64,000 bases of DNA. Origin: a virus. Lineage: Duplodnaviria; Caudoviricetes. Shown piece by piece: positions 1-64,000 of the stretch. The position numbers were made by a program, and so were the translations under genes. The notes under the pieces are model-generated. The model searched no databases. It worked only from the letters and a program-made list of their open reading frames with translations, and was not told where the DNA came from. The stretch's first letter is position 1. Each line of letters starts with the position of its first letter. Location of the stretch: positions 64,001 to 128,000 of the IMG/VR virus record IMGVR_UViG_3300028833_000057; one strand, 5' to 3'.

Positions 1-371
1 CCAGGTGCAAAATATCCTTTATAATGAGAGGACATTGCATCATCAGGAACTATTACTACCTTACATTTATCCTTACATGGACAAGGTGGTTCCGGAGGAC
101 AAGGTGGCTTTGGATGAGGACACCCATATAGTAATGCTGCAGATACAGTTGACGCATTTATAGGATCAACTTCAATACGGTTGATGCATAAATGTTTCAT
201 ACGAGAGTACTCGATAGCCATACCAAGACCATCGGCAGTATTCCATACAAAACGACTTGGTTGAGCTTCAGCTTCAATTGCCGTAGCATTCATTGTGCTT
301 ACATAATCTTCAAGATGTGCATCGACACCATTGGAAACCTTAGTATCATATTTTACACGAATATAAATCAT
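1..371 (-). CDS. partial CDS running off the window start, Pro/Cys-rich segment; possible virion protein
   Basis: Manually translated open frame from ATG at 371 (MIYIRVKYDTKVSNG...GCPHPKPPCPPEPPCPCKDKCK...); abuts the stop of the upstream gene. Confidence 0.75.
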   Translation of the reverse strand, partial: MIYIRVKYDTKVSNGVDAHLEDYVSTMNATAIEAEAQPSRFVWNTADGLGMAIEYSRMKHLCINRIEVDPINASTVSAALLYGCPHPKPPCPPEPPCPCKDKCKVVIVPDDAMSSHYKGYFAP

Positions 372-372
372 A

Positions 373-1743
373 TTATCCCTCCTCAGTTTCATTGTTTATA
401 GGTTTAACTTCTACAATTATAACTTCGGACTTCATAGGTATGAATGTATATGTAGGTATAAATGTATCAGGATCTTCCTTTGGTACTAAGACGCATTCTT
501 TGCAAGGCGTAGGTTTATAGTAGACCTTACTTGCAATATATCCTTCATCTGGATTTACTACAAATTTAAATTCATGATATCTTTCAGTATGAGTATTGAA
601 ACCTTCAGCAGCGGCAATAATATAATGATTGCCTTCTGTAAGAGTTATATCAACCATATCATGAGCTTTTATAGTAAACTCAACATCACCAGTAATATTC
701 TTAAGAATTATATTTCCGGTATCTTTATTTAATTCGCATTCGCATACTTCTGGATTCTTTACAATAAGTTCCTTAACATCATAAGATGAGCCTATTGCTG
801 CAAAAGGAATCTTATATTCAGTGTCACGATTCACTCTCTTAGGATATCTTGCTAGTACGCAATTTATAGCCGTGAAATCAAGAGCAAATTCACCAAATGA
901 AAGACATACTTTTACAATAATATCCTTAGTAACTTTATGTATGTGATATACATTATTTTCTGGAACTAGTTCTTCATTCTCTATAAATATTTTATTTACT
1001 TCATACTGTTCAGATTCAACGCTAAAAGTAAAACTACAATCATAACCCATTCTTACATTGAACTCGTCCGGCGTTAAAGCTATTGGAGTACAGTGTTCTA
1101 ATGGATTACCTTCCATGTCAGTAAATGTAATAGAGAACTTAGTATCATAGTTCATATCATCCATAGTAGCATCTCTGTAGTCAAATAAAGAATCAAATGT
1201 ATCTTCATCTAGACTAACAAATTTTAATGCACTAGGAATAAATAATAACCAATGCTTAAATCTGCATTTAAATATATCTTCAACAGCGGGATCTAGCGAC
1301 GCTCTCTCAATAGTCATATATTCATTGGTAATATAAACATTATCACGATACTGATCCATTAAGGTTAGCATTGAATACTTAGAAGCATTAAATGCAGCGG
1401 CATCTTCTGTTGAAATATTTTTCAGCTTTAATACTACATAATCAAAAGATGGAGTAATAACGCCAACAACATGCCAAGGAGCATCTACATCTTTAAGGAC
1501 ATTATTGACTTTCTGAATGAAGTAACCAAAATAATGCCTATATAGACGTTCTTTATCATTAGCTATAGCTTTGATGGCTAAGAGTTCTTGGTCTGGATAC
1601 TTAAATTTTCCAATTTTAAATCCAGGAGCCTTAGGAATTACCGTATACGGAAATCTATCCTTAGGTTTATAACGACTTAGCCCTTCTACACCACAGCCTA
1701 AAGGATTTTCCAGCTTTACTGGTAGTATAGGGGAACGTTTCAT
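373..1743 (-). CDS. hypothetical late protein, beta-rich repeated C-terminal domains; possible virion protein
   Basis: 456-aa ORF; preceded by late-promoter motif AACA-CTTAAT-TG at 1765-1776. Confidence 0.55.
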   Translation of the reverse strand: MKRSPILPVKLENPLGCGVEGLSRYKPKDRFPYTVIPKAPGFKIGKFKYPDQELLAIKAIANDKERLYRHYFGYFIQKVNNVLKDVDAPWHVVGVITPSFDYVVLKLKNISTEDAAAFNASKYSMLTLMDQYRDNVYITNEYMTIERASLDPAVEDIFKCRFKHWLLFIPSALKFVSLDEDTFDSLFDYRDATMDDMNYDTKFSITFTDMEGNPLEHCTPIALTPDEFNVRMGYDCSFTFSVESEQYEVNKIFIENEELVPENNVYHIHKVTKDIIVKVCLSFGEFALDFTAINCVLARYPKRVNRDTEYKIPFAAIGSSYDVKELIVKNPEVCECELNKDTGNIILKNITGDVEFTIKAHDMVDITLTEGNHYIIAAAEGFNTHTERYHEFKFVVNPDEGYIASKVYYKPTPCKECVLVPKEDPDTFIPTYTFIPMKSEVIIVEVKPINNETEEG

Positions 1744-1764
1744 AATGGTATACCTATAAGTTTA

Positions 1765-1776
1765 CAATTAAGTGTT
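1765..1776 (-). promoter_or_regulatory. AR9-type late (nvRNAP) promoter AACA-N6-TG
   Basis: Exact motif about 20 nt upstream of the ATG; the same motif recurs before other structural genes. Confidence 0.6.
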
Positions 1777-1839
1777 GACGATTTCTTAAGAATATAAACT
1801 TTGTAAAAAAAAAATATGCCACATGAATGGCATATTTAT

Positions 1840-2274
1840 TTACTTAATAGTATGAATAAAACCATCACCAATCACAATATCATAGTCGGTGCCTTTGGTA
1901 TGCTGAAGAATATCATCGTAAATAATTTCTCTATCATTTACAAAGATAAGAATATCACCTGTACCATCATCGCAACGAATATAATTCTCTATGTAGAGAT
2001 TTGGTAAGTTTTTATCTTTCTCTAAGATCTGAATAATTCCTGTTGAATCAGGTTCAATTTCATTATATTCTTGTGGTGGAAATAATTCTGCATCACAGAC
2101 AACATAAACGTTATATACATGATTATGATCTGTAAGTTCAAACTTGTCATGCATAGGGCCAAATGCTAAAACTTTAGCTATTGCATCTTTAATATAATCC
2201 GTAAAAGGAATATTAAATCTAGAAAGAATATAGTTTACTATATCTTCGTATGTTTTGTGCTGAATGGGATTCAT
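1840..2274 (-). CDS. hypothetical protein
   Basis: 144-aa ORF with AGGT RBS-like sequence. Confidence 0.7.
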   Translation of the reverse strand: MNPIQHKTYEDIVNYILSRFNIPFTDYIKDAIAKVLAFGPMHDKFELTDHNHVYNVYVVCDAELFPPQEYNEIEPDSTGIIQILEKDKNLPNLYIENYIRCDDGTGDILIFVNDREIIYDDILQHTKGTDYDIVIGDGFIHTIK

Positions 2275-2285
2275 AAGGTACCTAT

Positions 2286-2323
2286 AAAAAAATTTAGGAG
2301 GATGTGTTTACACATCCTCCTAA
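2286..2323 (-). terminator. intrinsic terminator
   Basis: 13-bp stem TTAGGAGGATGTG/CACATCCTCCTAA followed by a T-run on the minus strand. Confidence 0.85.
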
Positions 2324-2755
2324 GTCTGCTAATACTATATATAAATATTACTTTGAAAGAGAATATTTATATAGCTACTAGTAGATCACATTCAGAGCAT
2401 GGTTGTACATCATATCATATTTCATAAGCTAGGCTTATACCTCATACAATATTTCACAACAACTCGTCTTACTAGGATACGTTTGCGAATATAAAACTCC
2501 TTGCTAGATCTCTACCGCATACCGCAGAGACCTATATCGACGCAAAATTATAGACAGCTACTCTTCACCCATGGACATCAAATACTAGCCACCGCAGCGG
2601 CACTGGATTCAAAGCCTTGATACATAAAGTATTTTAATTCGATTCCTTCCAGCACTCGATCAATGCCGGATCTACTTGAATTCTGTATAACCGCATACAT
2701 AAGTAATAAAAGTACACTTACTTCGTTACAATACAGCGCTATACTGCAACTAAGT
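2324..2755 (-). ncRNA. candidate ~430-nt structured ncRNA with four UGCGGU motifs
   Basis: No ORF of 60 aa or more; lies between a TATATTAA promoter (2762-2769) and a terminator; several hairpins whose G-U pairs work only on the minus strand. Confidence 0.6.
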
Positions 2756-2779
2756 CAAATATTAATATAATATTGAAAT

Positions 2780-3193
2780 TTAACCGATCTTAAACATTAC
2801 AGTTCTAAAGATTTGGATTATATTTCCTAAGATCCCTTTAATAGCTTCATCAGGTATAGACTCTGCAAGTTTATTAGACTGATCTATACAAGAAATGCAA
2901 ATCTTATTCATGAAATCTGCACTCCATTCAGGAGTAAACTCAGGATTTCTTTCTCTTCTATATGGTTGTTTGCTTAGTACAACATAGCTTTCTGCAAGAG
3001 CATCTATAGGATCTATTAATCCTTTATAAACTTCTTCAGTAGCTAAATGAACATATGCTTTAGTATTCCAGTGCCATATTTGAAACTGTGTAGTGACTTC
3101 CTGCAAAGAATTAATATACACTGCTAACGGCTGTATAAATGCTGGAACAGGTGTTACCTGTTGTTGCTGCTGCATAATAGAATCATTTTCCAT
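2780..3193 (-). CDS. ferritin/Dps-like four-helix protein (DUF5856-like)
   Basis: HWNTKAYVHLATEEVY...IDALAE motif typical of Dps-like phage proteins; late promoter AACT-TTGAAT-TG at 3211-3222. Confidence 0.65.
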   Translation of the reverse strand: MENDSIMQQQQQVTPVPAFIQPLAVYINSLQEVTTQFQIWHWNTKAYVHLATEEVYKGLIDPIDALAESYVVLSKQPYRRERNPEFTPEWSADFMNKICISCIDQSNKLAESIPDEAIKGILGNIIQIFRTVMFKIG

Positions 3194-3281
3194 TTTAAAA
3201 CCTCTGTTTACAATTCAAAGTTCATAATAAAAAAAAGAAAGCCATGTAGAATTAACTACATGGCTCTTTATAGTATTAGCG

Positions 3282-3938
3282 TTATTGTAGAACGCTAGCT
3301 TTGAACTTCTCGAATTCTGCATCGGAATTACGAGCAGTAAAAGAGGTATTCTTGACAACGGCAACCTTAGAAAGAGCCTTGACTTCTGCCTTAGCTTGTT
3401 GATCAAAGCTTTCATCCTTGATGTCTTCTTCGATTTCCTGCAAGAAGTCTGCAATATCAGACGGTACACCATCATCGGTAGTAAAGTCTGCAATAGCATT
3501 AACTTCAGCCATAGTACGAAGATCGGCAATTTTCGCCATAACATCACCAATGGTGATATCATAGTTGGAAACAGCTTCATCAATTTTAGCCTTGGCTTCA
3601 TTAGCCTTTTCAAGAGCCTTCTGATACATTTCTACTGCTCTCTTAGCAGTCTCATACATCTTGTACTGAAGTTTGGCATTAACTTCATCACCATGCTTAA
3701 GGAAATCTTCCGCATGAGCCAATGCTTGATTAGCATTGTCTGTTGCCGTGTTGATTCTGTCTTCGATAGTGATGACATTCTTATGCACTGCTTCTGCATG
3801 CTTCTCAAGAAGTTTCTTCTTTTTCTTCAGCTGTTCAGCAGCATGGTCAAGACGTTCCTGATAAGTGGTAAGCTTTCCGAGGACTTTCTTACCAGAAGTA
3901 AATTTGATTTTGAAGAAGTCGATGATACCGATTCCCAT
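3282..3938 (-). CDS. PspA/IM30-like coiled-coil protein
   Basis: 218 aa, all-helical heptad pattern; 'ANQALAHAEDFLKHGDEVNAK' and C-terminal 'DAEFEKFK' resemble PspA. Confidence 0.6.
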   Translation of the reverse strand: MGIGIIDFFKIKFTSGKKVLGKLTTYQERLDHAAEQLKKKKKLLEKHAEAVHKNVITIEDRINTATDNANQALAHAEDFLKHGDEVNAKLQYKMYETAKRAVEMYQKALEKANEAKAKIDEAVSNYDITIGDVMAKIADLRTMAEVNAIADFTTDDGVPSDIADFLQEIEEDIKDESFDQQAKAEVKALSKVAVVKNTSFTARNSDAEFEKFKASVLQ

Positions 3939-3967
3939 TTTTTATTCCTTTGTTGTTTTGTGTGTGA

Positions 3968-4663
3968 CTAGAGTTTGTCTATATAATTCTTAAATAATAA
4001 TATTTCATCTGGATCACTTACGGCATTATAATAACCTATATTTAAACGTAAGTGTGTTATATATGGTAAAGATTTTCTAGTATCCATAAAGCATTCATAT
4101 GAAGTATAATACTGTCTATAAATATATTTTTCCATGGCATCTTTATTTGACCACATCATTAATAACAGATTACGGACAAATATATACAATGGATAAATAT
4201 CCATATCTTCTTCATCATAAAGATCTATATCACAATCAGCAATTCTTTGGAGTTTTTCATAACTACAAGACTTTAAAAAGTCTAATAGAATTTTTAAGCT
4301 TAAAGATGAATTCTTTTCTATCCAGTTTGAAGAATAAATATTATGATAAAAATCTTTTACATAAAATTCTATAAATGTATCACTTGATTCAGATTTTATA
4401 TTCTTAAAGATAATTGCGATTTTTAGATGACCTTTAGTAGTTATTGAAAAATTAATTTTCAACAATATGGGCTTTTTTAAATTTATACCCCATAATTCTT
4501 TTCTACATTTAATAAAATGCCTATAACTAAAATGTCGTATCTTATCAAAAGAATATTTTGGCTGAATACCTGCTAAATTTTTAATTTTCTTATTATTATA
4601 GATCTCGGATGCTATTGCGATTGCAATAACTATTAAAAATGTATAACATATAAAAAGAAGCAT
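3968..4663 (-). CDS. hypothetical protein with N-terminal membrane anchor
   Basis: Hydrophobic N-terminal 20 aa; early promoter at 4687-4694. Confidence 0.6.
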   Translation of the reverse strand: MLLFICYTFLIVIAIAIASEIYNNKKIKNLAGIQPKYSFDKIRHFSYRHFIKCRKELWGINLKKPILLKINFSITTKGHLKIAIIFKNIKSESSDTFIEFYVKDFYHNIYSSNWIEKNSSLSLKILLDFLKSCSYEKLQRIADCDIDLYDEEDMDIYPLYIFVRNLLLMMWSNKDAMEKYIYRQYYTSYECFMDTRKSLPYITHLRLNIGYYNAVSDPDEILLFKNYIDKL

Positions 4664-4734
4664 AAAATTTCCTATGTTATCACATTTTAATATATAAATA
4701 ATCTAATGGACTGATGTCCATTAGATTATAGAAT

Positions 4735-6003
4735 TTATTTAAAGCGAGATTTTTTGCCTTTCTTAATCTCTTCAATTTCTTTATCAAGACTATTAGCTGT
4801 AGTATCAATGCTAAAAAGTTTTGTCCATAATTTAGCAGTAATAGCACTTGGTGTAAAGTTTTCTCTAGGCTTTGCTTTAAGATTTTCGTATATAAGCTTA
4901 AGAGATTTAATTTTATCCCTAAGCTCCGCGCATATTTCCTTATTACCTTTACAACTATCTAAGTCCTTTTCATAGCACACAATTATAGACTCAATACGAG
5001 TTAATACAGATGTAGAATTAATGCATTCTACTTTATTTGAAACCCAATTATATGCTACGGCAGATACTGTAAATACTTCAGCATATAAATCTAAAAAGCT
5101 ATTAAAACTTTTAGCAGATGGTGTATTTTTATCTTGAGATTGAAATTTATTTATAACTGCATTTAATTCTTTACTATATCCATAATGCTCAATAAATTGC
5201 TCTGTAAATGTATTAACCTCATTATAATCAACTCCAAATATTTTATTTATAATATCAAGAGTTGTATTAATTGGAGACGTAAAGCAAGATAATGCTGCAA
5301 GGATAGGCCCAATAGCTACAAGTGCACCTGCACCAAGCATAGATCCCATCTTATTCATGAATTGCATTAATTCAGCATTAGATAATCCATGATAAGATTG
5401 CATAGATTCGTTTATATAAGAAGGAGCTATTTCTAATATTGGTTCTTCAGATTTAGTATCGCTATTAGAGTTTGATATAGCAGATAGTATATTTAGTGAT
5501 TGTATAATACTAATAGTAACCTTCTTTCCGGATGTCCATGCATAGAAGCTATATGCTAATTGTTGAAGAATAAGAGCTACTATTTCTCTAGAATTATAAG
5601 CTTCATCTCCGAAGACTTTGGAAGCGCTAATAGCAATATTACAATAAAGAATTGGTTTTTCACATTTGTAGGCATTCTTTATATATTCTAGATCTTTAAT
5701 ATCAATTTTTTTCTGTGTTCCATACGACAAAGTTACATGACATAAAGACGTTGTTGCACTAGAAAAGCCATATTCTTCATTACCATTATATAAACCAAGA
5801 GATGCGGTATTTAAGTTTACATTAACATCTTTAAAATTAAATAGCTCTCTAATGACATCGCTTATTTCTTTTAAAGTTTTAAATGCTTCTACTTGTCTAT
5901 TTTTGCGATATTGGTCTCTAGCGTGATTGATGATCTTTTCAAGGCTTCTAATATTAGAATCTCCTTGATATGTCTCATTCGCCACAGAAAATAAATTTTT
6001 CAT
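4735..6003 (-). CDS. putative virion/head protein, degenerate zincin-like
   Basis: Likely start MKNLFSVANE (AAGGA RBS); 'REIVALILQQLAYSF' resembles a degenerate ExxAxxxHExGH motif; A-N-E site near the N-terminus. Confidence 0.45.
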   Translation of the reverse strand: MKNLFSVANETYQGDSNIRSLEKIINHARDQYRKNRQVEAFKTLKEISDVIRELFNFKDVNVNLNTASLGLYNGNEEYGFSSATTSLCHVTLSYGTQKKIDIKDLEYIKNAYKCEKPILYCNIAISASKVFGDEAYNSREIVALILQQLAYSFYAWTSGKKVTISIIQSLNILSAISNSNSDTKSEEPILEIAPSYINESMQSYHGLSNAELMQFMNKMGSMLGAGALVAIGPILAALSCFTSPINTTLDIINKIFGVDYNEVNTFTEQFIEHYGYSKELNAVINKFQSQDKNTPSAKSFNSFLDLYAEVFTVSAVAYNWVSNKVECINSTSVLTRIESIIVCYEKDLDSCKGNKEICAELRDKIKSLKLIYENLKAKPRENFTPSAITAKLWTKLFSIDTTANSLDKEIEEIKKGKKSRFK

Positions 6004-6037
6004 ATTGGATCCTTTATAATATTTATACAATATTATG

Positions 6038-6562
6038 TCAGATTTCATTTATACTCTTAATAAATAAAGCATCTTTATCATTAAAATGATTAAATATCCA
6101 TTTTGCTTTATATGCTTTAGCTTCATGATTATTTAATCCAGGATTATAATCATAAATAATATTTCTAATTCCTGCATCTAATAATTGGATTGCGCAAGCT
6201 GCACATGGATATGCAGTCACTACACATATTAAAGATGGAAAATAATAATTATGCCATCTATAACGCATACTATTTAATGCAGAAATTTCTGCATGAGTAA
6301 CTATTTCTCTTTTATTAAGAGTAACGCCGTTTCCGATATCAACATCCTTCTTCTCCCAAATAGAAGAAAAAGAAGAGTCGCATGAAAGTCTAATCGGGAG
6401 TATATTGAACCCTCTGGAAATACGATTTCCATTAGGATCCAATATACTACACCCGATTTGGACTATTTTATCTTCAGACACTTGTTTAGCCAAGGTCTTC
6501 AGCTCGTTCATTTCATCAAGCAGCTTTCTTTTTAGAGATAGTGAAAAGTTCATTGTCTTCAT
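6038..6562 (-). CDS. dCMP deaminase family zinc deaminase
   Basis: HAE and PCAAC zinc motifs, GFN motif, 'LLDAGIRNIIY'. Confidence 0.85.
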   Translation of the reverse strand: MKTMNFSLSLKRKLLDEMNELKTLAKQVSEDKIVQIGCSILDPNGNRISRGFNILPIRLSCDSSFSSIWEKKDVDIGNGVTLNKREIVTHAEISALNSMRYRWHNYYFPSLICVVTAYPCAACAIQLLDAGIRNIIYDYNPGLNNHEAKAYKAKWIFNHFNDKDALFIKSINEI

Positions 6563-7547
6563 AATTGAAAGTTACGGAAACAAGATCTTTCTCCTTCTCT
6601 AATTCTGCATTATTTAATGCAGCCAAACGCTGAAGATAAGGAATCATAAGGTTAGATACTCTAGGATTGGTTGCCAAGAACATTCTCACCCAATCATTAA
6701 GGGTACGGGCAGAAACTTCTCCAATCATATCCTTAATATTTTCGAATATCGCCTTAATATTAGTCGTAGAATTAAGTTCTACAGTTCCACGAGTAATATG
6801 ATAAAGGAATCTGCAGAAGCTCATGTCTGAATCTTTAAAATTATTCGTATCGAGAACTTTATCTCCATAATACGCAATCTTGCCTTCAGTATGCAAGTTA
6901 TCAACTTCATTAAGAGCCATGTTTGCCAAACGCTTGTTATCTACTGGCATGTCTTCCACCTTTAGGACAGTTAGAACGTTCTTAATTATATCTAATCTTT
7001 CTAAAGTAATATCTACATTATCTGTAATTAATGCAAGAATTGCAGGATAATACTCATGTGTAGATTCTCTTGAATAATGCGCTAATTCTGCAAGTATATC
7101 TGCAGACAATGCAGTATCCGTACCATCATACATATTAAGTATCATAAATCCATTAATAGAACGCGCATTAGATGCTATAAATTCAGTTATTAGTATCATC
7201 ATGAAAGCTAAGATATCATATGTATCACAGCCTTCAAAAAACGCTTCTCTATTTGCATATTCAATTTCTTCATATGTAAAATAATCCTTCATATTATCAT
7301 TCATTACCATTGCAGTACATAAACGATCATATACTTCAGGATTTTTAGGCATAAGTTCATCATCAAAAAATTCTGTCAATAAGGCATTTGTATTAAGATA
7401 AATGAACTTTTCCGACGGATCTCTATAGAGTAAATTGAGGCACTCATTCTCAATAACATTCTCAGTATTATCAATAATGCGTGCCGCCAATTTCTCTTTA
7501 TATAAACCCATCGCAATTACGCCATTCATAATAGAATGGAGATTCAT
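6516..7547 (-). CDS. hypothetical helical protein directly downstream of the JAB gene
   Basis: 343-aa ORF starting 3 nt after the JAB stop codon. Confidence 0.7.
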   Translation of the reverse strand: MNLHSIMNGVIAMGLYKEKLAARIIDNTENVIENECLNLLYRDPSEKFIYLNTNALLTEFFDDELMPKNPEVYDRLCTAMVMNDNMKDYFTYEEIEYANREAFFEGCDTYDILAFMMILITEFIASNARSINGFMILNMYDGTDTALSADILAELAHYSRESTHEYYPAILALITDNVDITLERLDIIKNVLTVLKVEDMPVDNKRLANMALNEVDNLHTEGKIAYYGDKVLDTNNFKDSDMSFCRFLYHITRGTVELNSTTNIKAIFENIKDMIGEVSARTLNDWVRMFLATNPRVSNLMIPYLQRLAALNNAELEKEKDLVSVTFNYEDNELFTISKKKAA

Positions 7548-7550
7548 GAT

Positions 7551-8246
7551 TTACCAGTACCATGCACGTCTGGGTTTGATTTTCTTCTTCTTAGATTTCT
7601 TGTTCCAATTAGCAGTACCACCATAGTAACTACCGTAGTAATTACGACCATAAAGCTGATCATAATTATAACCAGTAGAAGTGTAGCCATAGTCTTTCCA
7701 AGAAACCTTTTCTTTGAATAATTCTTCAGTTGCGCCATTTTCAGCAGCTAAAGCTTTAGCAGCTTTAAGCCGTTGCATAAATGTTGTCGCGTCTAAATTT
7801 TCTGCACACTTTACGTCTGCAGGTATATGTACAAATGAACCATCTGCAATCTTGATAGTAATAACACCATCAGGTGTTTGACCACCATCAAGGAAGATAA
7901 ATGATACATCAAAATCTTTATTAACGTATTCCCAGTCAGTTCCTGAGAATGAACGACAGCCGCTCGGATGCCTATGACATGCAGCATTGTAAATCTGCTT
8001 ATCAGAAGCATACTCATCAAAGGCAATGCTTGCAGCAGTAACATTCTGCTTAGGCATTTCCCAGACTTCTGGAGCAATGTTAGCTGTTAAATTTTCTAAA
8101 TCTATATCTGCACTTAAGAATAAACCATATTCTTGACCATGACTAAAATCGCAAAATGCTTGCATGGTTCCCAGAATATCCATCGGCACTAAAATTGTGC
8201 CACGCTTGAAATACTTGTCGCCAGTTTCTAATGCGTACTTTCCCAT
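7551..8246 (-). CDS. JAB/JAMM (MPN+) metallo-isopeptidase
   Basis: Catalytic Glu (QEYGLFL), 'PKQNVTAASI', and HRHPSGCRSFSGTD matching HxH-x7-S-x2-D; Tyr/Gly-rich then basic tail. Confidence 0.88.
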   Translation of the reverse strand: MGKYALETGDKYFKRGTILVPMDILGTMQAFCDFSHGQEYGLFLSADIDLENLTANIAPEVWEMPKQNVTAASIAFDEYASDKQIYNAACHRHPSGCRSFSGTDWEYVNKDFDVSFIFLDGGQTPDGVITIKIADGSFVHIPADVKCAENLDATTFMQRLKAAKALAAENGATEELFKEKVSWKDYGYTSTGYNYDQLYGRNYYGSYYGGTANWNKKSKKKKIKPRRAWYW

Positions 8247-8261
8247 GAATCTTGTTCCTTT

Positions 8262-8294
8262 AAAAAAGAAAGCCGTAGGGGTTTCCTACGGCTT
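8262..8294 (-). terminator. intrinsic terminator between the Ubl and JAB genes
   Basis: 10-bp stem AAGCCGTAGG/CCTACGGCTT followed by TCTTTTTT. Confidence 0.8.
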
Positions 8295-8312
8295 AGAGTT
8301 CAACAGCAGAGA

Positions 8313-8813
8313 CTAGGCGTTGAAAATTGCCGGTCTAATGACCAGGGTGTCGCCATCCTGGATTTCAGACGGAGCAATGGACTGACCGTTGCGGTACAAG
8401 TCAGCCTTGTTGATACGGTTAGAACTCATGAGGCGGTGCATTTCAGCCACGACATCTTCGGTGTTGGCACCGGTGATATCGGCTTCAGTCTGAAGCGTTG
8501 CGCCAGAGCTCATGATCTGCACATGAACATGCAGACCCTGAGAAGCGGCAACTGCGCTGGAACGAACAACGGTAGAAGTCGTTGCAGCAACGGCTTCAGC
8601 AGCAGTGTCCTTTTCCTGATAGGTACCAGAGATACCACCCGGACGGGACACGGTCAGAGCATCACGCACTGCCTTCACACGAGTAGCCTTCGTGACGATC
8701 AACGTCCACGAAGCGTTCAACTTTTCTGCAACCTGCTTATTGGTCAGGTGCGAGTTCCAAGTTTCGATAAATTCATCATTATCGAGCTGAGCCAAAGAGG
8801 TCTTCTGAGCCAT
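8313..8813 (-). CDS. ubiquitin-like (beta-grasp, ThiS/MoaD-type) protein with N-terminal HTH-like domain
   Basis: C-terminal 'LYRNGQSIAPSEIQDGDTLVIRPAIFNA' matches the ThiS/MoaD/Ubl ending (NG...LxDGDxxxIxP); Ala/Thr/Ser linker; N-terminal 'LTNKQVAEKLNASWTLI'; lies between E1 and JAB. Confidence 0.75.
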   Translation of the reverse strand: MAQKTSLAQLDNDEFIETWNSHLTNKQVAEKLNASWTLIVTKATRVKAVRDALTVSRPGGISGTYQEKDTAAEAVAATTSTVVRSSAVAASQGLHVHVQIMSSGATLQTEADITGANTEDVVAEMHRLMSSNRINKADLYRNGQSIAPSEIQDGDTLVIRPAIFNA

Positions 8814-8848
8814 CTTTTACTTCCTTTAAGTTTGTTAGGTTGTGAGTT

Positions 8849-9847
8849 TTAAGATGCAAATTGTGCTAAGAGTCCTTCGCACTTAGCATCCTTAAGAGAT
8901 TCACCCGTCGGTTGATTCACCGGGATGAATTTACTGCGAAATCCAAATCTATAATAATTCTTATCTATGTTGCCTTCAATTACAGGAGTAGATAATATCT
9001 GCTGTACATCGTTAGCAAATAATGCTTGAGCATAGGGTCCTAGTCTGTGCTCAAATACTATATCATTCTTCACATGAGAATTCACTTTATAATATAAAAG
9101 TGAACTTTCATCCAACTCAATACTTTTATCATCTGTAACAAACTTAAAGGCATCATCAAGCAATCCAGCAAGTCTTTCAACTCGGTCAATAACCATCAGC
9201 TTACCTACTACTAAATTGTTGACGGCTAAGCTAAGTCTAGATTTTGCACAGTGTTTAAGATACCTTTTCCAAATAAGTTCACCCACAGACGTATCAGCAA
9301 GAATAGGTGCTACGTTAATAATATAGTCAAGCACCGAAACATCTGCGAGAATTATGTCTTTAACAAATTGACGAATCTCGCTGAACATTTCCAGACATAC
9401 TCCAAATGCATCTGGATTTTTCCATCCATAATTATCACTTGTAGTAAATAGGACTAATGTTTTTGCAGGATCTGTCTGAATATCTTCAGAAGCAGAGATA
9501 ATAAGCGCCGTTAAAGCTTCCCTATACTTAATGCACAGAGCAGCAAATAATACTTTCTCATATTCTTCGTGTTCTGAAGTAAATGTAACTACTTCATAGT
9601 TTTCACTATCAAGAATACCGTCATCGAACTTTTCCCTATACAAGATAACATTAGGGATAAATTCCAGCATACTCTTAAATACATGAATGAATGAACTTGC
9701 AATCTGTACATATGCGGTCATATTACCTTCAAAGGTATTATTATCGCTATACAGTTGGTTTCTAAGTGTGTTATAAAGAGGAGCAAAGTCGTTTGTTATA
9801 CGACTTGTAAGCTCATCTTCTTGTATTAAAACATTTACTACAGCCAT
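8849..9847 (-). CDS. uncharacterised protein inside the Ubl operon
   Basis: 332 aa, translationally coupled to E1 (TAATG overlap at 9847). Confidence 0.75.
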   Translation of the reverse strand: MAVVNVLIQEDELTSRITNDFAPLYNTLRNQLYSDNNTFEGNMTAYVQIASSFIHVFKSMLEFIPNVILYREKFDDGILDSENYEVVTFTSEHEEYEKVLFAALCIKYREALTALIISASEDIQTDPAKTLVLFTTSDNYGWKNPDAFGVCLEMFSEIRQFVKDIILADVSVLDYIINVAPILADTSVGELIWKRYLKHCAKSRLSLAVNNLVVGKLMVIDRVERLAGLLDDAFKFVTDDKSIELDESSLLYYKVNSHVKNDIVFEHRLGPYAQALFANDVQQILSTPVIEGNIDKNYYRFGFRSKFIPVNQPTGESLKDAKCEGLLAQFAS

Positions 9848-10560
9848 TATACCTCCACAATAGCTTCATTGATAACTTCTTCGAGGTTAATAATGATCTT
9901 AGTGGTTTTCTTGATCTTTCTACCCTCACCGCAGATCCAAGAAGCAGGGAACTTCTTAAGAATTCCAGCAAGGATTTCGCAGACCATTGCAGGCGGTATA
10001 TAGAAGCTTGGTGTAACTTCATAGCCAGACTGAACATTTACAGAAAGTGTCTTCCATACGCCTTCAGTCGGGTTAAAAGTGATACACATGATATTACCAC
10101 CGTTGTAAGACAGTTTCATATCAATCTGTTCGAACATAACACCTGCATCAAGTACGTCACGACAGTCAATGACAATCGTTTTATTACGCATTCTTGCATC
10201 TGAATATGTACTAGGTGTTTTAAATACCGCCTGTACATTATCAGGTTGTGTTCCTTCATCAGCAGCTTCGTTAAGCGGTTCTGCAATCAATTCATCAAAA
10301 TTACTTACTCTTTCTTTCTTTGTAGAAACACGAGTTTCCATCGTTCTTTTACAAAGTTCTTTAATCACATCTACTTTATACTTGTTAATGGAGCTAATAG
10401 GAACAGGAATTCTGTTCATATTAGAAATCTCCATAATGTCATCATCCATGATATACATGGCTGTATTTCTATCAATAATTTCGTCGAGCATTCCAATGGA
10501 AAGAGGAATATTACCACCAATTCCACCTGCTCCGAGTACTACGATTCGCTTGATATCCAT
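9847..10560 (-). CDS. ThiF/MoeB/E1-like adenylyltransferase
   Basis: IVVLGAGGIGG nucleotide-binding loop, DDDIMEISNMNR, KYKVD, IVIDCRD. Confidence 0.9.
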   Translation of the reverse strand: MDIKRIVVLGAGGIGGNIPLSIGMLDEIIDRNTAMYIMDDDIMEISNMNRIPVPISSINKYKVDVIKELCKRTMETRVSTKKERVSNFDELIAEPLNEAADEGTQPDNVQAVFKTPSTYSDARMRNKTIVIDCRDVLDAGVMFEQIDMKLSYNGGNIMCITFNPTEGVWKTLSVNVQSGYEVTPSFYIPPAMVCEILAGILKKFPASWICGEGRKIKKTTKIIINLEEVINEAIVEV

Positions 10561-10564
10561 AGGA

Positions 10565-11401
10565 TCATCCTAAGTAAGAATGTGGTTTAAACATATCTTT
10601 CCTTCCGTAAATACTTCCTTCAGGAGAGAAATGGAATTCATCGCCATTATTATTGTAAAATTTTCTATTTTCAGAATATGCAGATGTCATGTTGACACCT
10701 TCCATCAAGGTAATAATATCTGATATGTGCAACTTGTTAAGGATAGTAGATCCAGCAAGAGTACCCATACAGATCTTTCCACTTTCGTATGCCACATTAG
10801 GATGCTTCAAGATATGATCACCCTGTTCATCCCAGTATGCATATGCTACAAAACTCATATTTTCAAGTTTGCTAGCAGAACCTGTAGAGACACGAATACC
10901 AACACTACGCATAGTGTGTTCTTTATCTTTACGAATTCCTTTAGGGCCGTCAAATATGCAATCAAACAATTGTGCATGATTACGGTCATCTAAAGATGCA
11001 TAGATACGCTTCCAGTGTACAGGATGCCTTAGCGTGAATACCAAGAAATCTGAAGCTTTTCTAATAATCTTAATGACTGGACACTTTGTATCAGAAGCTG
11101 CCCATTCATTATATTCTGCAATATCCGCATCATTAAATGCCCTGATGCCACTGTTATGGCCACCATTATTATTGCTATTTTGAATACGTTCTCGCATAAT
11201 TCTAGGAACAATATGCCCTAGAGCCTTATGCTGCTTTTCAGCCATAGATTCACAAGATATCAGAAATGGCCCACTACTTATAGACACTGATCCATAAATT
11301 TCGTTGCCATCAACTTCATTTCTAAATGTTCCACAATCTTCACGATTATTATTCGTGTCTATTGCAGAACTAAATTGGGATAAAAAGTCTCTAATTTCCA
11401 T
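10565..11401 (-). CDS. E2/UBC-fold ubiquitin-conjugating-like enzyme
   Basis: HPNVAYESGKICMG matches the HPN...GxIC active-site motif, followed by 'LMEGVNMTSAY'; likely start MEIRDF at 11401 with GAGGAG RBS. Confidence 0.78.
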   Translation of the reverse strand: MEIRDFLSQFSSAIDTNNNREDCGTFRNEVDGNEIYGSVSISSGPFLISCESMAEKQHKALGHIVPRIMRERIQNSNNNGGHNSGIRAFNDADIAEYNEWAASDTKCPVIKIIRKASDFLVFTLRHPVHWKRIYASLDDRNHAQLFDCIFDGPKGIRKDKEHTMRSVGIRVSTGSASKLENMSFVAYAYWDEQGDHILKHPNVAYESGKICMGTLAGSTILNKLHISDIITLMEGVNMTSAYSENRKFYNNNGDEFHFSPEGSIYGRKDMFKPHSYLG

Positions 11402-12020
11402 CGTCAAGGATCTCCTCAACAGTTGTTTCAAAGTCTTTATACCTACTAAAATACGGCATAAGATTCTCCATAATGTTGGTGGTGACACCCATCTTAAAGA
11501 GTTCATAAGAGAGCATGGTATTATTATCATGACGAATATTTCTATTCACAATGAAATACACCATAAGCAAATCTCTAATATACGATCTTATGCTTACAAC
11601 ATTATCTTCTTCTGGAAGTTTTACATGTTTCGGGTCATTACAAAAGTGAATACCACTTTTAAGGAAAGTGTAATATTCTTTGTATACCGGGATCTTGGAT
11701 TGATTCCAAAATTCTTCAGCACGATCTTCTGGAATAATAATTACGTCACCAGAAAATTTCCGGTCTGCAGCGTAATGTTTAAAGTCTGGGCGTAGATCTG
11801 CAAGATTATACTCCATTCCACGAGCATAGATCTTATTCATCTCCACAAAATCTTTTTCTACAAGATTAATATTTTCTTCATTAATAATTCTAATTAATTT
11901 CTTAACCCCAACCATTACCAATGGAAGAAGGAAACGATGTCCGGATGTCTGAAGATACGATACAGAATCCGGAATTTCTATGCCAGGACATCTGTCCTGT
12001 CTGTCGTTAACGGAAATCAT
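11391..12020 (-). CDS. uncharacterised first gene of the Ubl operon
   Basis: 209 aa, AAGGAG RBS, overlaps the E2 start. Confidence 0.75.
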   Translation of the reverse strand: MISVNDRQDRCPGIEIPDSVSYLQTSGHRFLLPLVMVGVKKLIRIINEENINLVEKDFVEMNKIYARGMEYNLADLRPDFKHYAADRKFSGDVIIIPEDRAEEFWNQSKIPVYKEYYTFLKSGIHFCNDPKHVKLPEEDNVVSIRSYIRDLLMVYFIVNRNIRHDNNTMLSYELFKMGVTTNIMENLMPYFSRYKDFETTVEEILDDGN

Positions 12021-12049
12021 TTTGATTTCTCCTTTATAAGATACATGTT

Positions 12050-12057
12050 TTAATATA
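12050..12057 (-). promoter_or_regulatory. early-type promoter TATATTAA driving the Ubl operon
   Basis: Same motif as before most small accessory genes; similar to phiKZ/AR9 early (virion RNAP) motifs. Confidence 0.6.
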
Positions 12058-12109
12058 ATGATGATATTATCATAATATGGAACTTCTGAATGTAAGTAGG
12101 AGAATACCT

Positions 12110-12961
12110 ATGTCAAATTTTGTAGATAAGAAATTTAACTCTTTTGAGTCTTACCTTAGAAAGAATTTTAAAAGCGAATGTAAAAAATTTGAAGAATTTT
12201 CTAGAGTTTTTGCCGTAGATTATAATGCATTTTTTGCTTTTTACCTGAAAATACTTTTAGAAAAATTAGAAAATATAAAACAGAAATCTAAACCTGCAGT
12301 ATCAGAATCTGTGCCTAGAAAACTCAGACCTGGTACAAGATCATCTATACCATATCCAAAAGATGGCCTAGCTGCAATAAAATCTGGAACTATTCCTGAT
12401 TTAAATCTTCATGAAATGATAAAGAATTCTTTAAAGGTTGCCATTGATGAATTTTATAGTGCTATACATAAAGATAAAGATCTTATAAAAGAATTAGAAG
12501 AGAAGGATACTGATGTTGTAAAACTAGATGAATTGTATAACATAGTAACCAAACCTAAAGATAATGTAATTATTCCAACGGTTATATCTAAACCGTTTAA
12601 TATACTAGATTATCTAAAAGAAGATGATGCAAAATTTATTTATCCTGAAATAAGACAACATATGGAAGCTATTCATAATGATGTCGTTGTTGTCTTATTA
12701 ACAAAAGAAGGCATAACATTTGAAGATGCAATTATACAATATGGGATACTCCCGGTAATGTATACCGATCCGTATATTCCAAAAAAGTATATATTTGATT
12801 TTAATAATGGTTACGGCGTTGGGCTTAGAATTAGTGATCCAGAGAAATATGAAATATTAATGGCTTATGTGCTAGTGTTTTGTGAGCTTCATAGTGAGTA
12901 TGAGTATAAACGCTTCGACGATCAGCAACTTGTCCTAATAGTAAAGCATACATCAACTTAG
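12110..12961 (+). CDS. hypothetical late protein
   Basis: Likely start MSNF (AGGAG RBS) after AACT-TCTGAA-TG at 12081-12092. Confidence 0.65.
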   Translation: MSNFVDKKFNSFESYLRKNFKSECKKFEEFSRVFAVDYNAFFAFYLKILLEKLENIKQKSKPAVSESVPRKLRPGTRSSIPYPKDGLAAIKSGTIPDLNLHEMIKNSLKVAIDEFYSAIHKDKDLIKELEEKDTDVVKLDELYNIVTKPKDNVIIPTVISKPFNILDYLKEDDAKFIYPEIRQHMEAIHNDVVVVLLTKEGITFEDAIIQYGILPVMYTDPYIPKKYIFDFNNGYGVGLRISDPEKYEILMAYVLVFCELHSEYEYKRFDDQQLVLIVKHTST

Positions 12962-13014
12962 TGGATATTTTACATATCTAACCATATATTGAAACCACCA
13001 ACAAAGAAACTACT

Positions 13015-13512
13015 ATGAAAACACTAAGTATTAAAGATCTTGTGAGGATGACGACCAAAGATGATAAAGATTATATGAATTATGTACAGTCTATTCGTAG
13101 AAACATGATTACATATTTTAATCAGTCAAAATTGGTTAGTCTCTTTATATCTATTATTGATGAATGCCCATTCATTGATTTCAATACACCAAGAGATAGG
13201 CGTATTACTAACAGAAATCTTCCTTCATACAAAGTAAAGATTTTGTATGATAAAGTACCTGAATCAGTTCGAGTATTAATTGGAAAAAATAAGATTTCTG
13301 ACGCTAAATCTAAGATTTGTCATGAAGGTTTAATTACTCCTTATGTGACAAAGATGTATGAGATTATTCGTGATAAGAATATGGAATATCTAAAGGAAGA
13401 AATTCCTGATAATTCTGAAATTAAAGATATTGTAGATATTATGACTACTTTATTTATAATTAATACAACGGATGAATTAGATAGTCCAATTTTCGTTAGA
13501 CCTTTTATTTAA
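13015..13512 (+). CDS. hypothetical protein
   Basis: 165-aa ORF followed by a hairpin and T-run. Confidence 0.65.
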   Translation: MKTLSIKDLVRMTTKDDKDYMNYVQSIRRNMITYFNQSKLVSLFISIIDECPFIDFNTPRDRRITNRNLPSYKVKILYDKVPESVRVLIGKNKISDAKSKICHEGLITPYVTKMYEIIRDKNMEYLKEEIPDNSEIKDIVDIMTTLFIINTTDELDSPIFVRPFI

Positions 13513-13614
13513 TTCCTTGCAATTAAACCTAGATGCTATAAGCATCTAGGTTTTTTTTCGTAGTTTTGGAATATCCGCGATTATATTAAATAGTAGCATA
13601 CAAAGGAGTACTCT

Positions 13615-14112
13615 ATGGATAATCCATATGAAAGAAAATTCATCCTTGAGGAAAAAGAAGCATTGAAGTTGTTGGACAGCATCCATTTGGAAAAAGCTGT
13701 TGACATTCAGCAATTTTTCCATGATGGATGGAAGTACCGTCATGGCAATGAGCATTATTTCGCAGATAATACATATAGGAACTATTACCAGCGTTACATG
13801 CGCTATACTGATTCTAATGGAAACTTTAAGGTTTCTGTAGAAGATGTAGATGCTACGGAATGGAACAAGCTTATAGAAAATCAACCTATTATCCACAAAA
13901 TACGGACTTGTGGGTCATTTGAGGGTTTTGATTATGATATTGATCAGTTCCTAAAACCTGCAAAGGGATTGATTATGGTAGAAGTTACAACCTCTAAGGA
14001 AAAGCTTATTTATAGCTATAATCCTATCTTTAAATGTAAAGAGGTTACCGGAGATAGTGCCTTCAGTAATGAAAATATTATTAAAGGCTCGCTAGATTAT
14101 AAAGAATGGTAG
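13615..14112 (+). CDS. CYTH (triphosphate tunnel metalloenzyme)-like protein
   Basis: N-terminal ERKF, 'IHKIR', 'DIDQF', 'LIMVEV', 'EVTGDSAFSNENI'. Confidence 0.75.
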   Translation: MDNPYERKFILEEKEALKLLDSIHLEKAVDIQQFFHDGWKYRHGNEHYFADNTYRNYYQRYMRYTDSNGNFKVSVEDVDATEWNKLIENQPIIHKIRTCGSFEGFDYDIDQFLKPAKGLIMVEVTTSKEKLIYSYNPIFKCKEVTGDSAFSNENIIKGSLDYKEW

Positions 14113-14170
14113 TACCATTCTTTTTTTTTTCGTAAAATTTCTATGACCCTTGATATTCTTTGGGTAGTAA

Positions 14171-14206
14171 AAATAAAGCGTGGCAAAAGCACGCTTTATT
14201 TTTTTT
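14171..14206. terminator. bidirectional intrinsic terminator
   Basis: AAATAAAGCGTG/CACGCTTTATTT stem flanked by A/T runs. Confidence 0.75.
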
Positions 14207-14928
14207 TAGTTCCAGTCAACCCATATCTTACGACGGTTGACACTAAGATGCATACTATTACGAATCTTCTCAAGAAGTTCAGTACGCTTAGATTCAGCCT
14301 CTTCAAATGTTCCAAGGCTTAGTTCTATATCAGACATACTTGTATTAATATTTGAGAATACACGCCTAAATCCAAGAATATCTAATTTTACATCACAGAG
14401 ACAAAGTTGTTTAATAATCTCTAATAGACCTGGATGAAATTCTTGGAAATCACTATGAGATACCTTTAATTTAACACAGATCTTTCGACCCATTCCAATA
14501 GCAGGATTAGGCATAATCCTAACCTTATTAGGTGGAACTATTTCTATAGTCGTAGGCACTCTAGTATAGTCCATAATTTCTTTCTGCATAAATGTCAAAA
14601 GATATTCAAAAGGACATACCGAGTATGTACGGTCATAGAATGTATCACCAGTACCTAGACCATTCAAAGACACGATCATTTCGGCACCAAGAAGCTGTGT
14701 AGGAGTATTAATATAGTATAAGCCCTGATCCTTTCCAACCTGATCTTTATCAATATCAATAATGTAATAAATAAATTTAGGGAAATATAAACTTAGAGTC
14801 TTTAGCGATTCATCTTTAATAACTTTAGCGATTGCATCATTATCAAGCTCAAGATCTCTACATGCAGCACCTAGACGTGCCTTAATATGGTTTACAAGAT
14901 AAGAAGTACTTAACCAAGCTTCTGCCAT
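14206..14928 (-). CDS. putative neck/head-tail connector protein (T4 gp13-like)
   Basis: 'IKARLGAACRDLELD...LKTLSLYFP' N-terminus and 'EEAESKRTELLEK' C-terminus resemble neck proteins; likely start MAEAWL. Confidence 0.55.
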   Translation of the reverse strand: MAEAWLSTSYLVNHIKARLGAACRDLELDNDAIAKVIKDESLKTLSLYFPKFIYYIIDIDKDQVGKDQGLYYINTPTQLLGAEMIVSLNGLGTGDTFYDRTYSVCPFEYLLTFMQKEIMDYTRVPTTIEIVPPNKVRIMPNPAIGMGRKICVKLKVSHSDFQEFHPGLLEIIKQLCLCDVKLDILGFRRVFSNINTSMSDIELSLGTFEEAESKRTELLEKIRNSMHLSVNRRKIWVDWN

Positions 14929-15011
14929 AATAACCTCATTATAGTATAACAAATTTATTGTTTTCCATATACAAATTCTGAAAAAAAAAATACCAAGCAA
15001 AGTTGGTATTT

Positions 15012-15662
15012 TTATTTTTCCTCATATTCTATCCAATGGTAATTATTTGCAAATAATACATCATAAACTACATCGAATATAGTTAATATACGACGTAAAT
15101 TTGCATCAATTATATGATTAAACTTAGTGTATGTTAGTGGTATATGTTCTTCATAATCATCAACATCATACCGATCTAATGTAGTACTTAGATTTATGCC
15201 TATCTTTTTTAATTCTTTATTTGGATACTGTTTTACTACACATATACTAGGATTATAGCCTCTATATGCATCAATATATGGAAAATCGGTAATTTGTCTT
15301 AAAGGCAACGGTGATGATACCATACACAAATATTGATAATGATCAATATCATAAGCATCCAGTGGTGGTGTTCTACTATAAGCTCGAAGCAAGCATTCAT
15401 TCCATCCAGTACTAGGTAGTGCCCATACTTGGCTTGCTAATATCTTTTCATCTGTATTACTCATATAATTTATATAACCTTGTACGACTTTTATGTATAA
15501 ACCCTTCTCAGGACATTTATAGTATATTGCATCGTCATCAGAAAAAGATCGTCCTTTACTACAGAAAGGGCCATTAGTTAACTCATAAAGAGCTTTGTAT
15601 AATCTATCATTTGCCCGTTTTTGTTCTATAGCTTCTATATTAGATAGTCCAATTCTACACAT
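15012..15662 (-). CDS. hypothetical protein
   Basis: 216 aa, GAGGT RBS, divergent early promoter at 15678-15685. Confidence 0.7.
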   Translation of the reverse strand: MCRIGLSNIEAIEQKRANDRLYKALYELTNGPFCSKGRSFSDDDAIYYKCPEKGLYIKVVQGYINYMSNTDEKILASQVWALPSTGWNECLLRAYSRTPPLDAYDIDHYQYLCMVSSPLPLRQITDFPYIDAYRGYNPSICVVKQYPNKELKKIGINLSTTLDRYDVDDYEEHIPLTYTKFNHIIDANLRRILTIFDVVYDVLFANNYHWIEYEEK

Positions 15663-15677
15663 TTTTTACCTCTTTTC

Positions 15678-15696
15678 TTAATATAATTATATTAAA
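15678..15696. promoter_or_regulatory. back-to-back early promoters (TTAATATA / TATATTAAA)
   Basis: Two inverted copies of the motif between divergent genes. Confidence 0.55.
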
Positions 15697-15709
15697 ATAA
15701 GAGGATATT

Positions 15710-16300
15710 ATGGACAATAGAACCTGTGCTTTAATGAATATAATCTTAGCTAGAAAACGATTAATGGATGCAAACGCAAAAACTAATGTTGATATGGATA
15801 TAAATTATATTTCAAGACGAGATTTTAATAGTTATGCGGATGATATTATAATATGTAATTTTGATCTAACATTTCGTTTTACCGATAAAGGTTTTAATGA
15901 GTATTATTTCAAGAATGCATTTCCATGTGAAAAAGTTTTTGAAAGTATAAAGAATGAATATGCAGCTGGAAGAATTCCTAATGATTTGTGGTTAATAAAT
16001 CTTCGTGTAGGATTGCCTAAAAAGATTTTTCCATCAGAATCATCTATGGAACATGATTTTATTAATCAGATAATAGATAATAATCCTTTAGTAACTATTC
16101 AGCTTATGGATATAGAAAAATTCTATGCATGGATACCTAAAGAATTTGAAAAGTTTATAGGAAAAACTGAAACTGAGGAAGACAATCTTTATGCTGCTAT
16201 GACATGGAAATATTTTCCTGCAATTTCAGATGATAACATTACAAGATCAATTTACTTAATGAACACATTTGCAAAATGTAAAGACTATGTAAATAGGTAG
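15710..16300 (+). CDS. hypothetical protein
   Basis: 196 aa, GAGGA RBS. Confidence 0.7.
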   Translation: MDNRTCALMNIILARKRLMDANAKTNVDMDINYISRRDFNSYADDIIICNFDLTFRFTDKGFNEYYFKNAFPCEKVFESIKNEYAAGRIPNDLWLINLRVGLPKKIFPSESSMEHDFINQIIDNNPLVTIQLMDIEKFYAWIPKEFEKFIGKTETEEDNLYAAMTWKYFPAISDDNITRSIYLMNTFAKCKDYVNR

Positions 16301-16303
16301 AGT

Positions 16304-16927
16304 ATGGCTATTCCTAAATCTGAGTTAGAATATAGGACTGAACCAGATATTAATTTAAAATATGTAAACGATCTTCTGCTTAGGCTCTTAATATTATTTC
16401 GAAAATATTATCCACATGACCAATATGGAGAGAAAATACTATTTGATATAGTACCTACTTATCATGGAGATGCTAATAACTTTGAAATATCCATACGAAC
16501 AGAATCTGAAGAATTTGCAAGAAAGTTCTATAAAAGATTATTACCAAAGATAGATATTCCACAACATTTCACATGTTCTAATTGGTTTATAATTGGTATT
16601 AATTTTGAAGTAAGAGGTTATCAATTACCATATTGGAATGATACCTCTCATTTGAGAAGAAGAATTCTAGAAAATATTATACCACTTATATCTCATGCTG
16701 AAGTAAGTAGAGTAGCATGTTATTTACCAAGATTTATAGATAGTGCAGCTTTTATTAATGAAAACTATTCAGCTAACTTTAAAGTCAAAGAATTTGAATG
16801 GTTAAGTTTTAATTATAAATACATTATTGCAGGAGCGATTGGTCCATATTTGGGAGCAATTTCTATGCATGTATATGTAGATGAGTTAGAAAAATATATG
16901 AAAGAATTATTGAAAAATAAAGGCTAA
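16304..16927 (+). CDS. hypothetical protein
   Basis: 207 aa, coupled to the previous gene. Confidence 0.7.
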   Translation: MAIPKSELEYRTEPDINLKYVNDLLLRLLILFRKYYPHDQYGEKILFDIVPTYHGDANNFEISIRTESEEFARKFYKRLLPKIDIPQHFTCSNWFIIGINFEVRGYQLPYWNDTSHLRRRILENIIPLISHAEVSRVACYLPRFIDSAAFINENYSANFKVKEFEWLSFNYKYIIAGAIGPYLGAISMHVYVDELEKYMKELLKNKG

Positions 16928-17037
16928 TTAGCCTTTATTTTTTCTATGTTCCGTAAAATTTCTAAGATCCATATTATATTAAATCGTGAAGTAAGACACA
17001 ATAAAGACAATTCAGTCTTATTGATTCTACTTGCAGT

Positions 17038-17493
17038 GTGGTAACTGCACGTCTTACTCAAGGAGCTATCATGTATATGGCAACTGATAAACCCTTTACG
17101 CATTCCCAAGATGCAGTTCTTGCTGAGCGTTTTGAGAATTATCTTAACAACAACACTGAAATGACAGAGAACGATAAATTCGCCTTTCGTGAATATGTTA
17201 CATATAAGTCACTCCATGACTGTTATGCACCGCATGTTACAACTGAAATGAAGTATCATTCTGTGGCACAAGGTCTGGGTTGTCTCCTAATGAACGGCAG
17301 TCTTTACGATCATAGTCATGAAGACTATACTCACTACGATAAGTATATCCGTGAAATTAAGGAATTGTTTAAAGATGTTGTGCAGATTAAAGCTATTTGT
17401 ACGTTATTTTTAAATCCCAACCGCAGTGAAAAAGATACATTCTATAAAATCCGTGACTTAACTTGGGCTAGTTGTGCAGACTGGGCAAAGTAG
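17038..17493 (+). CDS. hypothetical early protein
   Basis: Promoter TATATTAAA at 16975-16983; true start probably 17071 (AAGGAG RBS). Confidence 0.7.
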   Translation: MVTARLTQGAIMYMATDKPFTHSQDAVLAERFENYLNNNTEMTENDKFAFREYVTYKSLHDCYAPHVTTEMKYHSVAQGLGCLLMNGSLYDHSHEDYTHYDKYIREIKELFKDVVQIKAICTLFLNPNRSEKDTFYKIRDLTWASCADWAK

Positions 17494-17616
17494 CATCAAG
17501 GCTAAATTAAAAGAATTGCTCATCTTCTAGATGGGCGTTCTTTTTTTCTATGATCCCTCATATAATTGACAAAGTATATATAAACTTTCCATTGAAATTA
17601 AATAAGGAAAGTTTAT

Positions 17617-18384
17617 ATGCCATCTTCTCAAGCTGAAATATTTTTGATTAATACTTCTGCTAGTCAGGCTAAACCTTCGATTATTAGACAAACTGATAAA
17701 GAAATTGAGTTTAGAACAATCTGGCAGCATGGTAATGTATTAAACCGTAATAATAAGATTTATCCATCTGACATTATTTGGAACGCTGCGCAACAGGCTC
17801 CTATTCAGGAACAGCTAAAGCGTAGATGCTGGTATGGTGAAGCTAACCATCCGATGAGTCCTTCTATTGAAAGACAGTTGTATACTGATATGCATAATGT
17901 CTCTCATACAATTTTATCTTTTGAAAGAGAAGGCGATATCTTTAAAGGTAATGCTCTTACTTTTGGTTCTGCTATGGGGCCATCTATGTATGCTGCTATT
18001 GATCAGGGTGGCATTATTAGCTTCTCTCTTCGTGGTTTGCATAAGTTAGTTAGAGATCCTAATGACCAACGTAGAATGTTAGTTAAAGATCTCCGCATTT
18101 TTTGCTATGATTGGGTCACATTCCCGTCTCATGAAGATGCACATATGATCCCAGCTAATGAATCTGCTAAGATCTTTGAAAAGAGAATTCCTAAGGAACT
18201 CATTAATACCGTGATGGCTAGTGAAAATGCTGGTATTCTTGAACAGTATGAAGACTTCCTTGATGAAGAAATTAAGGATACTTCTATTGAAGATAATAGC
18301 TTAATTCTAAAGTCTGCTCATAATACTTTGAATATTAAGCTAAAGAATAGAATTACTAAAGATATTCTTAATGAATTTTTCTAA
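17617..18384 (+). CDS. prohead core/maturation protease (T4 gp21-like fold)
   Basis: NRNNKIYP, WYGEANHP, NVSH, FSLRG, YDWVTFPSH motifs; late promoter AACT-TTCCAT-TG at 17583-17594. Confidence 0.85.
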   Translation: MPSSQAEIFLINTSASQAKPSIIRQTDKEIEFRTIWQHGNVLNRNNKIYPSDIIWNAAQQAPIQEQLKRRCWYGEANHPMSPSIERQLYTDMHNVSHTILSFEREGDIFKGNALTFGSAMGPSMYAAIDQGGIISFSLRGLHKLVRDPNDQRRMLVKDLRIFCYDWVTFPSHEDAHMIPANESAKIFEKRIPKELINTVMASENAGILEQYEDFLDEEIKDTSIEDNSLILKSAHNTLNIKLKNRITKDILNEFF

Positions 18385-18418
18385 AAAAAAAAGACCATGC
18401 AAAAGCATGGTCTTGTTA

Positions 18419-19303
18419 TTATCTTTTTTGGTATATTGGCTTATATGGTAAATCTCTTGTCTTAAGTAATTGTAAAACATTATCATAGCTTTTACCAGAT
18501 TCTTTGGACATTTGTTTTACTGTTTTATCTGGACTATACCATGTAAGATCTGAATTACGAACCATGCGTACACGCTTATATGGTAGATTAAGGCGTATTA
18601 ATGCATTTCTAATGCATCCTGCTTTGACACCGCTTTGCTTAGCCATTTCAGGAACAGTTTTATTGGCATCATACCACCAAGATAAATCATCATAATTCAA
18701 TGGATCTTTTATTATACCTTGTAGATTATACTTATGAGCTATCGTCCTTACATGTTTCTCACTTATGCATAACGTTTTAGCGATAATATAAGCAGGCTGA
18801 CCTTGCATCTTTATGATTTTATCAGCTAAATCTTTTGATTTAGCATCTTTAATAGATTGCTTTTTCTTGAAATATTCGTCAGATAATCCACTGGATATTA
18901 TTATTTGCCTTATGCTTTCATGAGATAATCCTGCTTTTTCTGCCATTTGGCGCAGAGATAATGTAGGATCATACCATGATGGCTTAGACAATATTTTATG
19001 ATGAACTTCTTTTTTATATGGCAATTTAAGTTCATTCAAGATTGTATATATCGCAGAAGTATACGTTCCAGATATCCTTGCCATTTGGCGAACAGTAAGC
19101 TTTTTATCATACCAGTCTTTCAAATTGGAATCTGCTATTTGTCTTACCTTTTTATAAGGTAAATTTTTGGTTATTAATGTATTATAGATAACCATAGGCT
19201 TTTTACCAGCAGCCTTAGCCATTTCTCTGACTGTCAACTCTGGTGAATACCATATAGGTATTTTTGATGAAACTCTATGATGAATTCGGTTTAAATCTTT
19301 CAT
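18419..19303 (-). CDS. tandem HTH-repeat ('PEWY') protein, paralog 1
   Basis: About 6 units of WY-x4-T-xx-(E/Q)M-x4-G-x5-I-x3-L-x4-LPYK. Confidence 0.75.
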   Translation of the reverse strand: MKDLNRIHHRVSSKIPIWYSPELTVREMAKAAGKKPMVIYNTLITKNLPYKKVRQIADSNLKDWYDKKLTVRQMARISGTYTSAIYTILNELKLPYKKEVHHKILSKPSWYDPTLSLRQMAEKAGLSHESIRQIIISSGLSDEYFKKKQSIKDAKSKDLADKIIKMQGQPAYIIAKTLCISEKHVRTIAHKYNLQGIIKDPLNYDDLSWWYDANKTVPEMAKQSGVKAGCIRNALIRLNLPYKRVRMVRNSDLTWYSPDKTVKQMSKESGKSYDNVLQLLKTRDLPYKPIYQKR

Positions 19304-19400
19304 AATGGCTCCTTGTTAAAATTATTAAACCATTATTTAATATAAGCAAATTCATAAGAAATTTACAGAAAAATAAAAGACCATACGAAAGTATGGTCTT

Positions 19401-19898
19401 TTATACTGCTTCTCTATTTTCTAATTCCAAAATATAATCTGGTGGAGGATAGAGTGCTTTATATTGCGGTGATGCAAATATTTCTTGCTCTATATCATTC
19501 TTAACTTCTAAGAATATATGTAAGGCTACATGAATATTCTCAAATTTCTTTTTATATTTATATGGATTATGTTTATATTTGTCAGGTATGAATACATTAT
19601 CTTTTATAAATATTAGTAAGAAAGATTCTTTGATAGAATCAGGTAAAGTCCTGAATTCCAATCTATCTGTAGCCTTATCAAGATCTTCATCATAAGATTT
19701 ATAAAAGAAGTCTTCAGAAGATCTAGCTTCAGAAAATATCTCATATACTCTATCAATGACTATATTATTAAATAATTTCATTTCATATTCATCATCTAGG
19801 TTCCAAGCTCTATAATAGCTCTTTCTAACTTCAGGTAGACCATCGCTCTTAGCCATTTCCAAGAGAATATGCTTCATATAGTCTTCTAACATAAACAC
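19401..19898 (-). CDS. hypothetical protein
   Basis: 165-aa ORF followed by terminator 19377-19400. Confidence 0.65.
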   Translation of the reverse strand: MFMLEDYMKHILLEMAKSDGLPEVRKSYYRAWNLDDEYEMKLFNNIVIDRVYEIFSEARSSEDFFYKSYDEDLDKATDRLEFRTLPDSIKESFLLIFIKDNVFIPDKYKHNPYKYKKKFENIHVALHIFLEVKNDIEQEIFASPQYKALYPPPDYILELENREAV

Positions 19899-19919
19899 AC
19901 CTACCTTTATGGAAAAGTA

Positions 19920-20210
19920 CTATTTCCAAAATATTAAATAGTGTATATAATTTTTATCTTCTTCCGGTAAATAAAATTCATATTTACAAATTAATGAAAA
20001 TCCTGCAGCTGATAGTTCTTCAATAAACTTACTTTGTTTTGCCTTAGATACATCTACTTCAATTTGTTTTTCACATCTGCAAATTGCTTGTGTGACTTTA
20101 TGTTCGACATATCTGATAAGTGCATTATATGGTTTATCGGCTGGATCTACAGCACTCGCTTTAAGTTCATCATATATTTTAGTTAAAGGCTTCATGCCAA
20201 AATACCCCAT
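19920..20210 (-). CDS. hypothetical protein
   Basis: Small ORF in a minus-strand operon. Confidence 0.6.
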   Translation of the reverse strand: MGYFGMKPLTKIYDELKASAVDPADKPYNALIRYVEHKVTQAICRCEKQIEVDVSKAKQSKFIEELSAAGFSLICKYEFYLPEEDKNYIHYLIFWK

Positions 20211-20545
20211 TTATTGTGTAAAAGTTCGTTCATTCTTAAGCCAAAGATTCTATGTAAATTCTCTATTTTGCCATTAGAAGCATACTTCCAAACCTCATGG
20301 CTTAATTTATCCATTTTATCATGGATCTCTTCGTATTCCATTTTATTTAAAGGCTTAGTATCTAAAATATGACCCCAATGCCTAGCTTGCATTCTAAGTA
20401 ATTCACAGTAGTTTGATCTACTACGTTCAATATATTCTTTAGATGATATTAATTTGGTTTCGAGAGTATACAACATATGTCTACAGTCTAGAACTGTCTC
20501 GCAAGTAGCAAATGCATGCTCTAGTTCTTCATCAGTGAATAACAT
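20192..20545 (-). CDS. hypothetical protein
   Basis: AGGAG RBS, early promoter at 20567-20574. Confidence 0.7.
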   Translation of the reverse strand: MLFTDEELEHAFATCETVLDCRHMLYTLETKLISSKEYIERSRSNYCELLRMQARHWGHILDTKPLNKMEYEEIHDKMDKLSHEVWKYASNGKIENLHRIFGLRMNELLHNKWGILA

Positions 20546-20618
20546 AATTGCTCCTAATTTCAGTATTTAATATAAAAAATAAAACGGTATTCCATATGGA
20601 ATACCGTCTTATTTGGTT

Positions 20619-20894
20619 TTAGGATTCGTCTTTTCTTTTAAGTATAACTTCAGACTCATGTGTATCATCTAAGCACTTCTTTTCGCCATCATATCGTGCC
20701 ATTTCAGCAAGATGGAGATTAAGCTCAAAAAGTTTATCATACTGGCGTTTCTGGCTATTTAGTAAGGTTTTATAAATATCGGCCCATCTTTTCCAGTAAA
20801 TTGTACTCATTAGTAATAATGCTGCTGTAAATGCAAGGAAGATAATTATAATAACTAATTGTAAATTATTCATTTTGTTTTTCTTCTTTTTCAA
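20619..20894 (-). CDS. small membrane protein
   Basis: Hydrophobic stretch LVIIIIFLAFTAALLLM. Confidence 0.6.
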   Translation of the reverse strand: MKKKKNKMNNLQLVIIIIFLAFTAALLLMSTIYWKRWADIYKTLLNSQKRQYDKLFELNLHLAEMARYDGEKKCLDDTHESEVILKRKDES

Positions 20895-21381
20895 ATTTTT
20901 CTTTTAGTCTAAGGTAAGTCTTATACTCTGTTGCTCTTTTTCTTTCTTCATTCGCTTTATCAAGCATATTTTTATGGCGTTGTCTCTCTGCTTCTACACG
21001 CTCAAGAGTATCAATCCATCGTTTCTTAATTTCTAATAATTCTATATTACTATATTTCGAAAAGCGAGATATCATTAAATACATATCTTCATCGTCAGAA
21101 CTATCTATGTCTATATTATCATCTGCACTGGTGACATGTACTATAAAATAGTCTTCGCCTTTGGTAACTGTTTTCTTTAAGCGCTTAAAAGCACGAATTT
21201 CATCTAATGTAGTACTATCTGCTTGGCTAATACCTAACCCTGCCAACCATTGATCTATTATCATACTATATTTTACAAATATATCATCTGCTGTCATAAT
21301 ATTGGTGATATATTTTATTTTTTCTTCAAGAGCTTTATATGCTTCTTGAAATAATTTTTCTATTTCTGCAAAATCTCGCAT
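20866..21381 (-). CDS. hypothetical protein
   Basis: 171-aa ORF with charged coiled-coil end. Confidence 0.65.
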   Translation of the reverse strand: MRDFAEIEKLFQEAYKALEEKIKYITNIMTADDIFVKYSMIIDQWLAGLGISQADSTTLDEIRAFKRLKKTVTKGEDYFIVHVTSADDNIDIDSSDDEDMYLMISRFSKYSNIELLEIKKRWIDTLERVEAERQRHKNMLDKANEERKRATEYKTYLRLKEKFEKEEKQNE

Positions 21382-21827
21382 AGTAAGTAGTCCGGTTCAG
21401 TTAGTTTTATATATCCATCGTATCTATGGGCATCATCGCAATCACCCTTTGTGATACTCAAAGATGTTATTTCTTTAATACTGCTTAGAATTCTATCCTT
21501 TAAATATTTTGAAATTTGGCGATATTCAAAGTAGAAATTATCAGTACAATTATATGCTTTACTATCTACATCCAATCTAAATCCACCATCAAACGGAAGG
21601 AAGTTTATCCTATTCTCTGAAGCATAAGGCTTAGTTTTAAAATTAATAACAATTCTTATCTTCAGGAATTTTAAGACCCTGTCGCTATGTCCAGCAATGT
21701 AATCTTCTATATCTTTTATACACTTAGGAATTAGTTTGCATGTTTCGTCTACTTCTTTCTTTATCATCTCAAATCTTGTCTTATGCTTTTCTTTATAGTT
21801 TTCTACAAGCCTTTCTTCTATAGTCAT
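21360..21827 (-). CDS. hypothetical protein
   Basis: 155 aa, AGGAG RBS. Confidence 0.7.
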   Translation of the reverse strand: MTIEERLVENYKEKHKTRFEMIKKEVDETCKLIPKCIKDIEDYIAGHSDRVLKFLKIRIVINFKTKPYASENRINFLPFDGGFRLDVDSKAYNCTDNFYFEYRQISKYLKDRILSSIKEITSLSITKGDCDDAHRYDGYIKLTEPDYLLCEILQK

Positions 21828-21838
21828 ACTATCTCCTA

Positions 21839-22267
21839 TTAGTCACTATATAAACATTTTTGTACAACTTTATCGCCAAATCTTATTTCATTATCAAGCG
21901 GTGTTGGTGGTAATTCTATCCAGAATTCTATATCGTCACGTCGTATATCATTATGCTCATCATCAGTTAAATATGTATATACTGCACCATCACCGCCTTC
22001 ATCATTAAGACCAAAGCCTTCAATATGCTCGCCATCTTTATTAATTATAAGGAAATGATGTACATCCCATCCATCGATAGCATCATAGATATCTTCTTCT
22101 TTTTGTCTATGCCAAAACTTTTTAGCTAGCTCTTCTTTAAGTTCTTCTATAGCTTCTTTGACATCTTTATTATCTATTTTGAGATCGTCTACTTTAAATG
22201 TAACTTTATGCTCAGCATAAAATTCTCTAACAGACTTAGCTTCTCTAGTTGTAATTACAGTATGCAT
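21839..22267 (-). CDS. hypothetical protein
   Basis: 142 aa, AAGGAGG RBS, early promoter at about 22296. Confidence 0.75.
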   Translation of the reverse strand: MHTVITTREAKSVREFYAEHKVTFKVDDLKIDNKDVKEAIEELKEELAKKFWHRQKEEDIYDAIDGWDVHHFLIINKDGEHIEGFGLNDEGGDGAVYTYLTDDEHNDIRRDDIEFWIELPPTPLDNEIRFGDKVVQKCLYSD

Positions 22268-22312
22268 ATATCCTCCTTATGCTTAATTTCTTATTTTAAT
22301 ATAAAAAATAAA

Positions 22313-22328
22313 AAGCCCCGAAGGGCTT
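22313..22328 (-). terminator. repeated cUUCGg terminator AAGCCC-TTCG-GGGCTT (copy 1 of 6)
   Basis: Other copies at 24127-24142, 27001-27016 (1 mismatch), 28370-28385, 30012-30027, 32080-32095; each is followed by a T-rich tail on the minus strand. Confidence 0.85.
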
Positions 22329-22330
22329 GA

Positions 22331-22906
22331 TTATAATACCGCATGACTAAATTTTTTCTTAAAAGGTAAATTCCTATTCCTTAAATATCCATATATACAC
22401 TGTTCGGATAAACCAGACAGATAAGACATTTCGCTTAAATCTCTATCTGGAGAATACCATTTGCCTATTTCTATATCATGATCTTTTAATCTAAAATATT
22501 CTAACTTATGCTTATTTAAAAATGATTTAACATTAACCATAGGTATGCCTGACAAGAGACTCATTTCTTGTATCGTTAAATTCTTATTATAGAATTTAAT
22601 AAATTCATCGAATGAATACCTTTTAAATATATGATAACCTGACGGTCGTTGACATTTTTTATAATGCAATTTACTACTTCGCAATATATGATAAACCACA
22701 TCATAAGATAAACCAGATATAGCAGACATTTCATATATGGTTTTATTTTTATCGTACCATTCAGGTATTGATTTCTTTTTCTTATAGCTTTTACATTTTA
22801 AATTTAGTTTATTAAGATAATATGATATTGCGGTACGACATAATCCAGCTTTTTCAGACATTTCTCTTATAGTAAGCTCTGGATTATACCACTCTGGAAT
22901 ATCCAT
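22331..22906 (-). CDS. tandem HTH-repeat ('PEWY') protein, paralog 2
   Basis: 4 repeat units; colinear with the 191-aa paralog at 28387-28962. Confidence 0.8.
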   Translation of the reverse strand: MDIPEWYNPELTIREMSEKAGLCRTAISYYLNKLNLKCKSYKKKKSIPEWYDKNKTIYEMSAISGLSYDVVYHILRSSKLHYKKCQRPSGYHIFKRYSFDEFIKFYNKNLTIQEMSLLSGIPMVNVKSFLNKHKLEYFRLKDHDIEIGKWYSPDRDLSEMSYLSGLSEQCIYGYLRNRNLPFKKKFSHAVL

Positions 22907-23009
22907 ATAAACCTCCTATGCTAATGATTTACGAATATTCATTATTTAATATATATCGCGGTATATAGAAAATACGAAAAATAAAAAAGCGGCATTCCAG
23001 CCGCTAGAA

Positions 23010-24041
23010 TTATTTTGATCTGGCAAATACATGCTTAAAAAGAACTTCTGGATGGTTGATGTATAACCACCTTTCCATATTTTTATATCCGATACGGCAG
23101 ATCTTGGCGAATTTTTCAATCGTCATATCCTTATTCCAGAAAGATGCAAATTTATCTGGAACTTCAGAAAGATGATCTTTGAGTCTTCGCTTTTTCTTTA
23201 TCCAAAGTTTATCTGGGTGGTACTTTCTGAGCCAGTCTCTTACTGACGTAGGATTTGCCCCAATAAGATCACTATATTCTTTAATAGACATACCATCGTG
23301 CCAATGCTTCTGAAAATTTTCTTCGCTATTTTTATAGTTTCTATTACCATATCTTTTTTCTGGATGATATTTTGACATCCATTTATATACAGATACGACA
23401 CTAGCCCCTATAATATCGGCATATTCTTCATAAGTCATGAGGTCATTCCAGTATTTCTGAAAATTTTCTTCACTATTAATAACATCGGCCTTACCCTTTT
23501 TAAATTTTAAATTATGTCTTCTTAATAGTGCACCAAGAGTACGAAGTTTAATTCTAGATTCCTTTGCCATTTGATCAAGTGTTTTATTTGGATGATACCA
23601 CTCGCCAACCTCAAAAGTATTTTTATCTTTTACTTTCTTAAAAGGTAAATTTCTAGAAGTTAGAATCTTTCTAACTTGGCTATTGCTTAACTCAGATATC
23701 TTAACCATTTCCAAGATAGTACAATCCTTGTTATACCACTCAGGAATATCTTGTAGCGACTCTTGGCGAATATCATCAGCAGTCTTAAATTTTAAATTAA
23801 GATGCTTTAATAACGGATATATAGTGGTAACTCCTATCCCAGTCTCTTGAGACATTTGCGTAACGGTTTTATTGGGATCATATACTCGCTTAATATCTTC
23901 GCAGTGTTTATCTATTAGATGCTTATACTTTAGATTTCTTTTAAATATAAATTGTCTTATATTATGCTCAGAAATTCCAGCGCTTTCTGCCATCTGTCTA
24001 ATGGTTTTATTGGAATCATACCATTCTGGTAAAATGTTCAC
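23010..24041 (-). CDS. tandem HTH-repeat ('PEWY') protein, paralog 3
   Basis: 4 PEWY-type units plus 3 'ENFQKYW...WxxKYHP' units; GTG start at 24041 with AAGGAG RBS. Confidence 0.78.
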   Translation of the reverse strand: MNILPEWYDSNKTIRQMAESAGISEHNIRQFIFKRNLKYKHLIDKHCEDIKRVYDPNKTVTQMSQETGIGVTTIYPLLKHLNLKFKTADDIRQESLQDIPEWYNKDCTILEMVKISELSNSQVRKILTSRNLPFKKVKDKNTFEVGEWYHPNKTLDQMAKESRIKLRTLGALLRRHNLKFKKGKADVINSEENFQKYWNDLMTYEEYADIIGASVVSVYKWMSKYHPEKRYGNRNYKNSEENFQKHWHDGMSIKEYSDLIGANPTSVRDWLRKYHPDKLWIKKKRRLKDHLSEVPDKFASFWNKDMTIEKFAKICRIGYKNMERWLYINHPEVLFKHVFARSK

Positions 24042-24077
24042 GATTAGGCTCCTTGTTAGATGCAATAACATTATCGC

Positions 24078-24120
24078 ATCATTATTTAATATATGCTGTG
24101 GTACATAGAAAATACGAAAA
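24078..24120 (-). repeat. promoter cassette repeat (43 bp, 1 mismatch to 24478-24520)
   Basis: ATCATTATTTAATATATGCTGTG(G/T)TACATAGAAAATACGAAAA occurs twice, 400 bp apart. Confidence 0.9.
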
Positions 24121-24172
24121 AATAAAAGCCCCGAAGGGCTTGATATAGAACTAATATTTTATAAAATATCTT

Positions 24173-24442
24173 TTACAGTAGGAAGGATGGCAACGCATTA
24201 GATTCAATCTTATAAGATATTTTTTGTGAATTTGGTGAATAGCATTTCATTACCGTCATCTCTGAGGATGAACTTAGTTTCTTGCATTTTATCTCTATTT
24301 CTATACAACAATTGTTATTGAAACTTACATTAGCTGAAACGATAGATATATCATTCCCAAGATTCTTTACTTCTTCTATAAATGCTTTCTTTTCTTGAAG
24401 AATGTCATTCGTAGCTTTAAGTAAAGGATTATTTTTGTTCAT
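24173..24442 (-). CDS. hypothetical protein in a single-gene cassette
   Basis: Own promoter, RBS and terminator. Confidence 0.7.
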   Translation of the reverse strand: MNKNNPLLKATNDILQEKKAFIEEVKNLGNDISIVSANVSFNNNCCIEIEIKCKKLSSSSEMTVMKCYSPNSQKISYKIESNALPSFLL

Positions 24443-24519
24443 AATGGCTCCTTTAATAGATACAACGGAATTGTTGTATCATTATTTAATATATGCTGTG
24501 TTACATAGAAAATACGAAA

Positions 24520-24635
24520 AAAAAGACGTAGGTTTTGAAACCCCCTACGTCCATGCCACTTCCGTTCCTAAGGGCATTCTCTGCTCTGACCCATATTGGA
24601 AACTTGATTACTCAAGCAGAGCAATGGTTTCTTGA
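24520..24635 (-). ncRNA. structured 3' RNA element related to the 38.9-kb RNA
   Basis: TGCTCTG/CAGAGCA stem, CTTGA-GTAA-TCAAG GNRA hairpin, terminal hairpin 24525-24551; shares sequence with 38888-38906. Confidence 0.45.
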
Positions 24636-24811
24636 GGAAGTCTACAGTTATAAAGCTCATCAGTCTTAAGGATTCCGCAATACTTGTAGAACCACCAGAA
24701 GATCTTTTTATATACATATACTATATGATAAATTCTACGGTCAATTTCATGGCTATCGTCAATATACCACTTATATTTACTGGCTATTGGTTGTATTCTC
24801 GGAATCTTCAT
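24608..24811 (-). CDS. small hypothetical protein
   Basis: 67 aa, AAGGA RBS. Confidence 0.6.
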   Translation of the reverse strand: MKIPRIQPIASKYKWYIDDSHEIDRRIYHIVYVYKKIFWWFYKYCGILKTDELYNCRLPQETIALLE

Positions 24812-24830
24812 TGTAGACTTCCTTAAAGAT

Positions 24831-25427
24831 TTATTCGTCTTTAGTATGTAAGATAAAACTTACTGTATTAAGATACTGTGATACTGTAGGTAAGCCTATA
24901 ATGCTACGGATAATCTGCATGAAGTTACAAATGTCTTTAAGACCTACAACTGCACGGAATCCTTCGTGAGCACTATTTTTGGATTCGAAGATTAACCCAT
25001 GGCAACTATTCTTGCTATTTTCTACGGAAATTCTTAAGTCACCATACTGTAAAGGTGCAGGTTCTTTAATTTCCCTGATATCTATACAATCTAATTGCTT
25101 ACAATAATCAAATAGATTATAGAAGAATGTCTCATTAGAAGCCCAAGGGATTTCCATAAGCATTGCAGGACCTTCTTCTGCATTATTGATAAAGCATAAG
25201 GCATCATATGTATCATCGCCTTTGGCAAATGCCAAAGAACAGTTAGTGGGTACATACCATTCTTTATCTTTATATATCATATCATATGCAAATTGCGTAA
25301 AGTCTACGCCTTTATTGCCATCAGGTTGAACTGATTTAGTATTATAAATATAACCAAGCCTGAAGTTACAGGTCTTGGCTCTTTGCGTGTTTTGTCTTGT
25401 TGTCATTAATAACCTCATCTGTTTCAT
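24831..25427 (-). CDS. hypothetical protein
   Basis: 198-aa ORF. Confidence 0.65.
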   Translation of the reverse strand: MKQMRLLMTTRQNTQRAKTCNFRLGYIYNTKSVQPDGNKGVDFTQFAYDMIYKDKEWYVPTNCSLAFAKGDDTYDALCFINNAEEGPAMLMEIPWASNETFFYNLFDYCKQLDCIDIREIKEPAPLQYGDLRISVENSKNSCHGLIFESKNSAHEGFRAVVGLKDICNFMQIIRSIIGLPTVSQYLNTVSFILHTKDE

Positions 25428-25540
25428 TTAAAGTCTTATTACATTTTTCTATAACACTATCTCCAAAAATTATCTTTTCAAATATAATATAGAATTTCTC
25501 TAATAAGTAATCTATAGGATTATAATAACTTCTAGCCATT

Positions 25541-26329
25541 TTAGAATCCCGTTTGTGCGGATATATAGTGAATCGGTTTACCCTTAGAGGTTCCAACGAT
25601 TTCTACATAGTAGTCTTCATATTCTTGGCTATATTTAATATATGCAAAGCCTGTAAAGTCTTCTATGACAGTACCTTGGGCCTTTGTAGGTCTCTTCTCT
25701 ATATACCATGCGTTTACATCACAGACACAGACCTTAGCTGCATCTGCACAAAATTCTCCAACTGGTTTCTTGGTATCGTAATCAAACAGAGTACAAGACC
25801 AATCACCATATACTGTAGTTTGGAGAATGAAGCATTCTAAGTTTGCATCATATTCGTCTATATCTTCCTTAAGGATATAACATGGATCTGTAATAGCTAT
25901 ATCCTTATGGGAGAATTCTTGATATTTATCAGTTAGACCTTTCTTACGGTCTTCCTGAAGCACTTCATATCCAATCATTTTCCAATAGGTAGCCGCTGCA
26001 TCATAAATATGCCATTTAAGGAATTCTTCTGGATTCCAAGAATAATAGGTAGTATCTTCCTTAGTAACAAGATGTTTGCTATGCCTTAATTCCGTTTGAG
26101 GAACTTTTAAGGCAAGGTTCATACATTCGCTATATCTACGGAATAATTCTACATTTCCCAGCTTAAAATGAATGGGCTTTGCTAAATTCTTAGCTTCTTG
26201 AAATTCTTCTTTCTTTTCAGCATAATAGATATATCTCGGAACTGGCTTCCCTTCTTTCTCTAATCTTTCTCTAATTCTAGATTCTACACAGTTTGCCATA
26301 TCATATCCTATTTGACTGTAATGTGCCAT
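25541..26329 (-). CDS. conserved phage hypothetical protein (ITDPCY / TxYGDW / FCAD motifs)
   Basis: Motif set resembles DUF4241-like phage proteins. Confidence 0.55.
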   Translation of the reverse strand: MAHYSQIGYDMANCVESRIRERLEKEGKPVPRYIYYAEKKEEFQEAKNLAKPIHFKLGNVELFRRYSECMNLALKVPQTELRHSKHLVTKEDTTYYSWNPEEFLKWHIYDAAATYWKMIGYEVLQEDRKKGLTDKYQEFSHKDIAITDPCYILKEDIDEYDANLECFILQTTVYGDWSCTLFDYDTKKPVGEFCADAAKVCVCDVNAWYIEKRPTKAQGTVIEDFTGFAYIKYSQEYEDYYVEIVGTSKGKPIHYISAQTGF

Positions 26330-26814
26330 TTATATGGTTTATAACAACACAGGTTTTCATCTTCTAAGGGTTGCTCTTCTACAACACATTCTTGAATGCC
26401 TTTATTGTTCATAGATAAAATGATAGCATTTATAAATTGCGTTAAGATGATTTTTATGATTGCTTCTTCTTCAATCATAAAATCTGGAACGAAAAACCCT
26501 AGGACTATACTATCCGGCATGTATTCTTCCATTTCCACACATTCATCTTGCTCATTATAAATACTAGGGTATGGTTCTAAGTATAGAACGCTATGAGATC
26601 CATTTATGCTATAATGACAAAGAACGATGTTAAATGAATGGAATTCATTATTATTGGCGATAGCATTAAGCCTGTCTGCTATATACCTAGCTGTATTTTC
26701 CGTCATCATATTCTTTACAAATAAATGCAGAAAACTATCACCTAGGTTTCTATTGAAATTATTAACATCATGGCAATAGTTGAAAATATCTTCATAATTA
26801 ATTTGGTCTGTCAT
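26308..26814 (-). CDS. hypothetical protein
   Basis: 168-aa ORF. Confidence 0.65.
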   Translation of the reverse strand: MTDQINYEDIFNYCHDVNNFNRNLGDSFLHLFVKNMMTENTARYIADRLNAIANNNEFHSFNIVLCHYSINGSHSVLYLEPYPSIYNEQDECVEMEEYMPDSIVLGFFVPDFMIEEEAIIKIILTQFINAIILSMNNKGIQECVVEEQPLEDENLCCYKPYKWHITVK

Positions 26815-26826
26815 AAGCTTGGACTC

Positions 26827-26955
26827 TCAAAGTGCTTGCTTTGCAAAGTCATTAAGTACGCATGGATTAATCTGGTCAGCATCGAAAGTGATTCTATATT
26901 CTTCTATAAACTCTTGTGTGCCTTCAATACGTTTAGTACTAATTAAAGTGTGCAT
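26827..26955 (-). pseudogene. 42-aa ORF, probable truncated paralog of 21839-22267
   Basis: MHTLISTKRIEGTQEFIEEYRITFDAD versus MHTVITTREAKSVREFYAEHKVTFKVD; same upstream context. Confidence 0.5.
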
Positions 26956-27020
26956 AGATTCTCCGTGGATGTATTCGCTTAATTTAATATAAAAAAATAA
27001 AAGCCACGAAGGGCTTGATA

Positions 27021-27803
27021 TTATAATACTGTAAATTTATTCTTAATTCTAGCATACGATAAATTACGTCTGTATAAAAGAGCATATAGATCTGCTAAAC
27101 TTATTCCAGATTCAAAAGACATTTCTTCAGCAGTCTTATTAGGCGAATACCATTCTCCTATGAGAAAATCTTTATATATTTTCCGATATTTAAGATGATG
27201 TCCATTTAAGAAGCTTCTCACTTTTTTCTCTGGAATTTTTGATAAAAGACTGATTTCTTTAACGGTTAAATTTTCATTGTAGTATTGCATAAAGTTATGT
27301 ATATTATATTGCCTTTTATGTAATTTTTTACTTACAGTTGTTTTATATTTGTAAGATAAATTTAATCGCTTTAGAATTACGCTAATACGTGAATAACTCT
27401 TTCCCGCTTTATCTGCCATTTCTTGAATTGTACTATTAGGGTCATACCATTCTGGGATATCTGTCCTAGCTACTGATTTAACAGCTATTTTTTGAATTTT
27501 GCTATTATGGTCATACAATTTCACAATATCTGCCCTAGCTTCGTTGGCATGTTTGTATTTAAGCTTATGTCCAAGTAGATAATTTCTAATTGTACCTTTA
27601 CTTTTACCACTAATAGTTGCCATTCCAGCTATAGTAAAATCTTCATTATACCACTCTGGAATATCTGCCTTAGATCCTCTGACATGTTTGTAATTAAGCT
27701 TATGTTTTAGCAAGTATTTTCTAATCGCATATATGCTCTTACCACCGATAGATGCCATTTCTTTTACAGTATAATCTTCATCGTACCACTCGGGAATATT
27801 CAT
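27021..27803 (-). CDS. tandem HTH-repeat ('PEWY') protein, paralog 4
   Basis: 5 units plus a partial one; internal DNA-level duplications (ADIPEWY/TDIPEWY). Confidence 0.8.
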   Translation of the reverse strand: MNIPEWYDEDYTVKEMASIGGKSIYAIRKYLLKHKLNYKHVRGSKADIPEWYNEDFTIAGMATISGKSKGTIRNYLLGHKLKYKHANEARADIVKLYDHNSKIQKIAVKSVARTDIPEWYDPNSTIQEMADKAGKSYSRISVILKRLNLSYKYKTTVSKKLHKRQYNIHNFMQYYNENLTVKEISLLSKIPEKKVRSFLNGHHLKYRKIYKDFLIGEWYSPNKTAEEMSFESGISLADLYALLYRRNLSYARIKNKFTVL

Positions 27804-27910
27804 CTTAAACCTCCTAAATGTTAATGTCTATGAATATCCATTATTTAATATATGAGAAGATAATTTTAAAGTACGAAAAAAAAAAGACCTACATTGTGTA
27901 GGTCTTTTAT

Positions 27911-28285
27911 TTAGCATATAGCATTTATTGCTTTATTCAGGTCATTAATTTTTCCATTATCATCAAGATCCTGATCATTCATTATTGACAAAATTTCATC
28001 CATCTTACGTTGCTTGTAGCCGAGATTCTTATTCTGGAATATTTTTGCCTTTAATTCATAATCCTCCCTTTTTAAAATATTCATACAATTATTTAGAGCG
28101 GACTCCAAATACTTCTCATGATAGATGTCTTCAAGTTTTTGCTTATTTTCAAGCATTTTAGCTTGACAAACAAGCATTTCGTCTTGGATTTTTATTTTCT
28201 TATCCATCGTCTTTACCAGACGCACTGTTGCAATGATTAGAGCACCCATAGCTCCAATACAAATAGGAATGAGATATTCTACCAT
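27911..28285 (-). CDS. membrane-anchored coiled-coil protein
   Basis: Likely start MVEYLIPICIGAMGALII after AAGGAG RBS. Confidence 0.65.
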   Translation of the reverse strand: MVEYLIPICIGAMGALIIATVRLVKTMDKKIKIQDEMLVCQAKMLENKQKLEDIYHEKYLESALNNCMNILKREDYELKAKIFQNKNLGYKQRKMDEILSIMNDQDLDDNGKINDLNKAINAIC

Positions 28286-28327
28286 AATGGCTCCTTTGTT
28301 ATAATGTAACTTAATTGTTACATCATG

Positions 28328-28365
28328 ATTTAATATATAGCGTGGGTCATAGAATTTACGAAAAA
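28328..28365 (-). repeat. promoter cassette repeat (38 bp, identical to 28999-29036)
   Basis: ATTTAATATATAGCGTGGGTCATAGAATTTACGAAAAA flanks the PEWY gene on both sides. Confidence 0.9.
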
Positions 28366-28386
28366 TAAAAAGCCCCGAAGGGCTTA

Positions 28387-28962
28387 TTATAGTGAGATAG
28401 CACATTTTTCTATATACTTAAAAGGTAGATTTCTTACATATAATGCATTTAATATTGTTTTACAAGATAAACCAGATATTTCTGACATTTCGTTTACAGT
28501 CCTTTCAGGAGAGTACCACTTGCCAATCTCTAGATCTCGTTTCAATCTAAAATATTCTAGCTTATGCCTATATAAAAATGCGCTTACATTATCTAATGGA
28601 ATGCCTGATAGCAAACTCATCTCTCTTGCTGTCAAATTCTTATTATAGAATTTCATAAATTCTTCAAAAGTATATTTTGCACAGTATTTATGTCCAGGTA
28701 ACTTCTTAGCTTTTTTATAGGGTAATTTATTACGTGATAATACATTATAAATACAATGAAAGGGAAGCCCGGATATTTCAGACATTTCTTTTATGGTTCT
28801 CTTACTATTATACCATTCAGGTATTGGCTGCCTTCTATCTTCTCTTTTACATTTTAAGTGATGCCTATAAATATATCTATATACTCTTTTACGAGATATT
28901 CCAGCCTTTTTAACCATTTCGTTTATGGTACAATTTTCATCGTACCATTCAGGAAGATCCAT
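28387..28962 (-). CDS. tandem HTH-repeat ('PEWY') protein, paralog 5
   Basis: 4 units; AAGGAGG RBS. Confidence 0.8.
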   Translation of the reverse strand: MDLPEWYDENCTINEMVKKAGISRKRVYRYIYRHHLKCKREDRRQPIPEWYNSKRTIKEMSEISGLPFHCIYNVLSRNKLPYKKAKKLPGHKYCAKYTFEEFMKFYNKNLTAREMSLLSGIPLDNVSAFLYRHKLEYFRLKRDLEIGKWYSPERTVNEMSEISGLSCKTILNALYVRNLPFKYIEKCAISL

Positions 28963-29069
28963 ACAAACCTCCTTGTTAAGTGTTATGAATTTTCCATTAT
29001 TTAATATATAGCGTGGGTCATAGAATTTACGAAAAAAAAAAAATAAGGATGTAGAGTCCTTATTCTTTT

Positions 29070-29384
29070 TTAGAGATCACTTATCAACTCTTCAAAAGGT
29101 ACGCCTTCAGCACCCTTACTCAAGAAGCTGAGCCACGTCTTGCAGATCGGGCCGTTAAGCAGCTCTTTGCAGAGCTGCTGGAATGAGTTCCAAGCCTTGC
29201 GTTCAAAGTTGACTGCCCAGAGCTTATCTGGGCCATCATAGGCGCCTTCTACATAGAAGGCGCCATCCTTCTTCTTAGAAAGGGAGACCAGACCGTCATT
29301 GCCCCAGGACTTTGCGTTCCCAAGGCAAGGCATGATCTTTACCTCAGAGTCACTTATTTTTTTAATCAGTTTTTCTTTTTCCAT
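29070..29384 (-). CDS. hypothetical protein (GC-richer codons)
   Basis: 104 aa, GAGGA RBS. Confidence 0.7.
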   Translation of the reverse strand: MEKEKLIKKISDSEVKIMPCLGNAKSWGNDGLVSLSKKKDGAFYVEGAYDGPDKLWAVNFERKAWNSFQQLCKELLNGPICKTWLSFLSKGAEGVPFEELISDL

Positions 29385-29543
29385 GGTATCCTCGCTTTAT
29401 TTATAGACCAACTTTATTGTTAATCCGATTTATAATATACTAAGGATCTTAGAAATTTTACGAAAAGAAAAAAGAAATGGCATAACCATTTCTTCAAATC
29501 TGTATCCATAATGGATCTAACGTCCATTACAGTCTTTGCTGCT

Positions 29544-29939
29544 TTATGCAACATTGAAAGTCAGCTTTTCCTTCATAGGCTTAGCGACGTAAATCTTGGC
29601 CTTCTTGATATTACGGTCAAGACCGCTTTCAGTAGTGATTATCCCAAGCGTCTTACGAAGCGTCTGTTTAATACCACACTCGCCAAGTTCCTGGAATGGA
29701 ATATTATGTGCTCTAGTAATAAGACTTTTCGTTCCAGAGACATACGTGATGTCTTCAATAAGAACGAACCTAACGATGCTATTAGACACCGCGTAGATAT
29801 CCTTTACAGTGCACACGGAATAATACTGATTCCGTACTGCCTTGACAAAGATACTATTGGAATGCTTTTTGAGCAACTGTTCAAGAATTACCCGATTCTC
29901 AAGCGAGAGAGCTTCGGGTTCCAATTTGTCATCAGCCAT
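29544..29939 (-). CDS. hypothetical protein
   Basis: GGAGG RBS and early promoter at about 29972 favour this frame over the antisense ORF. Confidence 0.65.
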   Translation of the reverse strand: MADDKLEPEALSLENRVILEQLLKKHSNSIFVKAVRNQYYSVCTVKDIYAVSNSIVRFVLIEDITYVSGTKSLITRAHNIPFQELGECGIKQTLRKTLGIITTESGLDRNIKKAKIYVAKPMKEKLTFNVA

Positions 29940-30030
29940 AAAACCTCCCTATTTTGAATTACAGCTACTATTTAATATATGTCATGACATATAGAATTTA
30001 CGAAAAATAAAAAGCCCCGAAGGGCTTATA

Positions 30031-30561
30031 TTACTTTGTAGCTGGTTCATCAAGCTCTTTAACATTGCAAATAAGCTTGTGTTCAAGTGATTTATTCAAG
30101 TCTGTGATAGCAAGATGCATAGCTAATTTGACTTGCAGCTTTACCTCTTTTTCTGTAATCGGTTTCAAATACTTGGTATACAAATCTTGTGTAAAATCAC
30201 TCTCTACTTTGATTTCTCTTGTAGTACGATCTTTTTCTATAATGATACGGATATAAGTTCCTATTTCGCATTCTCTAGCATAAGATCCAAATTCACTGAT
30301 AAGGATCTTTCCAGCTTTTTTAATGTAATAAAAACAAATTTCTCCAAAAGATTTATCTTTACGATAATCACGTATAAACCAATGATGCTCATAGTTAATA
30401 TCTTTTTCACGGCATTCTATAGCTTTTCTAATCTCCTCTTGTTTATTTTTTAAGGCGACCAGCTTATGTTTATCTTCATTTAAAGTCCGTTCAATATCAT
30501 AAATAGACTTTGAAATAGAACTATACTGTTCTTCTAGTGTCTTTTCTTCTTTCTTAGACAT
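30031..30561 (-). CDS. hypothetical protein
   Basis: 176 aa, own promoter and terminator. Confidence 0.7.
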   Translation of the reverse strand: MSKKEEKTLEEQYSSISKSIYDIERTLNEDKHKLVALKNKQEEIRKAIECREKDINYEHHWFIRDYRKDKSFGEICFYYIKKAGKILISEFGSYARECEIGTYIRIIIEKDRTTREIKVESDFTQDLYTKYLKPITEKEVKLQVKLAMHLAITDLNKSLEHKLICNVKELDEPATK

Positions 30562-30664
30562 ATGTTTCCTCTAGGGTTAAAGAATTCAAATCTTAATATA
30601 AATCTTCCTAAGAAAAATCTTCGAAAAAAAAAAGAAAAGGCCTACTTGAAAGTAAGCCTTGTTA

Positions 30665-30865
30665 TTAGTATTGCTTTTTCTTTTCTGCAAGTTTAGCGTT
30701 CAGTTCTTCAATAGTCTTCTCAAGGTAGTCGAAATATGCATCTGCATGTGACTTCAAATAATACTGTTGCCCTTCGGCTTTATTGCCGAAATCGTCTTCA
30801 CATTTTCCAGTAATATCGACATAGATTCCAGTTTCTTCCGGTCTTTTGACTTGTTCGTTGCTCAT
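30665..30865 (-). CDS. small hypothetical protein
   Basis: Likely start MSNEQ after AAGGAG. Confidence 0.65.
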   Translation of the reverse strand: MSNEQVKRPEETGIYVDITGKCEDDFGNKAEGQQYYLKSHADAYFDYLEKTIEELNAKLAEKKKQY

Positions 30866-30945
30866 TGTAACTCCTTTTTGAGCTGTACATATTATAATAT
30901 ACAAATAAAAAAAATAAAGGCCTACCCGAAGATAGACCTATTTAT

Positions 30946-31131
30946 TTAGCGACGTCTTGGTCTGATATAATCAAGAATATCTCTTATTACTGCCTTTTTC
31001 TTATCATCTAAAGACATAAGACTGTTAGTGATGTACTTCGTAGCTTTTATAATATCACCAAAGTTATATTTAGAAATTGGTTTACTAAGAAATTCTTCTT
31101 CCGTAGAAGTTTCTTTGTTACGTGTATACAT
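30946..31131 (-). CDS. small hypothetical protein
   Basis: GAGGT RBS. Confidence 0.55.
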   Translation of the reverse strand: MYTRNKETSTEEEFLSKPISKYNFGDIIKATKYITNSLMSLDDKKKAVIRDILDYIRPRRR

Positions 31132-31150
31132 AGTTTACCTCTAAAAGTTT

Positions 31151-32020
31151 CTAATTTTCATCTTCAAGGTCGGCAAACTCAGATAGGATCTTGTCTCTAA
31201 TCCAGATTGTTGGATGAGGCCAAAGATACCAGTCGCCCGGTTCACCTATATGGCTTTCATCCTCTGCGGCTTGCTTCTTATAATAATTGAGATAGAATAT
31301 AGGATTGCGCTGAATCTCAGCTACAGCTACATCCACCATTTTTGAAACAGTAAGATCTTCCAAGAAGGATAGTTTGTTAGTCTGAAAAGCTGTTCTTATA
31401 GAATTAATGAGATTCGCATTTTGTACTGTCTTGGCTTTAAATAAGAACAACACGAGCTGATTCCAGGATGATCCCACTTTCGGATTTCCTAATTTATCTT
31501 GCCTAGCTTCGGTAAAACTGTCTATGATTTTCTGGCTAAATAAGTCAAAATGATTGAAACGTCCATTTTTAGTATCTCTCAAGAACTTGCATAAGCCATC
31601 TATAGAGCGCTTAAGTCTTCCTAAATCTAGATGGCCTTTGTCAAACATTTGTATTCTTGAGTTTATTCGTTCGACTGTACAAGCTCCACTGGCAAGAATC
31701 GTGTTATACTTATATTTGTATTTTATAACATCGCTGCATATTTCTAGGGAATTCTCGAAATATCTTTTCTTAAGATACATGACATAAAGAGCCATGCAAT
31801 ATCTAGAGAATTTCGGAAATGCCGTAAATAGCGGATTTTTATAATTTGGATACATATAATCAAACATTGCCGTATTAAGATCAGACAAGAATGTTTTTAT
31901 TTCTGGAATCATGACTTTTTTGTTAAATCTAACTATACGTTTTAAATCGTTAATGAGCTTATAGCTCTTATAATCAACATTCTCCATTAAATTTGTCAAA
32001 TGGTTTTCTGCTTGTTTCAT
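31151..32020 (-). CDS. hypothetical protein
   Basis: 289-aa ORF, early promoter at about 32059. Confidence 0.7.
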   Translation of the reverse strand: MKQAENHLTNLMENVDYKSYKLINDLKRIVRFNKKVMIPEIKTFLSDLNTAMFDYMYPNYKNPLFTAFPKFSRYCMALYVMYLKKRYFENSLEICSDVIKYKYKYNTILASGACTVERINSRIQMFDKGHLDLGRLKRSIDGLCKFLRDTKNGRFNHFDLFSQKIIDSFTEARQDKLGNPKVGSSWNQLVLFLFKAKTVQNANLINSIRTAFQTNKLSFLEDLTVSKMVDVAVAEIQRNPIFYLNYYKKQAAEDESHIGEPGDWYLWPHPTIWIRDKILSEFADLEDEN

Positions 32021-32098
32021 TTTTATCTACCTTTGTAAAGCATAATGTTAAACATAGGTTAATATACAAATCAAAAAGAAAGCCCCGAAGGGCTTTAT

Positions 32099-32686
32099 CT
32101 ATTTATTGAGGGCACCTGCAATAATTGCATCAAAGAATTTTTCAGCTACTGCTATTCGTTCCATAGTGAATTTATTAAATTCATTCCTTCCGCCATGACA
32201 ATGGACTCCGGGGAAGAGATTAATGAATGAAACATCCGGCTTCATTTTATTCAAAGTCTTAAGCGGATTCATTGGCTTAATTACTTTTGTGTCAATCGTT
32301 CTAATTTGTGTATGCGAAAGGAAAATATCGTCATATTTTCCACTAAATCGGTCTCGCATATAGCCGCTTGTAAGATCTGATGCTGCAGCATTCTGCTTTA
32401 GAAATTCCAGAATAAATGGCATATACCTCTTTCCACTGATTTGTCCTTGAATGTCATAGAGGTCGTTATATCGTGTGTCTCTGCCGAAGTTCATTTGAAG
32501 AAATTCTTTCTTAGGTTTATCATTAGCAAGCATATAAGTCTTTACGCTGTCACAATCATAGTGCCATGAGTACTTCTTATAGAAAGTAAATCCGGCATTC
32601 TTACAGGCTTCCTCGTCATCTAGGAATGTAAAGAACTTGACTAGGATGTTCTTTACCGCTTGGCATTCATTATCGAAATTAGACAT
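32099..32686 (-). CDS. hypothetical protein
   Basis: 195 aa, AAGGAG RBS. Confidence 0.7.
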   Translation of the reverse strand: MSNFDNECQAVKNILVKFFTFLDDEEACKNAGFTFYKKYSWHYDCDSVKTYMLANDKPKKEFLQMNFGRDTRYNDLYDIQGQISGKRYMPFILEFLKQNAAASDLTSGYMRDRFSGKYDDIFLSHTQIRTIDTKVIKPMNPLKTLNKMKPDVSFINLFPGVHCHGGRNEFNKFTMERIAVAEKFFDAIIAGALNK

Positions 32687-32763
32687 GATTCTCCTTTGTT
32701 GATTAAATGAATCATAATATAATATACAAAAAAAAAGGTCTACCTGAAAGTAGACCTAAACTC

Positions 32764-33105
32764 TTAGCCATTATCAGGCGGAAGCTCATAAAGCGTTCCG
32801 TCCTCTCTGGCCTCAACAAATTTCTCTCTTTTGGCTATATACGTAGCCGGATCATAGTTTACGATATCTTTGGGTACTTTTGTCATGTCTATTGTAAACG
32901 GATTCTTTAATGCTTCTATGATTTCAGAGCAGTTAACTTCAACGATATTTTCATCATTATAGTATGTAAAATCTTTTTCTAATCGATTTCTTCCGTTGAA
33001 TTCTTCGAACTTTCTCAAAAGAAGTTTTCTGTTTTCTTCTGTGACAAATCCGCATAACGGAAATTTCATACTCTCGATATTATAAATGATTAGAAGTTTA
33101 TCCAT
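32764..33105 (-). CDS. hypothetical protein
   Basis: 113 aa, AAGGA RBS. Confidence 0.7.
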   Translation of the reverse strand: MDKLLIIYNIESMKFPLCGFVTEENRKLLLRKFEEFNGRNRLEKDFTYYNDENIVEVNCSEIIEALKNPFTIDMTKVPKDIVNYDPATYIAKREKFVEAREDGTLYELPPDNG

Positions 33106-33129
33106 TTGTGTTTCCTTTCTTTAGATATT

Positions 33130-33368
33130 CATGGTACGAGGGAACACGGCTCCTAGCCCCTCGTACCTACGCAATTCCACCATCCGACGAACCGATAAAA
33201 GCCTTCCTCGCCGTAACTTCTCTACCTCCCGAAGGTGGTGTGTCTCCTGCGTACTTTGTAGCCCTAGTGCTGACTGACAGCTTCACGACTGAACCGTGTA
33301 GGTACGTCTTTGACGTTTTACTCGTTTGAAGTCGTGGGCGATCGTTACTTCGCCGAATAAGAGGGCAT
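33130..33368 (-). ncRNA. GC-rich structured intergenic RNA candidate
   Basis: Nested stems GCCCT/AGGGC, GGCGA/TCGCC, CACGACT/AGTCGTG, TACGCA/TGCGTA and 10-bp GGTACGAGGG/CCCTCGTACC. Confidence 0.5.
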
Positions 33369-33374
33369 TTATAA

Positions 33375-34793
33375 TTATCTATTAGCTTTATGAAATTTTC
33401 TTACACATGCTTGAATATCGTTGATTGTAGAATCATCGACATGGCATACACTAGGCTGTTGTAATCTTTTATAATCATATCTATCAAGATTTACAGTAGC
33501 TATCTTTTCTCCTTTATAGAAGATATCAACTTCTGGATCTATATAATCATCGTCAATATAGCAATCATCATTCCAGTCATCATCAGCTTCACATTTATTG
33601 TCTCGCATAATAATGCGAGTATCTCCATTTCCTTCAATGTCTTCATAAATATAGAATCTAACATATTCATCCGATCCATATCGTACATGATCTTTTTTAA
33701 CTAAAATCCCACCTATTCTCTTTGTTGAAATCTTGTGGAAATCATACTTATGTCTTGTTTTGTACGCGGTTACTGAATCTTTATACTCTTGAATAGAATC
33801 TGCTATTTCTTTTATTCTTTCTTTGTATATTTCAATAAGACTTTCGCATGAATATCTTTTAAGATTATCATCAAGATAGGCTTTCATTTTTCTTTCAGTT
33901 TCTTTAATCTGTTTAGCAAATGGTAATATTGTATTATAACATTTCTTATATGCTTTTACAGAATCTTTATATGCCTGAATAGAATCCTGTTTGTACTGAA
34001 TTATTTCTCTATATTTATTTTCTATCCAATCACATCTTGTATATCTATCAAAGGTTAGATAAAGGTATTCCTTAAAATCTTTTTCTTTTTCATTTGTTTT
34101 CTTTGACAATGGACGGACTCTTGTAAAACATTCTTCTAATTCTATTATAGAATCTCTAGTCCACGCCACAGAGTCGTTATATACCTGAATGGAATCTCGA
34201 ATTTCCTTTATTCTAGTTTTATATGCTTCTGCAATACTTTCACAAGAAAATCTTTTATTCTCTTTAAGATAAGTTCTCATATCTTCTTCAGATTCGTTTA
34301 TCTTTTTAGCTAAAGGTAAGATCCAATGATAGCATTCCACAGAGTCGTTATATGCCTGAATGGAATCTCGAATATATGAATCTCGAATCTCTTTTATTCT
34401 AGTTTCATAAGCTAAAATTGAATCTTTATATGCTTTGATGGAGTCTTCAACTAGAATTGTATGAATAGAATCTGCTATTTCTTTTATTCTTTCTTTATCA
34501 GAGCATTTAATATACGCGTACTCATCATTTATTTCGACGAAAATAGTTCCATCTGGAAAACATTCACCAAGATGTTTAGTAGTACAACATTCATGTTCTT
34601 TTCCAAAAGAATAATAGTCTTTTGAATAATACTCAATATCATTTGTAGAACATCCTGTCCATTCGTGAAGAGTTTCAGACCATTCACAAGTAGAATTAGA
34701 TGAAGCTTCAAAATCTTCAGGATGACGGTCTAATAATAAGGCCGGAACACACCCTATTTGCAAGATACTTAAAAGAAATACAAGTTTCCTCAT
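33375..34793 (-). CDS. secreted/lipoprotein-like protein with internal DSI(Q/K)AY(K/N)DS repeats
   Basis: Signal-peptide-like N-terminus with LQIGC; repeated 'KERIKEIADSI' and 'DSIQAYNDSV' units with paired Cys. Confidence 0.65.
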   Translation of the reverse strand: MRKLVFLLSILQIGCVPALLLDRHPEDFEASSNSTCEWSETLHEWTGCSTNDIEYYSKDYYSFGKEHECCTTKHLGECFPDGTIFVEINDEYAYIKCSDKERIKEIADSIHTILVEDSIKAYKDSILAYETRIKEIRDSYIRDSIQAYNDSVECYHWILPLAKKINESEEDMRTYLKENKRFSCESIAEAYKTRIKEIRDSIQVYNDSVAWTRDSIIELEECFTRVRPLSKKTNEKEKDFKEYLYLTFDRYTRCDWIENKYREIIQYKQDSIQAYKDSVKAYKKCYNTILPFAKQIKETERKMKAYLDDNLKRYSCESLIEIYKERIKEIADSIQEYKDSVTAYKTRHKYDFHKISTKRIGGILVKKDHVRYGSDEYVRFYIYEDIEGNGDTRIIMRDNKCEADDDWNDDCYIDDDYIDPEVDIFYKGEKIATVNLDRYDYKRLQQPSVCHVDDSTINDIQACVRKFHKANR

Positions 34794-34891
34794 TATAAGT
34801 TTCTTCCTTTATTTATGGTTGAATTATATGCTTTGTAATATACAAATCAAAGAATAAAAGACTTATCTGAAATTAGGTATTAAATTTAAGA

Positions 34892-35212
34892 TTAATGAAT
34901 ACTTTGTAAATTAAAACATCCCGGATATTGCTTATCAAGAAATTTCCTTAGTCCTTTAAAATTTCTTATTCCAAAAGTCATAGCATCTTTTTCTAAATTA
35001 AAATGCCCAGCAAGATAAGACACCGCTAAAGTATGTTTTGCCTCATCAATAGATGAATGAGTCTCTGCTCTTAAGGCATTTATATGATAATCCAAGAAAG
35101 CTTCATATTGCTCTTTCTCTCTTTTAAATTCAAGGCAAATTTTTATAAATTCTATAATTAATGTAAATGTAGTTATAATTAATGTAAATACAGCAATCAT
35201 ATTAATCTCCAT
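34892..35212 (-). CDS. small membrane protein
   Basis: N-terminal hydrophobic helix. Confidence 0.6.
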   Translation of the reverse strand: MEINMIAVFTLIITTFTLIIEFIKICLEFKREKEQYEAFLDYHINALRAETHSSIDEAKHTLAVSYLAGHFNLEKDAMTFGIRNFKGLRKFLDKQYPGCFNLQSIH

Positions 35213-35649
35213 TTGGTTTAACTAATCACACTCCACAATACTAGCAACTTGCCCGAAATATTCCGATAAGTATTTATCATATACCTGCTGAACCAAAGAT
35301 TCCTTATCGGAATATTCTGGATCAATATTTCTCATTTCTGATTTAAATGACATAATAACCTCTTATATTTGAGTTCATTTTATAATATATTATGCAAATT
35401 TAAAAAAAATAAAAGGCATCCTAAGATACCTTATACTTATTATAATATTCAGCTTCCCTAGCTATGTCATCATCCAACTCAGTCATAGCATCTCGAATAT
35501 TTTTTCTGATATCTATTTTTTTAGAATGCTTAGTGGGTTTATTATTCTTTGGCATGGATACCTCCTTTTTAAGATTTCATAGCTTAATATAAATGAGTAG
35601 ATATAATCTTTACGGAAAAATAAAAGGCATCATAAAGATGCCTTATTTA

Positions 35650-35931
35650 TTATACCATGTATGATTCATAATCTGCACGACCTTCGGATCGAATTCTAGC
35701 TTCAGTGCTAGATGCCGATGCAGATGCACTTAATCCACGACTTTGTTTCTTTTTCTTCTGTTTATTAGTCTTTTTTCTTTTTATTATTGCTTTAGCCAAA
35801 ACTTTCTTTCCAAAATCTATTAACTCTTGGTCAACACCCATGTCCGGGGTTATGACTTTCTTTGTTGATTTAGAATTTATTTTATTATCTTTCTTAGACT
35901 TTGCAGTAGTTGTCATTATTCCTCCCGACAT
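35650..35931 (-). CDS. small basic protein
   Basis: Lys-rich 93-aa ORF. Confidence 0.55.
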   Translation of the reverse strand: MSGGIMTTTAKSKKDNKINSKSTKKVITPDMGVDQELIDFGKKVLAKAIIKRKKTNKQKKKKQSRGLSASASASSTEARIRSEGRADYESYMV

Positions 35932-36227
35932 TCTAGAGATACTGGATATGGGAAATTTTCCAATGCACCACCACCAGAATGTGCTCCCGGATGAGGTACA
36001 TGATAATTTTCATTGATGATCTTGCACTTGGTCTTCTTATTAGGAACCTGCATTTCAAGGCATGTAGCTGCTAAAGAACCGCCGCCAGCCTTATATCCAG
36101 CTTCCTTTTGTATCTGTTGCTTGGCAGATTCGCATTGTGCTAGAGTTCTAAATTGTAGGTCTGTATTTATGCCACCATGATAGCTATTAATTACCAATAC
36201 AAAGATTATTTTAAACATTATCTTCAT
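35916..36227 (-). CDS. small exported-type protein with paired cysteines
   Basis: Hydrophobic N-terminus; 'FRTLAQCESAK...ATCL'. Confidence 0.55.
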   Translation of the reverse strand: MKIMFKIIFVLVINSYHGGINTDLQFRTLAQCESAKQQIQKEAGYKAGGGSLAATCLEMQVPNKKTKCKIINENYHVPHPGAHSGGGALENFPYPVSLECREE

Positions 36228-36621
36228 CCTTTACTTTAAGATTAGGTAATCCGAATTCATAACCTATAACAAAATAGTTAAAATCTATATCTTCATGAAG
36301 TTCACGTAATTTTTTCACAAGTTCTGAAGAATAATAATTTTTAACTGTATCATCTAAGAATATTTCTCTTTTAACAATGTAACCATGCATTCCCTCCATA
36401 ACTTCTCGTAAAAGTTTAACGGGATTACTATAAAAGGTAGTATACATCCATGGTAAATACCGCCAATCTTTATGAGCAGCAGATTCTACTAGAGTAAAGC
36501 AACATGAGCCTTTGGTTATAATATCTTCTATAAGCCAAGGCTCATATTTCTCTAAGAATGCCTCCATCTGGTCTAAGCTTTTATGCTTTATAACCACTCG
36601 AAATTCATTAGCATTTATCAT
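36211..36621 (-). CDS. hypothetical protein
   Basis: 136-aa ORF. Confidence 0.6.
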   Translation of the reverse strand: MINANEFRVVIKHKSLDQMEAFLEKYEPWLIEDIITKGSCCFTLVESAAHKDWRYLPWMYTTFYSNPVKLLREVMEGMHGYIVKREIFLDDTVKNYYSSELVKKLRELHEDIDFNYFVIGYEFGLPNLKVKDEDNV

Positions 36622-36785
36622 ACTTCATTGCCTTTTCTTGCACTTGGACATGTCGTCTTAACTGGACATTTTGAGCATAAACCATTATTATAGTAATAAT
36701 AGCACATGACATTTTCCTTAACAAATCCTGGTGCAGTTTTTAGCATTTCAATGAAATCACGAACTTGATCTTCGGTAAATTTCAT
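36618..36785 (-). CDS. 55-aa Cys-rich protein (not in the ORF track)
   Basis: Manual translation MKFTEDQVRDFIEMLK...CYYYYNNGLCSKCPVKTTCPS...; AAGGTGG RBS. Confidence 0.55.
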   Translation of the reverse strand: MKFTEDQVRDFIEMLKTAPGFVKENVMCYYYYNNGLCSKCPVKTTCPSARKGNEV

Positions 36786-36797
36786 ACAACTACCACC

Positions 36798-37097
36798 TTA
36801 GTTAGCAGTTATTTTAAATAATCCTGAAGAATAATCATCATACTTATCATCACCAGATGATACTATCTTAGTCCTAAGTTCTTCCATGCACTTGATAAAT
36901 TCAGGTTCATATTCTTTATCAAAAGATACAATAACCGCAGTATAGCCTAGTTCACTATTAACAAAATCCTTCAGAAAGTTGACAGGAATTTTGTGCTGAA
37001 TAAAGATATCATCTGCCAAGTTATTCTTATTGTCTAAATAAGTATATTGAACTGTATCGCCTAATATTTCTTCATTTTTCATTTTTATGTAATTCAT
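36798..37097 (-). CDS. hypothetical protein
   Basis: 99 aa, AAGGA RBS. Confidence 0.65.
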   Translation of the reverse strand: MNYIKMKNEEILGDTVQYTYLDNKNNLADDIFIQHKIPVNFLKDFVNSELGYTAVIVSFDKEYEPEFIKCMEELRTKIVSSGDDKYDDYSSGLFKITAN

Positions 37098-37107
37098 AAT
37101 TTATTCC

Positions 37108-37623
37108 TTAAAATTTAGTTGACTTACCATCAAACGTAAGCCATTGATCATCACCTTCATCTCGTTGCTCATAATCAATTTGATATATCTTACGACTATC
37201 AAAATCTACGATATATATCATTGTTGAAGAGTCACCTTCATCATCCATTAAGCCTTCATAGAATACAAGAATATTGAAAGCATCAAGATATTGCTTCTTA
37301 AATTTCTTATGGAACTTACTAATTTTATCGTAATCTACACGATCTTGTAAGAAATCGTCTTCATCATCTTCTGGATAGAAGATATCATTATCTGGATTCT
37401 TTAGGAAAGTCTTTCCACCAAGTAAAGTAATTAGTCTCTTAAAGACTTTATTATCGCCTTCAGATATCGTTAGAAGTTCATCTTTTTCTTCATCAAAAGT
37501 AAAGATTTGTTCACCATATACAGTAGTCTTATTTAGCAGAACTGTTCTTGCATCTTCTGGATTGTTTGTATCCTTAATCCATTCAGCTATAAAATTTACG
37601 TGCTTTTTGTATTTCGATTTCAT
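37108..37623 (-). CDS. acidic hypothetical protein
   Basis: 171 aa, early promoter at about 37666. Confidence 0.7.
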   Translation of the reverse strand: MKSKYKKHVNFIAEWIKDTNNPEDARTVLLNKTTVYGEQIFTFDEEKDELLTISEGDNKVFKRLITLLGGKTFLKNPDNDIFYPEDDEDDFLQDRVDYDKISKFHKKFKKQYLDAFNILVFYEGLMDDEGDSSTMIYIVDFDSRKIYQIDYEQRDEGDDQWLTFDGKSTKF

Positions 37624-37717
37624 ATTATTTTCCCTTGTTAAAATATTTTAAATAATACCCAAGTATTAATATATAGAAAAAATAAAAAGGTATCATGGAG
37701 ATACCTATTTTATTTTC

Positions 37718-37924
37718 CTAATTTTCTTCAGCAACTTCAGCTAGAGCTTGTCTAGTGCAAATATTTATAAAACGATCTTCACTTCGCTTAGCTCTCTTGC
37801 GAACTTTCTTACATGCCTTGCGGACATATTTAGAAACTCCCTTAGATTCAAATGCTTCATAATGCCCTCGGGCTGCTGTCTTAAAAATATCAGGTGCCAG
37901 ACTGTGGCTGTTTGCTTTTGCCAT
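37718..37924 (-). CDS. small basic protein
   Basis: 68 aa, AAGGA RBS. Confidence 0.6.
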   Translation of the reverse strand: MAKANSHSLAPDIFKTAARGHYEAFESKGVSKYVRKACKKVRKRAKRSEDRFINICTRQALAEVAEEN

Positions 37925-37937
37925 ATTTATATTTCCT

Positions 37938-38330
37938 TTAATTCCAAAGGTTAAAAAACCATTTATGAAACAAGCTCATAGCCTTGTCAACAATTTTCCA
38001 ATTTTCTTCAACTACAGCGCTATCCCAGTAAAAATGTTCTGGATAGATCTCAAATCCTTTAATCATTGCATCTAAGATTTCTTGCCATTCTGCAGAAGTA
38101 ATACTGCCGGGATGATCTCCCACTTGTTCAGCATGTTCTTTGAAAGCTTTTAAGCGAGGTGCTATAAATTTTGCAATAGTACAATCAAGACTCCAGAGTT
38201 CTGTATCATCAAAGCCTCTTGTAAGACGTTGAAGTTTCCATTCATCTGCTCTGTCATCAGTATCTTTACCTAAGGTAAAATTGACATTCTTAATTCCAAT
38301 CGGATCTATATTTTTTATATCTACAGCCAT
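37938..38330 (-). CDS. conserved phage hypothetical protein
   Basis: 'ELWSLDCTIAKFIAPRLKAFK...EWQEILDAMIKGFE...FHKWFFNLW' is a pattern common in phage hypotheticals. Confidence 0.75.
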   Translation of the reverse strand: MAVDIKNIDPIGIKNVNFTLGKDTDDRADEWKLQRLTRGFDDTELWSLDCTIAKFIAPRLKAFKEHAEQVGDHPGSITSAEWQEILDAMIKGFEIYPEHFYWDSAVVEENWKIVDKAMSLFHKWFFNLWN

Positions 38331-38453
38331 TATATTATCTCTCCTATAGTTAGAGTTATCTATATTTTAATATAAATATTGATAGATAAAATTTTCGAAA
38401 AAAAAATGAGTATAAAAGTTTAATCTTTTATACCCACTGTCTAAGTTGCATTT

Positions 38454-38798
38454 TTATAGTTTTAGTTTATCTATATTTTTCAATAATATTTCACAAGCAA
38501 TAGCTCGATTGAAATAAGCTTGCTCTTGTTGGCAATCTTCAAAATGCGATTTAAGAGCTTCTATAACCTTATCCTTAATATTTCTTTGCATAAGCTTTTC
38601 TGACATCAAAGTTTTTAAGGCTAACCTCATCTTATGCATAGGAATATTCGCTATGCAATCTTTCAATTTACCATTATCTACAATTGTTAAAAGAATAGTT
38701 CTAAAAGGCATTGTCTTATAATCCTTGAAAATAGTATCTCTATTTTCTTTAATAATAGGTGCTATGCCTTCACGAAATACATCAATCGGTTTTATCAT
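38454..38798 (-). CDS. hypothetical protein
   Basis: 114 aa, AAGGAG RBS, promoter at about 38825. Confidence 0.7.
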   Translation of the reverse strand: MIKPIDVFREGIAPIIKENRDTIFKDYKTMPFRTILLTIVDNGKLKDCIANIPMHKMRLALKTLMSEKLMQRNIKDKVIEALKSHFEDCQQEQAYFNRAIACEILLKNIDKLKL

Positions 38799-38859
38799 AT
38801 ATCTCCTTTGTTAATGCACACTAATTAATATAATAACGGATTATAGACATTTTAAGAAA

Positions 38860-39120
38860 AAAAAAATGGCGCAGGTTATGTGCTTTTCCTACGCCTTGCC
38901 AGTTCCCTCCTCCACTGTTTGCAACCAGCTTTAGAACCTACTTAGTATATGTGCACTTCTACCAAGTGGATGGCTCCATGTTATAGTAATAACTGTCTCC
39001 ACTATTGTGGTTAATTGACTCTCTCCCTTGGGGGGTTCTTCCGAGGTCAAAAGCAGTAGGATTTACCCCCAAGGATAAGGGCTACTCCAAATGTACTATC
39101 TTTCCATCATATTACCTTCT
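38860..39120 (-). ncRNA. candidate ~250-nt pseudoknotted ncRNA with own promoter and terminator
   Basis: Promoter at 39125-39132; stem CCTTGGGGG/CCCCCAAGG; terminal hairpin 38868-38895 plus T-run; the leader encodes only MMER-stop. Confidence 0.55.
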
Positions 39121-39137
39121 CTTTTTAATATATGAAA

Positions 39138-39488
39138 TTATTTCTTTTCTCTACGATTCTTATATTCTTCAATAATCTTTAGTAATTTTTCTTCAGTACT
39201 GAACGGAACTTTTGTAGGATTCAAGCTTCTACAACTATGTTCATCAATCATATCTGGTTCCCATTTATCAAGAATAAAACCGGGGCGACCTGTTTTATAC
39301 CTGATATTTGCTGGAAGATTAAAATCTCCGTCACCTAAATACCACCAACGTTCTTTTAGAAAGAATGATCCTTTATTCCATTCTGCAGTTTCTGCATTTA
39401 TAGTCTTAAGACGAATGTCCTTTCTCTTAAAGCCATTCTGTTTTAAAATTCTGTCTGCGAGCTGCCATGTAAGTCTTTTATTTGCCAT
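39138..39488 (-). CDS. hypothetical protein
   Basis: 116-aa ORF. Confidence 0.65.
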   Translation of the reverse strand: MANKRLTWQLADRILKQNGFKRKDIRLKTINAETAEWNKGSFFLKERWWYLGDGDFNLPANIRYKTGRPGFILDKWEPDMIDEHSCRSLNPTKVPFSTEEKLLKIIEEYKNRREKK

Positions 39489-39489
39489 T

Positions 39490-39981
39490 TTAGTATCCTA
39501 CCTTTTTTCGTACAAAGGATATAACATCACCAACAGTCCTATCAGAATTCTGACTTGTTATTTCTGCTATATTCACTTCTTCGTCTGTAATTTCAATTTG
39601 GAATTCATCTTCTAATTTCATTACAAGTTCGATTGCATCTAGAGAATCCATTCCTAAACAACTGCCAAGAGTTGTAAGTTCATTTATTTCTCCACCATAA
39701 TCTACAATCTCATGTATAATTCTATACACTTTAGAAGGAATAGTATCATCTTCCTTTTTAGGTGCATCAATTTCTGCATCAAACGTTGTCTCAGGATCAT
39801 CATGAACCCCAAGAGGTTCAATATTCTCACAATCCTTTAATTCAACATTTGGCAAAATATCTATCTGAAAAGTATCTTTAGTCTTCATATGTGTCGCTAC
39901 AATAGAAGATACTTGCTTAAGAAGTACCAAGAGATCTTTCTTATCTATGTCTTCAGTAATCTTTAACAATACCTGATACAT
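39490..39981 (-). CDS. acyl carrier protein domain with N-terminal extension
   Basis: LGMDSLDAIELVMKLEDEFQIEITDEE...TVGDVISFV matches the AcpP signature, with the phosphopantetheine Ser intact. Confidence 0.82.
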   Translation of the reverse strand: MYQVLLKITEDIDKKDLLVLLKQVSSIVATHMKTKDTFQIDILPNVELKDCENIEPLGVHDDPETTFDAEIDAPKKEDDTIPSKVYRIIHEIVDYGGEINELTTLGSCLGMDSLDAIELVMKLEDEFQIEITDEEVNIAEITSQNSDRTVGDVISFVRKKVGY

Positions 39982-39991
39982 ATTTCCTCAC

Positions 39992-40363
39992 TTAGATTTC
40001 TATGAAGAATTTAATGTCTGGAGGCATTTTCTTCTTTTCAATCTTTGCAGCTTTCACTTTGACATTATTATTTTCCATAGCTGTACAGAGTGTACGGGCA
40101 TATGAATCCACATAATCGCTAGATAAAGACTTTATCAGTTCATCAGCGGAGTCTAAACCAAATCCACCACTTTCACTGGTAATGGTAATTTCAAATCCTG
40201 TAATTTTAGCATTCCTGCAACTAAAAGTTGCTGCTGTCTGTGCTCTTGTAGTAATAGAATTCTTAATACCAATTACAGCACCAATAACATATGGTGCTCT
40301 TGAATTTGCATCGCTTACTGCATGCTTTTTAACTTCTTCAGACATTTCTTCTCTGGTCTTCAT
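39992..40363 (-). CDS. hypothetical protein
   Basis: 123 aa, GAGGA RBS. Confidence 0.65.
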   Translation of the reverse strand: MKTREEMSEEVKKHAVSDANSRAPYVIGAVIGIKNSITTRAQTAATFSCRNAKITGFEITITSESGGFGLDSADELIKSLSSDYVDSYARTLCTAMENNNVKVKAAKIEKKKMPPDIKFFIEI

Positions 40364-40381
40364 AGTTTCCTCTATAGAAGG

Positions 40382-40762
40382 TTAGATCCAATGATTCTTT
40401 TCAGCATCTTCTTTATCTTTAAATTCTCTTACATTAATTGATATGCACTCAGTAAGTGCTAGCATAGTTTCTGCAATAACAGAAAATCCAAAACTTTCAC
40501 AAAGTGCTAATAGTAATTCATTTGCAGTCTTAAAATAAATATCTTCTTCATCTTTTTCTTTAGTTTCACCTTCATCTTTATAATCGATATGCAGATGATA
40601 TGTATCTGGTTCATTAGTGTTTTCATTAAATTCTACAGAATAGTCATCTATAGATAAACCAGCTAGCGAATCACTCACGATATTATCAATAATCTCTTCA
40701 GCAAATTCTTTAAGATCACGATTAAATTCAGGCTTCGTATGTAGCTCTAATTGTGTATACAT
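40382..40762 (-). CDS. acidic hypothetical protein
   Basis: 126 aa, promoter at about 40790. Confidence 0.65.
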   Translation of the reverse strand: MYTQLELHTKPEFNRDLKEFAEEIIDNIVSDSLAGLSIDDYSVEFNENTNEPDTYHLHIDYKDEGETKEKDEEDIYFKTANELLLALCESFGFSVIAETMLALTECISINVREFKDKEDAEKNHWI

Positions 40763-40845
40763 ATCTATTCCTTTTGTTAAAGCTATAATTTAATATAATA
40801 AAGTATCTAAAAAAAAAATATCTCTCTAGATGAGAGATATTCATT

Positions 40846-42225
40846 TTAGTGTAGGTGAGTAAAGATCTTATTCCTACCTATAAATCCTGATGCATCATGC
40901 AGCGTATTAATATCTTTATTTTCCGCATATTGTGCATTATCCATCATTATGTGATTAAATATTTCAGTGCTACTAGCATTATTCTTGTATAAGTTATCAA
41001 TCTCGGTAGCCGTTTTATAGGCGCTCATAAATGCCGTAGCTAAAGCCTTAAGAACTGTAAGACGATTATCCTGTTCAGATTCATCTTTAGTCTTTCTTGT
41101 TTTAAAATGCTTTCTCTTGAAAGTTCTAGCCATTATATTTACATCGATGTTCTCTCTTAATGGCGTATGCACATTACATATTGTATTTTCAAGCATAACA
41201 CGCATATAACTTTCTAGAATTTGGTTCATATAGTCTTTCTTACAGATATCTATCCAATCAGTACTATTACCTATGATAGATTGTCTAAATTGTAAACCTT
41301 GGACAATACCCATACCATATCCGTAAGGATTTTCATAATATACTTCTAGAGGATGTCTAAGTGGATAATATCTACTTAGATAAGATTCTGGATCAAGCGT
41401 CTGTGAATTTATATTGTGTGCTTTAGATTCAATCTCGGCATTTATATTCATAAGAACAATATGCTCTCGATGATATAGTATCCATGCAAGTATATTACCA
41501 ATGGTCATATCTGATGCAACATCTACTGGAACTTGGGAACTATTCCAATAGGTATCATTTATATCTAATAAACCATAGCTACCATAATATGATCTATCTC
41601 TAGCATATCTTCTACTAAGGCAAATATACCCTGGACTTACTGCCGATGCACTTTTGGTTATAAGTTTACTACTATCACAAGAAACTCTATACAGATTCAA
41701 TATCTCAAAGATATCCTTATTAAAGAATTCATTATCACGAGAATATGGTGGCATAATAATCATCTTATTATCTTCTGTAATTTCCATGCCACGTCTTTGT
41801 ATAGAGGAATCAAAATATGATGATAGGTCTGTAGGTAACAACCTTTCTCTATCATTGTCATAACTAGACGGTATCCTATATACATCTTGAAACTCTATTA
41901 TAAGATTTTGTCTACCTTCCAACCATGCCTGAATATCAGGATTGCTAAGAATCTTATCAAATATTTCTACAGAAGTCGCTCTACGTTCATTAGCAATACT
42001 TTCAATATTATTATCACAAGTTGCCGTTATAAATCTAGACATAGCATTTCCAATGTCTATATTTTCTTGTACGTTCTGCAGTATCCTACTATTTTTTCTT
42101 TCATACACAAGGTTTATTCCTTCCATTAAAATACCCTTGACTATGAAATCAAATATATGCGAAGTAACATCTCCATAACGTGAATCACGATATGGATAAA
42201 GTTTTATATCTACTTTTATAGACAA
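40846..42225 (-). CDS. hypothetical protein
   Basis: 459-aa ORF, TTG start after GGAGG. Confidence 0.7.
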   Translation of the reverse strand: MSIKVDIKLYPYRDSRYGDVTSHIFDFIVKGILMEGINLVYERKNSRILQNVQENIDIGNAMSRFITATCDNNIESIANERRATSVEIFDKILSNPDIQAWLEGRQNLIIEFQDVYRIPSSYDNDRERLLPTDLSSYFDSSIQRRGMEITEDNKMIIMPPYSRDNEFFNKDIFEILNLYRVSCDSSKLITKSASAVSPGYICLSRRYARDRSYYGSYGLLDINDTYWNSSQVPVDVASDMTIGNILAWILYHREHIVLMNINAEIESKAHNINSQTLDPESYLSRYYPLRHPLEVYYENPYGYGMGIVQGLQFRQSIIGNSTDWIDICKKDYMNQILESYMRVMLENTICNVHTPLRENIDVNIMARTFKRKHFKTRKTKDESEQDNRLTVLKALATAFMSAYKTATEIDNLYKNNASSTEIFNHIMMDNAQYAENKDINTLHDASGFIGRNKIFTHLH

Positions 42226-42570
42226 TTAGTCCTCCAATAATATCATATTGGTCAAAACAAATCCTTTATAATCCTTAAATATGTCATAAATAATTAAAAT
42301 ACCCTTTTCAGAAAAGGGGTTTACATCTAAGGTTCGTATAGCACTTGCTTTAGCTATATCTTTACAATCTGTTTCATAATATTCGTATACGATGTAAACT
42401 TTATAAAGATCTCTTTTAAGAGATACAAATTCTTTAGCTGGTGAAAGCATGACTTCTAAAAAGCCTTCTTCATCAGTAACTTCTGGTTGCAAAGATTCTT
42501 TCCTAAGGCGATTTATTAAGCGCATAAATGCTTTAGGATGTGATAAAAATATTGATGTTATATTGTTCAT
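42226..42570 (-). CDS. hypothetical protein
   Basis: 114-aa ORF. Confidence 0.6.
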   Translation of the reverse strand: MNNITSIFLSHPKAFMRLINRLRKESLQPEVTDEEGFLEVMLSPAKEFVSLKRDLYKVYIVYEYYETDCKDIAKASAIRTLDVNPFSEKGILIIYDIFKDYKGFVLTNMILLED

Positions 42571-42667
42571 ACTAAAATAAAATGAGCTAAGTAGATTTTA
42601 CTCTACTTAGCTCATTATAATTTATTGACCATAATAATGACGATCATCGTCATTATCATAACCATCG

Positions 42668-43780
42668 TCAGTCATAAGGGTACGTATCATCAAAAAGGGA
42701 GCTGCTACGAGAATAGTCAATCCCGTCTTGATCTTCTGGATAATCTGGGAAGGCACTACCTTTCTTTTTTGACTTGTCCTTATTTTTCTTTCCTGACTTC
42801 TTTCCTCTGGAACCAGATGGGGTCTTGGTAGTTCCCTTGCTGACACCGTCATAGGTAGCCGGTCGAAACGGACTTCCAGCTGTGCTACTAGTAGACGATA
42901 CTATCGTCGTACTTGCAGTACTGCTGGCCACCTCATCTGCCGCAGAGTTGGACTGGAATTCAAGAAGCATACGGATACACTGACGGATCTCAATATCGGA
43001 GAGGTTTTCATAGTTACCAGTCTTGGCAGCAATGTCAAACATAGCCATCAAGTAGTAGGTAGCTACCGAGATTTCTTCTTCATCGAGTTCAGCATCAGGA
43101 ATCAGATCCACACTGACCATGAAAGACTTATTGTCTTCAGCCTGGACAACAATCATAGTACCATCGAGGTTGTAATCGATGTCTACAATAATTGTCTTAT
43201 TGGCATTAATATCCCTGAGTCGTTCCACCATACCATCGACGGTAGTAATTTCTTCAGGAGGATATACAGTAAGTGTTTCAAGCTGTGCATCCAATTCATT
43301 GTAACGTTCAACATAGTCAAACGGGAGAACGCCATCAATATTGGCTTCAATTTCTTTTTCATCTTCAAGCTTGCTGAGATACTTGTATCCTGTGTCTTCA
43401 GCTTCACGTATGACGTAATGCTTACTTTCCTTTTCACAGACAGCATCAAACACCCACAGCAAAGCCGTGTGTGTTTCAGGAGACATTTCATCATCAATAC
43501 TCATGAAGAGATCAAAGATATCCTGGGCAGAGTTTTCCGGAGCATTAAGCTCGATCGGAAATTCATCATCATCCTCGGTAGGATTATCCCAGTCAATCCT
43601 GAAGTACTTCGTCGTATTCGCATGCTTGACTTTTACAGAAAGTTCAAGGTTCTGTGCATAATATGCAGACTTAGCATAGAGCTTGGTCGTAATATCTACG
43701 CCACCCTCATCTGCCTTGTGTTCTTCAATATAATCGAGACACTCCTTCATCCCGATCAAGCCTTTATCGTTCAGTGCCAT
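42668..43780 (-). CDS. highly acidic protein with Ser/Thr linker and basic tail
   Basis: 370 aa, Asp/Glu-rich, GC-richer codons, immediately downstream of the primase. Confidence 0.7.
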   Translation of the reverse strand: MALNDKGLIGMKECLDYIEEHKADEGGVDITTKLYAKSAYYAQNLELSVKVKHANTTKYFRIDWDNPTEDDDEFPIELNAPENSAQDIFDLFMSIDDEMSPETHTALLWVFDAVCEKESKHYVIREAEDTGYKYLSKLEDEKEIEANIDGVLPFDYVERYNELDAQLETLTVYPPEEITTVDGMVERLRDINANKTIIVDIDYNLDGTMIVVQAEDNKSFMVSVDLIPDAELDEEEISVATYYLMAMFDIAAKTGNYENLSDIEIRQCIRMLLEFQSNSAADEVASSTASTTIVSSTSSTAGSPFRPATYDGVSKGTTKTPSGSRGKKSGKKNKDKSKKKGSAFPDYPEDQDGIDYSRSSSLFDDTYPYD

Positions 43781-43789
43781 TTTTGTCCT

Positions 43790-44845
43790 TTACTTTGTTA
43801 GGGTTATTGCATTTTTAACTTCTATAAAATTCTTACTAACTCCAAAGTCATGACCTTTAGAGTTTCGTAAATAATATACTTTGAATTTTAGATCTATAGG
43901 TAATCTATATTTCCACAATTGAGCTTTATATTCTTCAGGTGCGACGTCACCATCTGAAAATATAAGGATTTCTTGATCCAAGAAACCTAAGCTAACGAAG
44001 AATTTCAATACACTAATTATACCATGACCAAGCATAGCAGCAAATGTATGATCTCTTAACTGTGGGAATGCATAGTATATCCCTATTACATCGAAAATTC
44101 CTTCTGCAATTACTAATTTCAATTTAGACTGTAATATATCAAGCTTCTGATTAAATGTATAAATTCTGAAAGGACTCTTATGAAACATCAGGTCGTAATA
44201 TCGATGTTCCTTATCGTCTGACACAATATTTCTATTGATAAGACCTTCATAAGAATAATTCATGAATCCAATATAATCACTATTTAATATATTCATATAA
44301 TTCGTGTCTACTGGCAAATTCATTATTGAATTATATCTTACAAATTCTTTTAGATCAAAAACTACTTTAAACTTTTCTATTTCTTCTTTTGTAACCTTAG
44401 TATCAAACCTTTTACATAGATATTGATACTTTTGAATATTATTAATGACAGAAATTCTATTAAATGGCGGGATCAGTAGTTGATTACTACGTACTTTCTT
44501 ATCTAAGAAACTAGAAATCTGTCTTCTGCTAGATACATTCTTATGCTTAACATCTTCTTTTACAGCATTCTTATTTTGGCTAATAATTTCCTGAAGCTCT
44601 GGTGTTATGGCGACACCTAGAAGCTTCAGGAAACCTTCGTTTACAGCACCACTAAACTTACATCTGTGACATAAGTAATAGAATGGTGGTACACGAGAGA
44701 TATAAAGGTGTGCATGATTTGGATTATCACTATCCAAACATGATGGACACCTTATAACTCTGTCTTTATTACCATTTGCTAGTGTGGTAAAGCCATCGTA
44801 TGCTGAAAGAATTGCGTCTTCTAAGACTTTACCTGCATCTCTCAT
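43790..44845 (-). CDS. DNA primase (Zn finger + TOPRIM)
   Basis: CPSC..H..CHRC zinc finger; IAEGIFD and SDGD TOPRIM motifs. Confidence 0.8.
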   Translation of the reverse strand: MRDAGKVLEDAILSAYDGFTTLANGNKDRVIRCPSCLDSDNPNHAHLYISRVPPFYYLCHRCKFSGAVNEGFLKLLGVAITPELQEIISQNKNAVKEDVKHKNVSSRRQISSFLDKKVRSNQLLIPPFNRISVINNIQKYQYLCKRFDTKVTKEEIEKFKVVFDLKEFVRYNSIMNLPVDTNYMNILNSDYIGFMNYSYEGLINRNIVSDDKEHRYYDLMFHKSPFRIYTFNQKLDILQSKLKLVIAEGIFDVIGIYYAFPQLRDHTFAAMLGHGIISVLKFFVSLGFLDQEILIFSDGDVAPEEYKAQLWKYRLPIDLKFKVYYLRNSKGHDFGVSKNFIEVKNAITLTK

Positions 44846-46272
44846 TACGAAATAAATCCTATAAGTTTAATAAGTTCATCTGCTAGAGTCTCTGGATCCA
44901 ATACTATTTCAGTATCAGAATCTAGAGCCTTACGGCTACCTCTCAAACAGTTCTCAAGTAGCGTCAAGATAATGTTGCTACCATCAAATTTCGTAATGAT
45001 GTTGCTGAAGCGTTCGTTCTTAAGAATCTTATAACGTTCGCTTTCTTTAATAGCTGTAATGTACTTCTTTGTTAGCTTGAATTTTGCCATAGTGAGTTCT
45101 GTATCATATGGCTCAGACATAACAATCTTTGCAAGTTCAGTAAACCCAAACTTTATTAGTATCTTATGCAAATATAGCATAAGTATTGCAAATGTCTTCT
45201 GATTTACCATGTACAGTATTTCATGTTCTTCAATAAACTTACCATACACAATAAAGTACAGAATATTCTTCTCTTTACTGGGTTTAAGTAACGGAGTATA
45301 TTTTACTAATTCGTCATTAGTAATATCTAGATTCTTTCCAATACTATTCTTAACTCTACGTATCATATCTTCAATACCAAGCTGAATTAGTGGACCATAG
45401 ATTTCATTCTGGTTTAGCTTGGAAACTTCCATATCAAATACAGATGCTTCATCCGGTTCGATCGTAGAGTTTACAGTTTCATACTGCATAGGAATCTTAG
45501 CATGGAACAGATAATGTATCTGATGTTTGATAACTACGTGTAAGAAGTTTATACAGTTTTGCTCTAAAGATAGTTTTGGAATAATATCAATAAATACCTT
45601 TTTAAGTAGCGGTTGGACAGATTCCACAGAAGATGATCCAATATTCTTTAGATATCCCCATATAACGGAATCTGAATATTCAGTACCAAAGATTCTAGAT
45701 TCTATAAGCTTTCTGAGCTTATTCTCAATATTAATATGCCTATTTGGTACAAGTTTCTGAATATTCTGTACACAAGTTATGAATACATCCAAAAATACTG
45801 TATTGATATAATCATTATCCTTATTTACATCTTTTACATATTCTGTAATAAGCGGAATAATGCACCTATCAATTTTTGCAGCAGTAAGAATTACTAGACA
45901 ATGTGTTCTATCAAACTGTAGTTCTACATTATCAGTTCCTATGACTATATCGACATTGTAATTCTTGTCGCAATAGTCTAATGCCGCTGCGTAATACGGA
46001 GAGAATATCTCGTCTATAATCGTGCAGATATTGACATCGTCAATTTCGCCATTCTCTAGCTTCTGCCTATAAGAATATAGACCTTGGATAAATTTATCTC
46101 CGATTACTTCATAACACTGAAACCATTCATCAATATAAGAATCGCCATGTTTAGCATATATGCGTTTCTTATTTATCTTGAATTCATTATACTCTGGTTT
46201 ACATCCTTCTATAAAATCTGTAAGGTTAATGCTTACTGTGGATGGTGTTGCAGAGCATTTTAATTCAGGCAT
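44845..46272 (-). CDS. putative sigma-like promoter-specificity subunit of non-virion RNAP (AR9 gp226 / phiKZ gp68-like)
   Basis: 475-aa helical protein two genes downstream of the chaperonin, matching AR9 gp228-gp227-gp226 order and size; based on synteny, not a motif. Confidence 0.5.
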   Translation of the reverse strand: MPELKCSATPSTVSINLTDFIEGCKPEYNEFKINKKRIYAKHGDSYIDEWFQCYEVIGDKFIQGLYSYRQKLENGEIDDVNICTIIDEIFSPYYAAALDYCDKNYNVDIVIGTDNVELQFDRTHCLVILTAAKIDRCIIPLITEYVKDVNKDNDYINTVFLDVFITCVQNIQKLVPNRHINIENKLRKLIESRIFGTEYSDSVIWGYLKNIGSSSVESVQPLLKKVFIDIIPKLSLEQNCINFLHVVIKHQIHYLFHAKIPMQYETVNSTIEPDEASVFDMEVSKLNQNEIYGPLIQLGIEDMIRRVKNSIGKNLDITNDELVKYTPLLKPSKEKNILYFIVYGKFIEEHEILYMVNQKTFAILMLYLHKILIKFGFTELAKIVMSEPYDTELTMAKFKLTKKYITAIKESERYKILKNERFSNIITKFDGSNIILTLLENCLRGSRKALDSDTEIVLDPETLADELIKLIGFIS

Positions 46273-46315
46273 TATGCCTCCTTATTTGTTGGAGTCTTTA
46301 TTTAATATAAAAATA

Positions 46316-47122
46316 TTATCTTGTTGAAGCTTTTGGACCTATACTACGCTTAGGCAATTTCTTACTTTTAGATTGCTTTGCCATCTGTGGATGCTTAGCT
46401 TCAAAAGCTTTTTTAGCTTTTTCACTAATTTTTCTAACCCGTGTACCACCACCTTTCTTGCCATGCAGAGAGATTCCAGCATTAATATCCATGGCACGAC
46501 TTTCAATCTTTTTAGCTTTATACTCTTGCATCTTACGCTTAAAACTCATAAATTTCTTCTTAATAATTAGAAGACTAGGTTCACCCTTACTGAGTTTATT
46601 TAGCTTATCAATATACTGAAGCTTCATTTCAGTAATATATAGTGCGGGGAACATTATAGCTTTTTCAAAACCAAATGCAAAAGATGGGTTTCTTACTACT
46701 GGTTTCTCTAAGAAGAATATATCTTCAAATTTATCTTTAAATTGCGGTAAGAAATATCCTAATTTATTAGCCACATAGAGATATGTAAAAGCAAATGATG
46801 GATTATTACTGGCAAATCTGCATGTGTATTCGCCTATTGTCTTTTCCTTTCCATTAGAACCTTCCGGTGGAGTTAATTCTATAACGGTGTCATAATACAT
46901 ATCCGTTTTCTGCTTAAGATGTTCAGATCTAAACTTAAAGTATAAAACAAATACGCCATTCTTTGTCTTATAAACGGTAAGATCTATACCTCTATTCATG
47001 CCCATCACTGCTTCTGTACGCTTTCTTAAATCCATAAGAATTGCACCACGCATAGCAACTTGAGCACTACCCTTACCTACAGGGTTAGTTACTAATCTGT
47101 GAAAAGTAAGTTTTTCTGCCAT
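46316..47122 (-). CDS. conserved jumbo-phage hypothetical protein with basic tail
   Basis: 268 aa between the chaperonin and the sigma-like gene. Confidence 0.65.
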   Translation of the reverse strand: MAEKLTFHRLVTNPVGKGSAQVAMRGAILMDLRKRTEAVMGMNRGIDLTVYKTKNGVFVLYFKFRSEHLKQKTDMYYDTVIELTPPEGSNGKEKTIGEYTCRFASNNPSFAFTYLYVANKLGYFLPQFKDKFEDIFFLEKPVVRNPSFAFGFEKAIMFPALYITEMKLQYIDKLNKLSKGEPSLLIIKKKFMSFKRKMQEYKAKKIESRAMDINAGISLHGKKGGGTRVRKISEKAKKAFEAKHPQMAKQSKSKKLPKRSIGPKASTR

Positions 47123-47176
47123 AATTTACCTTAAGGGAATATATACCTATATCTAAGTAGATATAGGTATAATATA

Positions 47177-48838
47177 TTACAAGAATTGTTTCGGGAAATG
47201 TATGAACTGGTTAGAAGTACCAATCAAACCAATTACAGACATTGCACCCTTAATAATTTCTACATCAGTCTGTGCAGAATTTAGAACCGTAGTCTTAGAA
47301 ATATCTTCGATCTTACCAGTTCTTACATTGAGAATGGTGTCATTATCAAGCATTTCTTCAATGTATGCCTTATCCTTTTTAGAGACGGTTGCAAAGACAT
47401 TGATATATGCATCCTTAATCATCTCTACAAGTTCCTTAGTAGGACTGTAAAGCTCAGGATTATCCTTTGCAATGTATTTTGCAATCTTTTCTACGAACTC
47501 AGGTTCACCAAGTAAATATGCAATGAAAATATTACCTGCGGGTACAACCCCATGCAACAGAGCAGATCTTGCAGATAGAGCAGCATCTTCAACCAAGAAA
47601 CTCTTAGAAAGAATTTCAGCCTTAGAATTACCGCCTACTTTAATAACGGCAGTAGTTCCGCAAAGTCTGCCATAACGAACCTTCAAAGCACCAAGCTGAG
47701 AATCATAGTCAAACTTAGTTTCAGAATTACCAAGTTCAGCAATCTTGTTCTGAAGACTTGTCTTAAGTTCATTCATTTCAGGTGTATCTACCCCCTTACC
47801 ATCAAAGAATCTTGTAGTAGAATCCTTAATAACGGCTCTTGCAGCATATCCAAGATAGTCATCCATAATATGCTCATTTTCAAGAGCTTCAAGAGTTACA
47901 CCCTTAGACTTAAACTCTACGATCTTTGCATTTAGATAGACAGATGCATCATAGAAATGATTTCTACCAGCAGTACTACCAACACCATGCTCAACGCAAC
48001 AAATAGGAAGATTACCCTTCCATTTAACTACGTTTTCATGAATAAAGTTACTAAATGCTGGATCATAACCATTGGCGACTATTAGCAACGAACCATGTTT
48101 AACATTCATGACACGTTCCATAATAGAGCCAACTGGCTTAACGTCCATTTCACCAAGGCGTCCTTCATACATCAGGACATAAACTTTTTCAAGTTCACAG
48201 AATTTTTCATCATCCTTGGTACGGTTTACAAACATGGCATCTACATAGCCACGATACATTTCATAACCGTCTTTGAATTCAATTTCAGTTTGAGGACGAT
48301 CACCAAGTTCAACCTGAACAATACCAAACTTAGTAGTTCTCTTATAACAATCCTGAATCAACTTAGAAACTTCTTCATCATTATTTGTAGAGATTCTACA
48401 AACATTCAAAAGATCTTCAGAATCTTCAGTAATTTCCTTAGCAGATGCAGCGACTTCAGCCTGAATCATATCACTGATATGATTTAACATCTGTGACAAG
48501 TCACCTGCATAGATTTCAGGATGCTTTTCTTTATATTCTTTAAGCGTCTTAGCAATCTCATTAGAGACAATAACAGCAGATGTAGAACCATCGCCGACCA
48601 CTCTAACAATACGCATACTAATGCGCTTAACAAATTCAAGGATAACACGTTCAAGATCATCTTCGCTATACAAAGACTTTAGAACGGTATAACCATCTTT
48701 AGTACTTTTATGTTGAAGATTTCTATCTTCAATAATGGTAGTACTACCATGTGGACCAAATGTCTTTTCCAAAATACTTGAAATATCATTAATAATTTCA
48801 AATACGGGAAAGTCTTTGCTTACATTAAAGCTTGACAT
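47177..48838 (-). CDS. groEL: phage GroEL-like chaperonin
   Basis: TFGPHG, TKDGYTV, GDGSTSA, IKVGG, VEDA, GVVPAG motifs; 553 aa. Confidence 0.92.
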   Translation of the reverse strand: MSSFNVSKDFPVFEIINDISSILEKTFGPHGSTTIIEDRNLQHKSTKDGYTVLKSLYSEDDLERVILEFVKRISMRIVRVVGDGSTSAVIVSNEIAKTLKEYKEKHPEIYAGDLSQMLNHISDMIQAEVAASAKEITEDSEDLLNVCRISTNNDEEVSKLIQDCYKRTTKFGIVQVELGDRPQTEIEFKDGYEMYRGYVDAMFVNRTKDDEKFCELEKVYVLMYEGRLGEMDVKPVGSIMERVMNVKHGSLLIVANGYDPAFSNFIHENVVKWKGNLPICCVEHGVGSTAGRNHFYDASVYLNAKIVEFKSKGVTLEALENEHIMDDYLGYAARAVIKDSTTRFFDGKGVDTPEMNELKTSLQNKIAELGNSETKFDYDSQLGALKVRYGRLCGTTAVIKVGGNSKAEILSKSFLVEDAALSARSALLHGVVPAGNIFIAYLLGEPEFVEKIAKYIAKDNPELYSPTKELVEMIKDAYINVFATVSKKDKAYIEEMLDNDTILNVRTGKIEDISKTTVLNSAQTDVEIIKGAMSVIGLIGTSNQFIHFPKQFL

Positions 48839-48859
48839 TATTTTTCCTTGTTGGTGAGA

Positions 48860-49162
48860 TTATTCTTCATGAATTAGGGTTTCTGGTGGAGCTTCAGAAT
48901 TTATATCTCCGGGCATTGTCACATTTGGATCTCTTGATGCTACCGATTTAGCTGCCTTAGCTCTTTCTTCATTCATCTTATGCTTTGCTTCGAGTAAACC
49001 GAATAAGCGATTGACATCCATTGACAATATTTCTGTAAGGGTAATCTTACCTTCAAACGCATCAAGAATATTGAGGATGGCACGATTCTCTTCCTCAAAT
49101 ATTCTTTTGCGTTTTTCAGATAACCTTATTCGTTGTCCTTCTGAAACACCCGGCGTACTCTG
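48860..49162 (-). CDS. 100-codon -1 frameshift extension of the tail/baseplate assembly chaperone
   Basis: Frame QSTPGVSEG...ILNILDAFEGKITLTEILSMDVNRLFGLLEAK...EE* is entered via the T TTT TTC slippery site at 49162-49168. Confidence 0.65.
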   Translation of the reverse strand, partial: QSTPGVSEGQRIRLSEKRKRIFEEENRAILNILDAFEGKITLTEILSMDVNRLFGLLEAKHKMNEERAKAAKSVASRDPNVTMPGDINSEAPPETLIHEE

Positions 49163-50688
49163 AAAAAAAGTAAGTTTTCAAGATTAAGATTAATGGGGCC
49201 AATCTCATTACCACAGGCTTCGCCAGTAATCTTGCCATTTTCATCCTTCATCAAATTATTACATTTAAATTTAGGAATTTCAAAACTTACATCATATTCA
49301 GAATTAATACCTTCAAGAGCTTCATCAAGAGTAGTAACAGAAGTATCAGTCATAAGAGAAGATAAGAATCTTACAATAAGATTTGTATCTTCTACCTTAA
49401 CCATTGCCTTTGTACCATCCTTCTGGTTAGCAGCAATATCAGGAATAAGAATAGACTTAACATATAGCGATCTTTCAATCATGCTATCAAAGTCCTTAAA
49501 TTCCTTTTCCTTACCATTGAAGAATCTAATCATGTTAAGATAGTCTTCAAGGGATGGTTCTCTTATTGTAACAACAGATCGCTTTTCCATGATAGGAATA
49601 ATCTTTTCCTTATACATGGGAGCAAATGCTTTAATCTCATCATGAGTCTTTATATTGTAAAGCACATTGTTAATTTCATCATAAGACTTATTTTCAAATG
49701 TTGCAATAATAGACTCAGGATCTGTATTTACTTTTAGTGTCTCACCACACTTATTACAAGTAACTTCAAATGGCTGACTTGTAGGATAAGATGCTGCGTA
49801 GATACCATAAAGCAATGGTTCAACATCTGCAAGAGCTGTCATCTTAAGCCACTTATCAAAAGTAGGCTTACCACCTGTCATAGATTCAATCTTTTCATAA
49901 ATAATCTTATAAAGACGAATTCTATCAGAATATGGATCTTCAGCAACTGTATTCAAGCGGCTCTTATCAAGGTAGCAAAGACCAAGCATATTAGCCTTAT
50001 AACCACTATGAAGACATACAATAGAATAGTAAGTATTTACAGAAGCGATAACAGGACGAGATGCTGCTACAGCATAGTCATTATCGTTTGTCTTAATCTG
50101 GCAACCACTAAAGTTATTCTTCACCATTTCCATGAATTCATCTTCAGAGAAAACTTCAGCAGGATTACCCTTAGTCCTTGTAGCCTGAACTAGCAAGTTA
50201 TTCTGTTCAACACTTTCCTTATGACGTTCAGAGAAATATTGCTTACTCTTAATTTCATGGACATCATGTGTAAGATGAATATCCTTGGCATCTTCGGTGA
50301 GAATTGTATCAGTATGCTTTTCGCCAAATGTCTTATGAGGCATGCCCATTGTAGGATCATTTGGAATTTCTTCTTCCGCACTTACAGAATTTTCTGCTAC
50401 TTGTTCCTTTTTTTCTTCTTTAATTTCAGTAGCATCATTCTTATTCAGTGTAATATGTATTTCTTTTCCAGTCTTTTTAGATTCCTCAGCTACTTTTTCC
50501 TTAATAAAAGAAGGAATAGCCATTTCGGTAGGTACTGGCTGTTCTAGAAGCTGACTTTCATCTATTTCAGGCATAATAGGCATTTCTATCTGCCCAGATG
50601 GTTCTACTCTTACAGCTTCTACAGTTTCAGTTTCAGGCTTAGTCGTCTTTGTTTTAATTTTTAACCTTGTTCTTGGTGAATTAGCCAT
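49126..50688 (-). CDS. baseplate hub / tail assembly chaperone (T4 gp26-like C-terminal part)
   Basis: 'FEVTCNKCG', 'IREPSLEDY', C-terminal 'KC...CG...LNLENLLFF'. Confidence 0.65.
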   Translation of the reverse strand: MANSPRTRLKIKTKTTKPETETVEAVRVEPSGQIEMPIMPEIDESQLLEQPVPTEMAIPSFIKEKVAEESKKTGKEIHITLNKNDATEIKEEKKEQVAENSVSAEEEIPNDPTMGMPHKTFGEKHTDTILTEDAKDIHLTHDVHEIKSKQYFSERHKESVEQNNLLVQATRTKGNPAEVFSEDEFMEMVKNNFSGCQIKTNDNDYAVAASRPVIASVNTYYSIVCLHSGYKANMLGLCYLDKSRLNTVAEDPYSDRIRLYKIIYEKIESMTGGKPTFDKWLKMTALADVEPLLYGIYAASYPTSQPFEVTCNKCGETLKVNTDPESIIATFENKSYDEINNVLYNIKTHDEIKAFAPMYKEKIIPIMEKRSVVTIREPSLEDYLNMIRFFNGKEKEFKDFDSMIERSLYVKSILIPDIAANQKDGTKAMVKVEDTNLIVRFLSSLMTDTSVTTLDEALEGINSEYDVSFEIPKFKCNNLMKDENGKITGEACGNEIGPINLNLENLLFFRVRRVFQKDNE

Positions 50689-50736
50689 ATTTTTATCCTT
50701 CGTGGAGGTTCATTTTAAAGTTATCATGCTTAAACT

Positions 50737-51138
50737 TTACAAACTCATTACTCTGTCAAGCTTTAAGCCGTCTGATGTACTATTTCCTTTAAATATCATA
50801 GATACTGCAGAATTGTCATTTCCGACAGTAATTGTAAAGTATAATGTCTGTCTAAGCTCATTTTTATCAGTACCCTTTGATATATCAATATCTACGTATG
50901 TATCAGAAGGAAAAAACTGTTTTATATGTGATAGAATTTCTTCTTTAAGTGCAGAGATATTTCCATCACTGGCAAATTCTTGCATGCGTTCTTTAATATC
51001 AAAGAATACATAATCGTTATTAGGCAAACCTGTTTTTCTATTAAGAATCAAATTATTGATTCTAAGAGCTAATGCTCTTTCATCCATTAAAATAGTATTT
51101 TTACCTTTGGTATTAAATGCAAATGTACATTCAGTCAT
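50737..51138 (-). CDS. putative baseplate wedge / sheath initiator (gp25-like)
   Basis: 133 aa; 'INNLILNRKTGLPNN...IKQFFP'; late promoter AACA-TAAGTA-TG at 51177-51188. Confidence 0.5.
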   Translation of the reverse strand: MTECTFAFNTKGKNTILMDERALALRINNLILNRKTGLPNNDYVFFDIKERMQEFASDGNISALKEEILSHIKQFFPSDTYVDIDISKGTDKNELRQTLYFTITVGNDNSAVSMIFKGNSTSDGLKLDRVMSL

Positions 51139-51254
51139 ATTATACCTATAAATTTAAATTAAATTTATATATTTTTCATACTTATGTTAAATTTTATGAA
51201 TAATTATAATATTATATTTTATACATAATATTGAAAGAAATAATGGTAATTACT

Positions 51255-51983
51255 ATGTCAACGAAAATTTTTCCTTGTCCTGTATGTAAGCGTAAATTCG
51301 CTTCTATGGAATCTGCTATAGATCATGTAGATACTGAACACGAATATTGCTGTCCTAAATCTATAACTGTAAAGCAATGGATATTTAATGTAAAAAATAG
51401 ATTAAATCCATTTACTAAATATGGAAAATCTATTTTATCTGGAAAACCTACTAATTGGAATGAAAAGCTTGGTAGATATGAACGTCTAGCAGATGATAAA
51501 GAGCGTGCAGCCTTTAGAAAGCTATTTGTTCAAAGAATGATGAAAACTCATGGAAAAGCTACTTTACTGAATGATCCAGAAGTTCAAAAGAAAATGCTTG
51601 AACATCGTAAGATTTCTGGTAAATATGTCTTTGATGATAAAGTATTTCCATATACGGGATCTTATGAGTTTGATTTCTTAAGATATATGGATGTGGTATT
51701 ATCTTGGGATCCAGGTGATCTATATATGCCATGCCCAATTATTGTAAAATATATAAGTCCGAGGGATGGAAAAGAGCATTTCTATATACCAGATGCATAT
51801 ATCCAATCTTTAAATCTTATTGTAGAGATAAAGAGTCAGGAAAATAAGCATTATAGAAAACGTGACTTAGATATAGAGTTAGCTAAAGATGCTGCTATGA
51901 AAAAGCTTAAAGTTAACTATGTAAAGATTTATGATAAAGACTATGAAGACTTTACATCTATGGTCAATGCCTTAAGGCAGTAA
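51255..51983 (+). CDS. C2H2 zinc finger + TnsA/gp4-like PD-(D/E)xK nuclease (head completion-like)
   Basis: CPVC...H...H finger; 'GSYEFDF' and 'HFYIPDAY...IVEIKS'. Confidence 0.7.
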   Translation: MSTKIFPCPVCKRKFASMESAIDHVDTEHEYCCPKSITVKQWIFNVKNRLNPFTKYGKSILSGKPTNWNEKLGRYERLADDKERAAFRKLFVQRMMKTHGKATLLNDPEVQKKMLEHRKISGKYVFDDKVFPYTGSYEFDFLRYMDVVLSWDPGDLYMPCPIIVKYISPRDGKEHFYIPDAYIQSLNLIVEIKSQENKHYRKRDLDIELAKDAAMKKLKVNYVKIYDKDYEDFTSMVNALRQ

Positions 51984-52036
51984 TTTTTGAGCCTATGCTT
52001 GGCATAGGCTAAAAATTATTCTGAAAACACTCAATT

Positions 52037-52918
52037 ATGACTGACTTAAAAACATTTTTTGACTTCAAGAAAGCTAAATTTGAAGATTTACATAATATTC
52101 TTGATGATGCTAAATTTTGCTGGACGTTACCTACCAGTATTTTTATTGACGTAGATCAACTTATAGCTTCTATGAAAGAAGCAGGTCTTACTACTAAGAA
52201 ATTTGAATTTTCTAGTGTACTTCTAAACCTTGCAAGTTATTATAGATACTTCTTTTGGAAGCATAAGATTCGTACAAATATTACTTTCTTTGCAACCGAA
52301 AGAATAATTTCAGAAGATGAAGCTATAAAATCCGAAATGAATATGCTTACATTAATAGTAAAAAATATTCCAGGAATTTATAGTATTGTATCTAAAATGC
52401 CTGCTAAACTTGTACCATTTGCATTATATTCTAAAGATAAATTTGAGAATACTATAGTTGCATCTTATGGAAATTTTTCATATCTTTATCCATTCTTTAT
52501 GAATGCAGCGCCATCTTACACTTTACATTTATCAGGTAAGTATTCATCTGTAATTAATTCTATTACCAAAGAATGGCAATATGATCCAATTACAGTTCTA
52601 GCCCTAGCTGGTGATCCATCGAAGGGTATTCCAAATATTAGAAAATTTGGAATGGTACGTGCAGAGAAATTCTGTTTAAAAAATAAAGATTCTAATATAG
52701 AAGATCTTTTAAAGGATAATGACTTGCTACAATTCAAATATAATAAATCATATTATGATGTACCAAGTCTTATTGAGCGTTATAAAGATGAATTCTTTAC
52801 ATTAGAAACAAACCCGAATTTAGTAGATTATTACAACAAAGAAGAAGTAAAAGCTATACAAAGAGAATACTATTCAGTATACTCATTTCATATCCCACAT
52901 TTATTTTTAGGTGAATAA
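52037..52918 (+). CDS. RNase H / 5'-3' exonuclease-like (H3TH) protein, possibly degenerate
   Basis: 'LAGDPSKGIPNIRKFGMVRAEKF' helix-3-turn-helix. Confidence 0.6.
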   Translation: MTDLKTFFDFKKAKFEDLHNILDDAKFCWTLPTSIFIDVDQLIASMKEAGLTTKKFEFSSVLLNLASYYRYFFWKHKIRTNITFFATERIISEDEAIKSEMNMLTLIVKNIPGIYSIVSKMPAKLVPFALYSKDKFENTIVASYGNFSYLYPFFMNAAPSYTLHLSGKYSSVINSITKEWQYDPITVLALAGDPSKGIPNIRKFGMVRAEKFCLKNKDSNIEDLLKDNDLLQFKYNKSYYDVPSLIERYKDEFFTLETNPNLVDYYNKEEVKAIQREYYSVYSFHIPHLFLGE

Positions 52919-54269
52919 TATGGCCTTAAAATTAAATAGCCTTGAAAATAAAATAACGCAAAATCCATATGAGCGTTTTCCAGCCGTAGATCTAAGCAGT
53001 AAAGCTAAGCTTTATGCTTATAGCGTAAATACTACTATTCAATTAGATAATGTCGATGATAAAGATCCACAGGATATCAGCGATTATGTTATGGGCGTAT
53101 CTATTGAAAAAAATTTTGAAAAGATGTTTTGTCCATTAATAAAGCTGGTTTTAAATATTCCCAGAGGATTAGCTTTCTCTATACAAGATAACTTTAGAGA
53201 TGTTTCCTTATTTTTTACTTTAGAAAGACATGAGGTATCCAGTATAGAACGTGGTACAATATCTTCTCCAGAAGCAGTTTACAAAGGTGCTGAATTATCT
53301 ATAATAAATATAGAAGGCGATGCATTTATTGATGATGATGCAACCACGGGCGATATTGACGTTATGCCTACAAAGAATACAAAAGATGATGTAGTTCTAA
53401 CGCTCTATATGTATGAAAAGTCAGCTCTTGAAGTTAAAAGACCTCTTCTTAATAAAGTATACAATAATGTAACAATAAGTGATGTTTTAAATTACTTAGT
53501 AGCAAATAATTTCAAAAATAGAAAAGTAGTAATAGACGCTCCAGAAAATGAAGAAGAATATGAGCAGATCTTTATACCGCCATTAAGTTTTCCAGATATT
53601 ATTGAATATCTTCAGGCTTTCTATGGCATATATCGTAGTGGTGTTGAAGTATTTATGGATATAGATACACTTTATATAATATCTAAAGATACTGAAGCTA
53701 AAAATGGTGAATTATATAACTCAATGTATATCCGAACGAGAGCTTCAAAGCAGAAAGATGCTGAGTCTGCAGCTAAGGGCACTAGATCTACATTTATAGA
53801 TGAAGATAGTAAAGTTGTAAATATAACACTAGATAATCGTCCTAATATAGAATCTGGTGATGTTCTTTCTAAAGAATTTATAGGCGAGCATCTCTATATC
53901 AATAATGATTCAAAGCTTGATATTGCTGTCGGTGGTGGCGGCATTAATCCATCAGAGCTTGGTGAAGGTAAAGAAAGATTCTTATGGTCTAGATCATCCT
54001 CAGTTTTTGCTACTGATGAAATAGCACTCAGAATCAATCGTAGCACAGAAATATCTAACTTTTTTATAGAAAATACAGATATACGATATTTTAATCCAGT
54101 TACAGTAATACATCTTGGCTATGCATTTAAAACAAATGATGATGTAGAAGCTGAATATAGATTCTCTCTCGTACATTCTTCGTTTACACGTGGAGAAGAT
54201 TCTATTATGGATGATACATATAAGAATATTTTTTATGAAAAAACTTATGCTAGATTTATAAGAGTATAA
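52911..54269 (+). CDS. putative baseplate hub / tail protein
   Basis: 452 aa, beta-rich; 'IDAPENEEEYEQIFIPP...YLQAFYGIY'. Confidence 0.5.
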   Translation: MNNMALKLNSLENKITQNPYERFPAVDLSSKAKLYAYSVNTTIQLDNVDDKDPQDISDYVMGVSIEKNFEKMFCPLIKLVLNIPRGLAFSIQDNFRDVSLFFTLERHEVSSIERGTISSPEAVYKGAELSIINIEGDAFIDDDATTGDIDVMPTKNTKDDVVLTLYMYEKSALEVKRPLLNKVYNNVTISDVLNYLVANNFKNRKVVIDAPENEEEYEQIFIPPLSFPDIIEYLQAFYGIYRSGVEVFMDIDTLYIISKDTEAKNGELYNSMYIRTRASKQKDAESAAKGTRSTFIDEDSKVVNITLDNRPNIESGDVLSKEFIGEHLYINNDSKLDIAVGGGGINPSELGEGKERFLWSRSSSVFATDEIALRINRSTEISNFFIENTDIRYFNPVTVIHLGYAFKTNDDVEAEYRFSLVHSSFTRGEDSIMDDTYKNIFYEKTYARFIRV

Positions 54270-54307
54270 AAATATCCCTTAGGTTTTAACCTAAGGGATT
54301 ATTTATT

Positions 54308-55192
54308 TTAATTATTCTTAAAGGAAATAATAGCGTCATTCAAGCTCTTATAATTATCTATAAATGTATCCTTAATGCATTTAAGATTATAAGACATAGC
54401 AAGAATACGACCTGTAAGACTCTCAATCATAGAAATGACCTTTAAATGCAGATATCTGCAATTTTCGCTCATTTCGAAGAAGTTATTCGGTACTTCAGGT
54501 TTGTTAAATCTTGAAGCTAGAATACGGAGCTTATCAGGAATTGCTTTAACAATATCACAATATTCCTTATATCTAACTCGATCGTTATTCTGCTTAATGA
54601 CAGCATCACCCGCATAAATATAATCGGTAGATAAACTCTTTTCAACTACAGATCTTGGCTTAAATAAGTCATTTGCTTTAACAAGATCCATGAATTCCTT
54701 AACTTTGAGAGCAGCTTCTCTAGTTGCAGGATCATTTCCTATCAAATCATTAGGCTTATTTTCCATAAGTCTGAAGATATCTAGAAGACCAGTAGTAATA
54801 CTCTTACTATCATTCTTCATAGATTCAACAATCTTATCCATAGTCTCAGTATTATATTTGTAATATGGAATTTCTCTTAGTTTTGTATTTTCATTAAATA
54901 TTCCATATGCAGCTAAGGAAGGTAGCTCAGGAAGATCTCTGAATTCGATATCAAGATATCCTGCAGCTTCTTCAAGAGTCTTTGACATATTTGCAAATAC
55001 GGTCTTTGTAATTACACCAGTATCATTCTTCAATTCTTCTTTAAGAGCAGCAATATCAATCTTATCACCTGATTCAAGAGTCTTCTGCCAACGATCTTCC
55101 ATATCATTGAAAGAAGCTTTAACACTTCTGGTATATTCTGAACGATTAGATAAATTTTCTACAAGTTTTCTAAATTTCAAATCTTTTGACAT
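54308..55192 (-). CDS. putative virion protein
   Basis: 294 aa, third gene of a late operon. Confidence 0.55.
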   Translation of the reverse strand: MSKDLKFRKLVENLSNRSEYTRSVKASFNDMEDRWQKTLESGDKIDIAALKEELKNDTGVITKTVFANMSKTLEEAAGYLDIEFRDLPELPSLAAYGIFNENTKLREIPYYKYNTETMDKIVESMKNDSKSITTGLLDIFRLMENKPNDLIGNDPATREAALKVKEFMDLVKANDLFKPRSVVEKSLSTDYIYAGDAVIKQNNDRVRYKEYCDIVKAIPDKLRILASRFNKPEVPNNFFEMSENCRYLHLKVISMIESLTGRILAMSYNLKCIKDTFIDNYKSLNDAIISFKNN

Positions 55193-55201
55193 ATATACAC
55201 C

Positions 55202-56200
55202 TTAGAAGTTAAGTGCGGCAACATTACCACCAACGGCAGTCTTGCTATTTGGCATAGTTTCTTGTTTCTCGGCTATAGATATTTCCCTGCGTAGAGCAGC
55301 CTTATCAGCCTGAACAGCTTTCTGAAGATTATCTTCATCATCTGTCAAATTGACATCGATAGTTTTAGCAATATCTTCTAATTTTTTAGAATATTCTAAC
55401 TGCTCTTTCTGTTGCTTAGGTGAGAGATTACCATTATTATTTGCTACAACTTTAGCAAAATATGCTTCGGACTTCAGCCAATCAGAAATCTTTACTCGCA
55501 TATCTAAAAATAGCATAATAACAAAACGAATGAAGTATACTAGAATTAATACTCCTGCAACCGTAGCCATAATGATTCCAGTTACAAATACCGCAGATTC
55601 ATTAGACAATTCATCCTTTTCACCTGCACTAATAGCAGACTTTATGCTACCATCATTAATTCTAGATGACAGTTCTTTGACGCTCTTGAAATAAGGCTTA
55701 TCAAGAAGACGTGTAGATGCGTTAGCATTCCAAGAAACATCACCTTCAGCAACATTTGTTAATGTAAGAATAGCATAATTAATACCAATAATAAGAATAG
55801 AGACTGCAGATACATAAAAAGCAGCTACAACTTCCTTCTTATGCTTATATGCACTCTGGAAAGTTTCTTTATTTTTAACAAGCCACTTCATTATATTTTC
55901 TAAATCTAGAACTACACCGGCACAGTATCCACCACCTTTACTCATAGATACTAATGCATCTAATGAAATCTTGGCATTTTTATATTCGCCAAGTTTGGTA
56001 ATATCACCTTTAGTCTTGGCGATATCCATACCAAGTCTAGTTCTTCCTTTAGAAATACTTGAAGAGAAATTTTTAATTACAGCATTTACAATTCTTTTAC
56101 TCGTCTGAGTAATAGCACCTTCAGATGCACATTCAAGATCATTCTTATCAAAGAATGTATCATAAAAAATATTATTATTTAAGTACATTTTCTTATTCAT
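55202..56200 (-). CDS. putative internal head protein with hydrophobic helices
   Basis: A-S-E and S-N-E sites, two hydrophobic segments. Confidence 0.55.
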   Translation of the reverse strand: MNKKMYLNNNIFYDTFFDKNDLECASEGAITQTSKRIVNAVIKNFSSSISKGRTRLGMDIAKTKGDITKLGEYKNAKISLDALVSMSKGGGYCAGVVLDLENIMKWLVKNKETFQSAYKHKKEVVAAFYVSAVSILIIGINYAILTLTNVAEGDVSWNANASTRLLDKPYFKSVKELSSRINDGSIKSAISAGEKDELSNESAVFVTGIIMATVAGVLILVYFIRFVIMLFLDMRVKISDWLKSEAYFAKVVANNNGNLSPKQQKEQLEYSKKLEDIAKTIDVNLTDDEDNLQKAVQADKAALRREISIAEKQETMPNSKTAVGGNVAALNF

Positions 56201-56211
56201 ATTATTCCCTA

Positions 56212-57810
56212 TTATCTTTTAAGTGCACCAAAGATAGCCTTAACGACATCATCGCTATTCTTATTTTTATTGTCCTTTAGAGATGTTTTATTATACATAA
56301 TAGAATCATCATTAAAGAAAGAATAGAATGCATCATTAGCAGCATCGACAATAAGTATGCCGAATAATCCGAGCTTATTACAAAGCTCACGAGCATCTTT
56401 TGTATTCTTTATAAGATCCTTACTGCAACTATTTCTTATCTGATCAACTTCATCTAAAGTCATCATAATAGAAACAGTAGGTAACAAAGATCCGTTAGCT
56501 GTAAATGCATCATATGCAATGGAATTCTTAGTCATGAATCTCATTGAAGCAAATACGCCACTAAGACCATTTTTAGTATTTCTACCATTTTTAGCGGCAA
56601 CCGTCTGCTTAATTTCTTTGAGATTTAAGAGGACATCTTTAAAGAAAGAAAGTTCACCAGAACGCCATCTAATTAAGCGTGAAACAAGGCTAGTAGAAGA
56701 GTATGTATCTTTGATAGCCTTCACTAATTCATCGCTAGCTACTTCATGAGCATTAACTTTTACACCAAATGCAAGATTACGTTCAAGTGTGTCTGTCGGT
56801 GTTTGAAGTAAAACTGTAGCATTTACTATTGTTGGAGAAAGCTTACTAACTTTTTCTTCAATCTTCGCTTCTTTAGTACCATCTAAGCGAGCTTTCCAAG
56901 GCAAAACTTTACGACCGCCACTTGTTCCTCTTGGAGCAGCATATAATGGATTCTTTTTAGGTGGCTTTCCCGTAGAAGAAGGTTTAGTAGATTTAGGAGA
57001 ACTTGGAGGAACTGCACCTGCACCCGTAGCAGTACCTGAAGGAGTGCCTGTTGCAGCCGCACCAGTGGCACCACCAGGGAAAGGCTTAAATCCAGGCTTT
57101 GGATTCTTTTTATTCTTTTTACTTTCAGCAGCAAACTCATCGTTTACTTCATCATCGTCATCATATTCATCATCTTCAGAGGAATTACCAGTAGCTACGC
57201 CCATAGGAACAGATACTGGAGCCACTGCTCCCATAGCAAATTCTTCTTCAACGCTGAGACATGGATTAAAAAGAGTAGACATTTCAAATGAAGATGTAAT
57301 ATTCATATCTTCAAGGTACATAGCTTCATTTGCTATTTGTTTTAAAGTAATAGCATCAATGCCAGAAACACAATTCTTCTGGTAATCAGATTTAAATTTG
57401 CCAATATTACTTACTAAATAATCTAAATTGCTACCATTGTTATCTAAAGAATTCCTACCAGCATTAGTATATGATTCTATGAACTTACGCTTGGATTCAG
57501 GATCTCTCAAATCTAAAAGATTATTACCATTCTGAATGCAAAGCAAAATCATGTCAGCAATTGTTCTTTCGACAATTTCACAAGTTTTTAAAGCCTGTTC
57601 ATCACCGATAGCATTACTAATAATAATAGGGAACTGTCCTATATTTTTCTTTGCTTGTTTTGCCAGATTAGCATCTAGACCCACTTTGTGTCCAGAGATC
57701 ATTCCAGCAATATCCGTCAATGTCTTTTTACGCTGAGCATCACCAGCATCGCCATCAGAGACTATACCCTTTAAAGCTTGGCTAACGACTCCAAAGATTT
57801 CACTAATCAT
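56212..57810 (-). CDS. putative virion/head protein with acidic and Pro/Gly/Lys linker
   Basis: Likely start MISEIF after late promoter AACT-TTGAAT-TG at 57835-57846. Confidence 0.6.
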   Translation of the reverse strand: MISEIFGVVSQALKGIVSDGDAGDAQRKKTLTDIAGMISGHKVGLDANLAKQAKKNIGQFPIIISNAIGDEQALKTCEIVERTIADMILLCIQNGNNLLDLRDPESKRKFIESYTNAGRNSLDNNGSNLDYLVSNIGKFKSDYQKNCVSGIDAITLKQIANEAMYLEDMNITSSFEMSTLFNPCLSVEEEFAMGAVAPVSVPMGVATGNSSEDDEYDDDDEVNDEFAAESKKNKKNPKPGFKPFPGGATGAAATGTPSGTATGAGAVPPSSPKSTKPSSTGKPPKKNPLYAAPRGTSGGRKVLPWKARLDGTKEAKIEEKVSKLSPTIVNATVLLQTPTDTLERNLAFGVKVNAHEVASDELVKAIKDTYSSTSLVSRLIRWRSGELSFFKDVLLNLKEIKQTVAAKNGRNTKNGLSGVFASMRFMTKNSIAYDAFTANGSLLPTVSIMMTLDEVDQIRNSCSKDLIKNTKDARELCNKLGLFGILIVDAANDAFYSFFNDDSIMYNKTSLKDNKNKNSDDVVKAIFGALKR

Positions 57811-58346
57811 AATTATATCCTTAAGAATAAATTTCAATTCAAAGTTTTTAAGGTATTAATGAATAAAAAAAGAAAGTGGCTTGGCTGGCCACTTTAAGAT
57901 ATCCTAACCCAATAGGATCTTTTGCTATGTACATTATTTGTATAAGCAAGTAAAATTCTTATAGCCATCTGGTTCTTACGCCACCAGCGACGCCCATTCC
58001 CCATCAATAATAAAACTCTATTCTCTTATAATGCCTAAAATATTTTATTATTTTAATTACCAAATATATAATAGAAAATTATAATACTATGCAGAAATAG
58101 CTTTCCTAAAGATTTCAAGATGTATTTTTCATATTGGTTCCTCTTATCCTTGTTAGTTGATAAGTTAGTACATAGCCATTACAACAATAAACATTGTAAG
58201 CCTAGCTAATCTTACATCTACCAAATATGCATCATCAAGGCATCATATCTGGCGAATCCCGTAGGGAGTTCTTTTCTTAATATAAGCATAAAGTTATAAT
58301 GTTTTTTATAGAAAACACACAATTGAAAAAATATATAGGTATTAAT

Positions 58347-60974
58347 ATGGCTAGTGAATATAATTTAGAAGGTACACTTGTAGGCAGAGCTAAAGAAGAT
58401 GGCTCTGAAGCCCTTAAAGATATTGGAAAGGGCATTGTAACCAGAGTAGGTATCGTAGATGATACTGAGCTAAATAATGCCAAAAGCAAATATGCAAAAT
58501 ATAGTGATTTAGATACTAGATCTGAATGGGATTCTACTGTTGTACCATCATACTATAAAAGAATACAATACTGGGAATCTTTTATAAAGAATGAACAGGC
58601 TAAGAATAAAATCAGAATTGAGACTATACAATTAGCCAACAAAATTCTTGTTACCAGTACTAAAGATAATAAAGCAAAGCTAGGTGCTACTCTTAGTGCT
58701 ATAGAGAATTCTGTTAAAAAAGCCTTACCTGCCAATATTAATAAAAAGGGTATATGTGATAAACTATTTGAGGATATGACAAATCTTGTCGTAAAAGAGA
58801 CAAGAAGTGGTCTTAATGCTGTAGCAGCGGCTGCAGCAGCAGCTGAAAATAGTGTAATATCAATGGTTGGAACCTATGTTGATGGTAAATTACAGCCTAT
58901 TACTGGTGGTATTCGTGATTTCTATAATTCTGCAAGAAATTTTGTAATGGATGCTATCGAAGCAGGACTCGAAGGCATCTTGAATGGTACTCGTAGCGTA
59001 CTAGGACTTGATTATGCCACATTTAATACCAAACTTAGTGCCGATGCTCAAAAAGCAATAGACAAAGTAGACCTTCTAGAAGGTTATCCTATTATGGAGA
59101 ATCCTACGCCTACAAAAACACCAGGTAAAGGCGTTAATGCTTCATCATATATAGTTGAACCACTTGAAAGCCGAAAGTTGACTCCTGAAAATATAGATGA
59201 AATAAAGAATAGCCTTCAAGAAGAAGCCAAAGCTACTATTAAACGTCTTTATGATGTGATTGGAACAAGTATGTTCCAAGCGGATGCCAATCCAGATACT
59301 AGAGATTATATCGTAATGAGTTTAATGGAAGCCGCAAAAGAACGTATTCATGTTTTTAAGTATGTGACAGATCTTTTAGGATATAATGACAGTACTCAGA
59401 AATTGATGTCTTTTGCTAATGAAAATCTCAGACCATCAAATCTTATAAAATCTTTACTTTATGATAATCCGTGGGGTGAACAAAATACTACTGCACAGGA
59501 AGCTATCGGGTCTGTTAGAGCCTTAATGGGATTTACTAATAGCAATGAAGAAAAAGAATTTAATAAGAAAGCCATGGAAGAAGCTAAACAAGCATATATA
59601 GACTTCTGTAAAGATATGGGCAAACTTAGCCCAAGTATTAAAAAAGAAGTATCTGAATATGTAAAGCTTATCAAAGCTATAACTGGTATGTTTTCTATTG
59701 ATGATTCAGCTAGCGAATCAAATACATATTCTCCTGAACCATTATGGGGAGACATGCGAGATGCCGCTAAAGATGGTCGTAATGATGTATATGGTCTTGG
59801 ATCTTTAGTAAAATCCTTTAGAGTAAATAAATACATACCTAGCGGTGAGATTGATTATTTCCAAAGCGGATTTTCACACATATTCTTTATAAAGCCGGAT
59901 TTAAACCTTACCCAGAATGCAGTTGCGTCTATGGATATGACGGGTAATCCTATGCTTGGGGATATTATTACCAATCTCAATTATAATAATAATGACTTGA
60001 GACCGTTCTGGAATGATTTCCCAGAACCAAGCGCAGATTACTCAAGATCTAATAGTTATGTATCTTATTTGCTATCTAATATGCTAGAGAATATACCAGT
60101 TACAGATCTTACGCTTGATACAAAAGATGCATATGAAAACCTTAAAGGTTTTAGAATGCCATATGGCCTAACCCATTTTAAGAATACATGGGGTGGTGAA
60201 ATATCTTTAGCATTTAAAGATACAAAAACATTACTAATAAACAATATCTTACAAGCATGGGTAAAATATATTAGCGTAATGAAAGAAGGCATAGCAGAAT
60301 GTACACCAAAGTATAAGAACTATGGTTATCTTGATTATGCTGGAGCCATTTATGGCTTTATTACTGAGCCAGATGGTCAGACTATAACTCACTGGTTTAG
60401 ATATACAGGAGTGTTCCCTACTAATGTACCTTTTAGTACGATATCTACCAATAGAGGTAGCCAAGATATTCCTGAATTTAATGTAAATTTCAAATATGTA
60501 ATCTATGAAAGTAATGATGTAAATATATTACGTGATTTTAATTATGTAATGAACAATACTGGAAATAATACCGGTTCTTCAATATCAAGGAATATGGAAG
60601 CATTTGCATATCTTGGGGCAATACCTAGACTAAAAGCATATGTACCTTTAAGTGATATTACCTTAAAAACTGGAATGTTCCCTAATGAAAACCATGCATT
60701 TGTAGGTATGCTTCTTAAAGAAGATGTTGGTGCTGATGATTCTGAAGTTAAAGCATCATCTCCAACAACAATGCGTAGCAATCAATACAGATTTCTTCTT
60801 AGATATGATTCTACTAAATACTTCCAAGGTGCATTAATTGGTGATCTTCCTTCTAACAGCGATGTTAGAAATGCATCAGTCTCAATGTCTCTTGAACAAC
60901 AAAAAGCTGCGGCTACAAAACAATGGAACTTTGATTCTAGTGTAGGTACTTCCGGTCCAATGGTATTTCGTTAA
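58347..60974 (+). CDS. virion protein with C-terminal tail-tube / tube-initiator-like domain
   Basis: 'FRYTGVFPTNVP...FNVNFKY' tube-like ending; start MASEY after late promoter AACA-CACAAT-TG at 58314-58325. Confidence 0.55.
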   Translation: MASEYNLEGTLVGRAKEDGSEALKDIGKGIVTRVGIVDDTELNNAKSKYAKYSDLDTRSEWDSTVVPSYYKRIQYWESFIKNEQAKNKIRIETIQLANKILVTSTKDNKAKLGATLSAIENSVKKALPANINKKGICDKLFEDMTNLVVKETRSGLNAVAAAAAAAENSVISMVGTYVDGKLQPITGGIRDFYNSARNFVMDAIEAGLEGILNGTRSVLGLDYATFNTKLSADAQKAIDKVDLLEGYPIMENPTPTKTPGKGVNASSYIVEPLESRKLTPENIDEIKNSLQEEAKATIKRLYDVIGTSMFQADANPDTRDYIVMSLMEAAKERIHVFKYVTDLLGYNDSTQKLMSFANENLRPSNLIKSLLYDNPWGEQNTTAQEAIGSVRALMGFTNSNEEKEFNKKAMEEAKQAYIDFCKDMGKLSPSIKKEVSEYVKLIKAITGMFSIDDSASESNTYSPEPLWGDMRDAAKDGRNDVYGLGSLVKSFRVNKYIPSGEIDYFQSGFSHIFFIKPDLNLTQNAVASMDMTGNPMLGDIITNLNYNNNDLRPFWNDFPEPSADYSRSNSYVSYLLSNMLENIPVTDLTLDTKDAYENLKGFRMPYGLTHFKNTWGGEISLAFKDTKTLLINNILQAWVKYISVMKEGIAECTPKYKNYGYLDYAGAIYGFITEPDGQTITHWFRYTGVFPTNVPFSTISTNRGSQDIPEFNVNFKYVIYESNDVNILRDFNYVMNNTGNNTGSSISRNMEAFAYLGAIPRLKAYVPLSDITLKTGMFPNENHAFVGMLLKEDVGADDSEVKASSPTTMRSNQYRFLLRYDSTKYFQGALIGDLPSNSDVRNASVSMSLEQQKAAATKQWNFDSSVGTSGPMVFR

Positions 60975-60994
60975 TAATCTTCAATGGTAATTTT

Positions 60995-63739
60995 ATGGCT
61001 CAAAATATAAATGATACAACAATAAATACATTAACTACGGATCAATATGGCTTTTTAGATGCATTTAATGCATTATCTAGTAAGTATTTTGATATTACTC
61101 CAGATAATAACAAATTAGGTTTATTTGGTTATATCAATGAAATTACTGCTCATGTAGCAAAAAGTCATATGTTCCATAGGAATATGCTTTATGGAGAGAT
61201 AGCTCTTAATACGGCTATGCTTCCTTCTACTATATACAATATAGCTATAGATGAGAATGTAGATTTCCCAAAAGCTACTCCAGCTATAGCTACAGTTATT
61301 GTAGATATAAAATTATCAGATCTTGAAAAGAAGTTAGATGAGACTGATGGTGATTATATTACTTTAGACAGAAATGATTTTCTTGTAAAATTCGAAAATG
61401 ATGAATTTAGACCTCCTTATTCTATAGTATTAAAAAGAGATAATCTTTCTATTAATGCCTTTTATGCCAGCGTAGCATTTATGGATAAACATGGGAATAC
61501 TATTCCTAAGGAATATGATATTAGTGATATATTCTCAAAGTATATAAATAATCCATTTATGCCTATCAAGGTATATTATGATGAAGAAGAATCTGAAAAA
61601 TATATCTCTATCCGAATGGATGTTTATAATTACTACATAGAAGAAAATGAAGACGTAATTTATGCATCTAAACTAGATGGAAGCTTACTATTCCCTATAA
61701 GACATGATAATTCTTTATTTGAATTCTTTGTAATGTATAAGGAGAATGAAGAATCTGAATTTGAGATTATTCCAAAATTCTCTAGTAAATATGCTGTTGA
61801 TGATGAAGATAAATATTGTTTCTATAAAATTGTAGATGACAATAACTATGAAACATACTTTAGCCCAAATAGTAGAAGTTTTAGATTGTCTATTAACTCT
61901 ACTGTAAAGAATATTACATATACAACCAAGGGTAGTGAATGTAATTATAACTTTACCGGTGTACCTCAGGCTAGTGATGATAAATTAGGGTTTGAATTTA
62001 AATCAGCTGTATATTCTAGTCCTATGGGTGGTAAAGATAAACCTACTTTATTGGAATACAAAAAGCAAATATTCAATAATAGACGAAATGTAGCTTATAA
62101 AGCTACTGAAGATGATCTAAATAGTTATCTTGCTGAAGTATCTAATACTGCATTTGGTGATGGTAGTAGAGTCCTATTTTTGAAAGCAGAAGATGATATT
62201 ATAACGAGAATGTTCCTCGCTTATAATATGATAATGGATCAGAATAAAAATCCATTCCCGACTAATACTGCCGATCTTGAGATAGGTAGAGCTTGTTTCA
62301 TTGATAGTACAATGCCTATTGTTTATGATGAAACTACAGATACATATAAACTTTATACATTAATTATTGGTGATACTGATTCATCTATTAGTGGTCTTCC
62401 AGAATTAATTCAGACATATTTAAAAGATGAATACAAATTTATTTATTTTACTCCGTTCTCTATCAATATAACAGTAGATCCTGGAGATGTTGCTATTGAA
62501 TTCTATAATGAAAATATAGATGAAACGTATTCTGTATCTTATATAAAACTTGCTAGTGGAAGTACTGATGTTCCAGTAATCAATACAGTTGCATCTTATA
62601 GAAATAGTGCATTGAATAATGTTATTGAAACACGTATGAACATAATTTCTGATGAGCCTACCGATTATAAATTCCTGATCTGTTATGCTCGTAAAGATGC
62701 AGATACTATTGATTGCTTTGCCGAAATGCAGTATAATTTTGAAGATAATGTCTTCTTTAATAATATTGTAATAGCACCAACCAATGTCGATGCCAATAGA
62801 TTTAAGCATAGGAAGATACATGTTATAGATGGCTTAGAGTTTACGTCTAGTGCACCGGAAGAAGATTATCTATCTGATAATTATAGATGTATAATTTATA
62901 CATTAGAGAAGATTGATGATCCAAATATGATACATGATAATAAAGATTCATTTGACTATATGGCTAGTCAGCTATTTAGTAATGATGATATTCGTGAAAG
63001 GTATAATGAATACAGAATTAAAGCTAGTGCATCATGTGACGAAGACTTTATTTTCTTTAAATCACTAAATGCTGCATTAGGTTCAGAATTATCATTTATT
63101 GAATCTGGTATAAAGTTAGATAGTATACCTCTTGTCGGAGCTAATCTTCTTTATAATGAAGAAAGATATGATTACTTTATGTCTCATTTATTTAAGTATA
63201 TAGATATAATTAGCGATCTAGGTAAAGATCTCGCCAATTCTTCGAAGATTAGCTTTAAGTTCTATAATACTTATGGGCCATCTAAGCAATTTAAGCTTTA
63301 CTTAAAATCTTCAATAACTGCTGAAGCTAAACCAGTACCTATAAAGAAGACCAATCTTGGTATGGTTCTTGAGATAGATCGTGAAGATGGCTTTGATATA
63401 GATGTCGATCATAAGATTAAAGATATATGCAGAGAATTTATTAATGAAATAAACACGTCTATAACGGATAAGACTGCTTTGAATTCTTCTATCTCATTTA
63501 GTAATCTTACAACAAGGATTGAAAAAGAAATACCTTCTATAAATTCTTGTAATTTGATCTCTATTAATGGTAATGAATTCCCAAGAAAAGTCTTTAGAAC
63601 TAATGACGATTATACATCTGGAAAATTCTCCTATACTACATGGATTACTCCAGAAATCATAGCTCTTGACTTACGTCGTAAGCCATCAGATATGTCTAGT
63701 ATTGAAGAACTTAATGTTGAAACGATTTATATATCCTAA
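60995..63739 (+). CDS. baseplate wedge protein (gp6/baseplate J-like)
   Basis: 'EIALNTAMLPSTIYNIA...ATPA', 'YTTKGSECN', 'GGKDKPTLLEYK', 'ATEDDL'. Confidence 0.65.
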   Translation: MAQNINDTTINTLTTDQYGFLDAFNALSSKYFDITPDNNKLGLFGYINEITAHVAKSHMFHRNMLYGEIALNTAMLPSTIYNIAIDENVDFPKATPAIATVIVDIKLSDLEKKLDETDGDYITLDRNDFLVKFENDEFRPPYSIVLKRDNLSINAFYASVAFMDKHGNTIPKEYDISDIFSKYINNPFMPIKVYYDEEESEKYISIRMDVYNYYIEENEDVIYASKLDGSLLFPIRHDNSLFEFFVMYKENEESEFEIIPKFSSKYAVDDEDKYCFYKIVDDNNYETYFSPNSRSFRLSINSTVKNITYTTKGSECNYNFTGVPQASDDKLGFEFKSAVYSSPMGGKDKPTLLEYKKQIFNNRRNVAYKATEDDLNSYLAEVSNTAFGDGSRVLFLKAEDDIITRMFLAYNMIMDQNKNPFPTNTADLEIGRACFIDSTMPIVYDETTDTYKLYTLIIGDTDSSISGLPELIQTYLKDEYKFIYFTPFSINITVDPGDVAIEFYNENIDETYSVSYIKLASGSTDVPVINTVASYRNSALNNVIETRMNIISDEPTDYKFLICYARKDADTIDCFAEMQYNFEDNVFFNNIVIAPTNVDANRFKHRKIHVIDGLEFTSSAPEEDYLSDNYRCIIYTLEKIDDPNMIHDNKDSFDYMASQLFSNDDIRERYNEYRIKASASCDEDFIFFKSLNAALGSELSFIESGIKLDSIPLVGANLLYNEERYDYFMSHLFKYIDIISDLGKDLANSSKISFKFYNTYGPSKQFKLYLKSSITAEAKPVPIKKTNLGMVLEIDREDGFDIDVDHKIKDICREFINEINTSITDKTALNSSISFSNLTTRIEKEIPSINSCNLISINGNEFPRKVFRTNDDYTSGKFSYTTWITPEIIALDLRRKPSDMSSIEELNVETIYIS

Positions 63740-63779
63740 TGCAACATTCCATTGTATAACATGATAAAGGATTTTCATT

Positions 63780-64000
63780 ATGGCTGACTACATTACCGGA
63801 AAAACTCGTAAGCAACTGAAAAACTTAGAAGCTAATCAGGAAGCTTATAACCGAGTTCTTAAAAACCGTGAAGAAGAAATTAATCTTAAGCAGTGGAAAC
63901 CAAAGACTGATACAGAATCTCTCATTGGTACTAAGCCTGGATTTAAGAATCTTCAAAAGATTAAAAATGCTAATGCACTAAATACTCGTATTGGTGAACT
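63780..64000 (+). CDS. partial late CDS running off the window end
   Basis: ATG at 63780 with AAGGA RBS, late promoter AACA-TTCCAT-TG at 63743-63754, open to the end. Confidence 0.7.
   Translation, partial: MADYITGKTRKQLKNLEANQEAYNRVLKNREEEINLKQWKPKTDTESLIGTKPGFKNLQKIKNANALNTRIGE

What the first reader, a model, noticed from the sequence alone, without database searches (positions are those of the whole stretch)
8313..8813. Atypical modifier: HTH-linker-Ubl ending in ...IFNA rather than Gly-Gly
Seen: three parts, namely an N-terminal helical module (WNSHLTNKQVAEKLNASWTLIVTKA), an Ala/Thr/Ser linker, and a ThiS/MoaD-like end DGDTLVIRPAIFNA-stop with no glycine. Established: CBASS Cap2 can activate substrates ending in Gly or Ala, so a terminal Ala is chemically plausible. 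Inference: conjugation would graft a DNA-binding HTH onto targets, tethering them to DNA. The HTH loosely resembles the PEWY repeat unit (W-x3/4-LT-x-K/RQ-x-A). A non-GG end could also keep the tag orthogonal to host E1/JAB enzymes or make it a decoy.
Basis: partly seen in the sequence, partly recalled or inferred. Interest (0 to 1): 0.72.

Follow-up and report, generated by a model that had tools for sequence, protein, structure and literature searches.

The report
Phage ubiquitin-like tag with HTH head
A 268-kb jumbo phage encodes a probably very abundant two-part protein, with a DNA-binding-type helical head joined by a floppy linker to a ubiquitin-fold tail ending in Ala, beside its own activating, transfer-type and trimming enzymes, so the virus itself probably runs a ubiquitin-style tagging system of a kind so far studied only as bacterial anti-phage defence.

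Summary
ORF 8313-8813 (-) encodes 166 aa: a four-helix head (1-68), a disordered Ala/Thr/Ser linker (69-91) and a beta-grasp domain (92-166) ending ...IRPAIFNA-stop.

The modifier reading is well supported in silico:
- In 29 family members down to 18% identity, the sixth residue after the last strand is always Ala (22) or Gly (7). Thirteen proteins end exactly there, none earlier, and the rest carry 1-13 unconserved tail residues. This is the Ubl-precursor pattern.
- The gene sits in a syntenic row: 209 aa, E2-like, minimal E1, 332 aa, Ubl, JAMM peptidase.
- Ubl-then-JAMM adjacency holds in all five independent contexts whose DNA could be read.

New here:
- The Ubl gene is the most GC-rich ORF of the whole genome (GC3 0.56 against a median of 0.23, above the major head protein).
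- It is followed by an intrinsic terminator before the JAMM gene. Both features recur in the relatives, which suggests a very abundant tag and a scarce eraser.

The HTH identity of the head is probable, not proven. DNA binding, targets and biological role are untested. The resemblance to the PEWY repeats is no more than generic HTH.

The scan has noted the same kind of phage tag on at least six other genomes. I found no paper describing it.

The parts
8313..8813 (-). Gene for the 166-aa HTH-linker-Ubl protein (stop codon TAG at 8313-8315)
   Evidence: It is the most GC-rich ORF of the 267,826-bp genome: 52.3% GC and GC3 0.56, against medians of 32% and 0.23.
8610..8813 (-). N-terminal head, residues 1-68: a three/four-helix HTH-like domain with a short hairpin. 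W36 and R57 are invariant. N20, N25, L32, K42, G60 and G63 are nearly invariant.
   Evidence: (pLDDT 78.6 when folded alone). Fold matches are only weak.
8541..8609 (-). Disordered Ala/Thr/Ser linker, residues 69-91. Its length varies from 21 to 95 residues across the family.
   Evidence: pLDDT below 50. Linker lengths. Alignment.
8316..8540 (-). Ubiquitin-like beta-grasp domain, residues 92-166
   Evidence: Secondary structure is beta-beta-alpha-beta-beta-beta. Foldseek against the PDB: Caldiarchaeum ubiquitin 6fj7 at E 2.4e-3, then SUMO1-3 and NEDD8. VIA-align: Z 7.9 to 6.0, rmsd 2.5-3.4 over 64-72 residues, including Smt3, SUMO1 and SAMP1. The viral and Atlas libraries also return Ubls.
8316..8333 (-). 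C-terminal tail PAIFNA (residues 161-166). Ala166 is the presumed reactive carboxylate.
   Evidence: The position equivalent to 166 is Ala in 22 and Gly in 7 of 29 family members. Thirteen end there and none ends earlier. Tails of 1-13 unconserved residues follow in the other 16.
8820..8826 (-). Ribosome-binding site AAGGAAG, 6 nt upstream of the ATG
   Evidence: Read directly from the sequence.
8260..8294 (-). Intrinsic terminator between the Ubl and JAMM genes: a 10-bp stem with 6 G-C pairs and a 5-nt loop, followed by TCTTTTTT
   Evidence: A hairpin plus T-run occupies the same place in L005, L011, L009 and L010, although its sequence is not conserved.
7551..8246 (-). JAMM/MPN+ peptidase candidate (231 aa), the trimming and deconjugating enzyme. 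E39, H91-x-H93, S101 and D104 are invariant.
   Evidence: Alignment A4. Homologues give sub-threshold Prok-JAB hits at E 0.006 and 0.023. An Atlas lead points to viral clusters in which 31% of members carry Prok-JAB. The same gene directly follows the Ubl gene in L005, L011, L009 and L010.
8849..9847 (-). Conserved 332-aa protein of unknown family between E1 and Ubl. It could be an adaptor, an E3 or a target.
   Evidence: Syntenic in L005-L007 and L011. No family hit.
9847..10560 (-). Minimal E1/ThiF-superfamily adenylating enzyme (237 aa). The motifs GxGGxG, DxD, SNxNR and DxRD are invariant. No cysteine is invariant.
   Evidence: Pfam ThiF 1.7e-6. PADLOC Cap2-type E1-E2 models 8e-6. Profile against the PDB: UBA3 5e-5, MccB 1e-3, then UBA5. 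Alignment A8. NCBIfam hits are all far below their cut-offs.
10565..11401 (-). E2-like protein (278 aa) with colinear FDGPxG and H200-P201-N202...C211 motifs. P201, N202 and C211 are invariant.
   Evidence: Alignments A5 and A9. Both motifs align to a UBC only at a sub-threshold score (2onu_A, E 1.4). An Atlas lead points to viral clusters in which 14-39% of members carry Prok-E2_D. There is no direct Pfam hit.
11391..12020 (-). First gene of the row (209 aa, unknown family), conserved in the relatives
   Evidence: L011 5839-6498 shares the NDRQERCPGI motif.
6516..7547 (-). Conserved 343-aa protein of unknown family after the JAMM gene
   Evidence: 346 aa at the same place in L005.

Best explanation
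The gene encodes the modifier of a phage-owned ubiquitin-like conjugation pathway.

Shown:
- It is a two-domain protein: an HTH-like head, a disordered linker and a beta-grasp tail.
- Its last residue sits at a position that is always Ala or Gly in the family.
- Many relatives mask that position with short unconserved tails.
- It lies in a conserved gene row with an E1-superfamily adenylating enzyme, an E2-like protein with a conserved Cys, and a JAMM-motif peptidase.
- Its codon composition and its own terminator point to much higher output than that of the peptidase.

Inferred:
- The 237-aa E1 adenylates the carboxylate of Ala166.
- The tag passes to Cys211 of the E2-like protein. This may happen directly, because the E1 has no invariant Cys.
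- The tag is then joined by an isopeptide bond to lysines of phage or host proteins.
- The JAMM peptidase removes the tails of precursor forms in relatives and reverses conjugation.
- Because the head domain is the best-conserved part and is mildly basic, tagging probably delivers a nucleic-acid-binding or partner-binding module to the target. It is unlikely to be a degradation signal.

The Ala end follows the same rule as substrates of the Cap2 enzymes of CBASS (terminal Gly or Ala, variable penultimate residue). The phage E1 is weakly nearest to those enzymes among the defence models.
For: Fold:
- The beta-grasp topology is predicted.
- Every structure library returns Ub, SUMO, NEDD8 or SAMP on residues ~90-166.

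C-terminus:
- 29 of 29 members have Ala or Gly at position +6 after the last strand.
- 13 of 29 end there and none is shorter. Tails run from 1 to 13 residues.
- Within the close clade, FNA is followed by nothing or by AV, AK, MV, AV or KV.

Context:
- E2-like, E1, 332 aa, Ubl and JAMM are syntenic at 73% and at 40% Ubl identity.
- Ubl-then-JAMM adjacency also holds for relatives at 25-27% identity.

Enzymes:
- E1.
- The JAMM motif is invariant.
- The E2 motifs and Cys are invariant.

Pairing:
- E1 dimer plus Ubl domain scored ipSAE 0.48 against a best control of 0.01, rated 'weak support'.
- That mark was reached by 58 of 80 solved complexes and 2 of 110 mismatched pairs. At 0.60 or under, it was reached by only 7 of the 80 solved complexes and by both passing mismatches.
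- The runs agree in at least 52% of contacts, and the partner's pLDDT is at least 72.
- E1-Ubl complexes are solved, so this pass may reflect likeness to known structures.

Expression signature:
- It has the highest GC and GC3 of 276 ORFs, ahead of a virion structural protein and the major head protein.
- The GC island and the downstream terminator recur in all the other loci examined: the island in L005, L008, L009, L010 and L011, the terminator in L005, L009, L010 and L011.

Precedents:
- A Gly or Ala terminus for Cap2 substrates (PMC10097602).
- Precursor tails trimmed by a JAB peptidase in Bil (PMC10557695).
- Ubls with extra N-terminal domains (PMC11601603).
- An E1 without a catalytic Cys in Bub (PMC11601596).
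Against: - No conjugate, thioester or cleavage has been observed. Everything is sequence- or model-based.
- The E2 and the JAMM protein match no curated model. Pfam Prok-E2_D and Prok-JAB find nothing in this genome, and the PDB profile searches are negative or sub-threshold.
- The penultimate Asn is unusual for the family. Asn occurs in 3 of the 29 aligned members, all of the window's close clade.
- One relative (P0017) sits among large genes with no recognisable small E1 or E2. Its DNA could not be read.
- High GC3 is an indirect proxy for abundance. No RNA or protein data could be obtained.
Confidence: 0.6

Rival explanations
1. It is an abundant, non-covalent DNA-binding or regulatory protein. 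The HTH head does the work, for example as a nucleoid-associated, transcription or packaging factor. The beta-grasp is only a protein-interaction or dimerisation domain that perhaps recruits the neighbouring enzymes. Nothing is conjugated.
For: - The head is the best-conserved part of the family, with W36 and R57 invariant, and it is mildly basic (median net charge +3).
- It is related to bona fide HTH arrays.
- The composition signature suggests stoichiometric, capsid-protein-like amounts.
- Many beta-grasp domains are never conjugated (established knowledge).
Against: - This reading does not explain why the residue six positions after the last strand is Ala or Gly in 29 of 29 members. Nor does it explain why proteins either end exactly there or continue with unconserved tails.
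- It does not explain why a JAMM peptidase gene follows in every context whose DNA could be read.
- It does not explain why E1 and an E2-like gene travel with it.
Confidence: 0.17
2. It is an anti-defence decoy or interceptor. The abundant Ala-ended tag mimics the C-terminus of host CD-NTases or BilA-type Ubls. Together with the phage JAMM peptidase it saturates or reverses host Cap2- or Bil-type conjugation instead of modifying its own set of targets.
For: - The terminal Gly/Ala rule with a variable penultimate residue is that of Cap2 substrates.
- The E1 is weakly nearest to Cap2 E1-E2 models in PADLOC.
- The tag is apparently made in large excess over the peptidase.
- Host Ubl systems are anti-phage (PMC10557695 and the preprint 10.1101/2023.09.04.556158, listed).
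Against: - A decoy would not need its own E1 and E2-like enzymes, which are conserved with it.
- The conserved head domain has no role in this model.
- The host is unknown, so no matching host system can be shown.
Confidence: 0.1
3. The E1 activates the C-terminus for chemistry other than protein tagging. One option is a ThiS/MoaD/TtuB-type thiocarboxylate sulfur carrier for a nucleotide or tRNA modification. Another is MccB-type C-terminal nucleotidylation.
For: - The best curated hits of the E1 are ThiF-type adenylyltransferases, and MccB appears among the PDB hits.
- A dCMP deaminase gene lies in the same gene row.
- SAMP1, a MoaD-like protein, is among the fold matches at Z 6.0.
Against: - Sulfur carriers end in Gly-Gly. 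Here Ala dominates.
- No sulfurtransferase, rhodanese or desulfurase was found in the row.
- MccB chemistry needs a terminal Asn. Here Asn165 is penultimate and is not conserved outside the close clade.
- An E2-like Cys protein and a JAMM peptidase are conserved partners.
Confidence: 0.05

Closest known systems
Type II Bil (BilABCD, bacterial ISG15-like) anti-phage ubiquitination: BilA Ubl, BilB E2, BilC JAB peptidase, BilD E1 (Chambers et al., PMC10557695)
   Same: - E1, E2, Ubl and JAB-type peptidase are separate genes in one operon.
- The Ubl has a conserved small reactive residue followed by 0-9 unconserved residues, which the peptidase trims.
- Ubls may carry extra N-terminal domains (PMC11601603).
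   Different: - Bil is owned by bacteria and acts against phages. This system is owned by a jumbo phage.
- The reactive residue of BilA is a universally conserved Gly. Here it is Ala in 22 of 29 members.
- BilD is a large E1 with inactive and active adenylation domains, a CYS domain and a zinc site. Here the E1 is a 237-aa single domain with no invariant Cys.
- An HTH-like head is not among the N-terminal domains listed for Bil or Bub Ubls.
- This row holds extra conserved genes (209, 332 and 343 aa).
CBASS type II Cap2 (E2-E1 fusion) and Cap3 (JAB) acting on CD-NTase/cGAS (Jenson et al., PMC10097602; Ledvina et al., 10.1101/2022.03.31.486616)
   Same: - The substrate's C-terminal residue is Gly or Ala and the penultimate residue varies. 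This family follows the same rule.
- The phage E1 is weakly nearest to Cap2 models (PADLOC 8e-6).
- A JAB peptidase reverses the reaction.
   Different: - The Cap2 substrate is an enzyme without a beta-grasp. Here it is a dedicated beta-grasp tag.
- In Cap2 the E2 and E1 are fused and each has a catalytic Cys. Here they are separate genes.
- None of the operon proteins that I scanned matched a CD-NTase or effector family.
Bub (bacterial ubiquitination-like) operons (Ye et al., PMC11601596)
   Same: - The E1 lacks a catalytic cysteine.
- Ubls have varied architectures.
- Each operon has a dedicated peptidase.
   Different: - Bub works through oxyester intermediates and uses a serine protease. 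Here the E2-like protein keeps an invariant Cys and the peptidase has a JAMM metal site.
- No sequence link to Bub was found here.
Archaeal SAMP/UbaA/HvJAMM1 and Thermus TtuB/TtuC systems (from established knowledge; PMC4443979 listed)
   Same: - A small E1 of the ThiF/MoeB type.
- A beta-grasp modifier and a JAMM peptidase.
- SAMP1 is among the fold matches (Z 6.0, 21% identity).
   Different: - Those systems have no E2, their modifiers end in Gly-Gly, and they double as sulfur carriers.
- This system has an E2-like partner and an Ala end.

Membership tests
Conjugatable ubiquitin-like modifiers (generic) | Beta-grasp fold | tested here: met
   AF2 predicts the beta-beta-alpha-beta-beta-beta topology. 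Foldseek and VIA-align matches are almost all Ub, SUMO, NEDD8 or SAMP on residues 90-166. The scores are moderate: best E 2.4e-3 and best Z 7.9.
Conjugatable ubiquitin-like modifiers (generic) | Flexible C-terminal tail with a conserved small reactive residue at a fixed distance from the last strand, optionally masked by a propeptide | tested here: met
   Ala or Gly in 29 of 29 members. Thirteen end there and none ends earlier. Tails run 1-13 residues.
Conjugatable ubiquitin-like modifiers (generic) | C-terminal Gly-Gly | tested here: not met
   The end is Asn-Ala. Only 2 of 29 relatives have Gly-Gly at these two positions.
Conjugatable ubiquitin-like modifiers (generic) | Cognate E1 adenylating enzyme | tested here: met
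   The 237-aa neighbour hits Pfam ThiF at 1.7e-6 (0.3 bit under the gathering score), UBA3 at 5e-5 and MccB at 1e-3. Its ATP-site motifs are invariant.
Conjugatable ubiquitin-like modifiers (generic) | Actual formation of adenylate, thioester and isopeptide conjugates | not testable with these tools
   This needs biochemistry. The only proxy is the complex prediction, rated 'weak support' (score 0.48 against a best control of 0.01).
Type II Bil Ubl (BilA) | Universally conserved reactive Gly followed by up to nine residues (PMC10557695) | tested here: not met
   The equivalent position is Ala in 22 of 29 members, including the window protein. The tail pattern itself is shared.
Type II Bil Ubl (BilA) | Partner E1 with IAD, AAD, CYS domain and Zn site (PMC10557695) | tested here: not met
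   The E1 is a 237-aa single adenylation domain. No Cys is invariant (C159 in 11 of 12 sequences, C132 in 10 of 12), and there are no CxxC pairs.
CBASS type II (Cap2/Cap3) substrate rule | Terminal Gly or Ala with variable penultimate residue (PMC10097602) | tested here: met
   The terminal residue is Ala in 22 members and Gly in 7. The penultimate is Ala in 17, Gly in 8, Asn in 3 and Lys in 1.
CBASS type II (Cap2/Cap3) substrate rule | E2-E1 fusion enzyme and a CD-NTase substrate | tested here: not met
   The E2-like and E1 proteins are separate genes. None of the operon proteins that I scanned matched a CD-NTase family.
ThiS/MoaD sulfur carriers | Match to the ThiS/MoaD families and a Gly-Gly terminus | tested here: not met
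   There is no ThiS or MoaD hit at E up to 0.1 in Pfam or NCBIfam. The end is Asn-Ala.
PRTRC system (NCBIfam TIGR03734-03742) | Proteins reach the curated cut-offs of the PRTRC models | tested here: not met
   Only the E1 touches PRTRC_ThiF, at 15.9 bits against a cut-off of 144.75. The other proteins have no hit.
Helix-turn-helix DNA-binding domains | Significant match to an HTH family or fold | tested here: inconclusive
   - Direct Pfam hits are sub-threshold (HTH_24 at 0.14).
- The family profile hits tandem-HTH proteins at E 3.8e-9 to 5e-4. Those proteins match GerE, HTH_23 and Sigma70_r4_2 at 1e-20 to 1e-32.
- hhalign gave E 5.7e-5 at 66% probability over 39 columns.
- Fold search of the head alone gave a best Foldseek E of 0.06 (MarR/SmtB) and VIA Z of 4.3 or less.
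JAMM/MPN+ peptidases (neighbour 7551-8246) | E...HxH-x7-S-xx-D metal-site motif and a family match | tested here: inconclusive
   The motif is invariant in three sequences down to 41% identity, and it is also present in L009 and L010. Family matches are only sub-threshold. The window protein itself gets no hit.
E2/UBC superfamily (neighbour 10565-11401) | UBC fold with HPN...Cys active site | tested here: inconclusive
   P201, N202 and C211 are invariant, while H200 is not. Both motifs align colinearly to a UBC only at E 1.4. There is no Pfam hit. The Atlas lead to Prok-E2_D covers 14-39% of cluster members.

The most novel reading that the evidence does not exclude
Large phages run their own ubiquitin-style pathway. 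It makes, in capsid-protein-like amounts, an Ala-ended tag whose payload is a DNA-binding head. Conjugation to targets, or self-conjugation into chains, would then covalently tether phage or host proteins to DNA, or build a multivalent DNA-binding polymer during infection.

A more speculative variant concerns the nearly invariant internal R57-x-G-G motif at the end of the head domain. It might be a second processing or activation site.
Probability: 0.25. Interest if true: 0.82.

Novelty: new variant of a known kind. Interest (0 to 1): 0.62.

Why it matters
Ubiquitin-like conjugation in prokaryotes has so far been characterised as host defence (CBASS Cap2/Cap3, Bil) or as probable host defence (Bub).

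A conserved, virus-owned pathway would show the same chemistry used on the phage side of the conflict. Here the tag carries a functional head domain, ends in Ala, and appears to be one of the most strongly expressed genes of a jumbo phage.

It also gives a tractable model for three questions:
- how a minimal E1 without a conserved cysteine hands a tag to an E2;
- what Ala-ended tags are for;
- what non-degradative tagging does in cells that lack proteasome targeting.

The family-wide Ala/Gly rule and the pairing of an abundant tag with a scarce eraser are directly testable.

Tried and rejected
- Phage GenBank records: megablast of 7000-11000 found no match.
- PHROGs, PADLOC and NCBIfam gave nothing useful for the Ubl protein. 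The weak Pfam hits to Robl_LC7 and DegV were rejected as sub-threshold and located in the linker.
- PDB profile search with the Ubl family returned only a spurious interferon hit at E 0.069.
- The search for related loci with the broad alignment failed because no block was conserved enough. With the narrower alignment it gave one locus, L011. With the single protein it gave only three short N-domain matches, which I did not follow.
- Several contexts were too short or had no DNA: P0017, P0012, P0016 and P0025.
- Pfam Prok-E2_D and Prok-JAB searched against the whole genome found no match. PDB profile searches with the JAMM and E2 alignments gave nothing significant.
- PEWY-repeat kinship of the head: E 0.01 at 4% probability, rejected as anything beyond generic HTH.
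- Stop-codon recoding as an explanation for the odd end was rejected.
- A dedicated early-type promoter (the TTATATTA element shared by other GC3-rich genes) was not found within 120 nt upstream of the Ubl gene.
- Complex prediction gave only 'weak support'. No interface was reported.
- Literature searches found no paper on phage-encoded complete Ubl conjugation systems. The 2021 jumbo-phage survey (PMC7824862) does not mention one. The library is incomplete, so this does not prove absence.
Full report
**What is there**

The window is bases 64001-128000 of a 267,826-bp IMG/VR virus record that CheckV rates as complete. It is a jumbo phage at 33.5% GC, with its own GroEL, an RNA-polymerase subunit and virion genes.

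It has a good ribosome-binding site. Ten homologues at 59-83% identity share its start and end. A profile search of 1.84 billion representatives finds 40 proteins at E up to 0.001, mostly 160-230 aa with the same three-part layout.

**Anatomy**

AlphaFold2 with the family alignment (mean pLDDT 73.8) gives three parts:
- Four helices at 12-19, 25-32, 36-45 and 47-52.
- A disordered segment at 69-91.
- A beta-beta-alpha-beta-beta-beta domain at 94-161.

The C-terminal domain is a ubiquitin-like beta-grasp:
- Foldseek against the PDB lists Caldiarchaeum ubiquitin (E 2.4e-3), SUMO1-3 and NEDD8.
- VIA-align gives Z 7.9-6.0, rmsd 2.5-3.4 over 64-72 residues, for the Raf RBD, Smt3, SUMO1, SAMP1 and others, all on residues ~90-166.
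- The viral and Atlas libraries agree.

The scores are moderate. The uniformity of the hit lists and the textbook topology make the fold assignment safe.

**The C-terminus**

I anchored on the end of the last strand (Arg160 in the window protein) and counted in 29 family members down to 18% identity.
- Position +6 is Ala in 22 and Gly in 7.
- Position +5 is Ala in 17, Gly in 8, Asn in 3 and Lys in 1.
- Thirteen proteins stop exactly at +6 and none stops earlier.
- The other sixteen continue with 1-13 unconserved residues, for example ...RGG|C, ...YAG|FAAL, ...TAA|CPSIS and ...KAG|GTDEEEISGGEEE.
- Within the close clade, FNA is followed by nothing or by AV, AK, MV, AV or KV.

The odd '-NA' end is therefore one variant of a family-wide 'small-small, then stop or propeptide' rule. 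BilA shows the same logic: a conserved Gly followed by up to nine residues that BilC trims (PMC10557695). Cap2 substrates show it too, with a terminal Gly or Ala and a variable penultimate residue (PMC10097602).

The extensions support the modifier reading.

Stop-codon recoding is excluded. TAA, TAG and TGA all serve as stops, and the L005 homologue ends FNA-TAA.

**The head**

Direct Pfam hits are sub-threshold. Three lines point to an HTH:
- The family profile hits proteins made of 4-6 tandem units at E 3.8e-9 to 5e-4. Those proteins are unambiguous HTH arrays, matching GerE, HTH_23 and Sigma70_r4_2 at 1e-20 to 1e-32.
- A profile-profile comparison aligns residues 8-46 to one whole unit at E 5.7e-5 and 66% probability.
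- Folded alone (pLDDT 78.6), the head finds only weak matches: Foldseek best E 0.06 and VIA Z of 4.3 or less. These are nevertheless dominated by winged-helix or HTH DNA-binding domains such as MarR, SmtB, the Sf6 small-terminase DNA-binding domain, Myb/SANT and resolvase.

I rate an HTH-like fold at about 75%. DNA binding itself is untested.

The head is mildly basic, with a median net charge of +3. It is better conserved than the Ubl domain: W36 and R57 are invariant, and N20, N25, L32, K42, G60 and G63 are nearly so.

Kinship with the window's own 'PEWY' repeat proteins is not supported beyond generic HTH (E 0.01, 4% probability).

**Context**

The minus-strand gene row is as follows.

| Gene | Coordinates |
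|---|---|
| 209 aa, unknown | 11391-12020 |
| E2-like, 278 aa | 10565-11401 |
| E1, 237 aa | 9847-10560 |
| 332 aa, unknown | 8849-9847 |
| Ubl | 8313-8813 |
| JAMM, 231 aa | 7551-8246 |
| 343 aa, unknown | 6516-7547 |
| dCMP deaminase | 6038-6562 |

- The row is syntenic in contigs whose Ubl is 73% identical (L005-L007).
- It is also syntenic in an IMG/VR contig whose Ubl is 40% identical and ends ...YAG|FAAL (L011).
- Two relatives at 25-27% identity, on short contigs, are also followed directly by a gene with the same JAMM signature.

The evidence for each enzyme differs in strength:
- The E1 is a verified member of the E1/ThiF superfamily: Pfam ThiF 1.7e-6, UBA3 5e-5, MccB 1e-3 and PADLOC Cap2-type models 8e-6. 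Its ATP-site motifs are invariant, but no Cys is invariant. It reaches the cut-off of no curated family.
- The JAMM protein has E39, H91-x-H93, S101 and D104 invariant. Only homologues give sub-threshold Prok-JAB hits.
- The E2-like protein has colinear FDGPxG and HPN...C211 motifs, with P201, N202 and C211 invariant. It has no significant family match.
- Language-model leads point to viral clusters that partly carry Prok-JAB and Prok-E2_D.
- A complex prediction of the E1 dimer with the Ubl domain scored 0.48 against a best control of 0.01, rated 'weak support'. That mark was reached by 58 of 80 solved complexes and 2 of 110 mismatched pairs, but at 0.60 or under by only 7 of the 80 and by both mismatches. 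Run agreement was at least 52% and partner pLDDT at least 72. E1-Ubl complexes are solved, so the pass may reflect likeness.

**Expression signature (new in this report)**

- Among 276 ORFs of the genome, the Ubl gene has the highest GC (52.3% against a median of 32%).
- Its GC3 (0.56 against a median of 0.23) is second only to a 104-aa ORF at 0.57.
- The next ORFs by overall GC are a virion structural protein and the major head protein (phrog_20655, 1e-102).
- The same GC island marks the Ubl gene in five other loci: 46-58% against 30-42% for the rest of each locus.
- A strong intrinsic terminator follows the stop codon, before the JAMM gene. A hairpin plus T-run occupies the same place in four relatives although its sequence differs.

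I read this as selection for very high tag output and attenuated peptidase output. This is an inference from composition. I could obtain no RNA data.

**Mechanism**

The most likely reading (about 0.6) has these steps:
1. The E1 adenylates Ala166.
2. The tag moves to Cys211 of the E2-like protein. This may be direct, because the E1 has no invariant Cys. There is a precedent for Cys-less E1s in Bub (PMC11601596).
3. The tag is attached to lysines of unknown phage or host targets.
4. The JAMM peptidase matures tailed precursors in relatives and reverses tagging.

The conserved head suggests that the tag delivers a binding module rather than a degradation mark.

The rivals are:
- a non-conjugated DNA-binding protein (0.17);
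- an anti-defence decoy aimed at host Cap2/Bil (0.10);
- sulfur-carrier or nucleotidylation chemistry (0.05).

**Comparison and novelty**

The system works like Bil and CBASS-type conjugation but fails their membership tests:
- It has Ala rather than the universal Gly of BilA.
- It has a minimal E1 rather than the multi-domain BilD.
- It has split E2 and E1 genes, and no CD-NTase, unlike Cap2.
- It reaches no PRTRC cut-off.

Ubls with extra N-terminal domains are known in bacteria (PMC11601603), but an HTH head is not listed there. I found no paper on phage-owned complete Ubl pathways. The library is incomplete.

Earlier unchecked notes of this scan describe the same kind of tag on at least six other phage genomes. 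That fits my own family survey.

Verdict: a new variant of a known kind, and a real feature. The modifier reading is well supported in silico. DNA binding, targets and biological role remain open.

Noticed in passing
window 8634-8645 (residues 57-60 of the Ubl protein): A nearly invariant R-x-G-G motif lies at the end of the head domain: R57 in 29 of 29 members and G60 in 27 of 29. It resembles the C-terminal LRGG of ubiquitin. The model places it in a hairpin (wing) loop. It could be a DNA-contacting wing or, less likely, an internal processing site.
   Followed up: partly
window 9847-10560: The E1 has no invariant cysteine (C159 in 11 of 12 sequences, C132 in 10 of 12) and no CxxC zinc pairs. 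The tag may pass from the adenylate straight to the E2-like Cys.
   Followed up: partly
whole genome (G000:C1); for example window 29070-29384 and 42668-43780: High GC3 marks a small set of genes that includes the major head protein (G000:C1:206041-207870) and a virion structural protein (15710-18211). Several small GC3-rich ORFs of unknown function (104, 82, 101 and 101 aa) are probably also highly expressed.
   Followed up: partly
window 29385-29500, and G000:C1 upstream of 187498 and 187979: Three small GC3-rich genes share a near-identical upstream element, CGTAAAATTTCTAAGAyCC, followed by TTATATTA. The TTATATTA/TATATTAA box also precedes other genes. This is a probable phage promoter class. 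It is absent within 120 nt upstream of the Ubl gene.
   Followed up: no
metagenomic proteins P0026, P0031, P0033, P0046, P0048, P0049: Proteins built of 4-6 tandem HTH units (consensus F-x3-W-N-x-G-x-S-x2-E-I-A-x2-L-G-V-S) are the nearest relatives of the head domain outside the Ubl family. The window's own PEWY-repeat proteins (18419-28962) are only generically similar.
   Followed up: partly
contig of P0017 (no DNA available): A Gly-Gly-Cys-ended family member lies between large genes (734, 840 and 579 aa upstream, 405 aa downstream) instead of small E1 and E2 genes. The 579-aa neighbour has the size of a Cap2-type E2-E1 fusion. This could not be checked.
   Followed up: no
window 6038-6562: A dCMP/cytidine deaminase (Pfam 2.8e-11) closes the same gene row and is syntenic in L005. 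No functional link to the Ubl module is evident.
   Followed up: no
window 44845-46272 and 47177-48838: A phage RNA-polymerase subunit (phrog_25005) and a GroEL-type chaperonin (phrog_5725, 4e-96) are present. These are typical of large phages with their own transcription and folding machinery.
   Followed up: no
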